DNA from: Azolla caroliniana
Taxonomy: Eukaryota > Plantae > Polypodiophyta
Assembly: GCA_043228905.1 (NCBI GenBank)
Contig: JBHGNT010000017.1
Span: 11,470,001 to 11,534,000, forward strand
Reading direction: 5' to 3'
Length of the DNA: 64,000 nucleotides
Under the pieces are notes generated by a model. It worked only from the letters and a program-made list of their open reading frames with translations, made no database searches and had not been told where the DNA came from. The translations under genes and the position numbers were made by a program. Each line of letters starts with the position of its first letter. Within the stretch, counting starts at the first letter, position 1. This document shows, one piece after another, positions 1-64,000 of the stretch.

Positions 1-1
1 G

Positions 2-1933
2 TGATCTGTTTATCACGTATGTCGCCGTCGACATTGCCTTAGCCCAAAACCCCTTGGGTAATTTCGCATGCGCCAGCATACTCCGGACCCTCTCCATTAT
101 GGTCCGGTTCATCCTCTCGGCCAGCCCGTTCAGTTCCGGCGTCTTCGGCACAGTAAACTCGAGCCGGATTCCCATCGAACGGCAATACTCCTCGAATTGC
201 CCTCGGTATTCTCCTCCGTTATCCGCTCGTATCGCTTTCAGCTTCTTGCTGGATTCCCTTTCCACTCTTGCGTGGAGTTCTTTGAAGACGCACAACACTT
301 GGTCCTTTGTCTTCAACGGTGCCGTCCACAGCTTCCGGCTGTGGTCATCAATGAATGTCACGAAGTACTGGGCTCCGCCATGTGACTTCGTTTCTACCTG
401 ACACACATCAGTGTGTACCAACTCCAATGGTACACTACGTCTCGTCGGTGGCCTTGAGTGGAAGGAGGTTCGGTTCTGCTTACCGGCCAGGCAATCGGTG
501 CACTTCTCCAGGTGCACATGCTTCACTGGAATAAGGTTGTCTTCTGCAAGCCTCTTCATCCCCTTCTCACTCATGTGGCACAGTCTCTTGTGCCACAGCT
601 CACCAGCAGTGTCGGCTGCCACGTTCAACTCCTCCGGACACAACCAGGCATTCATAAGGTACAGTGTGTTGGCTTTCCGGGCCCGAGCCACTATCAGGCT
701 CCCTTTGCTGAACTTCATGACACCGTTCCGGATGCTACCCGTGTAGCCTTCATCGTCTAGCCTCCCGGCCGAAATCAGGTTCAATCGAACCTCCGGAACG
801 TGTCGGACATCCTTCAGCAGCATCTTGCATCCGGTTGATGTCATCAGCCACACGTCTCCTATGCCGGCAATCCGGCATGTACCTTCATTTCCCATCCGGA
901 CACAGCCGTGCTCACCGGCTGTGTAGGATGAGAAGTATTTCTTCTCCGGGGTCAGGTGGAACGACGCTCCGGAATCGACCACCCAGGTCATCTCTTCACC
1001 GGCAAGGTTCAGCTCCCTCTCTTCGGTAATGAGCATTATCTCTTCTTCACTTGCCGCGAGTGCCGTCGTTCCTTTCCGGTCCTGCCCTCGCCGATCCGGA
1101 CCTCTCCGGTCCGTGGCTCCCCGGTATGCACCGTTTCGCTCCGGTGACTTCTTCGAATCGGTACCGTCGGTTCCGTTGTCTTTCCGGAAATGCCGACAGT
1201 TCTTCTGGAAGTGCCCCGGCTTCCCACAGTAGAAGCATGTAGGTCTTCCCCTCGACTGTGACCGTGTCCCTGACTTCTCCCGTCTTTGCGGACTCCGGTT
1301 CCGTTGTCTTCCCCTTTCCGATTCGGTAAGCAGCGCCTTCGAGTCGGAGGCCGGTTCTTTATCTCTCCGACGCGCTTCTTCATTTAGAATACTTGTCTTT
1401 ACCGTTAGTAAAGACAAGTTCTCTTCCTTACAGGAGGTGCTGAGAGTAACTACCAAGTTCTCCCAGCTCTCCGGAAGGGTACACATCAGCATGATGGCTT
1501 GCATTGCGTCATCCAACGGGAACTTGATCGCCGCAAGCTGGTTCACGAATCCCATGAATGTGCTGATGTGTTCGACCATGCTCTCGCCGTCCCGGTACTT
1601 AAGATTCACTATCTTCCTCATCAGGGAGGTCCGGGTCAGAGCATTCTTCCTCTCATACAGTCCGGACAGCTTCTGCCACATCTCATAGGCGTTCGTATCG
1701 TTCGCCACATGTTGCAGGACACTTACATCGACATATTGTCGGATCGTCGCTACGGCCTTCCGGTTCAGGAGCTTCCACTCCGACTCTATTACCCCCTTGG
1801 GTATCTCGGCATTGTCGATCGGTTCGTACAGGTCTCGGACGATGAGAAGGTCTTCCATCTTTATCTTCCAGTCGGCGTAGTTCTGTGAGTTCAACACCAT
1901 CATGCCCGGAGGCCCACTACCGCCGCCTTCCAT
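2..1933 (-). CDS. Copia gag-protease-integrase polyprotein, partial (open to window edge)
   Basis: ATG at 1933 reads MEGGGSGPPGMMVLNSQNYADWKIKMEDLL. The frame contains the zinc knuckle CFYCGKPGHFQKNC, protease WVVDSGASFH and integrase ...PKTPELNGLAERMNRTIMERVRSML, which is in the same frame at the window edge. Confidence 0.9.
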   Translation of the reverse strand, partial: MEGGGSGPPGMMVLNSQNYADWKIKMEDLLIVRDLYEPIDNAEIPKGVIESEWKLLNRKAVATIRQYVDVSVLQHVANDTNAYEMWQKLSGLYERKNALTRTSLMRKIVNLKYRDGESMVEHISTFMGFVNQLAAIKFPLDDAMQAIMLMCTLPESWENLVVTLSTSCKEENLSLLTVKTSILNEEARRRDKEPASDSKALLTESERGRQRNRSPQRREKSGTRSQSRGRPTCFYCGKPGHFQKNCRHFRKDNGTDGTDSKKSPERNGAYRGATDRRGPDRRGQDRKGTTALAASEEEIMLITEERELNLAGEEMTWVVDSGASFHLTPEKKYFSSYTAGEHGCVRMGNEGTCRIAGIGDVWLMTSTGCKMLLKDVRHVPEVRLNLISAGRLDDEGYTGSIRNGVMKFSKGSLIVARARKANTLYLMNAWLCPEELNVAADTAGELWHKRLCHMSEKGMKRLAEDNLIPVKHVHLEKCTDCLAGKQNRTSFHSRPPTRRSVPLELVHTDVCQVETKSHGGAQYFVTFIDDHSRKLWTAPLKTKDQVLCVFKELHARVERESSKKLKAIRADNGGEYRGQFEEYCRSMGIRLEFTVPKTPELNGLAERMNRTIMERVRSMLAHAKLPKGFWAKAMSTATYVINRS

Positions 1934-2229
1934 TTTCTGTGTTACCGTCGCTCTGATACCAAATTGTCAAAAAACTGAGCTCGGCCACTACCGAGGAATA
2001 GGATCAACTCACAGAAAACAGGAAATACAAAATGCACGAAGACAATGGAGAGCAGAGTACACAGGATGTTTTACGTGGAAAACCCTAAATGGGAAAAAAC
2101 CACGGGAGTCCTCCAACTCCAACTATCACTATAAGCAGAGATGTACAAAGGTGAAGCTACAAGGCAACAACCTTGAGCTCACTGTCTTCGCCACAGGCGG
2201 CGGTAATACACAGAGGCAACGACCTCTTC

Positions 2230-2269
<40 letters not shown>

Positions 2270-2440
2270 TGCTCACTTAGCTCCCTCTAAGTGGAAAACC
2301 AGAAAAATGAGTAACAACAACATAAAACTGTTTGCCCTAAGTCATATTTATACACATATGACTTTCGGGCTATTTACAAATATAGCCTCAAGGGCCCTTG
2401 GCAAACATATTCACAAATATGTCCCCGCATCCGGATCTCT

Positions 2441-2550
2441 CTCCGGGTACATTCGTCATCCGGCTCCGTAGCCGGGGTCTTCATCATCCGGCTCCGTAGC
2501 CGGGGTACTCTTCATCCGGCTTCATGCCGGGTACTCTTCATCCTCCGGTT
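2441..2550. repeat. Short imperfect tandem repeats (~25-28 bp, TCATCCGGCTCCGTAGCCGGGGT-like) in U3 of the copia LTR
   Basis: Three to four recurring units are visible directly; the same LTR also has a (CT)n tract at about 2231-2267. Confidence 0.7.
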
Positions 2551-3576
2551 CTGTAACCGCAACCGGGCTTGCCGTCATTCATCTCCGGACATCCCATCCG
2601 GAGGGACCGAAACCCCAACAGTAGTGAACTATCATGTTTTGTGGAGACAAATATGTTATGTTTCAGTAACAATGGGTTTACATGTAAGCATGTGTTTTTA
2701 TGGCCATGTTTACTAGAGTTTGATGAGTCAAATAAGTAAAGTGTCGGTATCTCCACATACAAATGCTACCAAATAAGTGTAGATTTTGTGTGTTAAATGG
2801 GATACAAATCGTAAGAATGTCAAAACCGGTGTGCATGAACGCACCTAGTATGAAATGACTTTGTTTTCAAATGAAGTGGGAGACATTTGCGGGTCCTCGA
2901 AAAAGCTCATTGGCAAAAACAATTTAGGGATGTGGAATTACCTCTCCAATTTCAATTTGATTCTTTAGGACGGGTTGTAAAGCCATTGAACCCTCGAGGT
3001 TTTCGTCAAGCGGGAGGATCTAAACAAAAGGTTCTCGTAGATGGCCCTAAGGAGGTGGTGCATGAAAATCCATATGCTACATTAGACCATCCTTCAGCTA
3101 CTTCCATGGCATCGGTTGTTCTGAAGGAGCAAGTGCACCGATAAGGTTGATTGAATGAAAGTAGTAACATGGAATGTTAGATGGGCATGTTCTCCTATTA
3201 AGCAATTGGAACGCATCATGCCTTGGTCGTGAAGAAGAGCGCATCAACAAGGATGCCAAGTAATTAAAAGGACACATGAAAGGGAGGTAGTAATAACCAA
3301 TAGGGGAAAGGAAAGTCAATGGGTAGCCAAGTGTGAAATGACCACACCCATGATGTAAAACCTCTATATAAACCACATTGTAATGTCTTTGCAAGGGTTC
3401 CTCCATTTGAAAGATCTCTTAAGTGATTAGAGCTCTAACCGTCCTCTCCTCTTTCTTGTAATCATAGGTTTAAGAGAGATTAGCGTAGATTTAGTGATAG
3501 TGTTTAGTAGATAAACACTAATCTCTCTTCCTTGTTGGTGCTAGACCCCTTAGCAAGAGGGTTAATTAAACAAATT

Positions 3577-5993
3577 TGTTGAGCGTGCAAGCGCAACATG
3601 ATCCAGATCGGCTGAATAAGCCAAGAGCCGGATCAGTGTTCGGAACCAAGGGCCGCATTGGTGTCCAGATCTGAGTGTAACCGGTAGGCCGTTAGAGGCC
3701 TACCTTCCTAGCCTAGTACATAGGCATATTTTTGGGAGTTAGTGATTGTCGCTCAATACGAGCATTGAAGTACTTGTCAATACTTTTGTCAGTCATTTTA
3801 AGGACTTGTATAAAATGTGTTATAATGCACATTTGTATGTACACAGAGCTTTTGGGAATAGAGATTCATTGTCTTGCTCTCTTGTTGTCTCTCTCTCACA
3901 CACACCTAATATGTGTATTCCATTCTCTATGTTTTCTATTGCTATCCGCTTGAGCCGGTTGTGGTTTGTTAGCTTCCGCATATTTATTTTTTCATGGTAT
4001 CAGAGCACGAGGGTTAGAACATCCTCTGTTGTTGACAAGAGCCTTCAACACAAACCAAGACCTAACATCCGATAAGAACAGACAAGAAGAGAAATGGACA
4101 GAAATATGGGAAGCTCGACAGGAGCAACTACGCATCTTGGTCATACAAGATTCACCAATACCTATTAGGGCATGGGTATTGGAGTTATGTCGAAGGAGCA
4201 AATGATGTAGCAGCATATTCGACACATGGGGATTTTCTGACTTGGAAACAATCAGGAAGCAGAGTTCTCTACTGCTTTGCATCTAGTGTTGAGACACCAA
4301 GACGCCAAAGGAGGCTTGGGGAAATCTGAAGAAGATATTCGCCGCGAGCACCACAACCAGAAAGCTTCAACTCAAACAAGAGCTAAGCAATGTCAGGCAA
4401 AGAGACATGTCAGTGGCTAATTACACCTCCTAGATCAAGGACATCTACGACTCTCTCGCCTCTATCAACATGACCGTCGAGGAGGACGAAATGGTGCAGG
4501 TCTATCTCGATGGGTTGACATCTAAGTTCAGATTATTCCGAACGGTGGTCTTCACAAGAGAGAGTACATCGTCATTCTTCGAGTTGCAATCGATACTTCT
4601 CATTGAAGAGAACCACACAAGTGCATCAACGAGCATTAACACCGACAACAAAATGTTGTACACGGAGGCGGATCACCCCCCTAGTCATGGTGGACAAGGC
4701 AGGTCGACACGCAATGAAGGTGGCCGACAGGTGCAAAACCGAAGGCATAAGCATCATGCCGACAGCAATTCTAGATCCTCCGGGAGAAGGGGGAGCCAAG
4801 ACGCTGCCAAAAACCAGCAAGCAAAGGCCAAAACGGAATGTTGGTATTGAGAGAGCGAGTGTTGGAAGAAGAGCTCTGATTCAGAAAAATCAGGATCCGA
4901 CAAGGCCAGACAAGGAGTTGGCAAAGCTCGCACTACGCCGAAGGATCTGAAGGATCTGAAACCAGAAATGGATCGGACCCAAATTCGTGATGAAGCACAA
5001 GGCCAATTCGATGGGGATGAATACCTCGAAACTGAATGAGGTATGGTATGTCGATTCTAGAGCGTCACACCAAATGACAAGCCATGAGGAGTGGTTCATG
5101 TACTTGGAGAAGCCGGAACAACTGGGGGTCATCGAAACCAGTGACAATGCCCCACATACAATCGAACATGTCAGTGAAATCCCCCTAAACCATGTCCGAT
5201 AAAAGGGGAAGCTAATGAACGCCCTGCACATCCCGATAATCACAAAGAATCTGGTGTCGGTTGGACAGATTGTCGACCAAGGGATGCAGGTCCGATTCAC
5301 ACACCTCGAGTGCTTCATTGAAGAAGAAAGTAAAGTCATTACACAAGGGCGCCGAGAAGGGAGGATGTTTATCCTCGAAACAAATGAAGTCGGAACCACT
5401 ATGTTTGCAAAAGGGCAAAAAGTCAAGTCGGATATCGACCTATGATACAAGTGGTTCGGCCATATCAACTTCCCGTAGTTTCGGGAGATGCAGACAAAGA
5501 ACATTGTCTTCGGATTACCAAAATTCAATGGTTGGAATGACCAAGTCTGTGAAGCCTGTCAGTTAGGGAAGCAACACCGACTTCCATTCCCCAACGAGCG
5601 AAATCAGAGACGGAACCAACTTGATTTGATCCATTCGGATGTGTGGGGACCGACACAGAACGTGAGCATTGGAGGAAGCCATTATTTTGTAACCTTCATC
5701 GATGACTACACTCGGCACACCGGGGCGTGATTGATCGCGAAGAAGAACGAAGTCTTTGCCTATTTCCGGAAGGCGAAGAGCCTTGTTGAATGGGAAATCG
5801 ACAGGAAGATCATGTGCCTAAATATTCGATGGCAGAAAAGAGTACTTTTCCAACCAGTTCTCGAGTTATCTTCAAAAGGAAGAAATTCGACGAGAATTCT
5901 CTTGCAAATACACACCGAAGCAGAATAGTGTGGCTGAGCGGAAGAACCGGACAATAGAGGAGGCAGCACGGGCGATGCTTGAAGATAAGCATT
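3577..5993 (+). mobile_element. Degenerate copia element (family A), 5' LTR to mid-integrase, 3'-truncated
   Basis: LTR 3577-3994 (TGTTGAG..CA) and PBS TGGTATCAGAGC at 3995-4006. Gag, protease (WYVDSRASHQM) and integrase ([15 protein letters not shown]) fragments carry many stops. Homologous to the element at 14219. Confidence 0.88.
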
Positions 5994-6205
5994 TGTCATG
6001 AATACATCAAATCATAGCTTCACTTGGGCTTGAACCCAAGACCTTGTAATACGTAATCAAGAACATGACCATTAAGATAGCATATGATCATATGAAATGA
6101 TAAAAGCTATTTCTTAAATAGACTGAGTATTGTAATATTTTGGAACATTCTAGAATATCCTAGAACATCTTAGAATATTCTAGGTCTAGAACATTCTAGA
6201 ATATC
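5994..6205 (+). mobile_element. LTR fragment with an antisense tRNA-like motif and TCTAGAA(C/T)AT tandem repeats
   Basis: Begins with TG exactly where integrase homology stops. Short tandem repeats at about 6140-6205; A/B-box-like motif on the minus strand at about 6025-6080. Confidence 0.5.
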
Positions 6206-6209
6206 ATAA

Positions 6210-8826
6210 AGAAGACCAATCTTACAATGTATCACATGATGACTATGATCAAAATAATGACATATGTCATAATGACCAAAATTCTGATGAGGATAATGAA
6301 GATTCTTTCATTGCCTTCATGGCCCTCACTTCATTTAACAACTCTCCCACTTCAATGTGGATTCTTGATATAGGTGCCACATGTTACCTCACCTCAAGAG
6401 TTGAATGGCTCAAAGACTATAAGGTCTTAGAACATCCTTTCCCAATGAGATTTAGGAACAATGGGGTTGAATATGCCCTTGGACATGGGATTGCCCATCT
6501 TGAACTTTCTGATGGGAACTTCATTGAAATCAATGAAGTTTATTGTATACCTAACATAGCAAAAAACTTGATATCTGTCAATAAACTCATAAATAATAAT
6601 ACATCCGTCGAGTTTTATCACAAATATTGTATCATTTGTCATAAGACAGCCTTCAGACGAGGCTATGTCGTTAATTGTCAAGGATGTCTTTACCTTTTAG
6701 GCCGCTCTGTGGTACATGTTGAAGAAGCACACCACATAGATGATTCAAACATATCAAACTATGTGACCTTACTATGGCAATATCGATTAGGTCACTTAAA
6801 GCATCAAACAATGATTCACATGGCCCGACAACATATAGCAATTGGTTTTACTCTTCCTAGTAAATCGAAACTATCCCTTTGGGAAGAGTGTGTATTTGGA
6901 AAATTCTCTAACTCGCCATTTCCATCCCATCCTACAACGACCACTAAACCCCTCCAACTAGTACATACGGATATATGTGGTCCTTTGTCTACCCCATCCC
7001 TATATGGAAATGTATATTTCCTAACGTTTATTGATGACTTTACTCGTTTCACGATGGTCACGTTTCTGAAGACAAAATGTAGTGATCAAGTCCATGAGAA
7101 ATTTAAAGCCTATCATAAACTTGTAACAAATCAACAAGATTTACCCCTTAAAGTACTCCAATCAGATAATGGTGGAGAATTCAAGTCCCAAAACTTCCAA
7201 ACTTATTGCCAAAACCATGGGATTCAACAACGGTTTACCATCCCATATACACCCCAACACAATTCAAGGGTTGAATGACGAAACCGGTTGTATATGGATG
7301 CCACTTGTTGCATGCTCGCCGTTGCAAACCTTCCCCGAACATATTTGGAAGAGGTTGTTTCAACCGCGTGTTATATATTCAATAGAACATATAGTTGATC
7401 AATTAGGACAACTCCATTTTCCTTCTGGTTTGGAAAAAATCCAAATTATGAAAATCTAATAATCTTTGGATGTCCATCATATGCACTCGTACCTTTAGAA
7501 ACTCAATCAAAATTAGATAATCATGTAGTTCGCACAATATTTGTTGGGTATGGCGAACCTCATGGATGTAAGGGTTGTCGATTATACAACCCAAAATCCA
7601 AAAGATTTATTTTTAGTCGACGAGTGATATTTGATGAAGATAAACTAATATCTAATCCTCACCCACATCATGGCTATGAAAAGTTACAAGACACGACTAC
7701 CATGTCTAACACTAAATCCAATAAAGAAGTAATATCATCACCTACTAATTCTTGGCGGGATCCACATATGTCCTCGGAAATTCAACAAGTCACACGACCA
7801 TATGCCAATTAACCCTCCTCCACTAATGCCCTCATCTCTAGAGGTCCGCCCACAAGTCCCAGGTTCAACCAATGACTCCAACTTATTGCCTCTAATAACC
7901 AAACAATCACAACAAACAAATGTACATACTCCAATTTTAAACACTAACCCTACCCAAACTAAAAAGAGCCTTAATAATCACCTTAGCACTCATAAGGAAA
8001 AACCTTTCGATGGAACACAACTAACACACATTGATTATTCATGTTCCCATCCTATTAAAAATCTCCTTATCTCACTACGACGATCTTCACACCTTAATGG
8101 CAAGGGGAAAACCATTGGTCACAACAATGCAAAAGTAATTAAAATAGGATGTAGAAATACTTCATATTCCACCAATAATCAACACGTAGAAATACAAATA
8201 GTTTTGACATTGCCAAATCACCTAATTCACTTAGCCCTACATCCACTCCAAAGAAAGTTTGTACTATTCAAGATCTTTATGATCACACAAAAAAAATAGA
8301 TGCCCTTGTTGCGGACCATCAATTTGAACTTGAGTTTGCATTTTCGGCTCTTGGTTCCCCCTCAACCACATCAGACATTTCTGATGATCCCTTAACTATC
8401 AATGATGCATTGCAAAGTCCAGATCATGTTGAATGGCAAGCTACCATGGCAAAAGAACTTGAATCTCTTGAGGCCAACAAAACATGGACTCTAGTACCAC
8501 TCCCAATGTGACGCTCACCTATTTCATGCAAATGGGTGTTGACAAAAACACTAGACCTTGATAATATTGTTGCATGTTACAAAGCTCAACTTGTAGCTCG
8601 TGGTTTTTCTCAAGTTGAAGGACTTGATTATTCTGAGACATTCTCATCCGTTCTAGATCATTTGGATGTACAAACGACATTTCTACATGGTGATTTACCC
8701 GAAGAAATCTACATGTCACAACCTCCTGGGTTTGAGTCACACTCTCAACCAAACTATGTGTGTCGGTTACGTCGATCACTTTATGAACTCAAACAATCTC
8801 CTAGGTTATGGTTTCAAAGATTGCCT
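6210..8826 (+). pseudogene. Degenerate AT-rich copia pol (protease-integrase-RT fragment)
   Basis: ORF 6319-7278 has WILDIGAT, GAG-pre-integrase LWQYRLGH, LVHTDICGP and LQSDNGGEF. RT motifs YKAQLVARGFSQ and SLYELKQSPR at 8536-8829; stops and frameshifts throughout. Confidence 0.88.
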
Positions 8827-9019
8827 TAGGTATCAGGGGATGTGGTACAATTAGAGAATATGAGAAATGGGTTATTGATTCATGCACTTTCGTGGAGTAC
8901 CACAACAAAATGAAAGTTGATTTTATAATTTTTGCTAACTATCTATGCTATGTTTGTTGTATCATGTATGGCGATGGAGAGGTGGATTTTTATGTCATGC
9001 TATGTTTGTAGTATTACAG

Positions 9020-9297
9020 CCAGCAACTCCAACTATATGTATGTATATGAAGAGGGTTTTTACCATATCCATGGCTGGCTGGCTGGCTGGCTCGCTACTA
9101 GTATGTATGTATGTACATATGTAGTAGTAGTAGTAGTGGTAGTAGACTGTAGTAGTGATTGTCATCTTTCTTCTATCTCACACAATCAAACATAGATTTA
9201 CGTAAAAAATAAACAGAGAACAATCCAATCCAATATGTATGTATGTGCATGCATACTACTACTACCCTAACCCCCCCCCCCCCCCCCCCCCCCCCCC
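9020..9297. repeat. Microsatellite cluster upstream of the PPR gene: (TATG)n, (GGCT)n, (GTA)n and a ~28-nt poly-C
   Basis: Directly visible simple repeats. Confidence 0.8.
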
Positions 9298-9329
9298 AAT
9301 TCCGTGAATGTATGTATGGGCCTGTTTAT

Positions 9330-9443
9330 ATGGAGGGGCGGAGGCTTTGCATAGCTCCCATTTCAGCCTGCAAGGATCTGGGATTCCTGTGGAAGGAATT
9401 CTTCAAAGATTCCTCCCTCTGGTTGGACATCAGGCATGTCAAG
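9330..9443 (+). CDS. Putative first coding exon of the PPR gene (N-terminal, possible targeting peptide)
   Basis: In-frame ATGs at 9312 and 9330, then a phase-0 donor AAG|GTAAGC at 9444. The acceptor ...TTCATAG at 9569 joins an open frame (9570-9725) that is continuous with the PPR ORF. Confidence 0.5.
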
Positions 9444-9725
9444 GTAAGCCTCCCTGATTATTCAGACAACCTCTCTATTTTTATTCTTTAGATGAGTACA
9501 CAAAGATAGATATAGACTTTTAAAGCTATCATTGTTGTGACTGAAGAGAGCGTTGTTTTGAATTCATAGAAACACTCAGTTTACCCAGATTTTCAATGCA
9601 AACTTCACAAGATCTCACTATGGATATGCAATGGAGACAATCCGTTTTGGGTTCAGGAAGAGCTATGCAGAAGATCTCTGTTACCTCCATGTAGGAAATC
9701 GAAGGAATCAAAACGTGAGGAGGAA

Positions 9726-12143
9726 ATGAGATTATGTGACAGAGATGAGTACAAGTGTCAAGAATATGGTACTCATTATTATATGGCATTATTGAAGGCT
9801 TGTGGCAATCAAAAGAATGCGGAGAGAGCTAGCAGAATACATGATGATATTCTGAGAAGAGGTTTGCTGGAGAAGGACATCTCTCTCGGCAACACCTTGG
9901 TGAGTGTTTATGCTAAGTGCAATGCACTTGCTAAAGCACGTCAAGCGTTTGACCAGATTTCTGTCCGGGATGTAGTCTCTTGGAATGCACTTATCTCAGG
10001 ATATGCCCAAGGTGGGCATAGTGCAGAAGCCTTGAATTGTTTTGAACAAATGAGACGGGAGGGCCTCTATCCAAGCAGTGTAACATATATCTGTGTCTTA
10101 AAAGCATGTGCAAGCATTAGAGAAATTGAGAGAGGTGAAATAATACATGCCGAGATTGTAAGAGAGGGCTTCCTCCAAAAACATGTTTCCGTCGGTAATG
10201 CGCTGGTGGATATGTATGCCAAATGTGGTGCAATTTTGAAAGCACAGGAAGTGTTTGATGAACTAGAATTGCGGAATATAGTGTCATGGAATGCACTCAT
10301 CACAGGATATGCTAACCATGAGTATGGTGAGGAAGCACTGAAATGTTTCCAAAGGATGCAACGTGATGGGTTTTCTGCAAACAAAGTTACATATCTTTGC
10401 TTACTGAAAGCTTGTGGAAGCATAGGAATAGCTGAAAAGGGAAAGGAAGTACATGATGAGATAGTCAGGGAGAGGCTGCTGGAAAAAGATCCATTGGTTG
10501 GCACTGCCTTGGTAGATATGTATGCAAAATGCAGTGCACTTTTACAAGCGTGGGAAGTGTTTGATAACCTTCCCGTGTGGGATTTAGTCTCATGGAATGC
10601 CATTATCTCGGGTTATGCCCAACATGGGAAAGATGAAGAAGCATTGAACTGCTTTGAATATATGCAGCTTGGGGGTTTTTCTCCAGATGTGGTCACCTTC
10701 GTTTGCATCTTGAAATCTTGCGGTAACATAGGAGCACTTGATAGAGGAAAAGAAATACATGTTGAGGTTGTTAAACAGAGATTACAGAACAATGTGTTGA
10801 TTGGCACTGCTTTGATTGATATGTATGCCAAATGTGATGCACTTGTGCAAGCACAGACAGTGTTTGATCAGCTCCAATCACGTACAGCAGTATGTTGGAA
10901 CTCATTAATCACAGGGTATGCACATCGGGGCCACGGTCAAGAAGCACTAAACTGCTTCGACCAGATGCAAAGGGATGGCTTCTCTGCCGACATGGTCACA
11001 TTTCTTAGTGTCCTGAAAGCATGTGGCAGCATAGGAGCACTTGAAAGAGGCAAAGAAGTGCATGCAAAGATTATCGAACAGGGAATATTAGGAGAGGAAA
11101 CTACTCTAATTGCCAATGCCATAGTGGATATGTATGCCAAATGTGGGGCTGTTGCAAAAGCACAAGAAGTGTTTGATGAACTTGATGTCTGGACGATAGT
11201 GTCATGGAATGCCTTAATTGCAGGATATGCTAACCATGGGTATAGTGAGGAAGCAATGAAATGTTATGAACAGATGCTAAACAAAGGATTTTCTCCTAAC
11301 GCGTTCACCTTTGCTTCTATTTTAAAAGCATGTGGGTGTATTGGAGCAATTGACAAGGGGACAGAAATCCATGCCGATGTCATGAAAGAGCAGTTGCAGA
11401 AAGATGTGTTGGTTGGTGGTGCATTGGTAGATATGTATGCAAAATGTGGTGCACCAACAAAAGCCCAACAAGTGTTTGATGAGCTTCCAATGAGGGATGT
11501 TGTTTCTTGGACTGTACTAATTGCAGGGTATGCCCAGGTTGGACATGATGATATTGTAATCAATTTATTCAACAAAATGATTGGCGAAAGTATTAACCCA
11601 GACCTCATTACATGCGCTATTGTGCTTAATGCTTGCAGCCGCTCGGGTCAATTGGATGAAGGTGAAACGTACTTTGAAGCCATGTACTCAAGTTATGGCA
11701 TTGCCTCAACCTTAGATCTTTGCACTTGCATGGTTGATATGTTTGGCCGCGCTGGTCAGTTCAGTAAGATTGTGTTAGTGATCGAGAAATTGCCAACCTT
11801 AGATTATCTTCCTACATGGACCACCCTTTTGGGTGCTTGCCATAAATGGGGCAATGTGGAGCTTGGAAGATTGGCTTTTGAACATATAGTACAATTAGAT
11901 GAGAAACATTGCTCGGCATATGTCCTGATGAGTAACATATATGTAAGTGCGGACATGCAAGAGGAGGCAAAGATGATTGAAACTTTGAGAGTGAAAAACA
12001 AAGCATGGGAAAATCCAGAATGTTGGACTGATTTGGGTGGAGAAGGATGCTTGCACTCCACTCCCTCTACAAATGAGAGAGGCTCAAAAAAGAGTGGCAT
12101 CCATCTGAAATTTGAAGATGCCATCTACATGACCTTATGCTAA
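9726..12143 (+). CDS. PLS-class pentatricopeptide repeat protein with E1/E2 domains and no DYW domain (organellar RNA-editing specificity factor)
   Basis: 805-aa ORF with six P-L-S triplets (VVSWNALI.GYA / TF.C.LKACG / GNALVDMYAKCG). E motifs WTTLLGACHKWGNVELG and AYVLMSNIY are followed by a degenerate PG-box and a stop, with no HSE/CxxCH deaminase motif. Confidence 0.95.
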   Translation: MRLCDRDEYKCQEYGTHYYMALLKACGNQKNAERASRIHDDILRRGLLEKDISLGNTLVSVYAKCNALAKARQAFDQISVRDVVSWNALISGYAQGGHSAEALNCFEQMRREGLYPSSVTYICVLKACASIREIERGEIIHAEIVREGFLQKHVSVGNALVDMYAKCGAILKAQEVFDELELRNIVSWNALITGYANHEYGEEALKCFQRMQRDGFSANKVTYLCLLKACGSIGIAEKGKEVHDEIVRERLLEKDPLVGTALVDMYAKCSALLQAWEVFDNLPVWDLVSWNAIISGYAQHGKDEEALNCFEYMQLGGFSPDVVTFVCILKSCGNIGALDRGKEIHVEVVKQRLQNNVLIGTALIDMYAKCDALVQAQTVFDQLQSRTAVCWNSLITGYAHRGHGQEALNCFDQMQRDGFSADMVTFLSVLKACGSIGALERGKEVHAKIIEQGILGEETTLIANAIVDMYAKCGAVAKAQEVFDELDVWTIVSWNALIAGYANHGYSEEAMKCYEQMLNKGFSPNAFTFASILKACGCIGAIDKGTEIHADVMKEQLQKDVLVGGALVDMYAKCGAPTKAQQVFDELPMRDVVSWTVLIAGYAQVGHDDIVINLFNKMIGESINPDLITCAIVLNACSRSGQLDEGETYFEAMYSSYGIASTLDLCTCMVDMFGRAGQFSKIVLVIEKLPTLDYLPTWTTLLGACHKWGNVELGRLAFEHIVQLDEKHCSAYVLMSNIYVSADMQEEAKMIETLRVKNKAWENPECWTDLGGEGCLHSTPSTNERGSKKSGIHLKFEDAIYMTLC

Positions 12144-12489
12144 CAAATGCACGGAATATAATGTATACAGAACTTCTATAACATACTGATATGATGGAGC
12201 TATTTTTACACTACTCTTGGTTTGAAGAGAAGAATCTTACCTCTTTTCTTTCAAACAAAGAGTTATATTTATTTGAAAAAATGGAGATCTATAATTTTGG
12301 GATCTCAATGAGATCTTGAAGATTTTAAGAAGCCTTGTAACAAAACGGCCAACACCTATGTGATACAAATTGTTTGAGTCTTAGTAATTAATTAAGCAAA
12401 ACAAAAGGAATGAGGGGTGTGGAACCAGCAAACCTCCTTTTAGCAATAGCATAAGGCAGACCCGAACCTCCTCAGTGTCCTATAACATC

Positions 12490-12610
12490 GAGAGTTAATG
12501 CGAGTCGTACCTTCGGGTTTGTGAAGAGTGCATGTGGTTAGCTAACAAGAGAGTTAATGCGAGTTGTACCTTCGGGTTTGTGAAGAGTGCATGTGGTTAG
12601 CTAACAAGAG
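12490..12610. repeat. 59-bp tandem duplication
   Basis: GAGAGTTAATGCGAGT(C/T)GTACCTTCGGG...GCTAACAA starts at both 12490 and 12549, with one mismatch. Confidence 0.9.
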
Positions 12611-13567
12611 TCATAGTCACATTGTCATAGTCTCAACATAAGTCAAGCCCTCCCTAATAAGAAGGCAAGTAACTCTCTTATATAGTCAAAAACCTTAGGC
12701 TTTAGTGTGTTCACACTTGACTACTTTATGTGACGTGATCAAGTACTAATACACTTAATAGTTATCCCACACCATAGAATTACGTATTAAGATTTATATC
12801 CTCATTCCTTTCAGAATTAATTCCGGAAAACCTATTGTGAAATCAATTTTTGTTCCAACGAACAAATAGTTATATTTATGTTGGATGCATGGGAGGGAAC
12901 TCAAGGATAAAGATCAATATCAAGGAATCAAGCATCACAACAACCAAAGGAAGAAGCTAAAATGGATCAAGATAAACATGTTTTGTAAAAAATAAATCAA
13001 AAAGTAGAAAAAACGTATGTGTGGATAAGAAGATTAAGATAGAAAAAAGCACTCTTAACTTCTTCATCTAATATTTAAATTTAGAAAGAAAAGATTGCTT
13101 GGTTAAAAATGCGAGCTTTCCAACGAGATCTTGCATTCTAAAATTGTATCTACATAGAAAAAATAGTGATAAAAACGAAAACGTAGGTAAGTGTCAAAAG
13201 AGGATAAATAGGTCTATATTTAGGATATGTTCTAAAAACTATTGAATGCCTCATGTAGACTCAACTATATTCATTAGAAAGCAATGATAGTGTATCACGC
13301 ACACAACCAAAAACGTATAAAAAGGAGGAAATTTTAGATATTAGATAAGGGAAAGAAAAAAAAGGAGGAAGCATTAAATTTAGAAGAAGTGAGATAGGAA
13401 GAGTTTTAATAGGAGGAAGGAAAAGAAAGAGTGAATATTATGATTAGTGTGATATTAGTTATTTGGTGTGTAGTTGAGTTTATGGTGTAAGGAGTCGATG
13501 TTCTCATCATATTAGTAAGTTTTTGTGTCCTCTTCTCTTCTCTTTTCTCTATCACACTTCATCATTT

Positions 13568-16500
13568 TGGCGCTCCACGGAGGGCTGAGTCTTTCTTATC
13601 ATTACAGGACTTGTTGCAAATGTTCGTGTACGTCCAGTAAATTGGACGTACGCGAATATTAGGAACTATGATTGCAACCTAATCAAAAAGTAAATTACCA
13701 ACTATTGGTGCACCAATTTTAAGCAAAGTATATTTGATGTTGCAATACAACGGAAGTGCGGGAAGAACTCTTTCACTTATGAATGTTCTCCACAACAGAG
13801 TATACCGATTTTGAGAGTGAGTTTATTGACCCTTGGACTATGTGGAATCGATTACGGGATTAAGGCCACATTTGCATTGGAGGCTAATGTAAAGAATCCT
13901 ACAACTTTCCAAGAGCTTGTTCAAACTTGTCAAGCCTATAATGGAGAAATCAAAGATTTACAAGCAAGTTAACAATTGTAGCATTTAGACGGTAATCTAA
14001 TTGCATCACCTATTCTTCAAAAATCATCAATTGTGCATGGAGATAAAGTGTTCCACAATGTTCTTATGACCATTCCAACCACATATCAACATATTATTCC
14101 GATGATGCAAGAAGCTACTCAACCTAAGGTGGAAGGAGGTTTCTTGGAGAAAATAAATCAGTGTCTTAATGAAATTACTCAACAAATCGAACACATGCAG
14201 GAAAATTTTAAAGTAAGTTGTTGAGTGACAAGCTCAACATTGGGTGCGTAATACGACGCGTAAGATAGTACACACAACTTGGCCGTATCAGTGCGTAAAC
14301 CGAAAGGCCGTTAGAGTGTTATTCCTCGTAAAGGAATAATTTTGGGAGTTTGTGTAGTTGGCTCATTTATGAGCATTCAAGTATTGTCAGTACTTGTGTC
14401 AGCCCGAATGTCAGGGCTTGTATATAAGGTGCTCATTGAGCACGAAGTATGTACAGAATAGAGAATTATTTTGAATTCGATCTATAATGTCTTTCTCTCT
14501 CTGTCTCTCCCTCTCCCTCTCCATTTTTGTGTTTTCTGTGTTTTACCGAACTATCTTATTCCTCCGAATTGTGTACTCTGTGTTTATGCACACGCTTCCG
14601 CACAACGCTATTCTTTTACATGGTATTAGAGCGCGAGGGTTGAAGTCCTCTGCAGCCGACAAGGAAAGTTTGTGACAAAACAGAGTTGAAGTTGTTCGTT
14701 TTCGGAGAAGAAAAAAAGAAGAAGACAATACTATGGACAAAGGAATGGGAAGCTCACTTCCGACTGAAAATCTTGACAGAAGCAACTATGCATCTTGGTC
14801 TTACAAGATGCACCGGTACCTGCTCGGCCATGTATATTGGAGTTATGTCGAAGGAGCAAATGATGTGGCACTCGACTTGACACACGGGGACTATCCGGCT
14901 TGGGAACAAGCAGCAAGTAGAGTGTTGTACTACTTCACATCCTGTGTGAGCGATCAACTTTGGAGCTATATTCGGGATGCCAAGACGTCGAAAGACGCGT
15001 GGGCGAATCTCAAAAGGATTTTCGCCGCCAACACAACGACTAGAAAGTTGCAGCTCAGATAGGAGCTCAGCAATGTGCGACAAAGAGATATGTCGGTGGC
15101 TGATTACACCACCAAGATCAAAGAAATCTACGACTCTCTCGCCTCCGTCAACGTGAATGTCAAGGAAGATGAAATGGTGCAGGTTTGTCTTGATGGCTTG
15201 GCGTCAATGTTCAAACCTTTCCGAACGGTAGTCTACACAAGGGAGATTACGCCTTCGTTTTTCGAGCTTCAATCAATGTTGCTCGTAGAAGAAAACCACG
15301 CGGGTGCGTCAACGAGTGCACACGCTAATGGCAAGATGCTTTACACGGAGGATGATAGGCCCCGTGGTCGTGGTGGACGAGGCGGATCGGCGCGCAATGG
15401 AGGCGGCTGGAAAGAGCAGAATATATGGCATAATCGAGATGCCGGAAGCAATTCCAAACCCTTCGCAAGCAGGGGGAGTCATGGCGCCGCCCGAAGACGG
15501 CAAGAGAAGACCGCACCGGATTTCTGGTACTGTGGCAAGAAAGGCCACAGGGAGAGCGAGTGTTGGAAGAAACAAGCCGAATCGGACAAAGCTAGACCGA
15601 TCGGAAGTGACCCACGAAGGTGTCAAAGATCGCACTACGCTGAGGGCTCCGAACGAGCCGGAAATAGACTGGGCCTTGCCTTCGTAATGAAGCATAAAGC
15701 CAATTCAATGGCCGTGAACACCTCGAAATCGAGCGAGGTGTGGTATGTGGATTCCGGAGCGTCAAATCATATGACGAGCCATGAGGAATGGTTCTCGTAC
15801 TTGGAGAAGCCAGAATCACGAGGAGTGGTCGAAACCAGCGACGACACTCCGCATACCATCGAACATCTCGGCGAAGTTCCCCTCAGCCACATCGGGCAGA
15901 AAGGGAAGCTAATGAATGTGTTGCATGTCCCGACAATAACAAAGAACCTTGTGTCGGTCGGACAGATCATCGACCAAGGTATGCAAGTTCGATTCACGCA
16001 TCTCGGCTGCTTCATCGAAGAGGAAGGCAAAGTGATCACGCGAGGGTGCCGTGAAGGGAGGATGTTTATCCTCGAAACCAATAATGTGGGTACCTCTATG
16101 TTCGCGAAAGGACAGAAGGTTGAGTCGGATATTGACCTGTGGCACAAGCGGTTCGGCCACGTAAACTTCCCATGGCTTTGTGAAATGCAGACGAAGAACA
16201 TCGTTTTCGGTTTGCCGAAATTTCAGGTCCGTAATGCCCAAGTCTGCGAAGCCTGCCGGATGGGAAAACAACACCGACTTCCATTCCCCAACGAGCGTAA
16301 TCGGAGTCGTAATCCGCTCGATTTGATCCATTCGGATGTGTGGGGACTGGCATAGAACGTGAGTCTCAGTGGAAGCCTTTACATCGTAACCTTCATCGAT
16401 GATTTCACTCGGCACACGTGGGCATGCATGATCGCGAAGAAGAGCGAAGTCTTCACATGTTTCTTCGAGGTGAAGAGCCTCGTGGAAAGGGAAACTGGGC

Positions 16501-19500
16501 GCAAGATCAAATGCCTACGGTTCGATGGCGGGAAGGAATACTTCTCCGACCAATTCACTTGTTATCTACAGAAGGAGGGAATTCGATGCGAATTCTCATG
16601 TAGATATACGTCGGAGCAGAATGGCGTAGCCGAGCTGAAGAATCAGACGATTGAAGAAGCAACCAGGGCAATGCTTGAAGAGAAGCATATGCCGAAATTT
16701 TATTAGGCCGAAGCCGTGAGGACGGCTGTGTACTTGTAGAATCAGACTTCTGCTAATGGAGGAGTGTCGCCACATGAACTATATTTCGGGAAGAAGCTGA
16801 ACTTGGCACACTTGAGGATTTTCGACAGCATTGCGTATGTGCACGTGCCAAAGGAGAAACGGAGGAAGCTGGACGCGAAAGCCGAGAAGTGTATCTTGGT
16901 CGGCTATTCGGATGAGCAGAAGGGTTATAAGTGTTATAACCCACACACCAAACAAGCGCGCGTGAGCCGTGACGTTGTGTTTGATGAGTCCGCTTCGTGG
17001 TACTTGCCTTCACCTCCAGTACCTCAAGATTCCATTCTGAATTCTGAGGAAGAAGTCAGCGAGGCTGAGATGCCTCTGCATGATGAGGACATTAGAGCTC
17101 TGAGAGAGAGTCCGATCTCATTTCGGCTAAGTGGGCTGAATGAGGGGTTGGGCCGAGATGGCCAACCAGATGATGAGACGGCGAGTAGTGGAGACTCGGC
17201 CGTGATGTCCTCGCGTAAAGAACCGAGGAGACGATTTACGCGCAAGGAAAAAGGGAAGAAGGTGTCGGATTACGACTTAGATAAGAACGAGTCGAATCGA
17301 CGCGAGTCCGACTCCGAGGGAAGTGATGATGGGTCTTTGAGAGCAAAGTCCGCGTCGGCTAAGATAGCCTCAACATCGGTTAATGAGCAATTGCGCCGAT
17401 CTACCCGCCAGAAGAACCCGGTTGTGCGGTTCGGATACAATGAGTACATGGCGCATCCCTATGCGTACATGACCCGTGTAGCGGAAGTGCGTGAGCCGGA
17501 GAGCTACGCAGAAGCGGCGAAGGACGCAAATTGGCGTGCCGCAATGGAGGAAGAGATGTGCGCATTAGAGGAGAATGAAACCTAGGACCTGGTTGACGCA
17601 CGGAAAGGTGTGAAGCTGATCGGATGTAGGTGGGTGTACAAGGTCAAGTACAACACTGACGGCGCTCGGTCAACCGATACAAGGCCCGGTTAGTAGCGAA
17701 AGGCTACGCGCAAAAACACGACATCGACTACGATGAGACGTTTGCGCCGGTCGCGAAGATGATGACCGTCCGTGTTTTGCTCGCGGTAGCTGCGACAAAG
17801 GGGTGGCACTTACATTAGATGGATGTAAAGAATGCGTTCTTGCAAGGTGAGCTTGAGGAACATGTGTACATGGTACAACACCCCGAATTTCACTCCGGAA
17901 CGAACACTTCGGTGGTGTGCCGATTGAAGAAGTCCCTTTATGGACTAAAGCAAGCCCCGCATGCCTGGAACGCGAAGATCACGCAATGATTGCGACGGTT
18001 GGGCTTTGCGACGTCAAAATCGAACTCCTCACTATTCATCCGAAAAGGTCGACTTGGGCCGGTTAGCGTTTTACTTTATGTTGATGACTTGGTCATCACC
18101 GATGCCGACCTAGGTGAGATTGACCGCGTAAAGCTCCAGCTTGCGGCATCATTCGACATGAAGGATTTGGGGGACCTTATTACTTCCTTGGGATCGAAGT
18201 GATCCGCACCCCCGAAGGCATATTGATCAGCCAACGACATTACGTGTTGAGTATGCTCTTCAAATTCGGGATGACCGACTGTAAGTCTGTCTCGACTCCT
18301 CTGGATAGAACCGTCAAGCTTCTCCCCGATTCCGGAAAGGTATGCGACCCGACGAGGTTTCGACAGATAGTTGGAAGCCTTATATACTTGACCATCACCC
18401 GACCAGATCTCAGCTACCCGGTCGAGGTGATTAGTCAATTCATGGCGCGACCGACTGAGGAGCACCTTCAGTGCGCACAACGCGTACTCCGGTATGTCAG
18501 TGGCACTAAGGACCGGGGGCTATTGTATTAGACTGATACTGCGGTGCAGTTGGTCGGTTACACCGATGATGATTGGGCCGGAAACGCCGACGATCGCCGA
18601 TCCACGTCCGGTTTTGCGTTCTCTCTTGGGAGTGCCGTGATCGCGTGGAGTAGCAAGAAGCAGCCGACAGTTGCGCTGTCGAGCACTGAAGCCGAGTATA
18701 GAGGAGCGGCTGTCGCGACATGCGAAGCCATATGGTTGAAGTGGCTACTTAAGGATTTGCAGGTGGAGGTATCCGATCCAACGATAATCCACTGCGACAA
18801 CCTTAACAACATCCAGCTAGCTAAGAACCCCGTCTTCCACGCCTGGACTAAGCACATTGAGCTGCACTACCATTTCGTCCGTGAGCGTGTCCTCTCCGGT
18901 GAAGTCGAACTTCAGTATGTTCCGACGGATCGGCAGAACGCCGACATCTTCACCAAGCCTCTTGGTCTAGACAAGTTGCGGCAATTCTCGGGTGCGCTTG
19001 GGTTGCGTCACCTCGACGTGCCGAACTTGAGGGGGAGAGATGTCCATGATGACCACGGAAGGGAGCAGGAAAAGAGGGGAAAAGTCCGTGATGCTGAGTC
19101 GGATGACGAATTCGATTTCGGATCGGCTGAAGAAGCCGAGGGCAAATCTACGGAAGAGTCCGAAAGTGGACATAAGGGGAGTAGTCGAAAGAAAGAGCCG
19201 AAGCCAACCAAGCGTGGGGGAGACGAAGCCAGCAAGGGCGAGAAGACCGAAGATGAGTTGGAGACAACCAACTCAGACGAGAGTGAAAACCTATCGGAGG
19301 AAGCCGAGTTGGTTCAGATGTTTGATTTGGATACGCTGAATCAACCAAGGGCCAAGCGGAAGAGAAGGCAACAGAAGAGGCGCCTACACCACAACAACAA
19401 GGAAGCTGAGAAGGGCCATGTGAGCAGACAAGCCGACCGAAAGGGTCGAGGCGCACAGAACCAAATGGGTCGAGGAGCGCGAGCGAGGCGTGGAGCCAAG

Positions 19501-20120
19501 AGAAGCTGAAGCGTAGATCCGGCGGAGCGGGTGTAACCTCAAGTTGAGCTTGAGGGGGAGTGTTGAGTGACAAGCTCAACATTGGGTGCGGAATACAGCG
19601 CGTAAGATAGTACGCACAACTTGGCCGTATCGGTGCGTAAAACGAAAGGCCGTTAGAGGGTTATTCCTTGTAAAGGAATAATTTTGGGAGTTTGTGTAGT
19701 CGACTCATTTATGAGCATTCAAGTACTGTCAGTACTTGTGTCAGCCCGATTGTTAGGGCTTGTATATAAGGTGCTCATTGAGCACGAAGTATGTATAGAA
19801 TAGAGAATTATTTTGAATTCGATCTATAGTGTCTTTCTCTCTCTGTCTCTCCCTCTCCCTCTCCATCTTTGTGTTTTTTGTGTTTTACTGAACTGTCTTA
19901 TTCCTCTGAACTGTGTACTTTGTGTTTACGCACACACTTCCACACAACGCTATTCTTTTACATAAGTCAAACTCAAGATGCTCCAAGGGAACAAAGAGTG
20001 ATTGTGTGTTGTTATATATGTGGTGTTGAGGTACACTTATCAACACAATATCCTCAGGAAGTCAAGGTGGTTGGGTCTCTCTCTAGAACATTGGGGAATG
20101 TGGAAACTCATTAGTTATGG
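13568..20120 (+). pseudogene. Old degenerate retrotransposon gag remnant split by the 14219-19962 copia insertion
   Basis: Joining across the TSD gives ...ENFKVSQTQDAPREQRVIVCCYICGVEVHLSTQY, a decayed CCHC knuckle. A PBS-like TGGCGCTCCACGGAGGG lies at 13568. Confidence 0.5.
14219..19962 (+). mobile_element. Full-length, degenerate copia element (family A)
   Basis: LTRs 14219-14620 and 19561-19962 with 5-bp TSD TAAGT. PBS TGGTATTAGAGC at 14621 and PPT GAGGGGGAG before the 3' LTR. Domain order is gag-PR-IN-RT-RH, with stops and frameshifts. Confidence 0.96.
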
Positions 20121-20249
20121 GGAATATGGAGCTCATTAGTTATGTGGCATAGAATATGATTCTATGACACATAGTTAATGTGTAGAAAGTAGTGGTGACC
20201 TCTGATCTTTGAGTGATCATAGATTCTCAAAAGGTGTGTTCATACACTA

Positions 20250-22308
20250 GACTAGGTTGAGGAAACTGAACCAACTGAAGAAGAAGGGGAAGCAGAAACC
20301 GGAACTGGCCAAGACCCCAAATTGGATTCGGATGAAGAAAAAATGGAGGAGCCAGTTTTCGAAGCTCAAGGACGCAGATATCCCCTCAGAGAGAGAAGAG
20401 CCCCCTGGAGATTTCCGGATCCAGAGCATGTATTGCTAATCGATGAGGGGGAGCCGGAAAGCTTCGAAGAAGCTAAGAGAGACACCCACAACTACAAGTG
20501 TTTAAGTGCCATGCAGGATGAGATGCATTCCCTGCATGAGAACCACACGTATGAGTTGGTGGAGTTGCTGAAAGGAAAGAGGGCAATCCAAAATAAGTGG
20601 GTGTACAAGTTGAAATCGGGAGATGCCGGCAACCCCCCAAGGTACAAAGCCAGGATTGTGGTGAAGGGGTTCCAACAGAAGAAGGGAGTGGACTTCGACG
20701 AGATATTTGCCCCGGTAGTAAGATGACTTCCATCTGAACGGTGTTGAGCATAGTGGCAAGCATGGACCTCGAGGTAGAACAGCTAGACGTGAAGACGACG
20801 TTCCTCCACGACGACCTCGAAGAAGAGATCTATATGCAGCAACCAGAAGGATTCGTGAAGAAAGGGAAGGAGCACTTGGTCTGCCGGTTGAAGAAGAGCC
20901 TATACGGATTGAAGCAGGCTCCCCGGCAATGGTACCAGAAGTTTGACTCCTTCATGACCGATCAAGGGTACTACAAGACACAGGCCGATCACTGCATTTT
21001 TGTGAAGAAATTGAATGGAGGAGACTTCCTGATACTCCTCCTGTACGTAGATGACATGTTGATTGTCGGGCGAGACCAAGTGAAGATTCGGATGCTGAAG
21101 AAGGCCCTTAACCGGACCTTCTCAATGAAAGACTTGGGTCCGGCAAGACAGATATTGGGGATGCATATCATCCAGGACCAGTCGAAGAAGCAATTGTGGA
21201 TGTCACAGGAAAAGTACGTGACAAAGGTGCTTCAACGGTTCAACATGTCAGAAGCAAAACTGGTCGGATCGACACTCCAGGCAAACTGCAGATTATCCGG
21301 TAAGCAAAGTCCGAAGACAAAAGCAAAGAAGGCGAATATGATGAAGATCCCATTTTCCTTTGTTGTCGAGAGCTTGATGTACGCAATGGTATGTACCCGA
21401 TTGGATATCGGATACGCAGTCAGAGTGGTGAGCCGATTCATGAGCAATCCCCGCAAGGAGCACTGGAATGCGGTAAAATGGATACTCCGGTATCTGAAGG
21501 GCACTTCGAGTATCTCCGATTCGGCTCAGGTAAAACCCCAACTTGACGAATTCACGGATTCAGACATGTCGGCTGATGCAGATATCAGCTGGTCCACATC
21601 CGGTTATGTCATGACATATGTTGGGGGAGCTATTTCATGGCAGTCGAGGCTGCAGAAGACGGTTGCGTTGTCAACCACGAAAGCGGAGTACATGGCAACG
21701 GTGGAAGCCGACAAGGAAATACTATGGATGAAGGACTTCATCGAGGAGCTAGGGATCCAGCAAGAGGAATACCGGCTCTATTGCGATAGTCAAAGTTCCA
21801 TCCACCTTGTGAAGAACGCAGCATATCATTCTAGGATGAAGCACATCCAACGTAGGCACCACTGGATCTGGGAGCGAGTTGAAGATCGAGAGTTCGTGTT
21901 GACGAAGATCCACATGGAGGAGAACGGGTCGGATATGTTGACCAAAGTGCTGACACTCGACAAGTTGGACGCATGCCGGAAGTGGATTGGATTGACGAGG
22001 CATCCCATGCCGGAGTGAAGGGGGAGTTTGTTAGGATTTTGGTCCCTCCGGATGGGATATGATGAGTACTCGACAAGGAAGACCCGGTGAGAACCGGATG
22101 ATGCAGGCCCGGTGAGAACCTCTCACCGGATGAAGGGACATATATGTAAATATGTTTTAGAGAGCCCATTGGGACTATATTTGTAAATAGTCCTAAAGTC
22201 ATATTAGTATAAATATGACCTAGGGCAAACACTTTTTAAAAGGGGTTGTTGCCATTGTTATCGTTGTAGTTGTCAAGATAGTTGTTGTTATTATCGTTGT
22301 AACTACTG

Positions 22309-22356
<48 letters not shown>

Positions 22357-22630
22357 TACAGAGTATTCTCTGTTGTAGCCACCGCCAGGTGAAGATTGCG
22401 AGCACGAGGTCGTTTGCCTCTGTGTTCCATTATTGTATTCTCCTTGTATAGTGATAGTTTGGAGTCTGTGGGTTGCCATGGTTTTTCCCGTTTAGGGTTT
22501 TCCACGTAAACATCCTGTGCACTCTCTCATTGTCTGTGTATACATGTATTTATCTTCATTTCCCATTTCTCGGTGTTTGATTCAAAACGACACGATCTGA
22601 GACTCGGTTGTGGCCGAGTAATATTCCACA
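20250..22630 (+). mobile_element. 3' half of a Tnt1/Tork-like copia element (RT-RNase H plus 3' LTR)
   Basis: ORFs 20322-20726 and 20741-22018 contain YKARIVVKGFQQ, LYVDDML and RNase H motifs. PPT GAAGGGGGAG precedes LTR 22029-22630, which resembles the LTR at 1965-2620. Confidence 0.9.
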
Positions 22631-24489
22631 TAATTTTCATCACATTGGCTATCACTTAGCATCTCAGATTCGATGCTTGGGCATATACAGGATGCTATGC
22701 TTCCGAAAGAAGCTTGGGACAGTTTGGTAAAACTGTTTGCAGTGAATACAAAGGCAAGAAAGCTTCAGTTGAAGACTGAGCTAAATACCTTGGAAAAAGG
22801 TAAGATGTCAGTAAATGAGTATGCTCTGAAAATAAAGAGCATATGTGAATCACTTGCTTCTATTAATGTAAAGATAGAAGATGATGATAAGGTGGAAATA
22901 TGCTTAAGAGGCTTAGGACCTCAATACAAAAGTTTTAAAACATCTATTCTCACAAGGGATAATATCCCAAGTTTTACAGGTCTGGTTTCAATGCTTGTAG
23001 TGGAAGAAAGAAATCAGATGGATGATGTAAATAAAGGAAACCTTGAGAATGAGGGGCAAGCCCTCTATAATAGTGCTGGAAGAGCCCAAGGAAGAGGCCA
23101 TGGAAGATTTGGTTCAACTAGAACCAACAACAACAATCATCAAGGAAGAGGACAACAAGCTATTAGGGGAAGAAACAACATCAGAGGCAGGGGGAGCAAT
23201 CGAGATAGAGGTAAGCAAACCTATTTGAATGATGATGGCTATTGGTATTGTGGAAAACCAGGCCATACATAGGCTAAATGCTATAAAAAGAAAAATGATG
23301 AGAAAAGAGAGAAGAGACAGCAGAATAACTATGCCTCAACTAGTGAAGATTGTGATAAAGATGGTGCATTTGTGATGCAATATGAAACAACAGCAATGAC
23401 TGAATGCTCGCAGAAATGTAATGAAGATTTTATGTGGTATGTAGATTCGGGGGCATCTAATCATATGACTGGACATGCAAACTTGTTTGAAAGTTTAAGA
23501 GAACCATAGATTCCTGGTTATGTACAGATAGGTGATAATACTACTCACCAAATCGAGCATGTAGGAGATATCCCATTGTGGGAAGAAAAATGAAAAACAA
23601 AGTATATACGTTGAATGTAATGCATGTTCTAAACCTTGCTAAAAATCTGATTTCTGTTGGACAGATAGTACAGCAAGGAATGCAAGTCAAATTTAAGCAA
23701 AGTGGATGCTTTATAGAAAAAAATGGAAAGCTCATTGCTAAGGGAAAACGACAAGGAAGAATGTTTATCTTGGATGTAGATATATGCCTAGGAATATTAC
23801 AACCATGTTTGTAGAAGGAACTAGTGTAATCTCAGATGTGGAAATGTGGCATAAAAGAATTGGCCACATAAGTATGCAAACCCTGAAAAATATGTTGAGA
23901 AAAGATGCAGTGGCTGGACTGCCAAAATTGAAAGACTGTGAGATGGGAAAAATATGTGAAGCATGCCAATATGGAAAGTAAAATAGGTTGCCTTTCCCTC
24001 ATGAAAGACATGTAAGTAAAAATCTGTTAGAGTTGGTACATACGGATGTATGGGGACCAACAAAAAATGCATCTATTGGTGGCTGTAGATTTTATGTAAC
24101 ATTTATTGATGATTGCTCAAGGAAAACATGGGTGTACTTCATGAAAGAGAAAAGTGAATTGTTTGATTGTTTCCGTAAGTTTAAATGCATGGTAGAAAAG
24201 CAAGCTGGAACAAGAATAAAATGTCTAAGATTTGATGGAGGAGGAGAATATTTCTCCAATGAATTTTCTGATTTTCTATGCAATCAGGGAATAAGAAGAT
24301 GTTATACGTTTTAGGGTTAGGGTTAAGGACGATGACGATGATGAATGATAACTATGATGATTGGTAATGAAGATAGACATGGTGATGGAGAGTATGATGG
24401 TGAGAGAGATCATGTAGAGAAGCATTGCGGGGTGGGGGGTGGTGCCTAGAATGGCTCCACCCCCCTCCCAAGGATGTTCAACGTTAAGG

Positions 24490-24540
<51 letters not shown>

Positions 24541-27500
24541 AAAGAGAGATAGATAGAGAGAAAATGATTATTCCTTCATTCATTCCCCATAAGGGGTTAA
24601 ATAGTACAAGAGGGGGTAGATACAAAGGGGTGTAAGCCCCCTAGAGCATTCATACTGGACACTCACTCACACCTCCTCGTATCCATCCACATGCACACAT
24701 ATGTGCATGTGTTCACATACGTATCGACTCACAATTACATTTATGCCCCCTACACACACACAACAATCATCATGATAACATTTGACCCTCGCTCATCACA
24801 TTGACTCTCCGTACATCTCGTACGGGGTAACACAATATGGCACGCCCGTGGGAAAGTGCCTTGCACGTCGATCCCACATGCCTTGATGATGATATTTCTT
24901 TGACTGGAACTTCCATCGGTCCTTTCAACGATCGACTCCCTCGATCGGAATGCTTGACTCGAACATCTTTGTCGGTCAGCAAATCGTCCACGACACAAAC
25001 ATTCTCGTTCTGTCGGCTTACGAACTTCGTCATGGGTCCAAAATCATGTCATATGTATGTGTGTTCTTCCTTTGTTTTGAGTGTGTGTGAGTAGTCTTGG
25101 GGATTTTCAAAATTCTAGTGGTGCCCTCTTGTTTTTAAAATTTTATATTGTACCCTTATGTTTATGAAATCTGCTTGATAGCCCTCAAATGTTTTAAAAT
25201 TTCGCCGCATGCCCCTCTCTTCTCTTTTTCCCTCTCATTTGAGTTTCGTTTTTAGGTCGTTTTTTTTGTGTTTGTCTTCTTCTCTTTTGCGTTTCTCTGT
25301 TTTCTATTTCTTCCACTTCCTCCTCTTCTTCTTCTTCTTCATCTTCTTCATCTTTTCCTCTGTTTTTGCTTCTCGCATGCTTTCTTCTTCCTCATTCTTT
25401 TTCCTTCATTCTCCTGCTTCTTCTCTTCTGTTGTCGCCACTGCTATTGCTTCATCTCCTTCTGTTGCCACCCACGTTTCCATTGTCCAGTGCCATTTGTC
25501 ATCCGTCTCTTCGTTCATCCTGTCTCGTTGTTGCCGGCCATCGTCGTCACTATCTTTGTCTCCATCGTCGTTCTTCTTGGCCTTGTCCAGTCGTTTGTTT
25601 GGTCGACGTCTGGCGTCTCCATCACTTTCCTCTGTCTCTGTCGTCGTTTCTCTCCAAGTCCATCCGGCCTGTCCATAGGTTGTTGTCTCTGTCTCCAGCA
25701 CTGTCTGTTGTCCATGTCTGGCTGTCTCCGACTGTTCATTGGCTGGCCGTTGTTCAACCCATCTGGCCCTAGGTTCCACTTGTTGTCTATCGCCTTTTGG
25801 TTGTCGTTGCTCCGGCTTTTCTGGATGCTCTCCATCCATTTCGGCCGCTGTCGTGTTTGTCCATCTATGCCGTACGACCGTCTCTATTGCCTTTTAGGAT
25901 GGGAGTCGTCATTGTCATGTGTCTGTTCGGCCGTCTCTGTCTCTATCGCTTTGTCCATTGTTGTGTGTGTTTGTTTGGGCTCACTTTTTAGCGTCATCTC
26001 CGATATGGCCGTAGATTGTTCAGCCACTACCGTCGCTCCGGCCGGTATTCAGCCATTGTTTTGCCCTTTCGGCCCTTCTGGTCATTCGGTTGCTGTTTGA
26101 CCGCTTCCGGCCATCTCCATCGGTGTCTCTTTGTTCGTTTGGCCTTGTCCAACGGTCTCTTTCCACTGTTCGAACTTCGGTTTGGCCGTCGCTTTCCGGC
26201 CTCTCCGGCCTTTTCCGCGTATGTCCCAGCCGTTGTTAGGCCACCACTCTGTTGCGAACTCCATAACCGCCTCTGTTGGTTTCCGGCTCTGTTGTGGTTT
26301 CCTAGCTTCTGTCAGTGGCTTTCTGCAGCACGTCGTCTCGTTCGACTTCACTGTTTCCGGCTATGTCGTGTTGGTGTCTTTGTCTCTATTGACCGCCCGT
26401 TTTGTCTGGCCGTTTGTTTGATCCGGTCTGGTCCTTCATCTTTCCGGCTATGTCTGGCTGGCTGGTCGTGTCCTTCTGGGACTTTGTCTCCATCCCTATC
26501 CATCACTGTCGTGGTTTCCATCTCCGTCGGGTTTTTTTTTTTTTTTTTTGTCCCTCTCCATCACCGTCTCCGTTCAGCCGTTGGCAGTCTGGCCACCGCT
26601 TCCCGACCATTTCTTTTTGTCTTCGTCTTCTTCTCCAGCATTGTTCTGTCGTCCTCGTTCTTTGTGACTGTTATGCCGCCGTTCGACATCGTCACCATAT
26701 TCCGGCCATGCGTTTGGTCTGTCATTCGTCCCAATTGTCGTTTGGTGTCTTTGTGCATACCGGAAATCGATCCAGCCACTATCCAGCGGCTGCCGCTCTG
26801 CCGCTGCCGCTGTACGAACACCGCTCCATCCGATCACTATCTCTATCCGACGCGGTGGCTGCTGGTCGGCCACCACTCTAGCCATTGGTATGTGGCCACT
26901 ACCGTCCGATCGTCGTCCTGGCTCCATCACCGTTCCGACTGTTCGGCCCATTGCGGTCGTTGTTTGGCGGTTCTTTGTCGAGCCCATCTGGCCACTTCTG
27001 TTCCGGTGACGATCAGCCACTACGACCACTCTTTGGTCGCTCTCCGGCCTCTCCTATGTGATGTCGCTGGTCTAGCCATCGAGCTTTCTTAGTACGGCTC
27101 GTTCCAGTCGGTTTCGGTAGTCGATTCGGCTGTTGTCCAACTGCTCCCATCTTTGTTCATTTCCTGCACACACACATTGCTAGTTCTCGTACACTCGCAC
27201 ATCTGTATCGTCGTGTCTCATTTTGTGATTTACGCTAGCACATTGTGATCACCATTTGCCGCACATCGTCGATCCGATTTCTTGTACATTCCTTCACTGC
27301 ATCCCTTCATTGACTTCTTTGCGGACATCGTCATCGCATACCATGCTTCAACTTTGTCTTGCACTTTGCCACCATCATTTGTCGCTAACCACACACTCGC
27401 ACATCGTCATCGTTTCTAATCGCTTAGTCACTATGTCTTGCATCGACGTGTATCATCCTTTGAGTCCGTCTCCAAAGGGGGGTCGCCTTAGTGGTCGCCA

Positions 27501-27695
27501 AAAGGTGTTATATGTTTTAGGGTTAGGGTTAAGGACGATGATGATGATGAATGATAACTATGATGATTGGTAATGAAGATAGACATAGTGATGGAGAGTA
27601 TGATGGTGAGAGAGATCATGTAGAGAAGCATTGCGGGGTGGGGGGTGGTGCCTAGAATGGATCCACCCCCCTCCCAAGGATGTTCAACGTTAAGG

Positions 27696-27734
<39 letters not shown>

Positions 27735-30700
27735 AAAGAGAGATAGATAGAGAGAAAATGATTATTCCTTCATTCATTCCCCATAAGGGGTTAAATAGTA
27801 CAAGAGGGGGTAGATACAAAGGGGTGTAAGCCCCCTAGAGCATTCATACTGGACACTCACTCACACCTCCTCGTATCCATCCACATGCACACATATGTGC
27901 ATGTGTTCACATACGTATCGACTCACAATTACATTTATGCCCCCTACACACACACAACAATCATCATGATAACATTTGACCCTCGCTCATCACATTGACT
28001 CTCCGTACATCTCGTATGGGGTAACAGAAGACAGTTCACATGTAGATACACTCCACAGCAAAATGGAGTTGCTGAGAGGAAAAACAGAACCTTGGTGAAC
28101 ATAGCAAGAGCTTTGATGATGGAGAAAAACATGCCATTGTATTACTGGGTAGAAGCTGTAAATACAACAAATTACATTTTAAATAGATGTATAACATCGG
28201 GAGTACATGAAGTAACTCCTGAGGAGTGTTTCTATGGCAGGAAGCCTAGTTTAGAACACTTAAAAGTGTTTGGATGCCTTGTATATGTACATGTACATGA
28301 TGAAGTGAGAAGTAAGCTTGATCCGAAAGTTGAAAAATGTATTTTTGTTGGATATTCAGAAGAGCAAAAAGGGTATAGATGCTATAACCCGTTGACAAAA
28401 AAGATTGTGGTAAGTCGGGATGTAATATTTGATGAGTTGGCTAGCTTGTATAGCCCAAAACAGAATCTAGAAATTGATGAAGACAATGAGATTGAAGACA
28501 AGGATAAATCTGAAAATGTAAGTGATAGCCACAGAGATGGAAACAATGTTGGACAACAAAGTTCGACATCAACAGAATGCTCTGGATCATCAAAAAACTC
28601 AGTTGGTAAATCTGATTCAAATGCATGGAGTGGAAAACATGTAGGACATAAAAAATGTGATGATAAAAAGGGAAAACAGAAAATGCTAGAATATGAAATG
28701 TTGGATGATGGATCTAAAAACATGGAAGATGTAGATTCAGATAAATCATTGGATGATGAGCTTGGTATAGGAGCCGTAAAATCTCTGGTATGGAAAAAGC
28801 AATGAAGGATGCAAATAAGAAACTGAGAAGATCAGCTAGAGAGAAAAAGACTGTTGAAAGATTTGGCTATCAAACATATATGGCTATGCATTATGCATAA
28901 ATGTCTAAAGTGGTACAAATCCCTAATCCAAATAGTTTTGATGAAGCAAAATTTGATAAGAAATGGGTGAATGCAATGCAAGAAGAAATAGATGCATTGG
29001 CTGAAAACAGAACATGCGATTTGGTGAAGTTATTGAAAGGAAAAAATGTTGTAGGTTGCAAATGGGTCTACAAGACAAAGCATGATTCCAATGGAAATGT
29101 TAGTAGACATAAAGCAAGACTTGTGGCAAAGGGATATGCCCAGATGCATGTAATTGATTATGATGAAACATTTGCACCAGTTGCAAAGACGGCAACTTTG
29201 AGGACACTACTTGTTGTAGGTGCAGCCAGAAGATTGTTTTTGCATCATATGGATGTAAAAAATGCTTTTTTACATGGTAACTTAGAAGAAGAAGTATATA
29301 TGTGCCAACCACCAGGTTTTGAAGATAAGAAGCATCCAGAATATGTGTGTAAGTTGAAAAAGGCTCTTTATGGACTGAAACAAGCACCAAGAGCATGGCA
29401 CAGGGAACTTTCAGATTCTCTGAAAAAATTTGATTTCAAAATGTCAAAAGCTGATTCATCACTGTATGTAAAGAAGATGAATGATTGCATTGTTGTGATC
29501 CTGATATATGTTGATGATCTCATCATTGGAGGTGATTCCATGGATGAAATAAGTAAGCTAAAAAGAAATTTGGAAATGAAATTTCATATGAAAGATTTGG
29601 GAGATCTGAGATATTTTTTGGGTATTGAGATGATTAGATTTGAAAGTGGTATATATATGTTGCAAAAATAGTATGCAACAACAATGTTGAAGAAGTATGA
29701 TATGCTTGGATGCAAACCTATTGGAGTACCACTAGTAAGAACTGCAAATTGAGGGCTGATTTGGGAGCCAAAATAGATGATGTAAACATGTACAGGTCTA
29801 TGGTGGGCAACCTCATATATTTGACTATAACAAGACCTGATTTGAGTTATGCAGTTGGATTAGTCAGCCAGTTTATGCAACAGCCAACAAAGCCGCATTT
29901 GGACTGCATTAGAAGAATTCTGAGGTATGTAAAAGCTACTCAGAACTATGGACGGTTTTACAGGGCTGATTTGGACATAAAGCTGGAAGGATATACAGAC
30001 GCTGATTGGGCTGGAAGCCAAACTGACAGAAGATCCACAAGTGGATATATGTTTACATTAGGAAGTGCAGGAATTTCATGGAGTAGCAAGAAACAAGCTA
30101 CCGTTGCATTGTCAAGTACTGAAGTTGAGTATAGAGGAGCTGCATAGCTACTTGTGAAGAGGTGTGGATCAGAAGATTGCTTGCTGATTTGGGAGTATAT
30201 ATAGATGGTGTTGTCACAATCTGGTCTGACAATATGAGCAACATTCAACTTGCAAAAAACCTAGTGTTCCATGCAAGGACAAAGCACATTGAAGTACATG
30301 TATGTGATAACAAATCAACAGGTTGCTGATATCCTTACGAAGGGATTGAGCATAGAAAAACATACACAGTTTCGGAACATGATGGGAGTTGTAGACATTG
30401 ATATGATGGCTGGAAAGCATGATGGAAAAGAAGATTGAAGATAAACTCAAGAAAGGATAAGTTGAGCTTGAGGGGGAGTGTTGAGAAGCAAGCTCAACAA
30501 AGGTATGTGATGCTTATTGAGAAATAAGCTATAGTAGCTATTTAGCTACTAGTGAACATGAAGGTGAAACAACTATTTAGCTATGTAAAGATAATTAGCT
30601 ACTGATGACTATTTAGCTAGTGACATCTATTTAGCTACTGGCAGCTAATTAGCTGCATATTTAAGTAACTTATAACTTAGGTAAAAAGTAAGAGAGAGTA

Positions 30701-30788
30701 AGAAGAGAGAAGAGTGAAGAGAATAGAGAAGAAGAAAATAGAGAGAGCTCTGTGTAATGAAATAGAAGAAAACTTTTTGGCTACTACA
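22631..30788 (+). mobile_element. AT-rich copia element related to family A, 5' end lost, interrupted in integrase
   Basis: Gag 22673-23272; integrase split at 24299/28027; RT 28901-29671; RNase H about 29710-30400. PPT and 3' LTR at 30479-30788. Confidence 0.9.
24300..28026 (-). mobile_element. Non-autonomous LTR element (LARD/TRIM-like), probably a gypsy dependant
   Basis: Near-identical LTRs 24300-24832 and 27506-28026 with 5-bp TSD GAAGA. PBS TGGCGACCAC (minus, 27491-27500; tRNA-Arg-like). The 2.7-kb low-complexity interior has no gag/pol motifs. Orientation is inferred from the motif shared with the gypsy at 44956. Confidence 0.9.
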
Positions 30789-30879
30789 GAGGTAAGTCCC
30801 CTTCCCCCTTCTTGTCTATGTTCGAGCACACTAATGATCCAACACACCACGATCCACTGTGCACATAGAAGAGCCAGAG

Positions 30880-31850
30880 CGCCTTCTTAACGTTTACTTA
30901 ACAGGAAGCCCCATGTCTTCTGACTATAGTCGTCAATGAACGTCACAAAGTACTGTCCACTTCGATGCGATGGAGCATCAACATAACACACATCCATGTG
31001 TACTAGTTCCAATGGCACATCTCTTCTTCTTGGTGGTCTTGTGTGGAATGCCACTTTGTTTTGCTTTCCGACTAAACAGTTGACGCACTTCTCCAGGTGC
31101 ACTCCCTTTACTTCTGGTAGACGTTTCTGGTCGGCTAGCATGTGCATCCCTTTCTCATTGATGTGGCCTAGCCTCTTATGCCATACCTCACCTGTACAGT
31201 CGGCTGCCACATTCACTTCCGATTTGCATAGTCGGGCATGCATCATATACAATGTGCCTTCTTTCTGTGATCGGGCCACTATAAGATTTCCTCGGCAAAA
31301 CTTCCAGTTGACATTCCGAAATCTACCACTATAGCCTATGTCATCTAAACTTCTAAACGATATTAGATTCAATATGATATCGGGGACATGTCGAACATCC
31401 TTCAGAGCCAATGGACACCCGATCGACATTGTCAAGCAGACACTTCTGACTCCAACTATCTTGCACTCTCCAATGTCACCCATCTTTACATAACCATTAT
31501 CCCAAGGTCGGAACTTGTTCTTGTGTTGCGGTGGGTGTCGGCTGTTGTGGTCCCAAGGTTGATTATTGTGTTTCTGAGGTTGGTGTCGGGTTATGCGTGA
31601 AGAGAATCAGATCATTATACCGCAAGGACGAGTATGTTGAAATACACAATATAGACACACAAGAACACACTGCACATAGATTTAATGTGGAAACCCTAAA
31701 ACGGGAGAAAAACCACGGGTGAACAGAGCTTCACTATACAATGGATGTACAATAAAAGAGATTACAACACTCCTATCGAGTGTATTAGCCACATAGGGCT
31801 CTTGGTGTCTGTTGTTACACACGCTCACAGCTATGGCACAACTCTCTTTC
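30880..31850 (-). pseudogene. Tork-like copia fragment (protease-integrase) with an adjoining LTR-like fragment
   Basis: ORF 30887-31483 has WHKRLGH, LELVHMDVC and TFIDDYS and is homologous to 300-900. The GTGGAAACCCTAAA...AAAACCACGGG motif at about 31690 is shared with the LTRs at about 2075 and 22490. Confidence 0.75.
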
Positions 31851-32253
31851 TAGTGCTGTTGTTGTCACCGTCTATTGCCGTCGCCGTCACCATCGTCTAC
31901 AGCCGTTGTTTGCTGTCGTCGTCGTCTGCTGCTGCTGTCGCCGTTGTATGATGACTGTTGCCGTCTGTTTTCGTCTGTTGCCACCGTCATTGTCGTCCTC
32001 ATCTATAGATGTTGGTTCTTGGCCGTTGCCGTCGTGGTCGCCGTCACTATCATGGCATGTTTCTTCTCTTTCTTTTCTTGACGTTGTTGAGTGCCGTTTT
32101 TCTTGGCACGTCCGTGGGTGGGTTCTTTTGGCGTGCTCATCGCGTGCTACATCATCGTGTGCTACAAAATGCTGATGTGACTGTGACATACACACAAACT
32201 CGGCTAAGTCTCGAACCCATTTATTTTATCTTTTTTTTCTTATTGACACCACA

Positions 32254-35200
32254 ATGACGTCTAAACGAACTAAGGAACATAAGGATATACAAGACGAGGG
32301 TATAAGTAAGGAGGACTTTTTAGATATGTTTAATCATTTAACAAAAATAGAGATAGAGATGAAAAAATGGGTGAAAGATGGCGAAACCCACAAGAAAAAA
32401 GATAGAGAGGAAAAAGACGCCCTCAAGGCCGAAATAGAAAAACTTAAAGTGGAAAACACCAACCTTAAAAAAAAACTTAATGACATTGAGGTATCTTGAG
32501 AGGATGGTGAAATATCCTCCATAGAGGATATAAAAGGACAAGATTAAAAAAGTTAAAGAGGAAGTTAAAAATAACATAGAGTTAGCTAAAACGGGTTGGG
32601 TAGACGTGGTTAAAAGAAACATTAAAAAAGAAATAAAAGATGAAAATATTGTTAATACCACCCTTCAAAGAAGAGAAAATACGTCAGGTCCGATGATTAA
32701 ATGTACGTGGCACTGGGCTCAAGGAAGGTGCATCCCCAGATGAGGATGCACAAACACTTGGGAAAATGTTAGGGTACATAGAGGCCCTACCTATCACCAA
32801 GGCATGGAGGGCCGAACGTGACACAACTAGGAAGAGAGCCTTAGTCCTTCAATTTAAAGACTTAGACTCTAGAATCAATTTCTTTAAGAAGAGACCAATT
32901 CTTCGAGGATTGGATGGGGACCCTATCTATCTCGATGAAGACCTCACTAAGATGCAAATTGAGCATCGCAAGAGTTGTATGCCATGAGTTATGCAAGCTC
33001 GTAAAGAAGGGAATCGTGACTTTTATCGAGATGGGCGAGTAATCATAAATGATCGCACTACTAATTGACGACGTGTGGCCCATGTGACAGAAAATGCACT
33101 TAGGATGACCTTATGGAATTGTAATGGCGCACTCTGGACACACCCCGATCACCTAGAGGAGATATTAAAGGTATCAGATATACTTTTCTTGGTAGAAACA
33201 CACCAAAGCCCAAATAGAGGACTCCCATAGGTCGAAGGATTCCGTTGGGAGTCCGCTTTTAGACAAACCTCACGTCGACACACTACCAGGGGATCTGGAG
33301 GTGTCGCGATATTGTTTCGTAGAGATCTACAAAATAGGATAGAAATACTGAGGACAGACCCAGAAGCTCGTTTTATGTGGGTGAAAGTCTCCACAAGCAA
33401 GGACCAGGCAATATTTTTCGCCATTTGTTACTTTCCCCCAAAAGGATCCCGTTATAATATTGCTGGCTTGGCGTGATTAGTCGATGAAGGAATGCCACAT
33501 GGGCCTTCCCCATACGAACCTCTATCGGATGACATAATCTAATATTCTTCCCAAGGAGAAGTATTCCTTGTAGGAGACTTCAATGCGAGAACCCAATCCC
33601 GACAATGCACAATATTTCAAATGAATAGAAACCTAGAAATGGTAAATGTCGATCCTTTAGGCATAGGCACCACACGTTGTCGTGAAGATTTTCGGCAATG
33701 GTGTGAAAATCGCATAAAACATACGAAATCGAGTATGAATAATATAAAACAATAATAGTGAAGATACTATTTTAGATTAGCTTAAAATCTTGGTATGGGA
33801 AGATGGAGGTCTTTAAGAGCTTTCGAATGCTTTTTATATATAAGAAAGAGACATCTAAGTGTCAAGTTATGTGGGTATATAGTTTTGCAAAAGAAAAAGA
33901 GAAAAATAAAACTGTGAAATATCCCACATAGATAGGAAAAATAGGCTCCAGCTATATAAGAAGATTGAGATCCATCATATTTTGTGTTAAGAGCACATAA
34001 GAAATAGTTGGACTTGGGCCACTTTTTGTCTAGATGGACATATGTGGCTAAGTCGCCGGATGTGGCTAAGCGCCTGAACCAACCGGTGAAGAAACTCAAA
34101 TTGGCCGATAACAAGACCGGAAACCGGATAGAGCCGGTAATTGGTGACCGGATGGATCCGACAACTGGTGACCGGACGGAACCGGCGATGATGACGACAT
34201 TCGGCGACCGGAGAACGACATCCGGCGACGGAACTGTCGACCGGTGAACGGCATCCGGCGGCATCTGGCAACAGAGCCGGTGAGCCGGCGACATTCGGCA
34301 TCGGAGCGATGAACCGGTGTTGAACCGGCGATGGAGCTGGTGAGCCAGTTCGGAGCCGGATGAGCCAGTGGCATTCGGCGACAGAGTTGGTGAGCTGTTT
34401 TGAATTGGCGACGGAGCTGGTGAGCCAGTTCGGAGCCGGCGACGGCAAACAGCGATCGACCGGTTATCGGCAAGTGACTCGGGATGCAGACCAAACCGGA
34501 TCGGGATGCAGACTGAACCGGACCAAATGGATGCAAATCGGACGGATTGATTGATCGCGGTGCATGGTGTCTTTAAGATATTTGGTCCAAAAGCCTAATA
34601 GTATTTTGTGCATAAAAATAAAAGATGTAAGCAAGACTCGAACTTAACACCTCTATGATAGGAAGCAATAGGCTTACCATTAAGCCAAACCATTTCTTTA
34701 GGAATTATATTTTTTATCATTGTAACTTTACATGTAAATTCTCATACATGAGAGCTAAAATGAGTGACATGGTTATCATGCACCACATGTAATACATGAG
34801 CGCCAAATGGCAAACATGCACTTTATGCATGTCTTGTACCCCCAAATGCATGAGGGCATCTATAAAAGAGGAGAGGAAAAAGATGAAAAGGGGATTTTAT
34901 CAAAGCGAGCTTTGTACTTTATATCAAAATTAATATTAAGAAGAAAATTCGTTATCCAATTGATGTATTAATCTTGTTCTTCAAATCTAAAATCAAGAGT
35001 TCAATCTTAATCTCTCTCTCAATCTAAAGTCAAGCGTTTTATCTTATCTCAATCTCTCTCTCTTTCAATCTATCTTAATTCCTTTCTCGCTAAAGCTTGT
35101 GCAAACTTCGAGTCCTTCCGGTCCAGAACCTCGGCGGTTCTGCCTCACAATCTGCACTTAGTGACAGATCTTCACGACAACGCAGATCAAAGGATCAAGG

Positions 35201-37688
35201 TGCGGACGCCACAAGCTTTGGCCATCATCTACTCGAACTTGGCAGTCGGCACCGGATGGTCATATATAATGGTTTAGCCAAGTGGCCGGGCTCGAAAGAG
35301 CTCACATGTTTCCCACATGGAGGAGGGGAAAGCACAATTGATTATCTAATAGGACGCCCTGAAGTTACCCACATGATTAACTCCTTCCGGGTGGCCCCAT
35401 GCCCTATTGGCGCAAACCATAGTTTCTTATACTTCGAGCTAAAATGTGATATCTCTAAGGTCACCAACTCTAGTCAACCACACCATCACACCACAATACA
35501 TTTCACACATGAGCTCTTTGACATATACTCTCAACATGTTCAGGCCCATCTCTCCTCCCTTCATTCCTCCCTAACTTTAGAAAGCCTTAGTACGAAACTC
35601 ACACACATCCTTCACTCCGCAACAGCTAGCAGTTTCCCATATACAAAACACTCAAATCAAGGTAGATCAGGATCTATGCCACAAAATAAATGGTATGATG
35701 AGGATTGTAGGGACTTACATAGACAACTTACAGTATCGCAACTCAATGGTAGTATTACCTCAATACAAGCTCGCAAAGAAATGCGCAAGATGACACATCG
35801 TAAGAGATGAGCGTGGGAGGCATCCCAATATTGGGAACTCTACCATATGCTCATGAGTAGCGATTGTGCCACGGCATGGAAGAGACTACGGGAGCCAAGA
35901 CCACAAACACCCATCGAAGATCCCAAAACTTGGCACACATATACAGAGAGACTTTACCAAATCCCAAACCAACCACCCATTCCAATGCCTTCCACACCCC
36001 GACCTACCACGAGGACACTTTTCACGACCTCTAGGGTCGTGAAGGTCATAAAGAAATTACAACATAGGAAGTCCATGGACCACACAGGATTGCAAGCAGA
36101 ACACATTATATATGCGAGAGAGTGCCTAGCTCCCTTGCTAACTCTAATCTTCAATCGTGCCCTTGCGGAGGGTTTTCCACCACAGTGGACAATGAACACA
36201 GTGGCCCCCATACATAAAGGGGGGGACCCCATGGACCCAAATACATATAGGACCATTATGATAGGTCATACCCTTGCTAAATTATATAGTGCAGTAGTGG
36301 AAGTAGAGCTTAGCAATTATATGGAGACCCTAAATCTTCGTGCACCTGAACAAGTTGGCTTTAGACGAGCCTTCTCCACCATTGATCATATCTTCACACT
36401 TAGATGCTTAGTTGACCAAAATAAGGCTCGCAAGAAGAAATTATATTGTTGTTTTGTGAACTTCCGCAAGGCCTTTGACACAGTCCCTAGAGAGTGGTTG
36501 TTTGACAGGCTTAAAAGCTTGAGGATACCAGATGACATGGTCTGGGCCATCTACACAGTATATGAACAAGTGTCCAAGAGTGTTTGATGCCCAGGTGGCC
36601 TATCCAATTGTTTCACTAGCACTATTGGTGTAAAACAAGGTTGCCCCCTATCACCGACACTTTTTGGGATCTACATTGATGAGATCACAGATTTTATTGC
36701 TCGTAAGGGAGGCAACAGAGTAGTCCTTGGGGATACGCAGGTTCGTATCTTGCTCTATGCGGATGAAATAGTTTTGCTCTCTAAATCCGAACACGACCTA
36801 CAAAGGCACCTTAATGCCTTAGATGACTTTTGTGCAGAACGAGGATTGGTAGTGAATCTAGGGAAAACTAAAGTCCTTATCTTCCACACATCGACCCAAG
36901 TTAGAGCTAAGTGTCACCTAACTATCTCCCACAACCCAATTGAGGTGGTTGGATCATACATCTATCTCGGAGTCACTTTCACTGCTTGCTAAGGTAAATT
37001 TTCGATGACACAAGAAACGAAGGATAGACTTACGAGAGGACATGCATCCCTCTCACTCCTAGAGATACAATGCCACCAAGCATGCTTTCAAGAGACACAG
37101 ACTAAAGGGTGGCTCTTTCACTCATTAGTGACCCCCTCCATCATGTATGCATCAACGGTTTGGGCTCCATGATTACCATCTTTCATGTGGACACAATTAG
37201 AGAGACCATTGGTGATGATGTTATCATGCCAACTCCGAAGCAAATCGACAGTACCACATGACATTATTAGGGCTGAGTTCACGTTACCCCCAATGTTAGT
37301 AGAGGCACTTTTCCAACTTGTAGTCATTATTCATAGGATACATAGCCAACCACATGATAGAATATCTCATCAAGCCTTTAAGGCCACTCGATCATTGTAT
37401 GAGTCCCGCTATACTAGCTCATGGTATGGCATGATGGTGAGTTAGCTTCTTGCGAATGGTCTAGACATTAATAACCTACCTCCCCTTAGGTATAACCACA
37501 CGATTGATAACACTTTAATCTCTCATGAGTACCGCAATAAAGTAATACGCCAAGAAATATGGAAAATTTACACTCGGTATAAATGGATCACCCCACAAGA
37601 GCCACTCCCATCTAAAATTTTGTACTATAAGGAACACTTCATGCAGTTCTCTGAGTTAGGTTTTATCACGCGGCCAAAATATCTAGAT
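32254..37688 (+). mobile_element. Degenerate LINE (ORF1 plus APE endonuclease-RT ORF2), interrupted by a solo LTR and cut by a copia insertion
   Basis: Coiled-coil ORF1 at about 32254-33068. Endonuclease motifs LWNCNG, LVETH, GGVAIL, VGDFNAR and STIDY. RT motifs QVGFR, FRKAFDTV, GVKQGCPLSPTLF, LLYADEIVL and YLGV. Confidence 0.9.
33678..35179 (+). mobile_element. Solo LTR (1.5 kb) related to the tRNA-Trp-primed gypsy family
   Basis: 12-bp inverted termini TGTCGTGAAGAT..ATCTTCACGACA, with flanks ACGT/ACGC. Removing it restores the LINE reading GTTRRSKD. It shares the tRNA-like motif, the TATA region and the AACCT.GGCGGTTC motif with LTR 60815-61518. CCGG-rich internal repeats at about 34100-34450. 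Confidence 0.8.
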
Positions 37689-38360
37689 TGTTGAGCGGAA
37701 AGCTCAATTGGATCCAGATCGGCTGAATAAGCCTGAGCCGGATCGGCATCCGGAAGGATGAGCTAGATCAGTGACCTAGTGAGCAAGTGAGCTGGTGAGC
37801 TGGGGAGCCGGTTAGCCGGATCCATTAGTAACCGGAAGCCTAGTAGCAGCTAGACTACTAGGGAGTTAATAGTCTCGTAGTCAGTGCTAGACGCTCGAGT
37901 GAGCATTGAAGTACGCGGTAGTTCTGTCAGTCCTCTCAGGACTTGTATAAATAGTGTTGTTGAGCACGTTTCATGTACAGAGAACTATTATTGTTTTGTA
38001 AGAGACTTTGAACGTTCTGCTCTCTTTGTCTCTCTCTGTCTCTCCTGAGTACTCTCTGTATTCTGTGTACTATTCTCTCTCTCTCTCTCTCTCTCTGCTG
38101 CTACGCAACCAAAACTGTTGTCTTACGCTTCTGCACATACGCTTTCACATGGTATCAGAGCGTGAGGGTTGAAGACTTCTGCAGCTGACGTTTGCTTTCG
38201 CAAGACAAACCCTACAGGTTGTGAGAACAGAACAGTAGACAGAAAGAAAAAATATGGACAAAGGTATGGCGAGTTCACTTCCTACAGAGAAGCTCCCCCG
38301 GAGCAACTACACGTCCTGGTCATACAAAATGCACCAGTACCAACTGTGGCATGGGTATTG

Positions 38361-38444
38361 TGTTGATGCAAAGTCGTCAGTGCGGAAGATCAAGAAGCAT
38401 TCGATCTCTTTTGAGTACCTGCGTATGACAGAATGTAGGTCGTT

Positions 38445-38486
<42 letters not shown>

Positions 38487-41400
38487 AAAAGACTCTTTCT
38501 TTCACAAAACAACAATACAACAGCCAACCTTACAAAAAGGTTACAAGGTCACTATATATAGTGACTGACTTAGGGCAATTACCCTTTATGCTAATTACAT
38601 AAATGGCCAAAACGGGATAGTGTGAATACGTCCATTATACACATGTATTCGACACTCCCCCGTAATGGGCGTATACATGGGTTATCTAAGATTACAGGTA
38701 TAGACTTGGGTTCTCGGACATATCAGCTTTGTTCGAGTCGGCAGGATCCGAAAGCAGAAGACCGAACTGGTCGGGTCGGAACAGTTGAAGCCGATCATTA
38801 AGGAACTGATGTCGGTTGTCGGGAACCATCCTGCTCTGTGTCCGGCTCTAAACGGACTGGTTTGTCGTTACGCCCATCTGATGCCGAAGAGACCGAAAAC
38901 GGTCTGCCGAAAGACACTTGGTCATTCCATCTGCGACATTGTCGGTTGTGGATATTTTCTCTAGACCGATTTTCCCTGAAATGACGCAGTCCCGAACGAA
39001 GTGATATCGAACGTCGATATGTTTGGAGGCGTTGTGGTGAACCGGATTTTTCGACAAGGCAACAGCACCTTGACTGTCGCTGTAGACAACTGGAGCTGAG
39101 TCATGGTCGACTTGTCGAAACGTGTGCGCCAGCCGACCGAGCCACAAAGCTTCTTTTGCTGCGTCGGACGCAGCTACATATTCTGCTTCGGTTGTTGAGG
39201 TCGCTGTGCACTCCTGAAGTTTCGACTTCCACGAGATTGCTCCATTGCCGAATTTGAAGCAGTATCCGGTTGTTGATTTTCGACTGTCTATACAGCCGGC
39301 GAAATCCGAGTCGGTGTAACCGACTACGCCTGAGGTTCGGTTCGGACCGAAAAGAATGCCATGGTCTTTTGTGCCAGCCAGATATCTGAACACATGCTTG
39401 ACTGCGTTCCAATGCGATCGGCCAGGATTGTGCATAAATCTGCTAACGACTCCTACGGCATGAGAGATATCAGGCCGTGTCGCGACCATCAGGTACATAA
39501 GGGAGCCGACTGCCGGTGCATACGGTACCGACTTCATATCTTCCCCCTCCGGACCGGATGTCGGGCAGTCTCGCTGAGAGAGCCGAAGATTCATGGGGAG
39601 CGGGGTTGAAGCAGATTTGGCTGATTGCATGTTGAAGCGTTCCAAGACACGTCCGATGTAGTCGGTCTGAGACAAAAAAAGATGTCGTTTATCGCGATGC
39701 CGACTAATCTTCATGCCGAGTATGTGTCGTGCCGGACCGAGGTCCTTCATGGCAAACTTCAACCGCAGTTGCCGAACGAGATCGGCAAGTTCGCCCGCGT
39801 GGCGTCCAGAAATTAGCATGTCGTCCACGTAAATGATGAGGAAGATGGGTGATCCATCTTGAGCTGTGTTGGTGAAGAGACAATGGTCCTCATCGCTTTT
39901 GGAGAAGCCGATCGATTGGATGAAGTCGTCGAACTTCTTGTACCATTGTCGTGGTGCCTGTTTGAGGCCGTATAGACTCTTCCTGAGTCGGCAGACTAGA
40001 TGTTCTTGGCCAGTTGCCACGAAGCCTTTTGGCTGCTCCATATAAATTTCCTCCTCGAGATCACCATGGAGGAAGGCTATTTTAACATCTAGCTGAATCA
40101 GCTCCAAGTTATCGGCTGCCACGACGCCGAGCAGAAAACGAAGGGTTGTCATTTTCACCACTGGTGAAAAAATCTCGTCGAAGTCGACGCCATATTCTTG
40201 TCGGAAGCCCTTCGCAACTAATCTGGCCTTGTACTTTGGGGTGGTCGAATCAGACGTCTCTTTTAGTCGATAAACCCACTTGCAAGGAAGAGCACGTCGG
40301 TTCCTAGGTAATTCGACCAGATCCCAAGTCTTGTTTGCCCGAATGGAGTGCATTTCCGACTCCATCGCCAGATGCCAGGTGGCGGAATCGACAGATGTCG
40401 ATGCTTCTTCGTAAGACGTCGGTTCGCCGGCGTCGGTGAAGAAAATTCCAGGAGAGTACCTCTCCGGAGGTTGCGACAGTCTCTCGGATCGTCGAGGTAT
40501 GATTGGACTGGTCGCATCGGGTATCGTGGTCAGATGGTCCGAAAGCGAGTTGTTCTGCTGTGCCGAGTCGGAGTTGTCCGAGTCGGTAGAGTAAGGTTCA
40601 GCTACCCGTGAAGCTGACCGTGTGTTGAGAGCGGGGCCTTCTTGAAGGGTCGGCACATCGGAAAATGTTACCCTTCGGACTTCGATTGGTTTTTCGACGG
40701 ATGGGTTCATAGCCGACTCGTTGAACACAACGTCCGAACTTCGAACGATTTGCCTGCGTTCGGGGTCCCAGAGTCGGTATCCCATTTCGCCGTCGGATCC
40801 ATATCCAAGGAAAATGCATTTCCTGGACCGAGGTGCAAGTTTTCGGCGATCATCTTTCGGAATGAGGGCGTACGCCTCGCATCCGAAGATCCTCAGCTTG
40901 TCGTAATTCGGCTTACTGCCGATCCATAGTTCCTGAGGAATTTGAAGTCCTAGAGGTCTACTTGGCGACATATTGATTATGTGTACTGCCGTGAGTAGAG
41001 CCTCTGCCCAGAAGCCATCCGACAGTCCGGAGTGTTGGAGCATGGAAACTGTCCGTTCTTGGATTGTCCGATTCATTCGTTCTGCAATCCCGTTTTGCTC
41101 CGGACTGTGTGGTGCCGTAAGTTCACGTCGGATGCCGCGTTGTCGGCAGAATTTGACGAATTCTTCGGATTTGAACTCTCCCCCATTGTCTGTCCGAAGG
41201 CATTTCAGCTTTCGGTCGGTTTGATTTTCTACCATAGCGAGCCAATCGGTGAAGATCGAGAAGACCCGATCTTTGGTGCGAATTGGATAAGCCCACACCT
41301 TTCGAGTCGAATCGTCAATAAAACTGACGAAGTAAGAGGCACCGCCTAGAGACTGATGCGGCATTGGGCCACAGACGTCCGAATGGACCAAATCAAGAGG

Positions 41401-43631
41401 TCTCGTTTCTCTTGGTGCTGATGTCGGGTGTGATGCGGCTACTTGTTTGCCATACTGGCAATGCTCGCAGAATTGATGGTCCGAGAAGGAGAGTTTGGGG
41501 ATGTATCCGGCTCTAGATAGGTGCGTGATGCCGGCCTTGCTGAGGTGTCCTAATCTTCGGTGCCATAGTGATGACACAGGAATATCCACCAAAAACAGGT
41601 TACCCTCTCTGAGCGTAACATGTAACGGATACAGGGAGTGTATCTTGGGTCCTCTAGCAAGCAGGAGGTTCCCCCTGTGGAGTGTCCACCCTCCCGAAGA
41701 AAAACCGGCACGAATGCCGTCTTCATCTAGTTGTCCGACTGAGATCAATGGTCTTGAGAGCTCGGGTACATGTCGGACATTGTGGAGTACAAGTGTAGAG
41801 CCACCTGCAAGGTTGAGCTCTACTGTGCCGATTCCAATGATGTCACAGTGTTGCGAGTTGCCGACCCGAACTGAGTCGGAGTGACGGATCGTATATTGCC
41901 GAAATTGGGATCGATGAGGAGTCACGTGAAATGACGCACCCGAATCTAAGAGCCATGTGCTCGATTCTTCAGTCGTGAGCAGAACTTCTGATCCGACTGG
42001 ATTTTCGATTGATAGTATATTCGGGTCGTCCGGTAGTACATCAGCTGAGAAGCTGACATAATTGATCTCCTCATGCCGGCCACTCTTCTTGTTGTTCTTG
42101 TTCTTGAGTGCGCGGCAGTCGGCTTTGATGTGTCCGGGTTTCTTGCAATAATTGCAGATTCGGTTATCCCGTGACTGGCTCCGTCTTCGCTGATTGTTCG
42201 GCGGCCGTGAGGAATCTCTTCCTCGTATGTTCGATCGGTCTGTCGAACCTTGTACTACGTAAGCGTCGTCTGTTGAGTCTTTGGCGAAGGACTTTCTCCG
42301 AGCTGCTTCGGTCAGGATTGCGCTCGTGACTTCGGAGTATTTAACAGCCGTGGTTGACGCGTTGCACACGGTTGTGACGAAAGTTTCCCATGATGAGGGA
42401 AGGCTGCTCATGAGTATCATTGCTCTGAGTTCATCCTCGATTGCCGTCCCCTGTGACGAGATTTGGGAGCTTATGCTTTCGTACTCATTGAGGTGTGCTT
42501 GAACCGAATCGGATTCTTTCATCCGCAAGTTGTAGAGGCGCCGGATCAGAAACATCTTCGTTGCGGCGACCTTCTTTTCGTAAGTGTCCGACAGTGTTTT
42601 CCACAGTTCGAATGCTGTCGTACACGATTGCACCGTAAAGTATACCGATTCCGATAGGTGCATCCGAATCGTGGCGCGGACAATTCTGTCCAGCTTCTGC
42701 CACTCGATTGGTTTGTATCCTTCTGGAGGTTCTTCATTTTCGATGGGATCGATTTGCCCCTTGACTATGAGATAGTCCTGCATTTGTTCCTTCCAGAAGT
42801 TGAAGTTCGATCCATCGAACTTTCGGAGACTCATTTCTGACGAGCCGGATGTTGATGCCATCAAATTCGGTTTCGGTTGACGAAGCTCGGTTCGGAGTTG
42901 ACTACGAACCTTGTTGGGGTGCAGCCGGTTGGCTCACCCGATATCGTTCTAGTCGGATTTGAACCCGAGTCGGTTCGGCTTTGGATATATGTATTGTTGA
43001 ACTTGCTCGAATTGACTCCGGTGGCTTGAGGGACAGAACCGACTGGTCTTCCCGAATGTTGCCGAGTCGGAGTGAGCCCGGTTCGCTTCGGATATATATA
43101 CCGAATACCGATTATTGAAACCGATTATCTGGACCGATTCTGCTTCGGTTGACTGCAGCAACGAGAGAGACGGATCCAACTGATCCTCCCGAACGTCGAT
43201 CAGCCAGATGAAGCACGAATTGGGGTTGTTGTCTTGAGACCGATCTGCACCGAGTGGTTACAACGAGCAGCGAGCAGCGTTTAAAGACCTTTTCGGATGC
43301 CGTTTAACCGAATGGAGCACGATCGTGTCAATGTTGCACAAGGGGATTTCACCTCGAGCGGTTACGATCACAAGGAACGGAGTACAACCTGCTGGCTTAC
43401 TCCAAGCAAGATAATCTAACGCGATGAGATGCAAACCTGGTTTTTCTTCTTCTTCTCTCTTCTTCGAATGACGCAGGAAACCGAATGCAGAGACGACGGC
43501 CGACAGCGGATTGAAGGACCGACTACCAACCTCGCTCTGATACCAGATGTTGATGCAAAGTCGTCAGTGCGGAAGATCAAGAAGCATTCGATCTCTTTTG
43601 AGTACCTGCGTATGACAGAATGTAGGTCGTT

Positions 43632-43662
<31 letters not shown>

Positions 43663-43833
43663 CACAAAAGACTCTTTCTTTCACAAAACAACAATACAAC
43701 AGCCAACCTTACAAAAAGGTTACAAGGTCACTATATATAGTGACTGACTTAGGGCAATTACCCTTTATGCTAATTACATAAATGGCCAAAACGGGATAGT
43801 GTGAATACGTCCATTATACACATGTATTCGACA
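38361..43833 (-). mobile_element. Intact, very recent copia element (Tnt1/Tork-like)
   Basis: LTRs 38361-38654 and 43548-43833 appear identical except for (GA)n length. TSD TATTG, iMet PBS at 43534-43545, PPT GGGGGAG, and an uninterrupted ORF. Confidence 0.97.
38848..42861 (-). CDS. Complete copia gag-pol polyprotein (1337 aa from the ATG)
   Basis: Contains [75 protein letters not shown] and NVADGMTK. Confidence 0.97.
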   Translation of the reverse strand: MASTSGSSEMSLRKFDGSNFNFWKEQMQDYLIVKGQIDPIENEEPPEGYKPIEWQKLDRIVRATIRMHLSESVYFTVQSCTTAFELWKTLSDTYEKKVAATKMFLIRRLYNLRMKESDSVQAHLNEYESISSQISSQGTAIEDELRAMILMSSLPSSWETFVTTVCNASTTAVKYSEVTSAILTEAARRKSFAKDSTDDAYVVQGSTDRSNIRGRDSSRPPNNQRRRSQSRDNRICNYCKKPGHIKADCRALKNKNNKKSGRHEEINYVSFSADVLPDDPNILSIENPVGSEVLLTTEESSTWLLDSGASFHVTPHRSQFRQYTIRHSDSVRVGNSQHCDIIGIGTVELNLAGGSTLVLHNVRHVPELSRPLISVGQLDEDGIRAGFSSGGWTLHRGNLLLARGPKIHSLYPLHVTLREGNLFLVDIPVSSLWHRRLGHLSKAGITHLSRAGYIPKLSFSDHQFCEHCQYGKQVAASHPTSAPRETRPLDLVHSDVCGPMPHQSLGGASYFVSFIDDSTRKVWAYPIRTKDRVFSIFTDWLAMVENQTDRKLKCLRTDNGGEFKSEEFVKFCRQRGIRRELTAPHSPEQNGIAERMNRTIQERTVSMLQHSGLSDGFWAEALLTAVHIINMSPSRPLGLQIPQELWIGSKPNYDKLRIFGCEAYALIPKDDRRKLAPRSRKCIFLGYGSDGEMGYRLWDPERRQIVRSSDVVFNESAMNPSVEKPIEVRRVTFSDVPTLQEGPALNTRSASRVAEPYSTDSDNSDSAQQNNSLSDHLTTIPDATSPIIPRRSERLSQPPERYSPGIFFTDAGEPTSYEEASTSVDSATWHLAMESEMHSIRANKTWDLVELPRNRRALPCKWVYRLKETSDSTTPKYKARLVAKGFRQEYGVDFDEIFSPVVKMTTLRFLLGVVAADNLELIQLDVKIAFLHGDLEEEIYMEQPKGFVATGQEHLVCRLRKSLYGLKQAPRQWYKKFDDFIQSIGFSKSDEDHCLFTNTAQDGSPIFLIIYVDDMLISGRHAGELADLVRQLRLKFAMKDLGPARHILGMKISRHRDKRHLFLSQTDYIGRVLERFNMQSAKSASTPLPMNLRLSQRDCPTSGPEGEDMKSVPYAPAVGSLMYLMVATRPDISHAVGVVSRFMHNPGRSHWNAVKHVFRYLAGTKDHGILFGPNRTSGVVGYTDSDFAGCIDSRKSTTGYCFKFGNGAISWKSKLQECTATSTTEAEYVAASDAAKEALWLGRLAHTFRQVDHDSAPVVYSDSQGAVALSKNPVHHNASKHIDVRYHFVRDCVISGKIGLEKISTTDNVADGMTKCLSADRFRSLRHQMGVTTNQSV

Positions 43834-45792
43834 TATTGGAGTTTCGTGGAAGAAATGAATGAGGTAGCACCAAAGCCTGGACACAAGGACTTCCTGGTGT
43901 AGGAGCAAGGAGCGAGCTGAGTATTATACTGCCTCGCGTCCTGTGTGCATGATCAGATGTTCGGCTACATCAGGGATGCAAAGACGCCGAAGGAAGCCTG
44001 GGATAACCTGTGTAAGATTTTCGCCGCAAGTACCACAACCCGTAAGTTGTAGCTCCGGTAAGAGCTGAACAACATCTGACAAAAAGATATGTCGGTTACG
44101 GACTACACCACCAAAATAAAGGAGATTTGTGATGCTCTTGGGTCCATCAACATGACGGTGGATGAAGACGAAATGGTACAAATCTGCCTTGGTGGTCTAG
44201 CGCAAAGGTACGGGCCAATCCGGACAGCGATCTGCACCCGGGAGAAACCACCGAACTTCTTCGACTTGCAATCGATGCTGATGGTCGAAGAAAACCATGC
44301 GAGTGGGTCCAAGACCATTCAATCGGACAACCGGATGTTGTACACGGAGGCGGATAGGCCCCGTGGGCGTAGGGGATGACGTGGGTCGGCATGCACTGGA
44401 GGTGGTCGGCAAGAGCAAGGAAGAAGGCATAGAGAACGGGCCGACAACAGTTCTGGGACTTCCACAAGCAGGGGGAGTCAAGGCGGCGCCGGAGGCCGGC
44501 AAGACAAATTCGCCATGGAATGTTGGTACTGTGGCAAAAAGGGCCACAAAGAAAGCGAGTGCTAGAAGAAGCGCGCCGATTTGGACAGATCTGGATCCGG
44601 TAAAACAGGTCGGGAGAACCGGCAAAGCTCGCACTACACACAAGGATCGAAAGGATCTGGAACCGGGAAGACCGGTAAGGTGCCAACCTTGGTGATGAAG
44701 CACGAGGCAAATTCGATGAAGAAGACCACTTCCAAATCGGAGGAAGTATGGTATGTTGATTCCGGTGCGTCGAATCACATGACGAGCCACAAAGAGTGGA
44801 ACCGGAACAACTGGAACAACCGGGAGTTGTCGAAACCGGAGACGACACTCCTCACCCAATCGTGCATATTGGAGAAGTCCCTTTGAGCCACGTCGGACAG
44901 AGGGGGAAGCTGATGAACGTATTACACGTTCCGACTATCACGAAGAACCTAGTGTCGTTGCCTCTTAGGAACACGGTCCGTGGTCAGTCCTTCGACCTAG
45001 ACCCCAAGGTGGGTGTGGAACAACGAACAGAGCTTAATCGCACTACGTAAGGAGAGAACCTCTGTGATTCCTCTGTGTGTAAGGGGAGACGGCTACAATT
45101 GACTCCTTATCACAGGTTGCGCTTACGTACTACTACGATTACGTATCCGAGACACAGACACTGAATTAGTCGTAGCTATACACAGAAACTCAGAGAAGAT
45201 AGTATTCTATTATTAGGCGTTCTTTTACATTTCCCAAAATTTACACGCACCTCCTTAAGAGGTTTTTTTTCCCTTTATATATGCAGGGTCTAATTAGCCA
45301 TTCACGCTTCCCCGCGTGAACCGTTACATATGTTACGCTTTATATAGTTTCTTATTCCTACGCTTTTGGCCGTCGGTTACTATTCCGGCAGACAACACCT
45401 GGCAGGCCTGTGGGACAGTGCCTTTGCATGTCGGACCCATCCCGTTAATCTTCTTCCAAAATGCCCCGGATGTTCGGCTTTGTTGTGGTGTCCTCGGCCG
45501 GAGTTGATGTAGGGCCCGTAGGTGCATTGTGGTGTGACTCCTCTGCTTGGTCGGCCTGGTTTCTCCCGGAGTCGCCTTCGCCGTGTGCGGGTGGTCCGGG
45601 TACGGTGGGCTCTTCTTGAGTTCGTGGGCTGGGCTCCGCCGGTAGCGTGATTGCAATCGGCTGCTGCTCCGCCTCTATTGTTACGTCCTCCGCGGTGTTG
45701 GCCGTTTTTGTGTGTCCCTGGGAGTGGGGCGGGGATTCCGCCGGGTCCGCACTATTTTCCGCGTTTTCTGAAGATGGTGTGGGCTGGAACTT

Positions 45793-48506
45793 TTATTGGT
45801 TAATGGTTTCGCTGTTTGGTCTTGTGGGGAACTCCGCTCGTTTGTCCCCGCTATTCTCCCCCGTTGTCCTCACTGGTGATCGGACCTGAGGTTCCTCTTC
45901 TTCGGCTGTGACCGGAATTGGTGTCTCGCTGGGTTCCTCGTTTGTGTGCGTGTTGCCGGTTTGTGTGATATGGTGAAATAGCTCCTCCTGACTTTCACCA
46001 AAATCATCTAGGAGTCGTGCGAGTTCTTCGGAGTGTTGGTCTGCTAACGTGCGATAGTCTTGCGCTAGGTCCTCCCGTAAAACTGTTTCTTTTTCATCCT
46101 GACGGACTCCACGTCGCCAAATGCCGTCACTTCCTTTGTGATATAAATACCCTTCGACCAGGCAGAAGTGACGGCTTCGGACAGCTAGTTGTTTCTTCTC
46201 GTCTATTCGTAATTGTGGTGGAGGTAGTCCTGTAGTAAAAAAGTACGTCATTTCCATAAGCCATCGATCCGGAAAGGTGGATTCCGTTTTTTCTGCAAAT
46301 GTCGCTACTCGCCAGATGTGGGCGTTCGGAAAATCGTCGTCGTCTTTCTGTATTGTTTCTCCATTCTCAAGTTTGCTCAAAAAATCCGCCACTGCGTGTT
46401 GCGTCCCTGGTCGGTGCTGAATTACGAACTCGAATTCCTGGAGTAGCAGCATCCACCGCGCCAATTTCCCTATTAGGGCTTGTTTCTCTACCAAATACAA
46501 TAATGCCAAATGATCCACGTGGAACGTGAATTTCCGTCCTAGTAAATAATGTCGGAATTTATTGATGCTATAGATCATCCCTAGCGCCTCCCGCTCTGTT
46601 GTGGAATAGTTACGCTCTGCTGCTGATAATTTATGACTTGCGTAGTATACTCGCCTGTACCAGTTTGGTTCGGTGAGTTGCATTAGCGCGCTTCCTATTG
46701 CTGTGTTCGAGGCGTCGACGAACACGTGAAATGGTTTCGCCCAAACTGGAGGTTGTACTACGGGGGCCTGTGTGAGCATTATCTTAAGTGCCTCATAGGC
46801 CTTATCCTCTGTTGCAGTCCATTGGAAAGGAGTCCGATGTACGGCAGCGTGTAGTGGCGTGGCGAAGTCCGCCAAATACCGTATCATCCGACTATGCCAT
46901 CGTATTTGGCCCAAAAATTGGCTAAATGCTTTGGGTCGACCGCTATTCCTTCCTTGCTGACTATGTGGCCTAGGAGAGTCCCGCTGGTCACACCGAAGGC
47001 ACATTATGCGGGATTCAGGCTTTAGCGTGCGGTGCGGCAGCGTTCCAGGCAGAGACGTAAGTGCGAGAAATGGTCTTTTGTTCGCCCATATACTGCAAAA
47101 TCGTCTAAAAAGACTTGCATGAACGCCGGAAAGTATTCCCCAAAGATCTCTGTAATCGTTTGTTGGAATGTTGCCGGTGCTGTCTTTAGCCCGAACATCA
47201 TGACGACCGCCACATATACTCCCCAGTCTGTGACAAATGCCGTCTTCTCCTGGTCGTCGGGGTGCATGCGTACTTGGTTATAAACACTGAAGCCATCTAA
47301 GAAACTGTACATCTCATGACCTGCAACGGTGTCCAACACGCTATCAGTGAAGGGTAAGGGAAATGCGTCCGTAATGCTTACGGCGTTTAATTTCCGGTAA
47401 TCCACGCATACCCGTATTTTGCCGTTTTTCTTTGGGACAACCACTATCGGGCTAAGCCATGTCGCTTGTTTTACTGGCTGTATGAACCCAGTCCTCAGGA
47501 GCTTGTCAATTTCTTCTTTCACGCGGGTCGCGTAATTGGGGTTCATGCGGTAGCGACGCTGCTGGACAGGTTTCGCGTCCGTTGCTAAATTGATCTTATG
47601 CTGATAGAACTTGGGATCTAACCCCTTCATGTCCTCATGAGCCCACACGAACACATCTTTATATTCCGTGAGTAGTGCGATCATTGTGGTTCTCTGGTCC
47701 GGCCTCAATTCCTTTGCTATGGAGAGGAACCGGGGTTCCGATCCCGTACCCACATTCACTTCGTCGAGAGCGGAAGCGGTGACCCATCGTGAAATCTCCA
47801 TCTCCCTTTCGAACGCCGCCCGTGCTCTGCTGAGTTCCAATATGGACTCTAGGTTTGGTTCGTACGGCTCTTCGCTTGGAACAATGGACGTAGTATATTC
47901 TGCCACAGTTGCGATGACATCTATCTCGAACAGCGGAATAATCCGAGGATGTTCGTCAAGGTACGCTTCCAATTCGGCATCCTCCACCCCAGCCAACATA
48001 TTGATGTCTTCCGCATATAACGGTGTTATCCCCTTAGGTTGGGGCGTGTTGCCTTCTGTAGGAACACGAACCTTGATGCATCCCTGCAGGAAATTGATAC
48101 ACTCGTGTTGCCAGCTTTGCTTGATATTTGCTGTCTGAAGCCATGGTTTGCCCAGAAGCACTGGGTACGCTCCTAGCGCGTCCAAAGTGAGGACGACCGC
48201 CGATATGTCGAAGCGGTGTCCGCCCACGATGATGCCTATTTTGCGAATTAGTCCCAACGGCTGCACTGATCGGGTATCTGCCATGCGAAGCCAGAATGGG
48301 CATGCCTCCCATTCGGAAATGCCCAACTGTTCGCAAGTTTTCGCGCTAATCACATTGATGCCTGAGCCGCCGTCGATTACACATCCAGGGACTTCCTGTC
48401 CGTGCAATATTACTGTAATGGCCGGGTTGTGTTGATCTACCACTGGTGGTCCCTCGCTAACGTCAGTCAGGTTTGTGGCAACGCTCGCCCCGGTCATGCC
48501 CGCCAC
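45793..48506 (-). pseudogene. Gypsy protease-RT-RNase H with a frameshift and a deleted integrase core
   Basis: Motifs VIDGGSGIN, WLSPIVVVPKKNGKIRVCVDYRKLN, FLDGFSVYNQ, FLDDFAV, VFVDASN and NYSTTEREALG. Homology stops after ...ETVLRE (about 46075), where the frame joins unrelated 3' sequence. Confidence 0.9.
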
Positions 48507-49237
48507 CTATGCTTCCATGGTCTAGCGGAAACGTGGAACTAGCTGTAGCAGTTTTTCCATAGTTAGCGTGATTTCACAGCCTGTTAACACCTGCCAAATG
48601 GGGTCCGGCCCCGGTTTTTCGTTCTCTGTTCGCTTCATTGCATTCGCGGATTCCTGCCTCATACGTTTCGTATTGGTCGCGTTTGCTTTTTCCACCCAGG
48701 CTTGGGCTTGTCGTCGTACCTCGTCCTGCACAACCCAATCCGCCGTTTTCGTTTGCTGGCGTGTCGTGACTGTTGCACCTCCGCCATAATCGTGTTGACG
48801 GCGGGCCCCTTTCCCTTGCGTGCTAGGCATTGTGTGGCATAATGTCCGGGTTGCTGACAAATAAAACAGTGGATGGTTGATTCTCCCTTCTCAGCCCCAG
48901 GTGGAGTGTGCCGTTCTCCGGGCGCTACTTGCTCTTCGCGGTCCGGCCTTGTTTGTCGGGACGTACGCGATGGCTGCTATTGATTCCGTCGTTGTTCCTA
49001 GTGCCGCTCATCCCCCGAGCTTTCGTCGTAACGCCGATCATCCCTATATTGTCGAGGCTTCCCTCGATAGCCATTGATGCTGCCCCGTTTGTTCATTAGG
49101 CATTGATGTTCGTATCGCCGACCTCCTTTGGCATAACTCGGATGTCCATGATAATCCTCGTCCTCCGGGTCCTCCTCCTCGGACTCGTTGTGATTCCGGC
49201 GATTCTGGTTGTACCTGTCCTCCCGCGGGTTGCGATC

Positions 49238-52200
49238 TGTAGAAAGTAGCGTGCGGAAGCAAGTTTGAAGACCGAACAGAAGGAAGAACGCTCAGGTTTA
49301 ATGGAGAGCTTGAGCTTACACAGTATACGCGAGAGAGACAAAGAGAGAGTGAGAGAGAAAAAACACGAAAACTATATTCAACACTCAATTCACCACTCTA
49401 TACTCTATACATATGCGTATACCACTCTATACACTTTATACAAGTCCTAGAAGGACTGACCGAAGTACTGATAGTACTTCAATACTCATTAAGAGCTCCT
49501 ACACTAACTCCCAAATATATTCCTCATGGAATATCTTTCCTAACGGCCTCCCGATTTACGCACTCGGCCTAACCGATCGGTCCCAACCGATCCGGTCCTC
49601 AGCTTCTTCAGCCGATCCGGCCGATGTTGAGCTTGTCTCTCAACACTCCCCTTCAAGCTCAACTTGAGGCTCTTCGGGATCTTCACAACACAGGTTCCTC
49701 CTGGCTTCATGCCTCGCTCGCGCTCCTTGACCTGTTCGACTCCACGCGCTTCGACTCCACGCGCTTCGACCCTTCCGGTCGGCTTGTCTGCTCATGTGGC
49801 CCTTATCAGCTCTTCTGTGGTTGCGGTGTCGACACTTCTTCTGCTGCCTTTTCTTCCACTTGGGCCTCGGTTGATTCAACGTGTCTGAATCAAACATCCG
49901 AACCGACTCGGCTACCTCCGATCGGTCTTCGCTCTCGTCCGTGTTGGCTGTCTCCAACTCGTCTTCGGTCTTCTCGCCCTCGATGGCATCATCTCCCCCA
50001 TGCGTGGTTGGCTTCGGCTCTCTCCTTCGGCTGCTCCCCTTCTGTCCGCTTCCGGACTTTTCCGCGGGTCCGCCCTCAGCTTCTTCAGCCGATCCAAAGT
50101 CGAACTCGACAACCGACTCGGTGTCGCCGCAGACTCCGCTCCTTTCCTGCTGCCTTGCTTGGTCGTTCGGGACTGTTCTCCCCCTCATGTTTGGCACGTT
50201 GAGGTGACGCAATCCGAGCGCACCTGAGAATTGCCGCAACTTGTCCAGACCAAGAGGCTTGGTGAAGATGTCGGCAATTTGCCGATCCGTCGGCACGTAT
50301 TGAAGTTCGACTTCACCTGAAAGGACACGCTCACGGACGAAATGGTAGTGCACCTCAACGTGCTTGGTCCATGCGTGAAAAATGGGGTTCTTCGCGAGCT
50401 GGATGCTGCTGATGTTGTCGCAGTAGATCGTCGTCGGATCTGACACCTCCGCTTGCAGGTCCTTAAGTAGCCGCTTCAACCATATGGCTTCGCACGCTGC
50501 GACAGCCACTCCTCGGTACTCAGCTTCAGTGCTCGACAGTGCAACTATCGGCTGCTTCTTACTGCTCCACGCGATCGCGGCATTCCCGAGGGAGAATGCG
50601 TATCCGGATGTGGATCGACGATCGGCGGCATTGCCATCCCAATCAGCATCAGTGTAGCCGACTAACTGCGCGGCTGCACCGGTCTGATATAGCAGTCCCC
50701 GGTCCTTAGTGCCGTTGACATACCGAAGTATGTGTCGCGCACACTGAAGGTGCTCCTCGGTAGGTCGCGCCATGAACTGACTGATCACCCCGACTGGATA
50801 ACTGAGGTCGGGTCGGGTGATGGTCAAGTATATGAGGCTTCCAACAATTTGTCGGAACCTCGTCGGGTCGCATACCTTTCCCGTATCGGGACGAAGCTTG
50901 ACGGTTCTGTCCAGAGGAGTCGAGACGGACTTACAGTCGGCCATCCCAAATTTGAAGAGCATACTCAGCACGTAATGACGTTGGCTGATTTCACCTAGGT
51001 TGGCGTCGGTGATGACCAAGTCATCAACATATAGTAAAATACTAACCGGTCTGAGTCGACCTTTCCGGATGAATAAGGAGGAGTTCGATTTTGACGTGAT
51101 GAAGCCCATCTGATGCAGTTGTTGCATGATCTTCACATTCTAGGCATGCGGGGCTTGCTTCAGTCCGTAAAGGGACTTCTTCAATCGGCATATTGCCGAG
51201 GAGTTCATTCCAGAGTGAAATCCGGGGGGCTGTACCATGTACACCTGTTCCTCAAGGTCACCTTGCAGGAACGCATTCTTTACATCCATCTGATGTAAGT
51301 GCCACCCCTTCACCGCAGCTATTGCGAGCAAAACATGGACGGTCGTCATTTTCGCGACCGGCGCAAACGTCTCATCGTAGTCGATGCTGTGTTTCTGCGC
51401 GTAGCCCTTTGCCACTAGCCGAGCCTTGTACCGGTTGACCGAGCCATCGGTGTTGTACTTGACCTTGTACACCCACCTACACACGATCAGTTTTACCCCT
51501 GTTGGTGCGTCAACTAGGTCCCAGGTCTCGTTCTTCGCCAATGCGTGCATCTCTTCCTCCATCGCGGCACGCCAATTCACGTCTTTAGCCGCTTCTGCAT
51601 AGCTCTCCGGCTCACGCACTTCCACTACACGGGTCATGTACGCATAATGATGCGCCATGTACTCGTTGTATCCGAACCGCAAAACAGGATTCTTCTGGCG
51701 GGTAGATCGGCGTAATCTCACATTAGCCGATGTCGAGGCCTTCTCGGTAGACGCGCTCTTCATCTTTAAAGAACCGTCACCGGTTCCCTCGGAGTCGGAC
51801 TCGCATCGGTTTGACTCGTTCTTATCCGTGCCGGAATCCGACGCCTTCTTCTTCCCTTTCTCTTTGCGCGTAAGCCGTCTCCTCGGCTTCCTGCGCGGGG
51901 AATGCACGACCGAGTCTCCACTACTCGCCGGCTCTTCATCGAACTGATTGTACCGACTCAATCGTCCAATCGGTCCACTTAAGCGGAGTGAAATCAGACT
52001 CTCTTCGCGGGTCTCGATTTCGGGCTCATCCGGAGGCATCTTGGCCTCGCTGACCTCATCGTCAGAACACGGATTGGAGTCGGGGTTCGGCGTCGAGGGC
52101 TGGTACCAGGACGTGGACTCGTCAACCACAACGTCGCGGCTAACACGCGCTTGTTTGGTGCGAGGGTTATAGCAGTTATAACCCTTTTGCTCGTCCGAGG

Positions 52201-54845
52201 AACCGACCAAGATGCATTTCTCGGCCTTTGCGTCCAGCTTCCTCCTTTTCTCCTTCGGTACATGCACATACGCAATGCTATCGAACACCCTCAAGTGTCG
52301 AAAGTTCGGCTTCGTTCCGAAATATAGCTCGTGCGCCGACACTTTGTCTCTGATCCGGTTTTGGATGTATACCGCGATCCTTACCGCCTCGGCCCAGTAG
52401 AACTTGGGCAAACTCTTCTCCTCCAGCATTGCCCGTGCCGCTTCCACAACTGACCGATTCTTCCTCTCGGCCACGCCGTTCTGCTCCGGCGTGTATCTAC
52501 AACTGAATTCGCGGCGAATTCCCATTTGTTGTAGGTAACCGTTGAATTGACCAGAAAAGTACTCTTTCCCGCCATTGGACCGCAGGCACTTGATCTTTCG
52601 TCCCGTTTCCGTTTCCACGAACCCTTTGAGGTCCCGGAAACAGTCGAAGACTTCGCTCTTGCTCTCAATGAGGTAGATCCACGTGTGCCGTGTGTGGTTG
52701 TCAATGAAGGAGATGAAATATTGGCTCCCGCCAAGACTAACGTTTTGTGCCGGCCCCCACACATCGGAGTGTATAAGGTCGAGCTTATTCCGGCTCCGGT
52801 TTCACTCGTTGGGGAAAGGAAGTCCGTTTTGCTTCCTGAGCTGGCAAGCTTCACAAATTTGTGCCTTTTGGCCACTAAATTTGGGCAATCCGAATAGTAC
52901 CTGTTTCGTTTGCAGATCTTGAAGCCGCTGGGAGTTGACGTGGCCTATCCGCTTATGCCACAAGTCGATGTCCGACTTGGTTTTTCTTCCCTTCGTGAAC
53001 ATTGCGGTGCCGCCGTCAGTGGAGTCGAGGATGAACATCCTCCCATCTCTGCGCCCTTGCGCAATCACATGGCCTTCTTCCTCAATGAAGCACCCGAGGT
53101 GTGTAAACCGAACCTCCATCCTTTGGTCGACGATCTGTCCAACCGAGACCAAGTTTTTCGTGATTGTCGGAACGTGCAACACGTTCATGAGTTTCCCTTT
53201 CTGCCCGACATGGCTAAGGGGAACTTCTTCGACATTCGTGATTGGATGCGGAGTGTCGTCTCCAGTTGCGACTACTCCAGGTTGTATCAGTTTTTCAAGG
53301 TACGAGAACCACTGCTTATGGCTCGTCATGTGGTTTGACGCGCCGGAGTCTACGTACCACACCTCGTCCGATCTCGGGGTGCTCTGTTTCATTGAGTTTG
53401 CTTCGTGTCTCGTCACGAAGGCAGACCCTTCTTCGGCTCTCTCGGAGTCTTCGGCGTAGTGCGATCGCTGCCGATTTCCCTTGTCGGTATGTCTGGAGCC
53501 GTTTCCGGAACCGGTTCTCTCCGAATCGGCGTGCTTCTTCCAGCACTCACTTTCCCTGTGGCCTTTCTTGCCACAGTACCAGCACTCCGCGATGGCATTC
53601 CCTTGCCGGTTCTCATCGCTTCGACTCCCCCTGTTTCCGGAGGGTCCGGAGTTGCTGTCGGCATCACTTCGGTGCCTTCTTCCTTGATCTCGTTGGCTGC
53701 CTCCATTGCGCGCCGACTCGCCTCGTCCTCCACGTCCATGGGGCCTTTCTCCCTCCGTGTACAACATTCTGCTGTCGGTGTGCGTGCTTGTAGATGCACC
53801 CGCGTGGTTCTCCTCTACCAGGAGCATTGACTGTAAGTCGAAAAAGGACGACGTATTCTCCCGGGTACACACAGCCGTTCGGAACACTCCGAACTTTGAC
53901 GCCAAACCTCTGAGACAGATCTGGACCATCTCGCTCTCCTCGATGTTCATCTCTATGGAGGCGAGGGAGTCGCAGATATCCTTGATCTTCGAGGTATAGT
54001 TCGCCACCGACAAGTCGCGTTGTCGTAGGTTGCTCAACTCCTTTCGGAGCTGAAGCTTCCTAGCTATGGTGCTCGCGACGAAAATCTTCTTCTGATTTTC
54101 CCACGCACCCTTCGGCGTCTTTGCATCCCGAACATAGCTCAATAGCTGTTCGCCCACACACGACGCGAAGCAGTATAGTACCCTGCTCGCCGATTGCTCC
54201 CACGACGGGAAGTCTCTGTGTGTCGATTCGGGTTCCGCGTCATTAGCTCCTTCGACATAACTCCAGTAGCCTTGCATGAGCAGGTACTGGTGCATCTTTT
54301 ACGACCAAGACGCGTAGTTGGTTTTGTCGAGCTTCTCTGTTGGAAGTGAGCTCGCCATGCCTCTATCCATCGTTCTTCTTGTTCTTCTTCGTCAAGCTGT
54401 GTCGGCTGCAGAGAGGTTCTCAACCTTCGTTCTCTGATACCATGTAGAAAGTAGCGTGCGGAAGCAAGTATGAAGACCGAACAGAAGGAAGAACGCTCAG
54501 GTTTAATGAAGAGCTTGAGCTTACTCAGTATACGCAGGAGAGACAGAGAGACAGAGAGTGAGAGAGAAAAAACACGAAAACTATATTCAACACTCAATTC
54601 ACCACTCTATACATATGCGTGTTCAATGAACACTTTTATACAAGTCCTAGAAGGACTGACCGAAGTACTGACAGTACTTCAATACTCATTAAGAGCTCCT
54701 ACACTAACTCCCAAATATATTCCTCACGGAATATCTTTCCTAACGGCCTCCCGGTTTACGCACTCGGCCTAACCGATCGGTCCCAACAGATCCGGTCCTC
54801 AGCTTCTTAAGCCGATCCGGCCGATTTTGAGCTTGTCTCTCAACA
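49238..54845 (-). mobile_element. Full-length, degenerate copia element (family A) nested in gypsy gag
   Basis: LTRs 49238-49645 and 54443-54845 with TSD CGATC and an iMet PBS at about 54432-54442. ORFs 52802-54295, 51140-52762 and 49640-51136. Confidence 0.96.
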
Positions 54846-57800
54846 CGATCCTTATACCGGGGTCGGTCTTCTCTCTCCTCCTTTACTCCACCCAATGTGG
54901 TTGCCGTTGTGTGTCCATGCTGTGGACCGCGGGTGTGGCTCTGTTTAACATATTGTACTCGCATTGGTCGACTGTGTGAACCTTCCAGTGGCAGATTGGG
55001 CAGTGGATTCGCATATTGCACTCCAACGCAGAATGCCCCGAGTTCAAGCAAATCGTGCACTGGATTGCCTGACGAAATTGGCGTTCCTCATCTTGAGGTA
55101 ACGCTTGTCATAAGGATGACATCGAAAACTTCTCCTCCTCGTCATCCAACTCGAGCTGTAACGCTCGTTCAATCACCATATCCACCGTTTCCCCTTTCAC
55201 ACTATTGCTGTTGAGAGTTGCCCTGATGGGCCGACGTAACGCTGCCAGAAATGTCTCCCGTGCCTCCTCCTCCGCAGAGCTTCGATCCAGTTTCCGTTGG
55301 AAATTTTGGAACCGTAAGTTGAAGTCTACTATTGTCTCGGTCGGTAGTTGCTTAATTGTATAAAACTGCCCCAGAATCTCGCGTTGTGGAACCCTCTGGT
55401 GGAAAAAACGCAAGAAGGCGGACTGGAGTTGATCGAAGGTTGTTATGGCCGGTAAATCCATTTGTGAATGCCAGAACGCCGCACGCCCATCTAATGTTAT
55501 TCCGAACTCCGTCATTTTCGACTGGTGTGCCACCGTCTCGGAAAGGTTCTGTGCCATGTGGTTCGCATTCCAAACATTCAAGAACATGCGAATATGAGTT
55601 ACGGCGTGGGTTTTGCTGTTAAAGCGGAGGTAGGCAAAGGCCATCGTGGGAGCTACGGCGGATCGGATAAGGTCACCGGGAGGCTATGGTAAGCGTGGTC
55701 CCCTCGCCTCGTCGAGGTATTTGGGGAGCAAGGAATCCTCTTTGCACTTCTGGCAGGTATTACTGGGGTCGCTGATGCGCGGCTTTTGCCGAGCGCGTTC
55801 TTCTGCTTGGCGTGTGACGGACCTTGTTATTGGCCGGTCTTGTCTTGTTGGTTCTCTGAGTCGTCTGCGGCTAAACATCCATTCGTTGTTTCTCGTCTGT
55901 GAGGAAACACAGATCACCAAGCGTGCCAAAAGTGTTGCCTCTTAGGAACACGGTCCGTGATCAGTCCTTCGACGTAGACCCCAAGGTGGGTGTGGAACAA
56001 CGAACAAAGCTTAATCGTACTACGTAAGGAGAGAACCTATGTGATTCATCAAGGAAGAAGGCCAAATCATTGCGCAAGGGCGCAAAGACGGGAGGACGCT
56101 CATCCTCAACACCAATGATGTCGGCACTGCGTTGTTCGCCAAAGGACAGAAGATTGAATTGGATATTGATCTCTGGCACAAGCGGATCAGCCACGTCAAT
56201 TACCGGCGGCTTCAAGACTTGCAAACGAAACAAGTTGTTTTCGGTTTGCTGAAGTTTAGTGGCCGGAAGGCACATGTATATGAAGCCTGCCAACTCGGGA
56301 AGCAACACTGGCTTCCATTCCCCACCGAACGAAACCGTAGCCGTAACAAGCTCGACCTTATTCATTCAGATGTATGGGGACCGGCACAGAACGTGAGTCT
56401 TGGCGGGAGTCGATATTTCGTCTCCTTCATCGACGACTAAAGCTGGCACACATGGATGTACCTCATTGAGTAGAAGAGTGAAGTCTTCAAGTGTTTCTGG
56501 AACCTGCAAAGATTGGTTGAACGGGAAACGGAGAGGAAGATCAAGTGCCTGTGGTCGGATGGAGGAAAAGAATATTTTTCCGGCCAATTCAACAGTTATC
56601 TGTAGCAAACAGGAATTCGGCGAGAGTTTAGCCGCAGATACACACCGGAATAGAACGGTGTAGCCGAGAGGAAGAACCAGTCGCTTATCGACGCGGCAAG
56701 GGCGATGCTGGAGGAGAAGAGCATGCCCAAATTCTACTGGGCGAAGGCGGTTTGGACGACCGTCTATATCCAAAACCGGATCAGTGATAAGGTGTCCACG
56801 CATGAGCTGTATTTCGGGCGCTAGCCGAATTTGCGACACCTTCGGATATTCGGCAACATAGCATATGTGCATGTGCCGGATGAGAAGCGGAGGAAGTTGG
56901 ATGCAAAGTCGGACAAATGGATCCTAGTTGGTTACTCACATGAGCAAAAGGGGTATAAATGTTATAACCCCCGGACGAAGCAGGTATGAGTTAGCCGGGA
57001 TGTGGAGTTTCATGAGACGACATCATGGTATGCCTTACCGGCTCCGACTTCCGACCCCGACCCAATACCGGAGGATGAGGCTAGTGAGCCTGAACCGGTC
57101 CAGTTAGAAGATGAAGAAGTCGGCACTCTAGAAGAGAGTCCGATCTCATTTCGGTTAAGTGGACCGAATGAGTGGCTGAGTCGAGATGACTAGTCAGATG
57201 AGGAACCAGCAAGTAGTGGAGACACTGTCGTGCTCTCCCCGCTCAAGGAACTGAGGAGACGGTTCACGCACAAGGAGAAGGGGAAGAAGAAGATGTCGGA
57301 ATACGAAACCGGTAACGCTGAGTTGGATCGGTGCGAATCCGACTCCGGAAAAGATGAAGGCGGATCTTCGGGAACGAAGTCCGACCTGGCCAAGATGGGC
57401 CCCAAACCGGGTAATACCAAGTTACACCGGTCTTCCCTCCAGAAGAACCCCGTGATGCAGTACGGGTACAATGAGTACATGGCGTATCACTATGCGTACA
57501 TGACCAATGTGGCGGAAGTGCGTGAGCCGGAGAGCTACGCAAAAGCGGCAAAGGACACACATTGGCGTGCCGCTATGGAGGAAGAGATGCGGGCACTTGA
57601 TGCCAACAACACATGGGACCTAGTTGACCCTCCCCGACGCTGTAAACCGATCGGATGTAAGTGGGTGTACAAGATAAAGTACAATGCCGACGGTTTAGTT
57701 AACTGGTACAAGGCCCGGCTAGTGGCAAAGGGATACGCGCAGACCCACGGAATTGACTACGACGAGACCTTCGCTTCGGTAGCAAAGATGACGACGGTTC

Positions 57801-59346
57801 GTGTGGTGCTAGCAGTTGCTGCGGCAAGGGGGTGGCATGTTCACAAAATGGACGTGAAGAATGCATTTCTTCAAGGCGAACTTGAAGAAGACGTCTTTAT
57901 GACCCAACGCCCCGGTTTTCAGTCGGTGGTATGCCGGTTGAAGAAGTCACTTTATGGCCTAAAGCAAGGCCCTCGAGCTTGGAATGCGAAGATTACGCAC
58001 CGGTTGCGTAAGATGGGGTTTGTGGCTTCCAATTCCGACTCTTTGTTGTTTATCCGGCAAGGTCTGGACGGTCCGGTTTGCATCTTGCTGTATGTTGATG
58101 ATCTAGTCATCACCGGACCCGGACTCGATGAAATCAGCCGAGTCAAGTCCCAACTGTCGGACGCATTTGAGATGAAGGACCTGGGGGACGTTCACTATTT
58201 CCTTGGAATCGAGGTGATCCGAACCCTCGAAGGCATATTGCTCTCACAAAGACACTATGTGTTGAATATGTTGTACAAATTCGGCATGACAGAATGCCGA
58301 CCTGTCTCAGCACCCATGGATCGGAACCAGAAGCTTTGTCCCAACTCCGGACCGGCTTGCGATGAGAAACGGTTCCGCCAAGAACCCCGTATTCCATGCT
58401 CGCACAAAGCACATAGAAGTGCACAACCACTTCGTGCATGAGTGTGTCTTGAGTGATGAAGTCGAACTTCAGTATGTTCATACAGATCGACAAGTTACCG
58501 ACATCTTCACCAAACTGCTTGGATCGGACAAGTTGCAACACTTCACCGAAATGCTTGGTGTTTAGCATCTCGACGTGCCACACTTGAGGGGAGAACGGGC
58601 AAAGGCAAACAGACTGCTGATTGCGTCGGTGAGGGAAGAACAGACAAAGAGAGAGACAAGAAGAAGAAAGGAGCTGAGTCGACAAAGGAAGTTGACACAT
58701 CCGAACAAGTCGGAACAAGCGGCAGCGGAGGCAGAGTCAAGAAGGATAGAGCCGACCAGAAGAAGAAGGGCAAGACCCGGACATTGTCCGACGTGGTGAA
58801 GGGCTTGGAACCAGAAGACGAATCGGGAGCGACTGATTCGGACAAGAGCTGGAACGAATCGGAGACAATCGATTCGGTTCAATAGACAGATTCGGAAGAA
58901 CTGGATCAATTCAAGGGCAAGAGGACCAGAAGGCAACGAAAATCGACGCCAACATGAAGGAATCGGCAAATCGGCAAGAGCCGAAGTCACAACAGCGAGG
59001 GAGCTGAATTGGGTTTGTTGAGTAGACAAGCGGATCGAGGAGGTTAAGGTGCGTAGGAACAAAAGGGTCGCGGCAAACGGGATGGGATGGGACCGGACGA
59101 GGAGCGTGAGCGAGGCGGAGTGACGCCAGAAGGAGCCAGGTGGAAGGACCGGCTACCATGGAGACTGACACTACGATCTGACCTCAAGTTGAGCTTGAGG
59201 GGGAGTGTTGAGCGGCAAGCTCAACCGGATCTGGATCGACTGAATAAGCTTGAGCTAGATCGGCATCCGGAAGGATGAGCCGGACCGGTGACCCGGTGAG
59301 CAAGTGAGCCAGTGAGCTGGGGGGCCGGTTAGCCGGATCCATCAGT

Positions 59347-60814
59347 TAGCCGTAGCACCCAACATGGCCTCTGCTTATCCCCGCTTCAATGGCGAAACCG
59401 ACACCGCAACCTTCATCCGACTGTTCGTCAATGTCTGGAATGCAAATCACATGGCGCAGAGCCTTTCCGAGGCAATAGCGCACCGGTCTAAAATGACGGA
59501 GTTCGGATTAACCTTGGATGGGGGAGCGGTGTTTTGGCATTCGCAGATGGATCTGCCAGCACTCACGACCTTCGACCAGTTGCAGTCAGCCTTTCTGAGG
59601 TGTTTTTCATCGGCGGGTGCCGCAACGCGAAATCCTCGAGCAGTTTTACACAATTAAATAGTTGCCGACTGAGACGGTCGCGGATTTTAGCTTACGTTTC
59701 CAAAATCTATGACGGAAATTAGAATGGGGCCTGACGGAGGATGAGGCTAGGGAGACATTTCTGGTAGCATTACGCCGACCCATACGGATAACGCTCAACA
59801 ATAATAGCGTGAAAGGGGAAACAACCAATATGGTCATAGCAAGAGCGCTACAGCTCGAGCTGGACGAAGAAGAGGAAAGGTTTTCCATGTCCTCATTACG
59901 ACAAGCGTTACCTTAGGACGAGGAGGCGATCCAATGCACGATTTTCTTGAATTCGGGGCATTCCACAGTTGAATGCAACATGCGCATCCACTGTCCTATC
60001 TGTCACTCGAAAGCTCACACAGTTGAGCAATGCGAGTACAATATGTTAAACAGAGCCACGCCCACAGTATGCAACGTGGACACATAGCGTCCCCCACGCC
60101 GTAATGAACAAAGGCGGCAGGAAGACCGACCACGGTATATGGATCGCAATTCACGCGATGACCAGCACTACCAGAATCGCCGGAATCACAACAATTCCGA
60201 GGAAGACGAGCTGGAGGATGAAGACTACCGTGGCAACCCTAGAAATACTAAAGGGGGCTGACGCTATGAGAATTACTGTTCGATGAACAAACGTGGCAGC
60301 TTCAATGGGCCTCGTGGAAAGTATCGGCAATATCAGGAGCAACGGCGGTATGACGAAACTTCAAACGGTAACCGGTACCAGGAACTACACCGGGACCAAC
60401 AACAACCACCGCGTACGCTCCGATGAACGAATCAGGACTGGGAGGAGCAAGTCACACATGGGGATCGACACACACCACCAGGGGCCGAGAAGGGCGAATC
60501 TAGAATCCATTCTTTTGTTTGTCAACATCCCGGACATTATGCCACACAATGCCTAGTACGCAAGGGCAAGGGGCCCACTGTCAATACGATTACGACAGAA
60601 GTACAACAAGTCACGACACGTCAGCGAACAAAAACTGTTGATTGGGCCGCGCAAGATGAGATACGGCGAAAAGCCTAGGCATGGGTTGACAAAGCAAACG
60701 CGACAAATATAGAGCGCATGCAGAAGGAGTCCGCAAACACGGTGGAGCTATTGGAGGAGGAGGGACCATCCCCGGACCCCATATGGCAAGCACTGACAGG
60801 ATGCGAGATAACGT
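59347..60814 (+). pseudogene. Gag fragment of the same Athila/Tat-like gypsy family, fused to the truncated copia LTR
   Basis: MASAYPRFNGETD...VWNANHMAQ matches ORF 55108-55644. It ends at GCEIT; the continuation TLTMEKLLQLVPRF lies inverted at about 63320-63362. Confidence 0.85.
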
Positions 60815-63150
60815 TGTCGTAGTGTATTCCACACACTACGTGAAAACCATAAAATAATATATCCGATTTTAGATACATATAAATAAATAAATAATATATC
60901 AAAACATTTATCACGTGCATAGGGCAAGATTCGAACCCTACACCTCCACGTAGATAAACCCCAACTTTACCATTGTTATAGTTTATCTTTAGTATTATAC
61001 ATATAGATTCAATACGTATAAGACCTTTATTTACACATACCTTTATTAAAAGGTAAAAATCATGTATTCTTTAGGGGGTGAATATTTTATTTACACGTGA
61101 CGTTAAAAGTGACTCATGCACATCTAGCGTGCATGCGCCCTATACTTAGGAAATGACAAAGCATCACATGCACATTTAGTGTGCATGGACACTTTTGGTG
61201 AAAAAGCATGAAGCCATGCTTAGCCTCTTCCATCTTTATATAAGGAGGAGAGAAATATGTATAAGGTTGTTGATGAATATACAAGGATTGATCAATCTAA
61301 TATATTCGTGGGATTCACGAATTTGCTAAAATAATTCTCTCTTACTACCTAAATATTGACTAAATATACTAAACTCGTGGGATTCAAGAGATTCTTATCT
61401 TATAACTCTTTATACCTATTCTTTACTAGCCTTATTTGTATTTTTTCTTCCTCCTAGTTGAAAACCTAGGCGGTTCCCACTCGACTCACGCAACGATCCG
61501 GAGCCGAAAGGTAAGACAAAGATGGTGAACCCGACGTGAATACCGGGTGGCAAGGAGATGGAAAATCAACCGGAGGCTAGCAACATGATGATGATGTTCG
61601 AGCGCATGCTACAAGAACAACGCGCGATGTCGGAGATAGCGGCATCAGTGGAGCGGCTCGTGCAACGAAACGGGCAATTCAACGGGAAAGACGTGTCGCG
61701 GTATCTTCGAGACTACACGGCGGAGATGCTTCGGTGCGGAATATCGGAAGGACTGCAAGTGACGTCCTTCAACCAGGTGGCGACCGACGGGCTTCAAGCA
61801 AGCATCCATGGGCTACGACAACAAAATCCGACATGGGAGGCGTTTGAAGAAGAGCTAAAGAGGACGTTCGCCGTCGAGGATTCCTCCAAGGCGACGCGAA
61901 GGGGATTCGAGGATTGGGTGGAGACGCCGGACAAGGGATTGAAGGTCGTTGATGTGTTTTCGGCATTCGAAAGCCGGTTCGGGAGGTTGTCCGCGAGAGG
62001 TCAAGCTATCCTCGTACCGGACAAGGTGATCATGTTCTTGCGAGCCGTGGACGTCCGGGACCGGAAAGATCTCGGAGTGCTCTTGGAGGACACGACCACG
62101 GAGAGTGGCCTCACCGAAACATGGGAAAACGTGCGGGATATCGTCGTGCGATACACGAAGAGGGGGCAATGGCTTGCCAACGAGGAAAAGAGGGTTTCGG
62201 AACCGATTCCGAAACCGAGAACCGGATTGGAAGACCATCAACCGAGGGCTCGGGAGACTACAACTGAGAAGGGGATTGATGCATCTACGGTGGAGCAACT
62301 ATTTAAGGAGATGGAGAATCTGAAGATCGCAATGGTGAAGAAGTCGAATGACCGCCCCACAAGCTTCAAGTATACGGACCGACGGTGCATATGGTGCGAT
62401 AGCGCCGAACACGATCGGAGGGATTGCGACGAGCATAAGGAGGCGCTACGACAGGATCTCATCTACTACGAGGGAAACCAAATTCATTTGATGGACTCTC
62501 GGAAGCCACTCCGACTGAACTTCCGGAAAGGCGGCATGAAGAAGGTGCTCGAGGAGGAATTGGCAGCAAGAAGCAACTATGCGACAACCGTGGGAATATG
62601 TGTCGGGGAGTCATCGAGAGCGAAGACGTCTTTTTGGCCGACAGTTCTAGAAAACACCTAGAAAACCGACTCCAACAAAGATCCGAAGCACCGCGGAAGG
62701 CGTTCGGGAAGCTATGGCATGGGACTGCCCTGTCGACAAGAATAGCGTATACGCCCTGTGTCAATTGCATGAGGTGTATGTGGACGAGAAACGACGACGC
62801 ATGGAGGATGCGGCTGGGCCATCGAAGATACCGGAAAGCTGGAACTCCGGAGGTAAGGGAAAAGAAAAGGCGACTCCGGCATTCAAGCTCGCCTCGGACA
62901 TAGAACAACAAACCGACTTGAAAAGAGTGTTCGAGGAAAGAATCTTGGATAGTCGGGTAGATTTCTCGCTTCGGGAGCTACTCGGAATAGAAAAGAAGGA
63001 GTTCCATGATCTTCTCGTGGATCTCGTGAAGCGAAAAAGGCAAAGTACGGAGGAAAATGCTCCAAGGGTGAATGCGAACACCGTTTTAATGAACGACACC
63101 GAAGTGGAGGACGAAATTCCGAACTCCCACTATACAAGGCCACATTGGGC
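60815..63150 (+). mobile_element. tRNA-Trp-primed gypsy-type element: 5' LTR, PBS and gag, broken at about 63150
   Basis: LTR 60815-61518 with left flank ACGT. PBS TGGTGAACCCGACGTGAAT at 61523-61541 is complementary to the plant tRNA-Trp 3' end as recalled. Confidence 0.87.
61558..62661 (+). CDS. Gag protein with CCHC knuckle (367 aa); gag-pol linker sequence continues at 62714-63150 in another frame
   Basis: Starts 16 nt after the PBS; contains the FNGKDVSRYL capsid-like start and the CIWCDSAEHDRRDC zinc knuckle. Confidence 0.8.
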   Translation: MENQPEASNMMMMFERMLQEQRAMSEIAASVERLVQRNGQFNGKDVSRYLRDYTAEMLRCGISEGLQVTSFNQVATDGLQASIHGLRQQNPTWEAFEEELKRTFAVEDSSKATRRGFEDWVETPDKGLKVVDVFSAFESRFGRLSARGQAILVPDKVIMFLRAVDVRDRKDLGVLLEDTTTESGLTETWENVRDIVVRYTKRGQWLANEEKRVSEPIPKPRTGLEDHQPRARETTTEKGIDASTVEQLFKEMENLKIAMVKKSNDRPTSFKYTDRRCIWCDSAEHDRRDCDEHKEALRQDLIYYEGNQIHLMDSRKPLRLNFRKGGMKKVLEEELAARSNYATTVGICVGESSRAKTSFWPTVLENT

Positions 63151-63311
63151 ACCGACTCTCACCGGCCTTCTTCATCCGGCTCTTGCCGGGTCTCCTTATC
63201 GGTTTCGGTTCTTACCGGTTCCTCCTTCCAGTTCTCACCTTGTACTTCATGTCCTATCCGAAGAGATCAAAAATGTAATTTTTCACGTAGTGTGTGAATT
63301 ACACTACGACA
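63151..63311 (-). mobile_element. 5' portion of another LTR of the same gypsy group
   Basis: Minus strand starts TGTCGTAGTGTAATTCACACACTACGTGAAAA, near-identical to 60815-60846, preceded by ACGC, and then diverges. Confidence 0.7.
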
Positions 63312-63362
63312 GCGTCAAGGGAATCGTGGGACTAGTTGCAGCAGCTTCTCCATGGTTAACGT

Positions 63363-64000
63363 TGTCGTTCCTTTCGGCTCTGGATCGTTGCGTGAGTCAG
63401 GTGGGAACCGCCTAGGTTTTGGACTAGGAGGAAGAAAAAATACAAATAAGGCTAGTAAAGAATAGGTATAAAGAGTTATAAGATAAGAATCTCGTGAATC
63501 CCACGAGTTTAGTATATTTAGTCAATATTTAGGTAGTAAGAGAGAATTGTTTTAGCAAATTCGTGAATCCCACGAATATATTAGATTGATCAATCCTTGT
63601 ATATTCATCAACAACCTTATACATATTTCTCTCCTCATATAAAGATGGAAGAGGCTAAGCATGGCTTCATGCTTTTTCACCAAAAGTGTCCATGCACACT
63701 AAATGTGCATGTGATGCTTTGTCATTTCCTAAGTATAGGGCTCATGCACGCTAGATGTGCATGAGTCACTTTTAATGTCACGTGTAAATAAAATATTCAC
63801 CCCCTAAAGAATACATGATTTTTACCTTTTAATAAAGGTATGTGTAAATAAAGGTATTGTACGTATTAAATCTATATATAACACTAAAGATAAGTTATTA
63901 CAATGGTAAAGTTGGGGTTTATATACGTGGAGGTGTAGGGTTTGAATCCTGCCCTATGCACGTGATAAATGTTTTGATATATTATTTATTTATTTATATG
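63363..64000 (-). mobile_element. Inverted 3' LTR of the element starting at 60815 (runs off the window)
   Basis: Reverse complement of about 60877-61518; followed on the minus strand by TSD ACGT (63359-63362) and host gag sequence. Confidence 0.9.

Follow-up and report, generated by a model that had tools for sequence, protein, structure and literature searches.

In the available text of two accounts, plus-strand priming from a purine tract (PPT) is taken to be a shared property of retroviruses and LTR retrotransposons, and the known variation in priming concerns the primer of the minus strand (PMC5371799; bioRxiv 10.1101/2022.12.06.519325). Ty3 and HIV-1, as covered in the accessible part of PMC5371799, exemplify this arrangement with an RNase H-resistant PPT. 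The clade described here resembles these canonical systems in its TG...CA LTRs, its 5' tRNA PBS, its gag-PR-RT-RH-INT order, and a short spacer before U3. Unlike them, it has a cassette in the place of the PPT, and the minus-strand DNA of this cassette is complementary to a tRNA.

Other described systems share single features with the clade. The bipartite PBS of Ty3 and the extended contacts of Ty1 also involve tRNA-related sequence near the 3' end, with acceptor and T arms in two blocks; however, in Ty3 it is the RNA whose 3' segment can pair with the tRNA, and this segment acts in minus-strand priming and leaves the PPT in place, whereas the RNA of the present clade has the tRNA's own sequence (PMC5371799, same part). 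Self-priming Tf1/sushi elements and Tcn1 likewise rely on an alternative primer encoded by the element, but in the available text this concerns the minus strand and the PPT is kept, unlike in the clade (PMC6317226; bioRxiv 10.1101/2022.12.06.519325). Among the lineages described in the accessible part of PMC6317226, Athila, Tat/Ogre/Retand, Phygy, and Selgy share with the clade the lack of a chromodomain, an extra 3' ORF, and a 5-bp duplication (seen here in element B). The clade has a tRNA-Arg PBS, as do Ogre, TatIII, and part of Retand, unlike Phygy and Selgy, which use Trp or Ala, and Athila, which uses Asp or Asn. The "zero" Tat branches Z1/Z2 also lack aRH, and neither their PBS nor their PPT is mentioned in the available text of PMC13468544.

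As judged from the sequences compared below, a tRNA-end site without a PPT is a real, conserved, and clade-wide trait, and a new route of plus-strand priming is probable.

Element A, element B, and their surroundings

The window, that is, the whole 64,000-nucleotide stretch of Azolla caroliniana DNA that was analyzed, is a stack of plant retroelements plus one PPR gene, and its named protein relatives come from one fern, liverworts, and one conifer, which makes a non-seed plant the likely host. The PPR gene, at 9570-12143, is intact and has an E motif. Element A, a decayed non-chromovirus Ty3/gypsy copy, occupies 56050-44956 of the minus strand and is flanked by the halves of a host copia element (43833-44957 and 56042-58362). 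Its features, together with those of element B, are collected in Table 1.

Table 1. Positions in the window of the features of elements A and B
Feature	Position	Strand	Remarks
tRNA-Arg(UCU) 3'-end-like 17-mer, element A	45400..45416	-	ends in CCA, at PPT position
Spacer from CCA to 3' LTR, element A	45398..45399	-	GG, 2 nt; then TGTTG of LTR at 45397
Inner 4-bp hairpin, element A	45417..45430	-	45429-45426 pairs with 45421-45418; between tRNA positions 58 and 59
Segment like tRNA positions 49-58, element A	45431..45440	-	T-stem 5' strand and T loop; can pair with 45414-45410
3' LTR, element A	44956..45397	-	442 bp; TATA-like boxes on minus strand
Broken pol, element A	45793..49237	-	protease, RT, RNase H, integrase zinc finger
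Nested Ty1/copia in element A	49238..54846	-	outside the family; ordinary PPT
gag region, element A	54847..55880	-	Pfam, tblastn of intact relatives
5' PBS, element A	55915..55928	-	14 nt complementary to tRNA-Arg(UCU), two G-U pairs; 4 nt inside 5' LTR remnant
5' LTR remnant (U5 end), element A	55933..56050	-	rest lost with ~50 bp of host copia
Element B, non-autonomous relative	24300..28026	-	LTRs 24300-24832 and 27506-28026, 97% identical
Cassette, element B	24838..24878	-	17-mer at 24854-24838, 5 nt inside 3' LTR; no PPT
5' PBS, element B	27491..27500	-	10 nt complementary to another tRNA, Arg(UCG)

A sequence-only reading of the window had used gag and pol to put element A on the minus strand and had located its PBS; Pfam searches, and tblastn with intact relatives as queries, agree with this orientation, and the PBS was found where it had been placed. 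The same searches recover the domain order gag-PR-RT-RH-INT, with the integrase core of element A deleted near 46100 and the remainder fused to the tail of an extra ORF that is whole in L005. The 5' LTR remnant is 95% identical to the 3' LTR over 117 nt. The LTRs are direct repeats of the TG...CA type, with the outer base of the 3' LTR altered, and the target site duplication has gone through deletion.

Element B was found by a motif scan of the window. Its 3' LTR starts at 24832, and a perfect 5-bp target duplication flanks the element on both sides; two LTRs and this duplication fix the position of the site relative to the LTR. Pfam gave no match in the one ORF scanned from its internal region, and the ends of its LTRs carry short telomere-like CCCTAA repeats plus a CT microsatellite.

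At 60876-64000, inverted terminal repeats of ~644 bp (96%) enclose a gag-like ORF (61540-62661); this element sits in a second family-A gag fragment (59349-60813) and is possibly an inverted-LTR accident or an inversion. An LTR fragment at 3226-3572 resembles the PPT-bearing outgroup family L037/L040.

A conserved tRNA-end cassette before the 3' LTR

The sequence-only reading had noted both that a PPT is missing before the 3' LTR and that a motif like the tRNA-Arg(UCU) 3' end is present, and both observations are borne out, the first by purine counts and the second by comparison with Arabidopsis tRNA fragments. In element A, no purine tract adjoins the 3' LTR: the last 15 nt hold 8 purines, and the longest run in the last 25 nt is 3. 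The 17-mer corresponds to tRNA positions 59-76 minus one C and is identical at 15 of 17 positions to a tRNA whose 3' end and T arm were taken from the Arabidopsis fragments (PMC11962134 supplementary file 5) and may not be those of the host.

Variation within the element A family was read from contigs of four runs (at most three samples; 2,366-3,561 contigs per run), which show the family to be high copy. Positions 45405 and 45429 carry letters private to the window, from which 88-92% of contig depth differs in all four runs; the majority letter at 45405 matches the tRNA, and that at 45429 restores a pair of the hairpin stem. Among the best 40 of 151 differences listed, 45405 is the sole position in the 17-mer. 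The PBS letters of element A are those of the family majority, with 55920 deviating in only 5-11% in the contigs.

Because the 5' LTR of element A is cut down, its own LTR pair cannot fix the edge at 45397. The boundary is backed instead by at least 19 contigs, listed for run X2 among the four runs, that run on past 45397 into unrelated sequence (agreement 0.38), by element B, and by two relatives with both LTRs, L033 and L082. We also considered that the left LTR and the site might form the 5' end of an oppositely oriented element. This idea was rejected: the LTR copies are direct repeats, and relatives show site, LTR, and PBS in one contig with pol upstream.

Relatives were gathered by integrase alignment, which provided the best 80 of at least 511 confirmed metagenome loci, plus 8 loci in prokaryote bins. 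Most of these contigs stop short of the 3' LTR. Where the start of a clade LTR is visible, the site is present in 8 of 10 cases (A, B, L005, L014, L007, L050, L033, and L082, of which L005 and L014 are near-copies), and integrase identity among site-bearing relatives goes down as far as 49%. CCA is followed by a spacer of 2 nt in seven of the eight and of 5 nt in element B, and in none of the eight does the longest purine run in the last 25 nt differ from 3, compared with 8 in L037. In the two misses, L045 and L023/L025 (counted once), the LTR directly abuts integrase DNA or unrelated DNA; an extra ORF, a PBS behind the LTR, and a PPT are all missing, and both cases look rearranged. The motif, whose conservation was at issue, is thus kept in the family and in the clade, and as far as these loci represent it, the PPT-less tRNA-end site is a clade trait and not the accident of one copy.

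Individual relatives show how far the site can vary. L082 is full length, with an integrase 61% identical to the query, LTRs 93% identical, and a target duplication matching at 3 of 5 positions; it has an ungapped 15-nt site 2 nt inside the LTR and a PBS of the Arg(ACG) type. At position 70 the L082 site reads T, a letter shared with one Arabidopsis isodecoder of Arg(UCU). L033, at 49%, also has an ungapped site, with a degenerate PBS resembling Arg(ACG). One tRNA base is absent from 6 of the 8 sites, and L050 and L033, both decayed copies, read CTA for CCA. Across the clade, the 5' PBSs switch among Arg(UCU), Arg(UCG), and Arg(ACG) while the 3' site stays Arg(UCU).

In a quick integrase tree (52 rows, calculated without L082), a branch with SH-aLRT 88 divides the five included site-bearing loci from four loci with another PBS type, which we take to be Asp-type. 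Of these outgroups, L037 and L041 show the start of their 3' LTR, and a purine tract is present there in each. Three copias in the window carry ordinary PPTs.

Chance was assessed with the 16-mer of element B, which at up to 3 mismatches matches the window 3 times versus 0.29 expected. One of these matches is the pattern's own source, and another, at 32104-32119, is off any LTR edge and was for that reason dropped as a further site; the weight of the evidence is in positional conservation, not in the number of 16-mer matches. Other candidates were also set aside. A pattern match in the viral contig L081 is not evidence, as ARAGORN sees no tRNA there, and relatives sought in viral contigs were not found. 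L039 offered a CCA-TG candidate without tRNA likeness and without a mapped LTR. Matches at 2220 in L025 and at 5526 in L007 turned out to be ordinary 5' PBSs seen from the opposite strand.

The conserved cassette spans ~45 nt and consists of tRNA positions 49-58, an insertion of ~14 nt, and positions 59-76. Among A, B, L005, L007, and L050, this 45-nt block is 71-84% identical, compared with 44-58% for the LTRs and 38-58% for the upstream 45-nt blocks of the same five elements. The m1A58 of tRNA stops RT, at the 58/59 break, and a break at this place fits both an origin by copying of a tRNA and a design that loops around the modified base. No Rfam family matched at 45300-45600, and ARAGORN found no tRNA within the window or in the 80 loci.

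The inner hairpin, which has no counterpart in the tRNA, shows compensatory changes in 2 of its 4 pairs (5 cells), and in family A its loop positions 45423 and 45425 vary. For a structure drawn from the same 7 rows on which it was scored, the covariation score of the whole was 0.265, which 0 of 500 shuffles reached, while 50 of 500 had at least as many covarying pairs. The outer tRNA-like stem shows no compensatory change in the 6 elements that have it, the single double change being in L033, which is without the block. Variation also extends to the hairpin itself: L082 has an unrelated 7-bp hairpin at the place of the inner one, and in L033 the hairpin block is absent. To the question of whether conservation follows tRNA complementarity or hairpin covariation, the answer is divided: the tRNA-like stem is fixed, and an inner, non-tRNA hairpin covaries. 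The hairpin that the sequence-only reading had drawn (GGCA/TGCC, CTGT/ACAG) did not survive, resting as it does on the private letter at 45405, and is not a conserved fold.

Several observations concern other parts of these elements. The spacers between the 5' LTR and the PBS are long and variable in the clade, at 2-7 nt (55929-55932 in the window, and relatives), which would imply that the overhang processed by integrase exceeds the usual 2 nt. An extra forward ORF of 936-1170 aa follows integrase and precedes the cassette (L005:1542-4403, L007:1381-4890, and L014:916-3723); these ORFs are mutually homologous and match no Pfam family above the curated cut-off. L082 lies in a 79-kb contig that is filed in a bacterial MAG though it is of plant type, likely a binning error.

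Candidate routes of plus-strand priming

We propose that host tRNA-Arg(UCU), annealed to minus-strand DNA, probably primes the plus strand in this clade. Because the element RNA has the tRNA's own sequence, only the minus-strand DNA can bind the tRNA, and the site, by its orientation and its 2-5 nt spacer, is arranged like one from which a primer would be extended into U3. In the proposed course of events, tRNA-Arg at the 5' PBS would start the minus strand as usual, and after strand transfer RT would copy the cassette and RNase H would remove the RNA. In the fold predicted for the minus-strand DNA, the 10-12 nt that can pair with the acceptor end are free beside the hairpin. To this toehold tRNA-Arg(UCU) would bind, and it may swap T-stem strands with the DNA, while the inner hairpin would loop out at the 58/59 junction. 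RT would then extend the CCA end across the 2-5 nt spacer into U3, after which RNase H would remove the tRNA and integrase would trim the spacer.

Covariation in the non-tRNA hairpin, combined with a fixed tRNA-like stem, points to an outside partner and would be expected where a real tRNA pairs with that stem. Predicted minus-strand DNA folds are alike in 4 of 5 cassettes, with the 10-12 nt complementary to the acceptor end largely free. Priming by a second tRNA is further supported by the retention of the site even in element B, which is non-autonomous and retains little else, and by sense-strand G-to-A changes at tRNA positions 67-68 (in A, L005, L014, and L082), which would leave G-T pairs with the tRNA. 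Such changes are, however, also expected from methylation decay of the minus strand. Against the proposal stand as well the CTA of L050 and L033, which puts a mismatch next to the primer end, and the tRNA base missing from 6 of the 8 sites. The modeling counts against it too: fold energies are ordinary (z of -1.1 to 0.1), the window copy folds differently from the others, L033 is without the hairpin, and the shuffles reached the observed number of covarying pairs in 50 of 500 cases.

In the RT, the thumb motif of the clade is G-[QK]-[IVL]-[RK]-W-H-x-R, compared with G-x-x-x-Y-Y-R-R-F in L037, L041, and most others, and when aligned to Ty3 RT (4OL8), the change falls on N297, Y298, and R300. 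According to the accessible text of PMC5371799 section 3.2, these residues of Ty3 contact primer and template. The catalytic motifs of RNase H are intact in the relatives. Since the thumb change coincides with the clade once, at one origin, it is a correlation only and not evidence of co-evolution. The motif lies at ~46900 in the window, and a similar one in protein P0081 of Adiantum nelumboides suggests that the clade may occur in that species.

The alternative that survives best, although we consider it rather unlikely, makes the element's own RNA the primer. The tRNA-like segment would resist RNase H as an atypical PPT and would be cut after CCA, in the way that RT cuts a tRNA primer from DNA, with a hairpin of the DNA possibly stacking on the short hybrid. 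What counts against this model is that RNA of mixed sequence does not normally survive RNase H and is a poor primer. The model also leaves unexplained why identity to one tRNA extends up to the T arm at 49-61% integrase identity, and why the tRNA-like stem is fixed and the inner hairpin covaries. Nevertheless, the site has the position and orientation of a PPT, no second tRNA is required, and the missing base and the CTA copies are accommodated. Moreover, the residues at which the clade thumb differs affect RNase H activity in Ty3, and cleavage of the Ty3 PPT depends on hybrid geometry, as stated in the available part of PMC5371799.

It is improbable that the tRNA-like sequence is instead the relic of an old template switch, with the real PPT being an upstream or central purine run, e.g., 45435-45457. 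Element A does have a purine-rich patch (12/15) that ends 42 nt before the LTR. RT stalls on tRNA at position 58/59, and the break there fits an origin by copying of a tRNA. However, the distance from the LTR to the best purine window ranges over 23-101 nt, with no shared place among the elements, and element B, without a nearby purine window, has yet inserted with a perfect target duplication. The cassette is, in addition, far more conserved than its flanks, and it covaries.

Still less probable is that the cassette pairs in the RNA with the element's own 5' PBS, for circularization, dimerization, or self-priming, and that the plus strand starts at an unrecognized site. The predicted duplexes are strong in A, L014, L007, and L082 (-19.8 to -29.9 kcal/mol) but weak in B, L050, and L033 (-9.2 to -13.4 kcal/mol), where the PBS changed and the site did not. 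The site also matches the tRNA beyond any part that could pair with a PBS, and no alternative PPT is conserved in the purine windows before the 3' LTR. Pairing with the own PBS, which the sequence-only reading had offered as an alternative, therefore does not hold as the general role: the PBSs of B and L050 match another tRNA and form weak duplexes with the site, and the 3' site stays Arg(UCU) while the PBS switches.

Very improbable, finally, is a role as tRNA-like RNA for a host factor (RNase P/Z, CCA enzyme, or synthetase) or for packaging, with only an indirect part in priming, for although a T-stem-like hairpin is followed by an acceptor-like strand and CCA, RNA folds show no conserved 5' acceptor-stem partner, Rfam gave no match, and cleavage at CCA ahead of reverse transcription would separate U3-R from the rest of the genomic RNA.

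Placement of the clade and what it means

No chromodomain was seen in L001, L082, P0122, or P0125, and the quick integrase tree groups the clade apart from the chromoviruses. The aRH domain that marks Tat in the REXdb sense (TatI-III, Ogre, and Retand) is absent, in that a Pfam search of the polyproteins and the extra ORFs at E 0.01 yielded no further RNase H family. For Athila the mark is a PBS for tRNA-Asp/Asn (72% Asp and 12% Asn in the accessible part of PMC6317226 Additional file 5), and the clade PBSs are of Arg types. The clade could belong to an aRH-less basal branch, a comparison made by descriptions only, from the available text of PMC13468544. PPT loss goes unmentioned for Athila, Tat, Phygy, Selgy, and Z1/Z2 in the accessible parts of PMC6317226 and PMC13468544, and a literature search that covered few subscription journals, and PMC11963269 in part, found no description of a PPT-less, tRNA-site-bearing lineage.

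On balance, it seems slightly more likely than not that a whole plant LTR lineage has abandoned the PPT and primes both strands with host tRNAs, the second on minus-strand DNA by means of a toehold plus hairpin and a T-arm strand swap, and with an RT thumb remodelled at residues that contact primer and template. A high-copy, successful lineage that does without a PPT would be an exception to the rule of PPT priming, and this would hold whether the primer is a second tRNA or the element's own RNA. Both ends of such an element resemble a 5' end, and annotation software that relies on a PPT would therefore overlook it or give it the wrong orientation. The clade would also be a natural system for studying primer selection and removal by RT and RNase H, in which the tRNA and the element RNA differ by one base plus a hairpin, so that the two models can be sharply distinguished.
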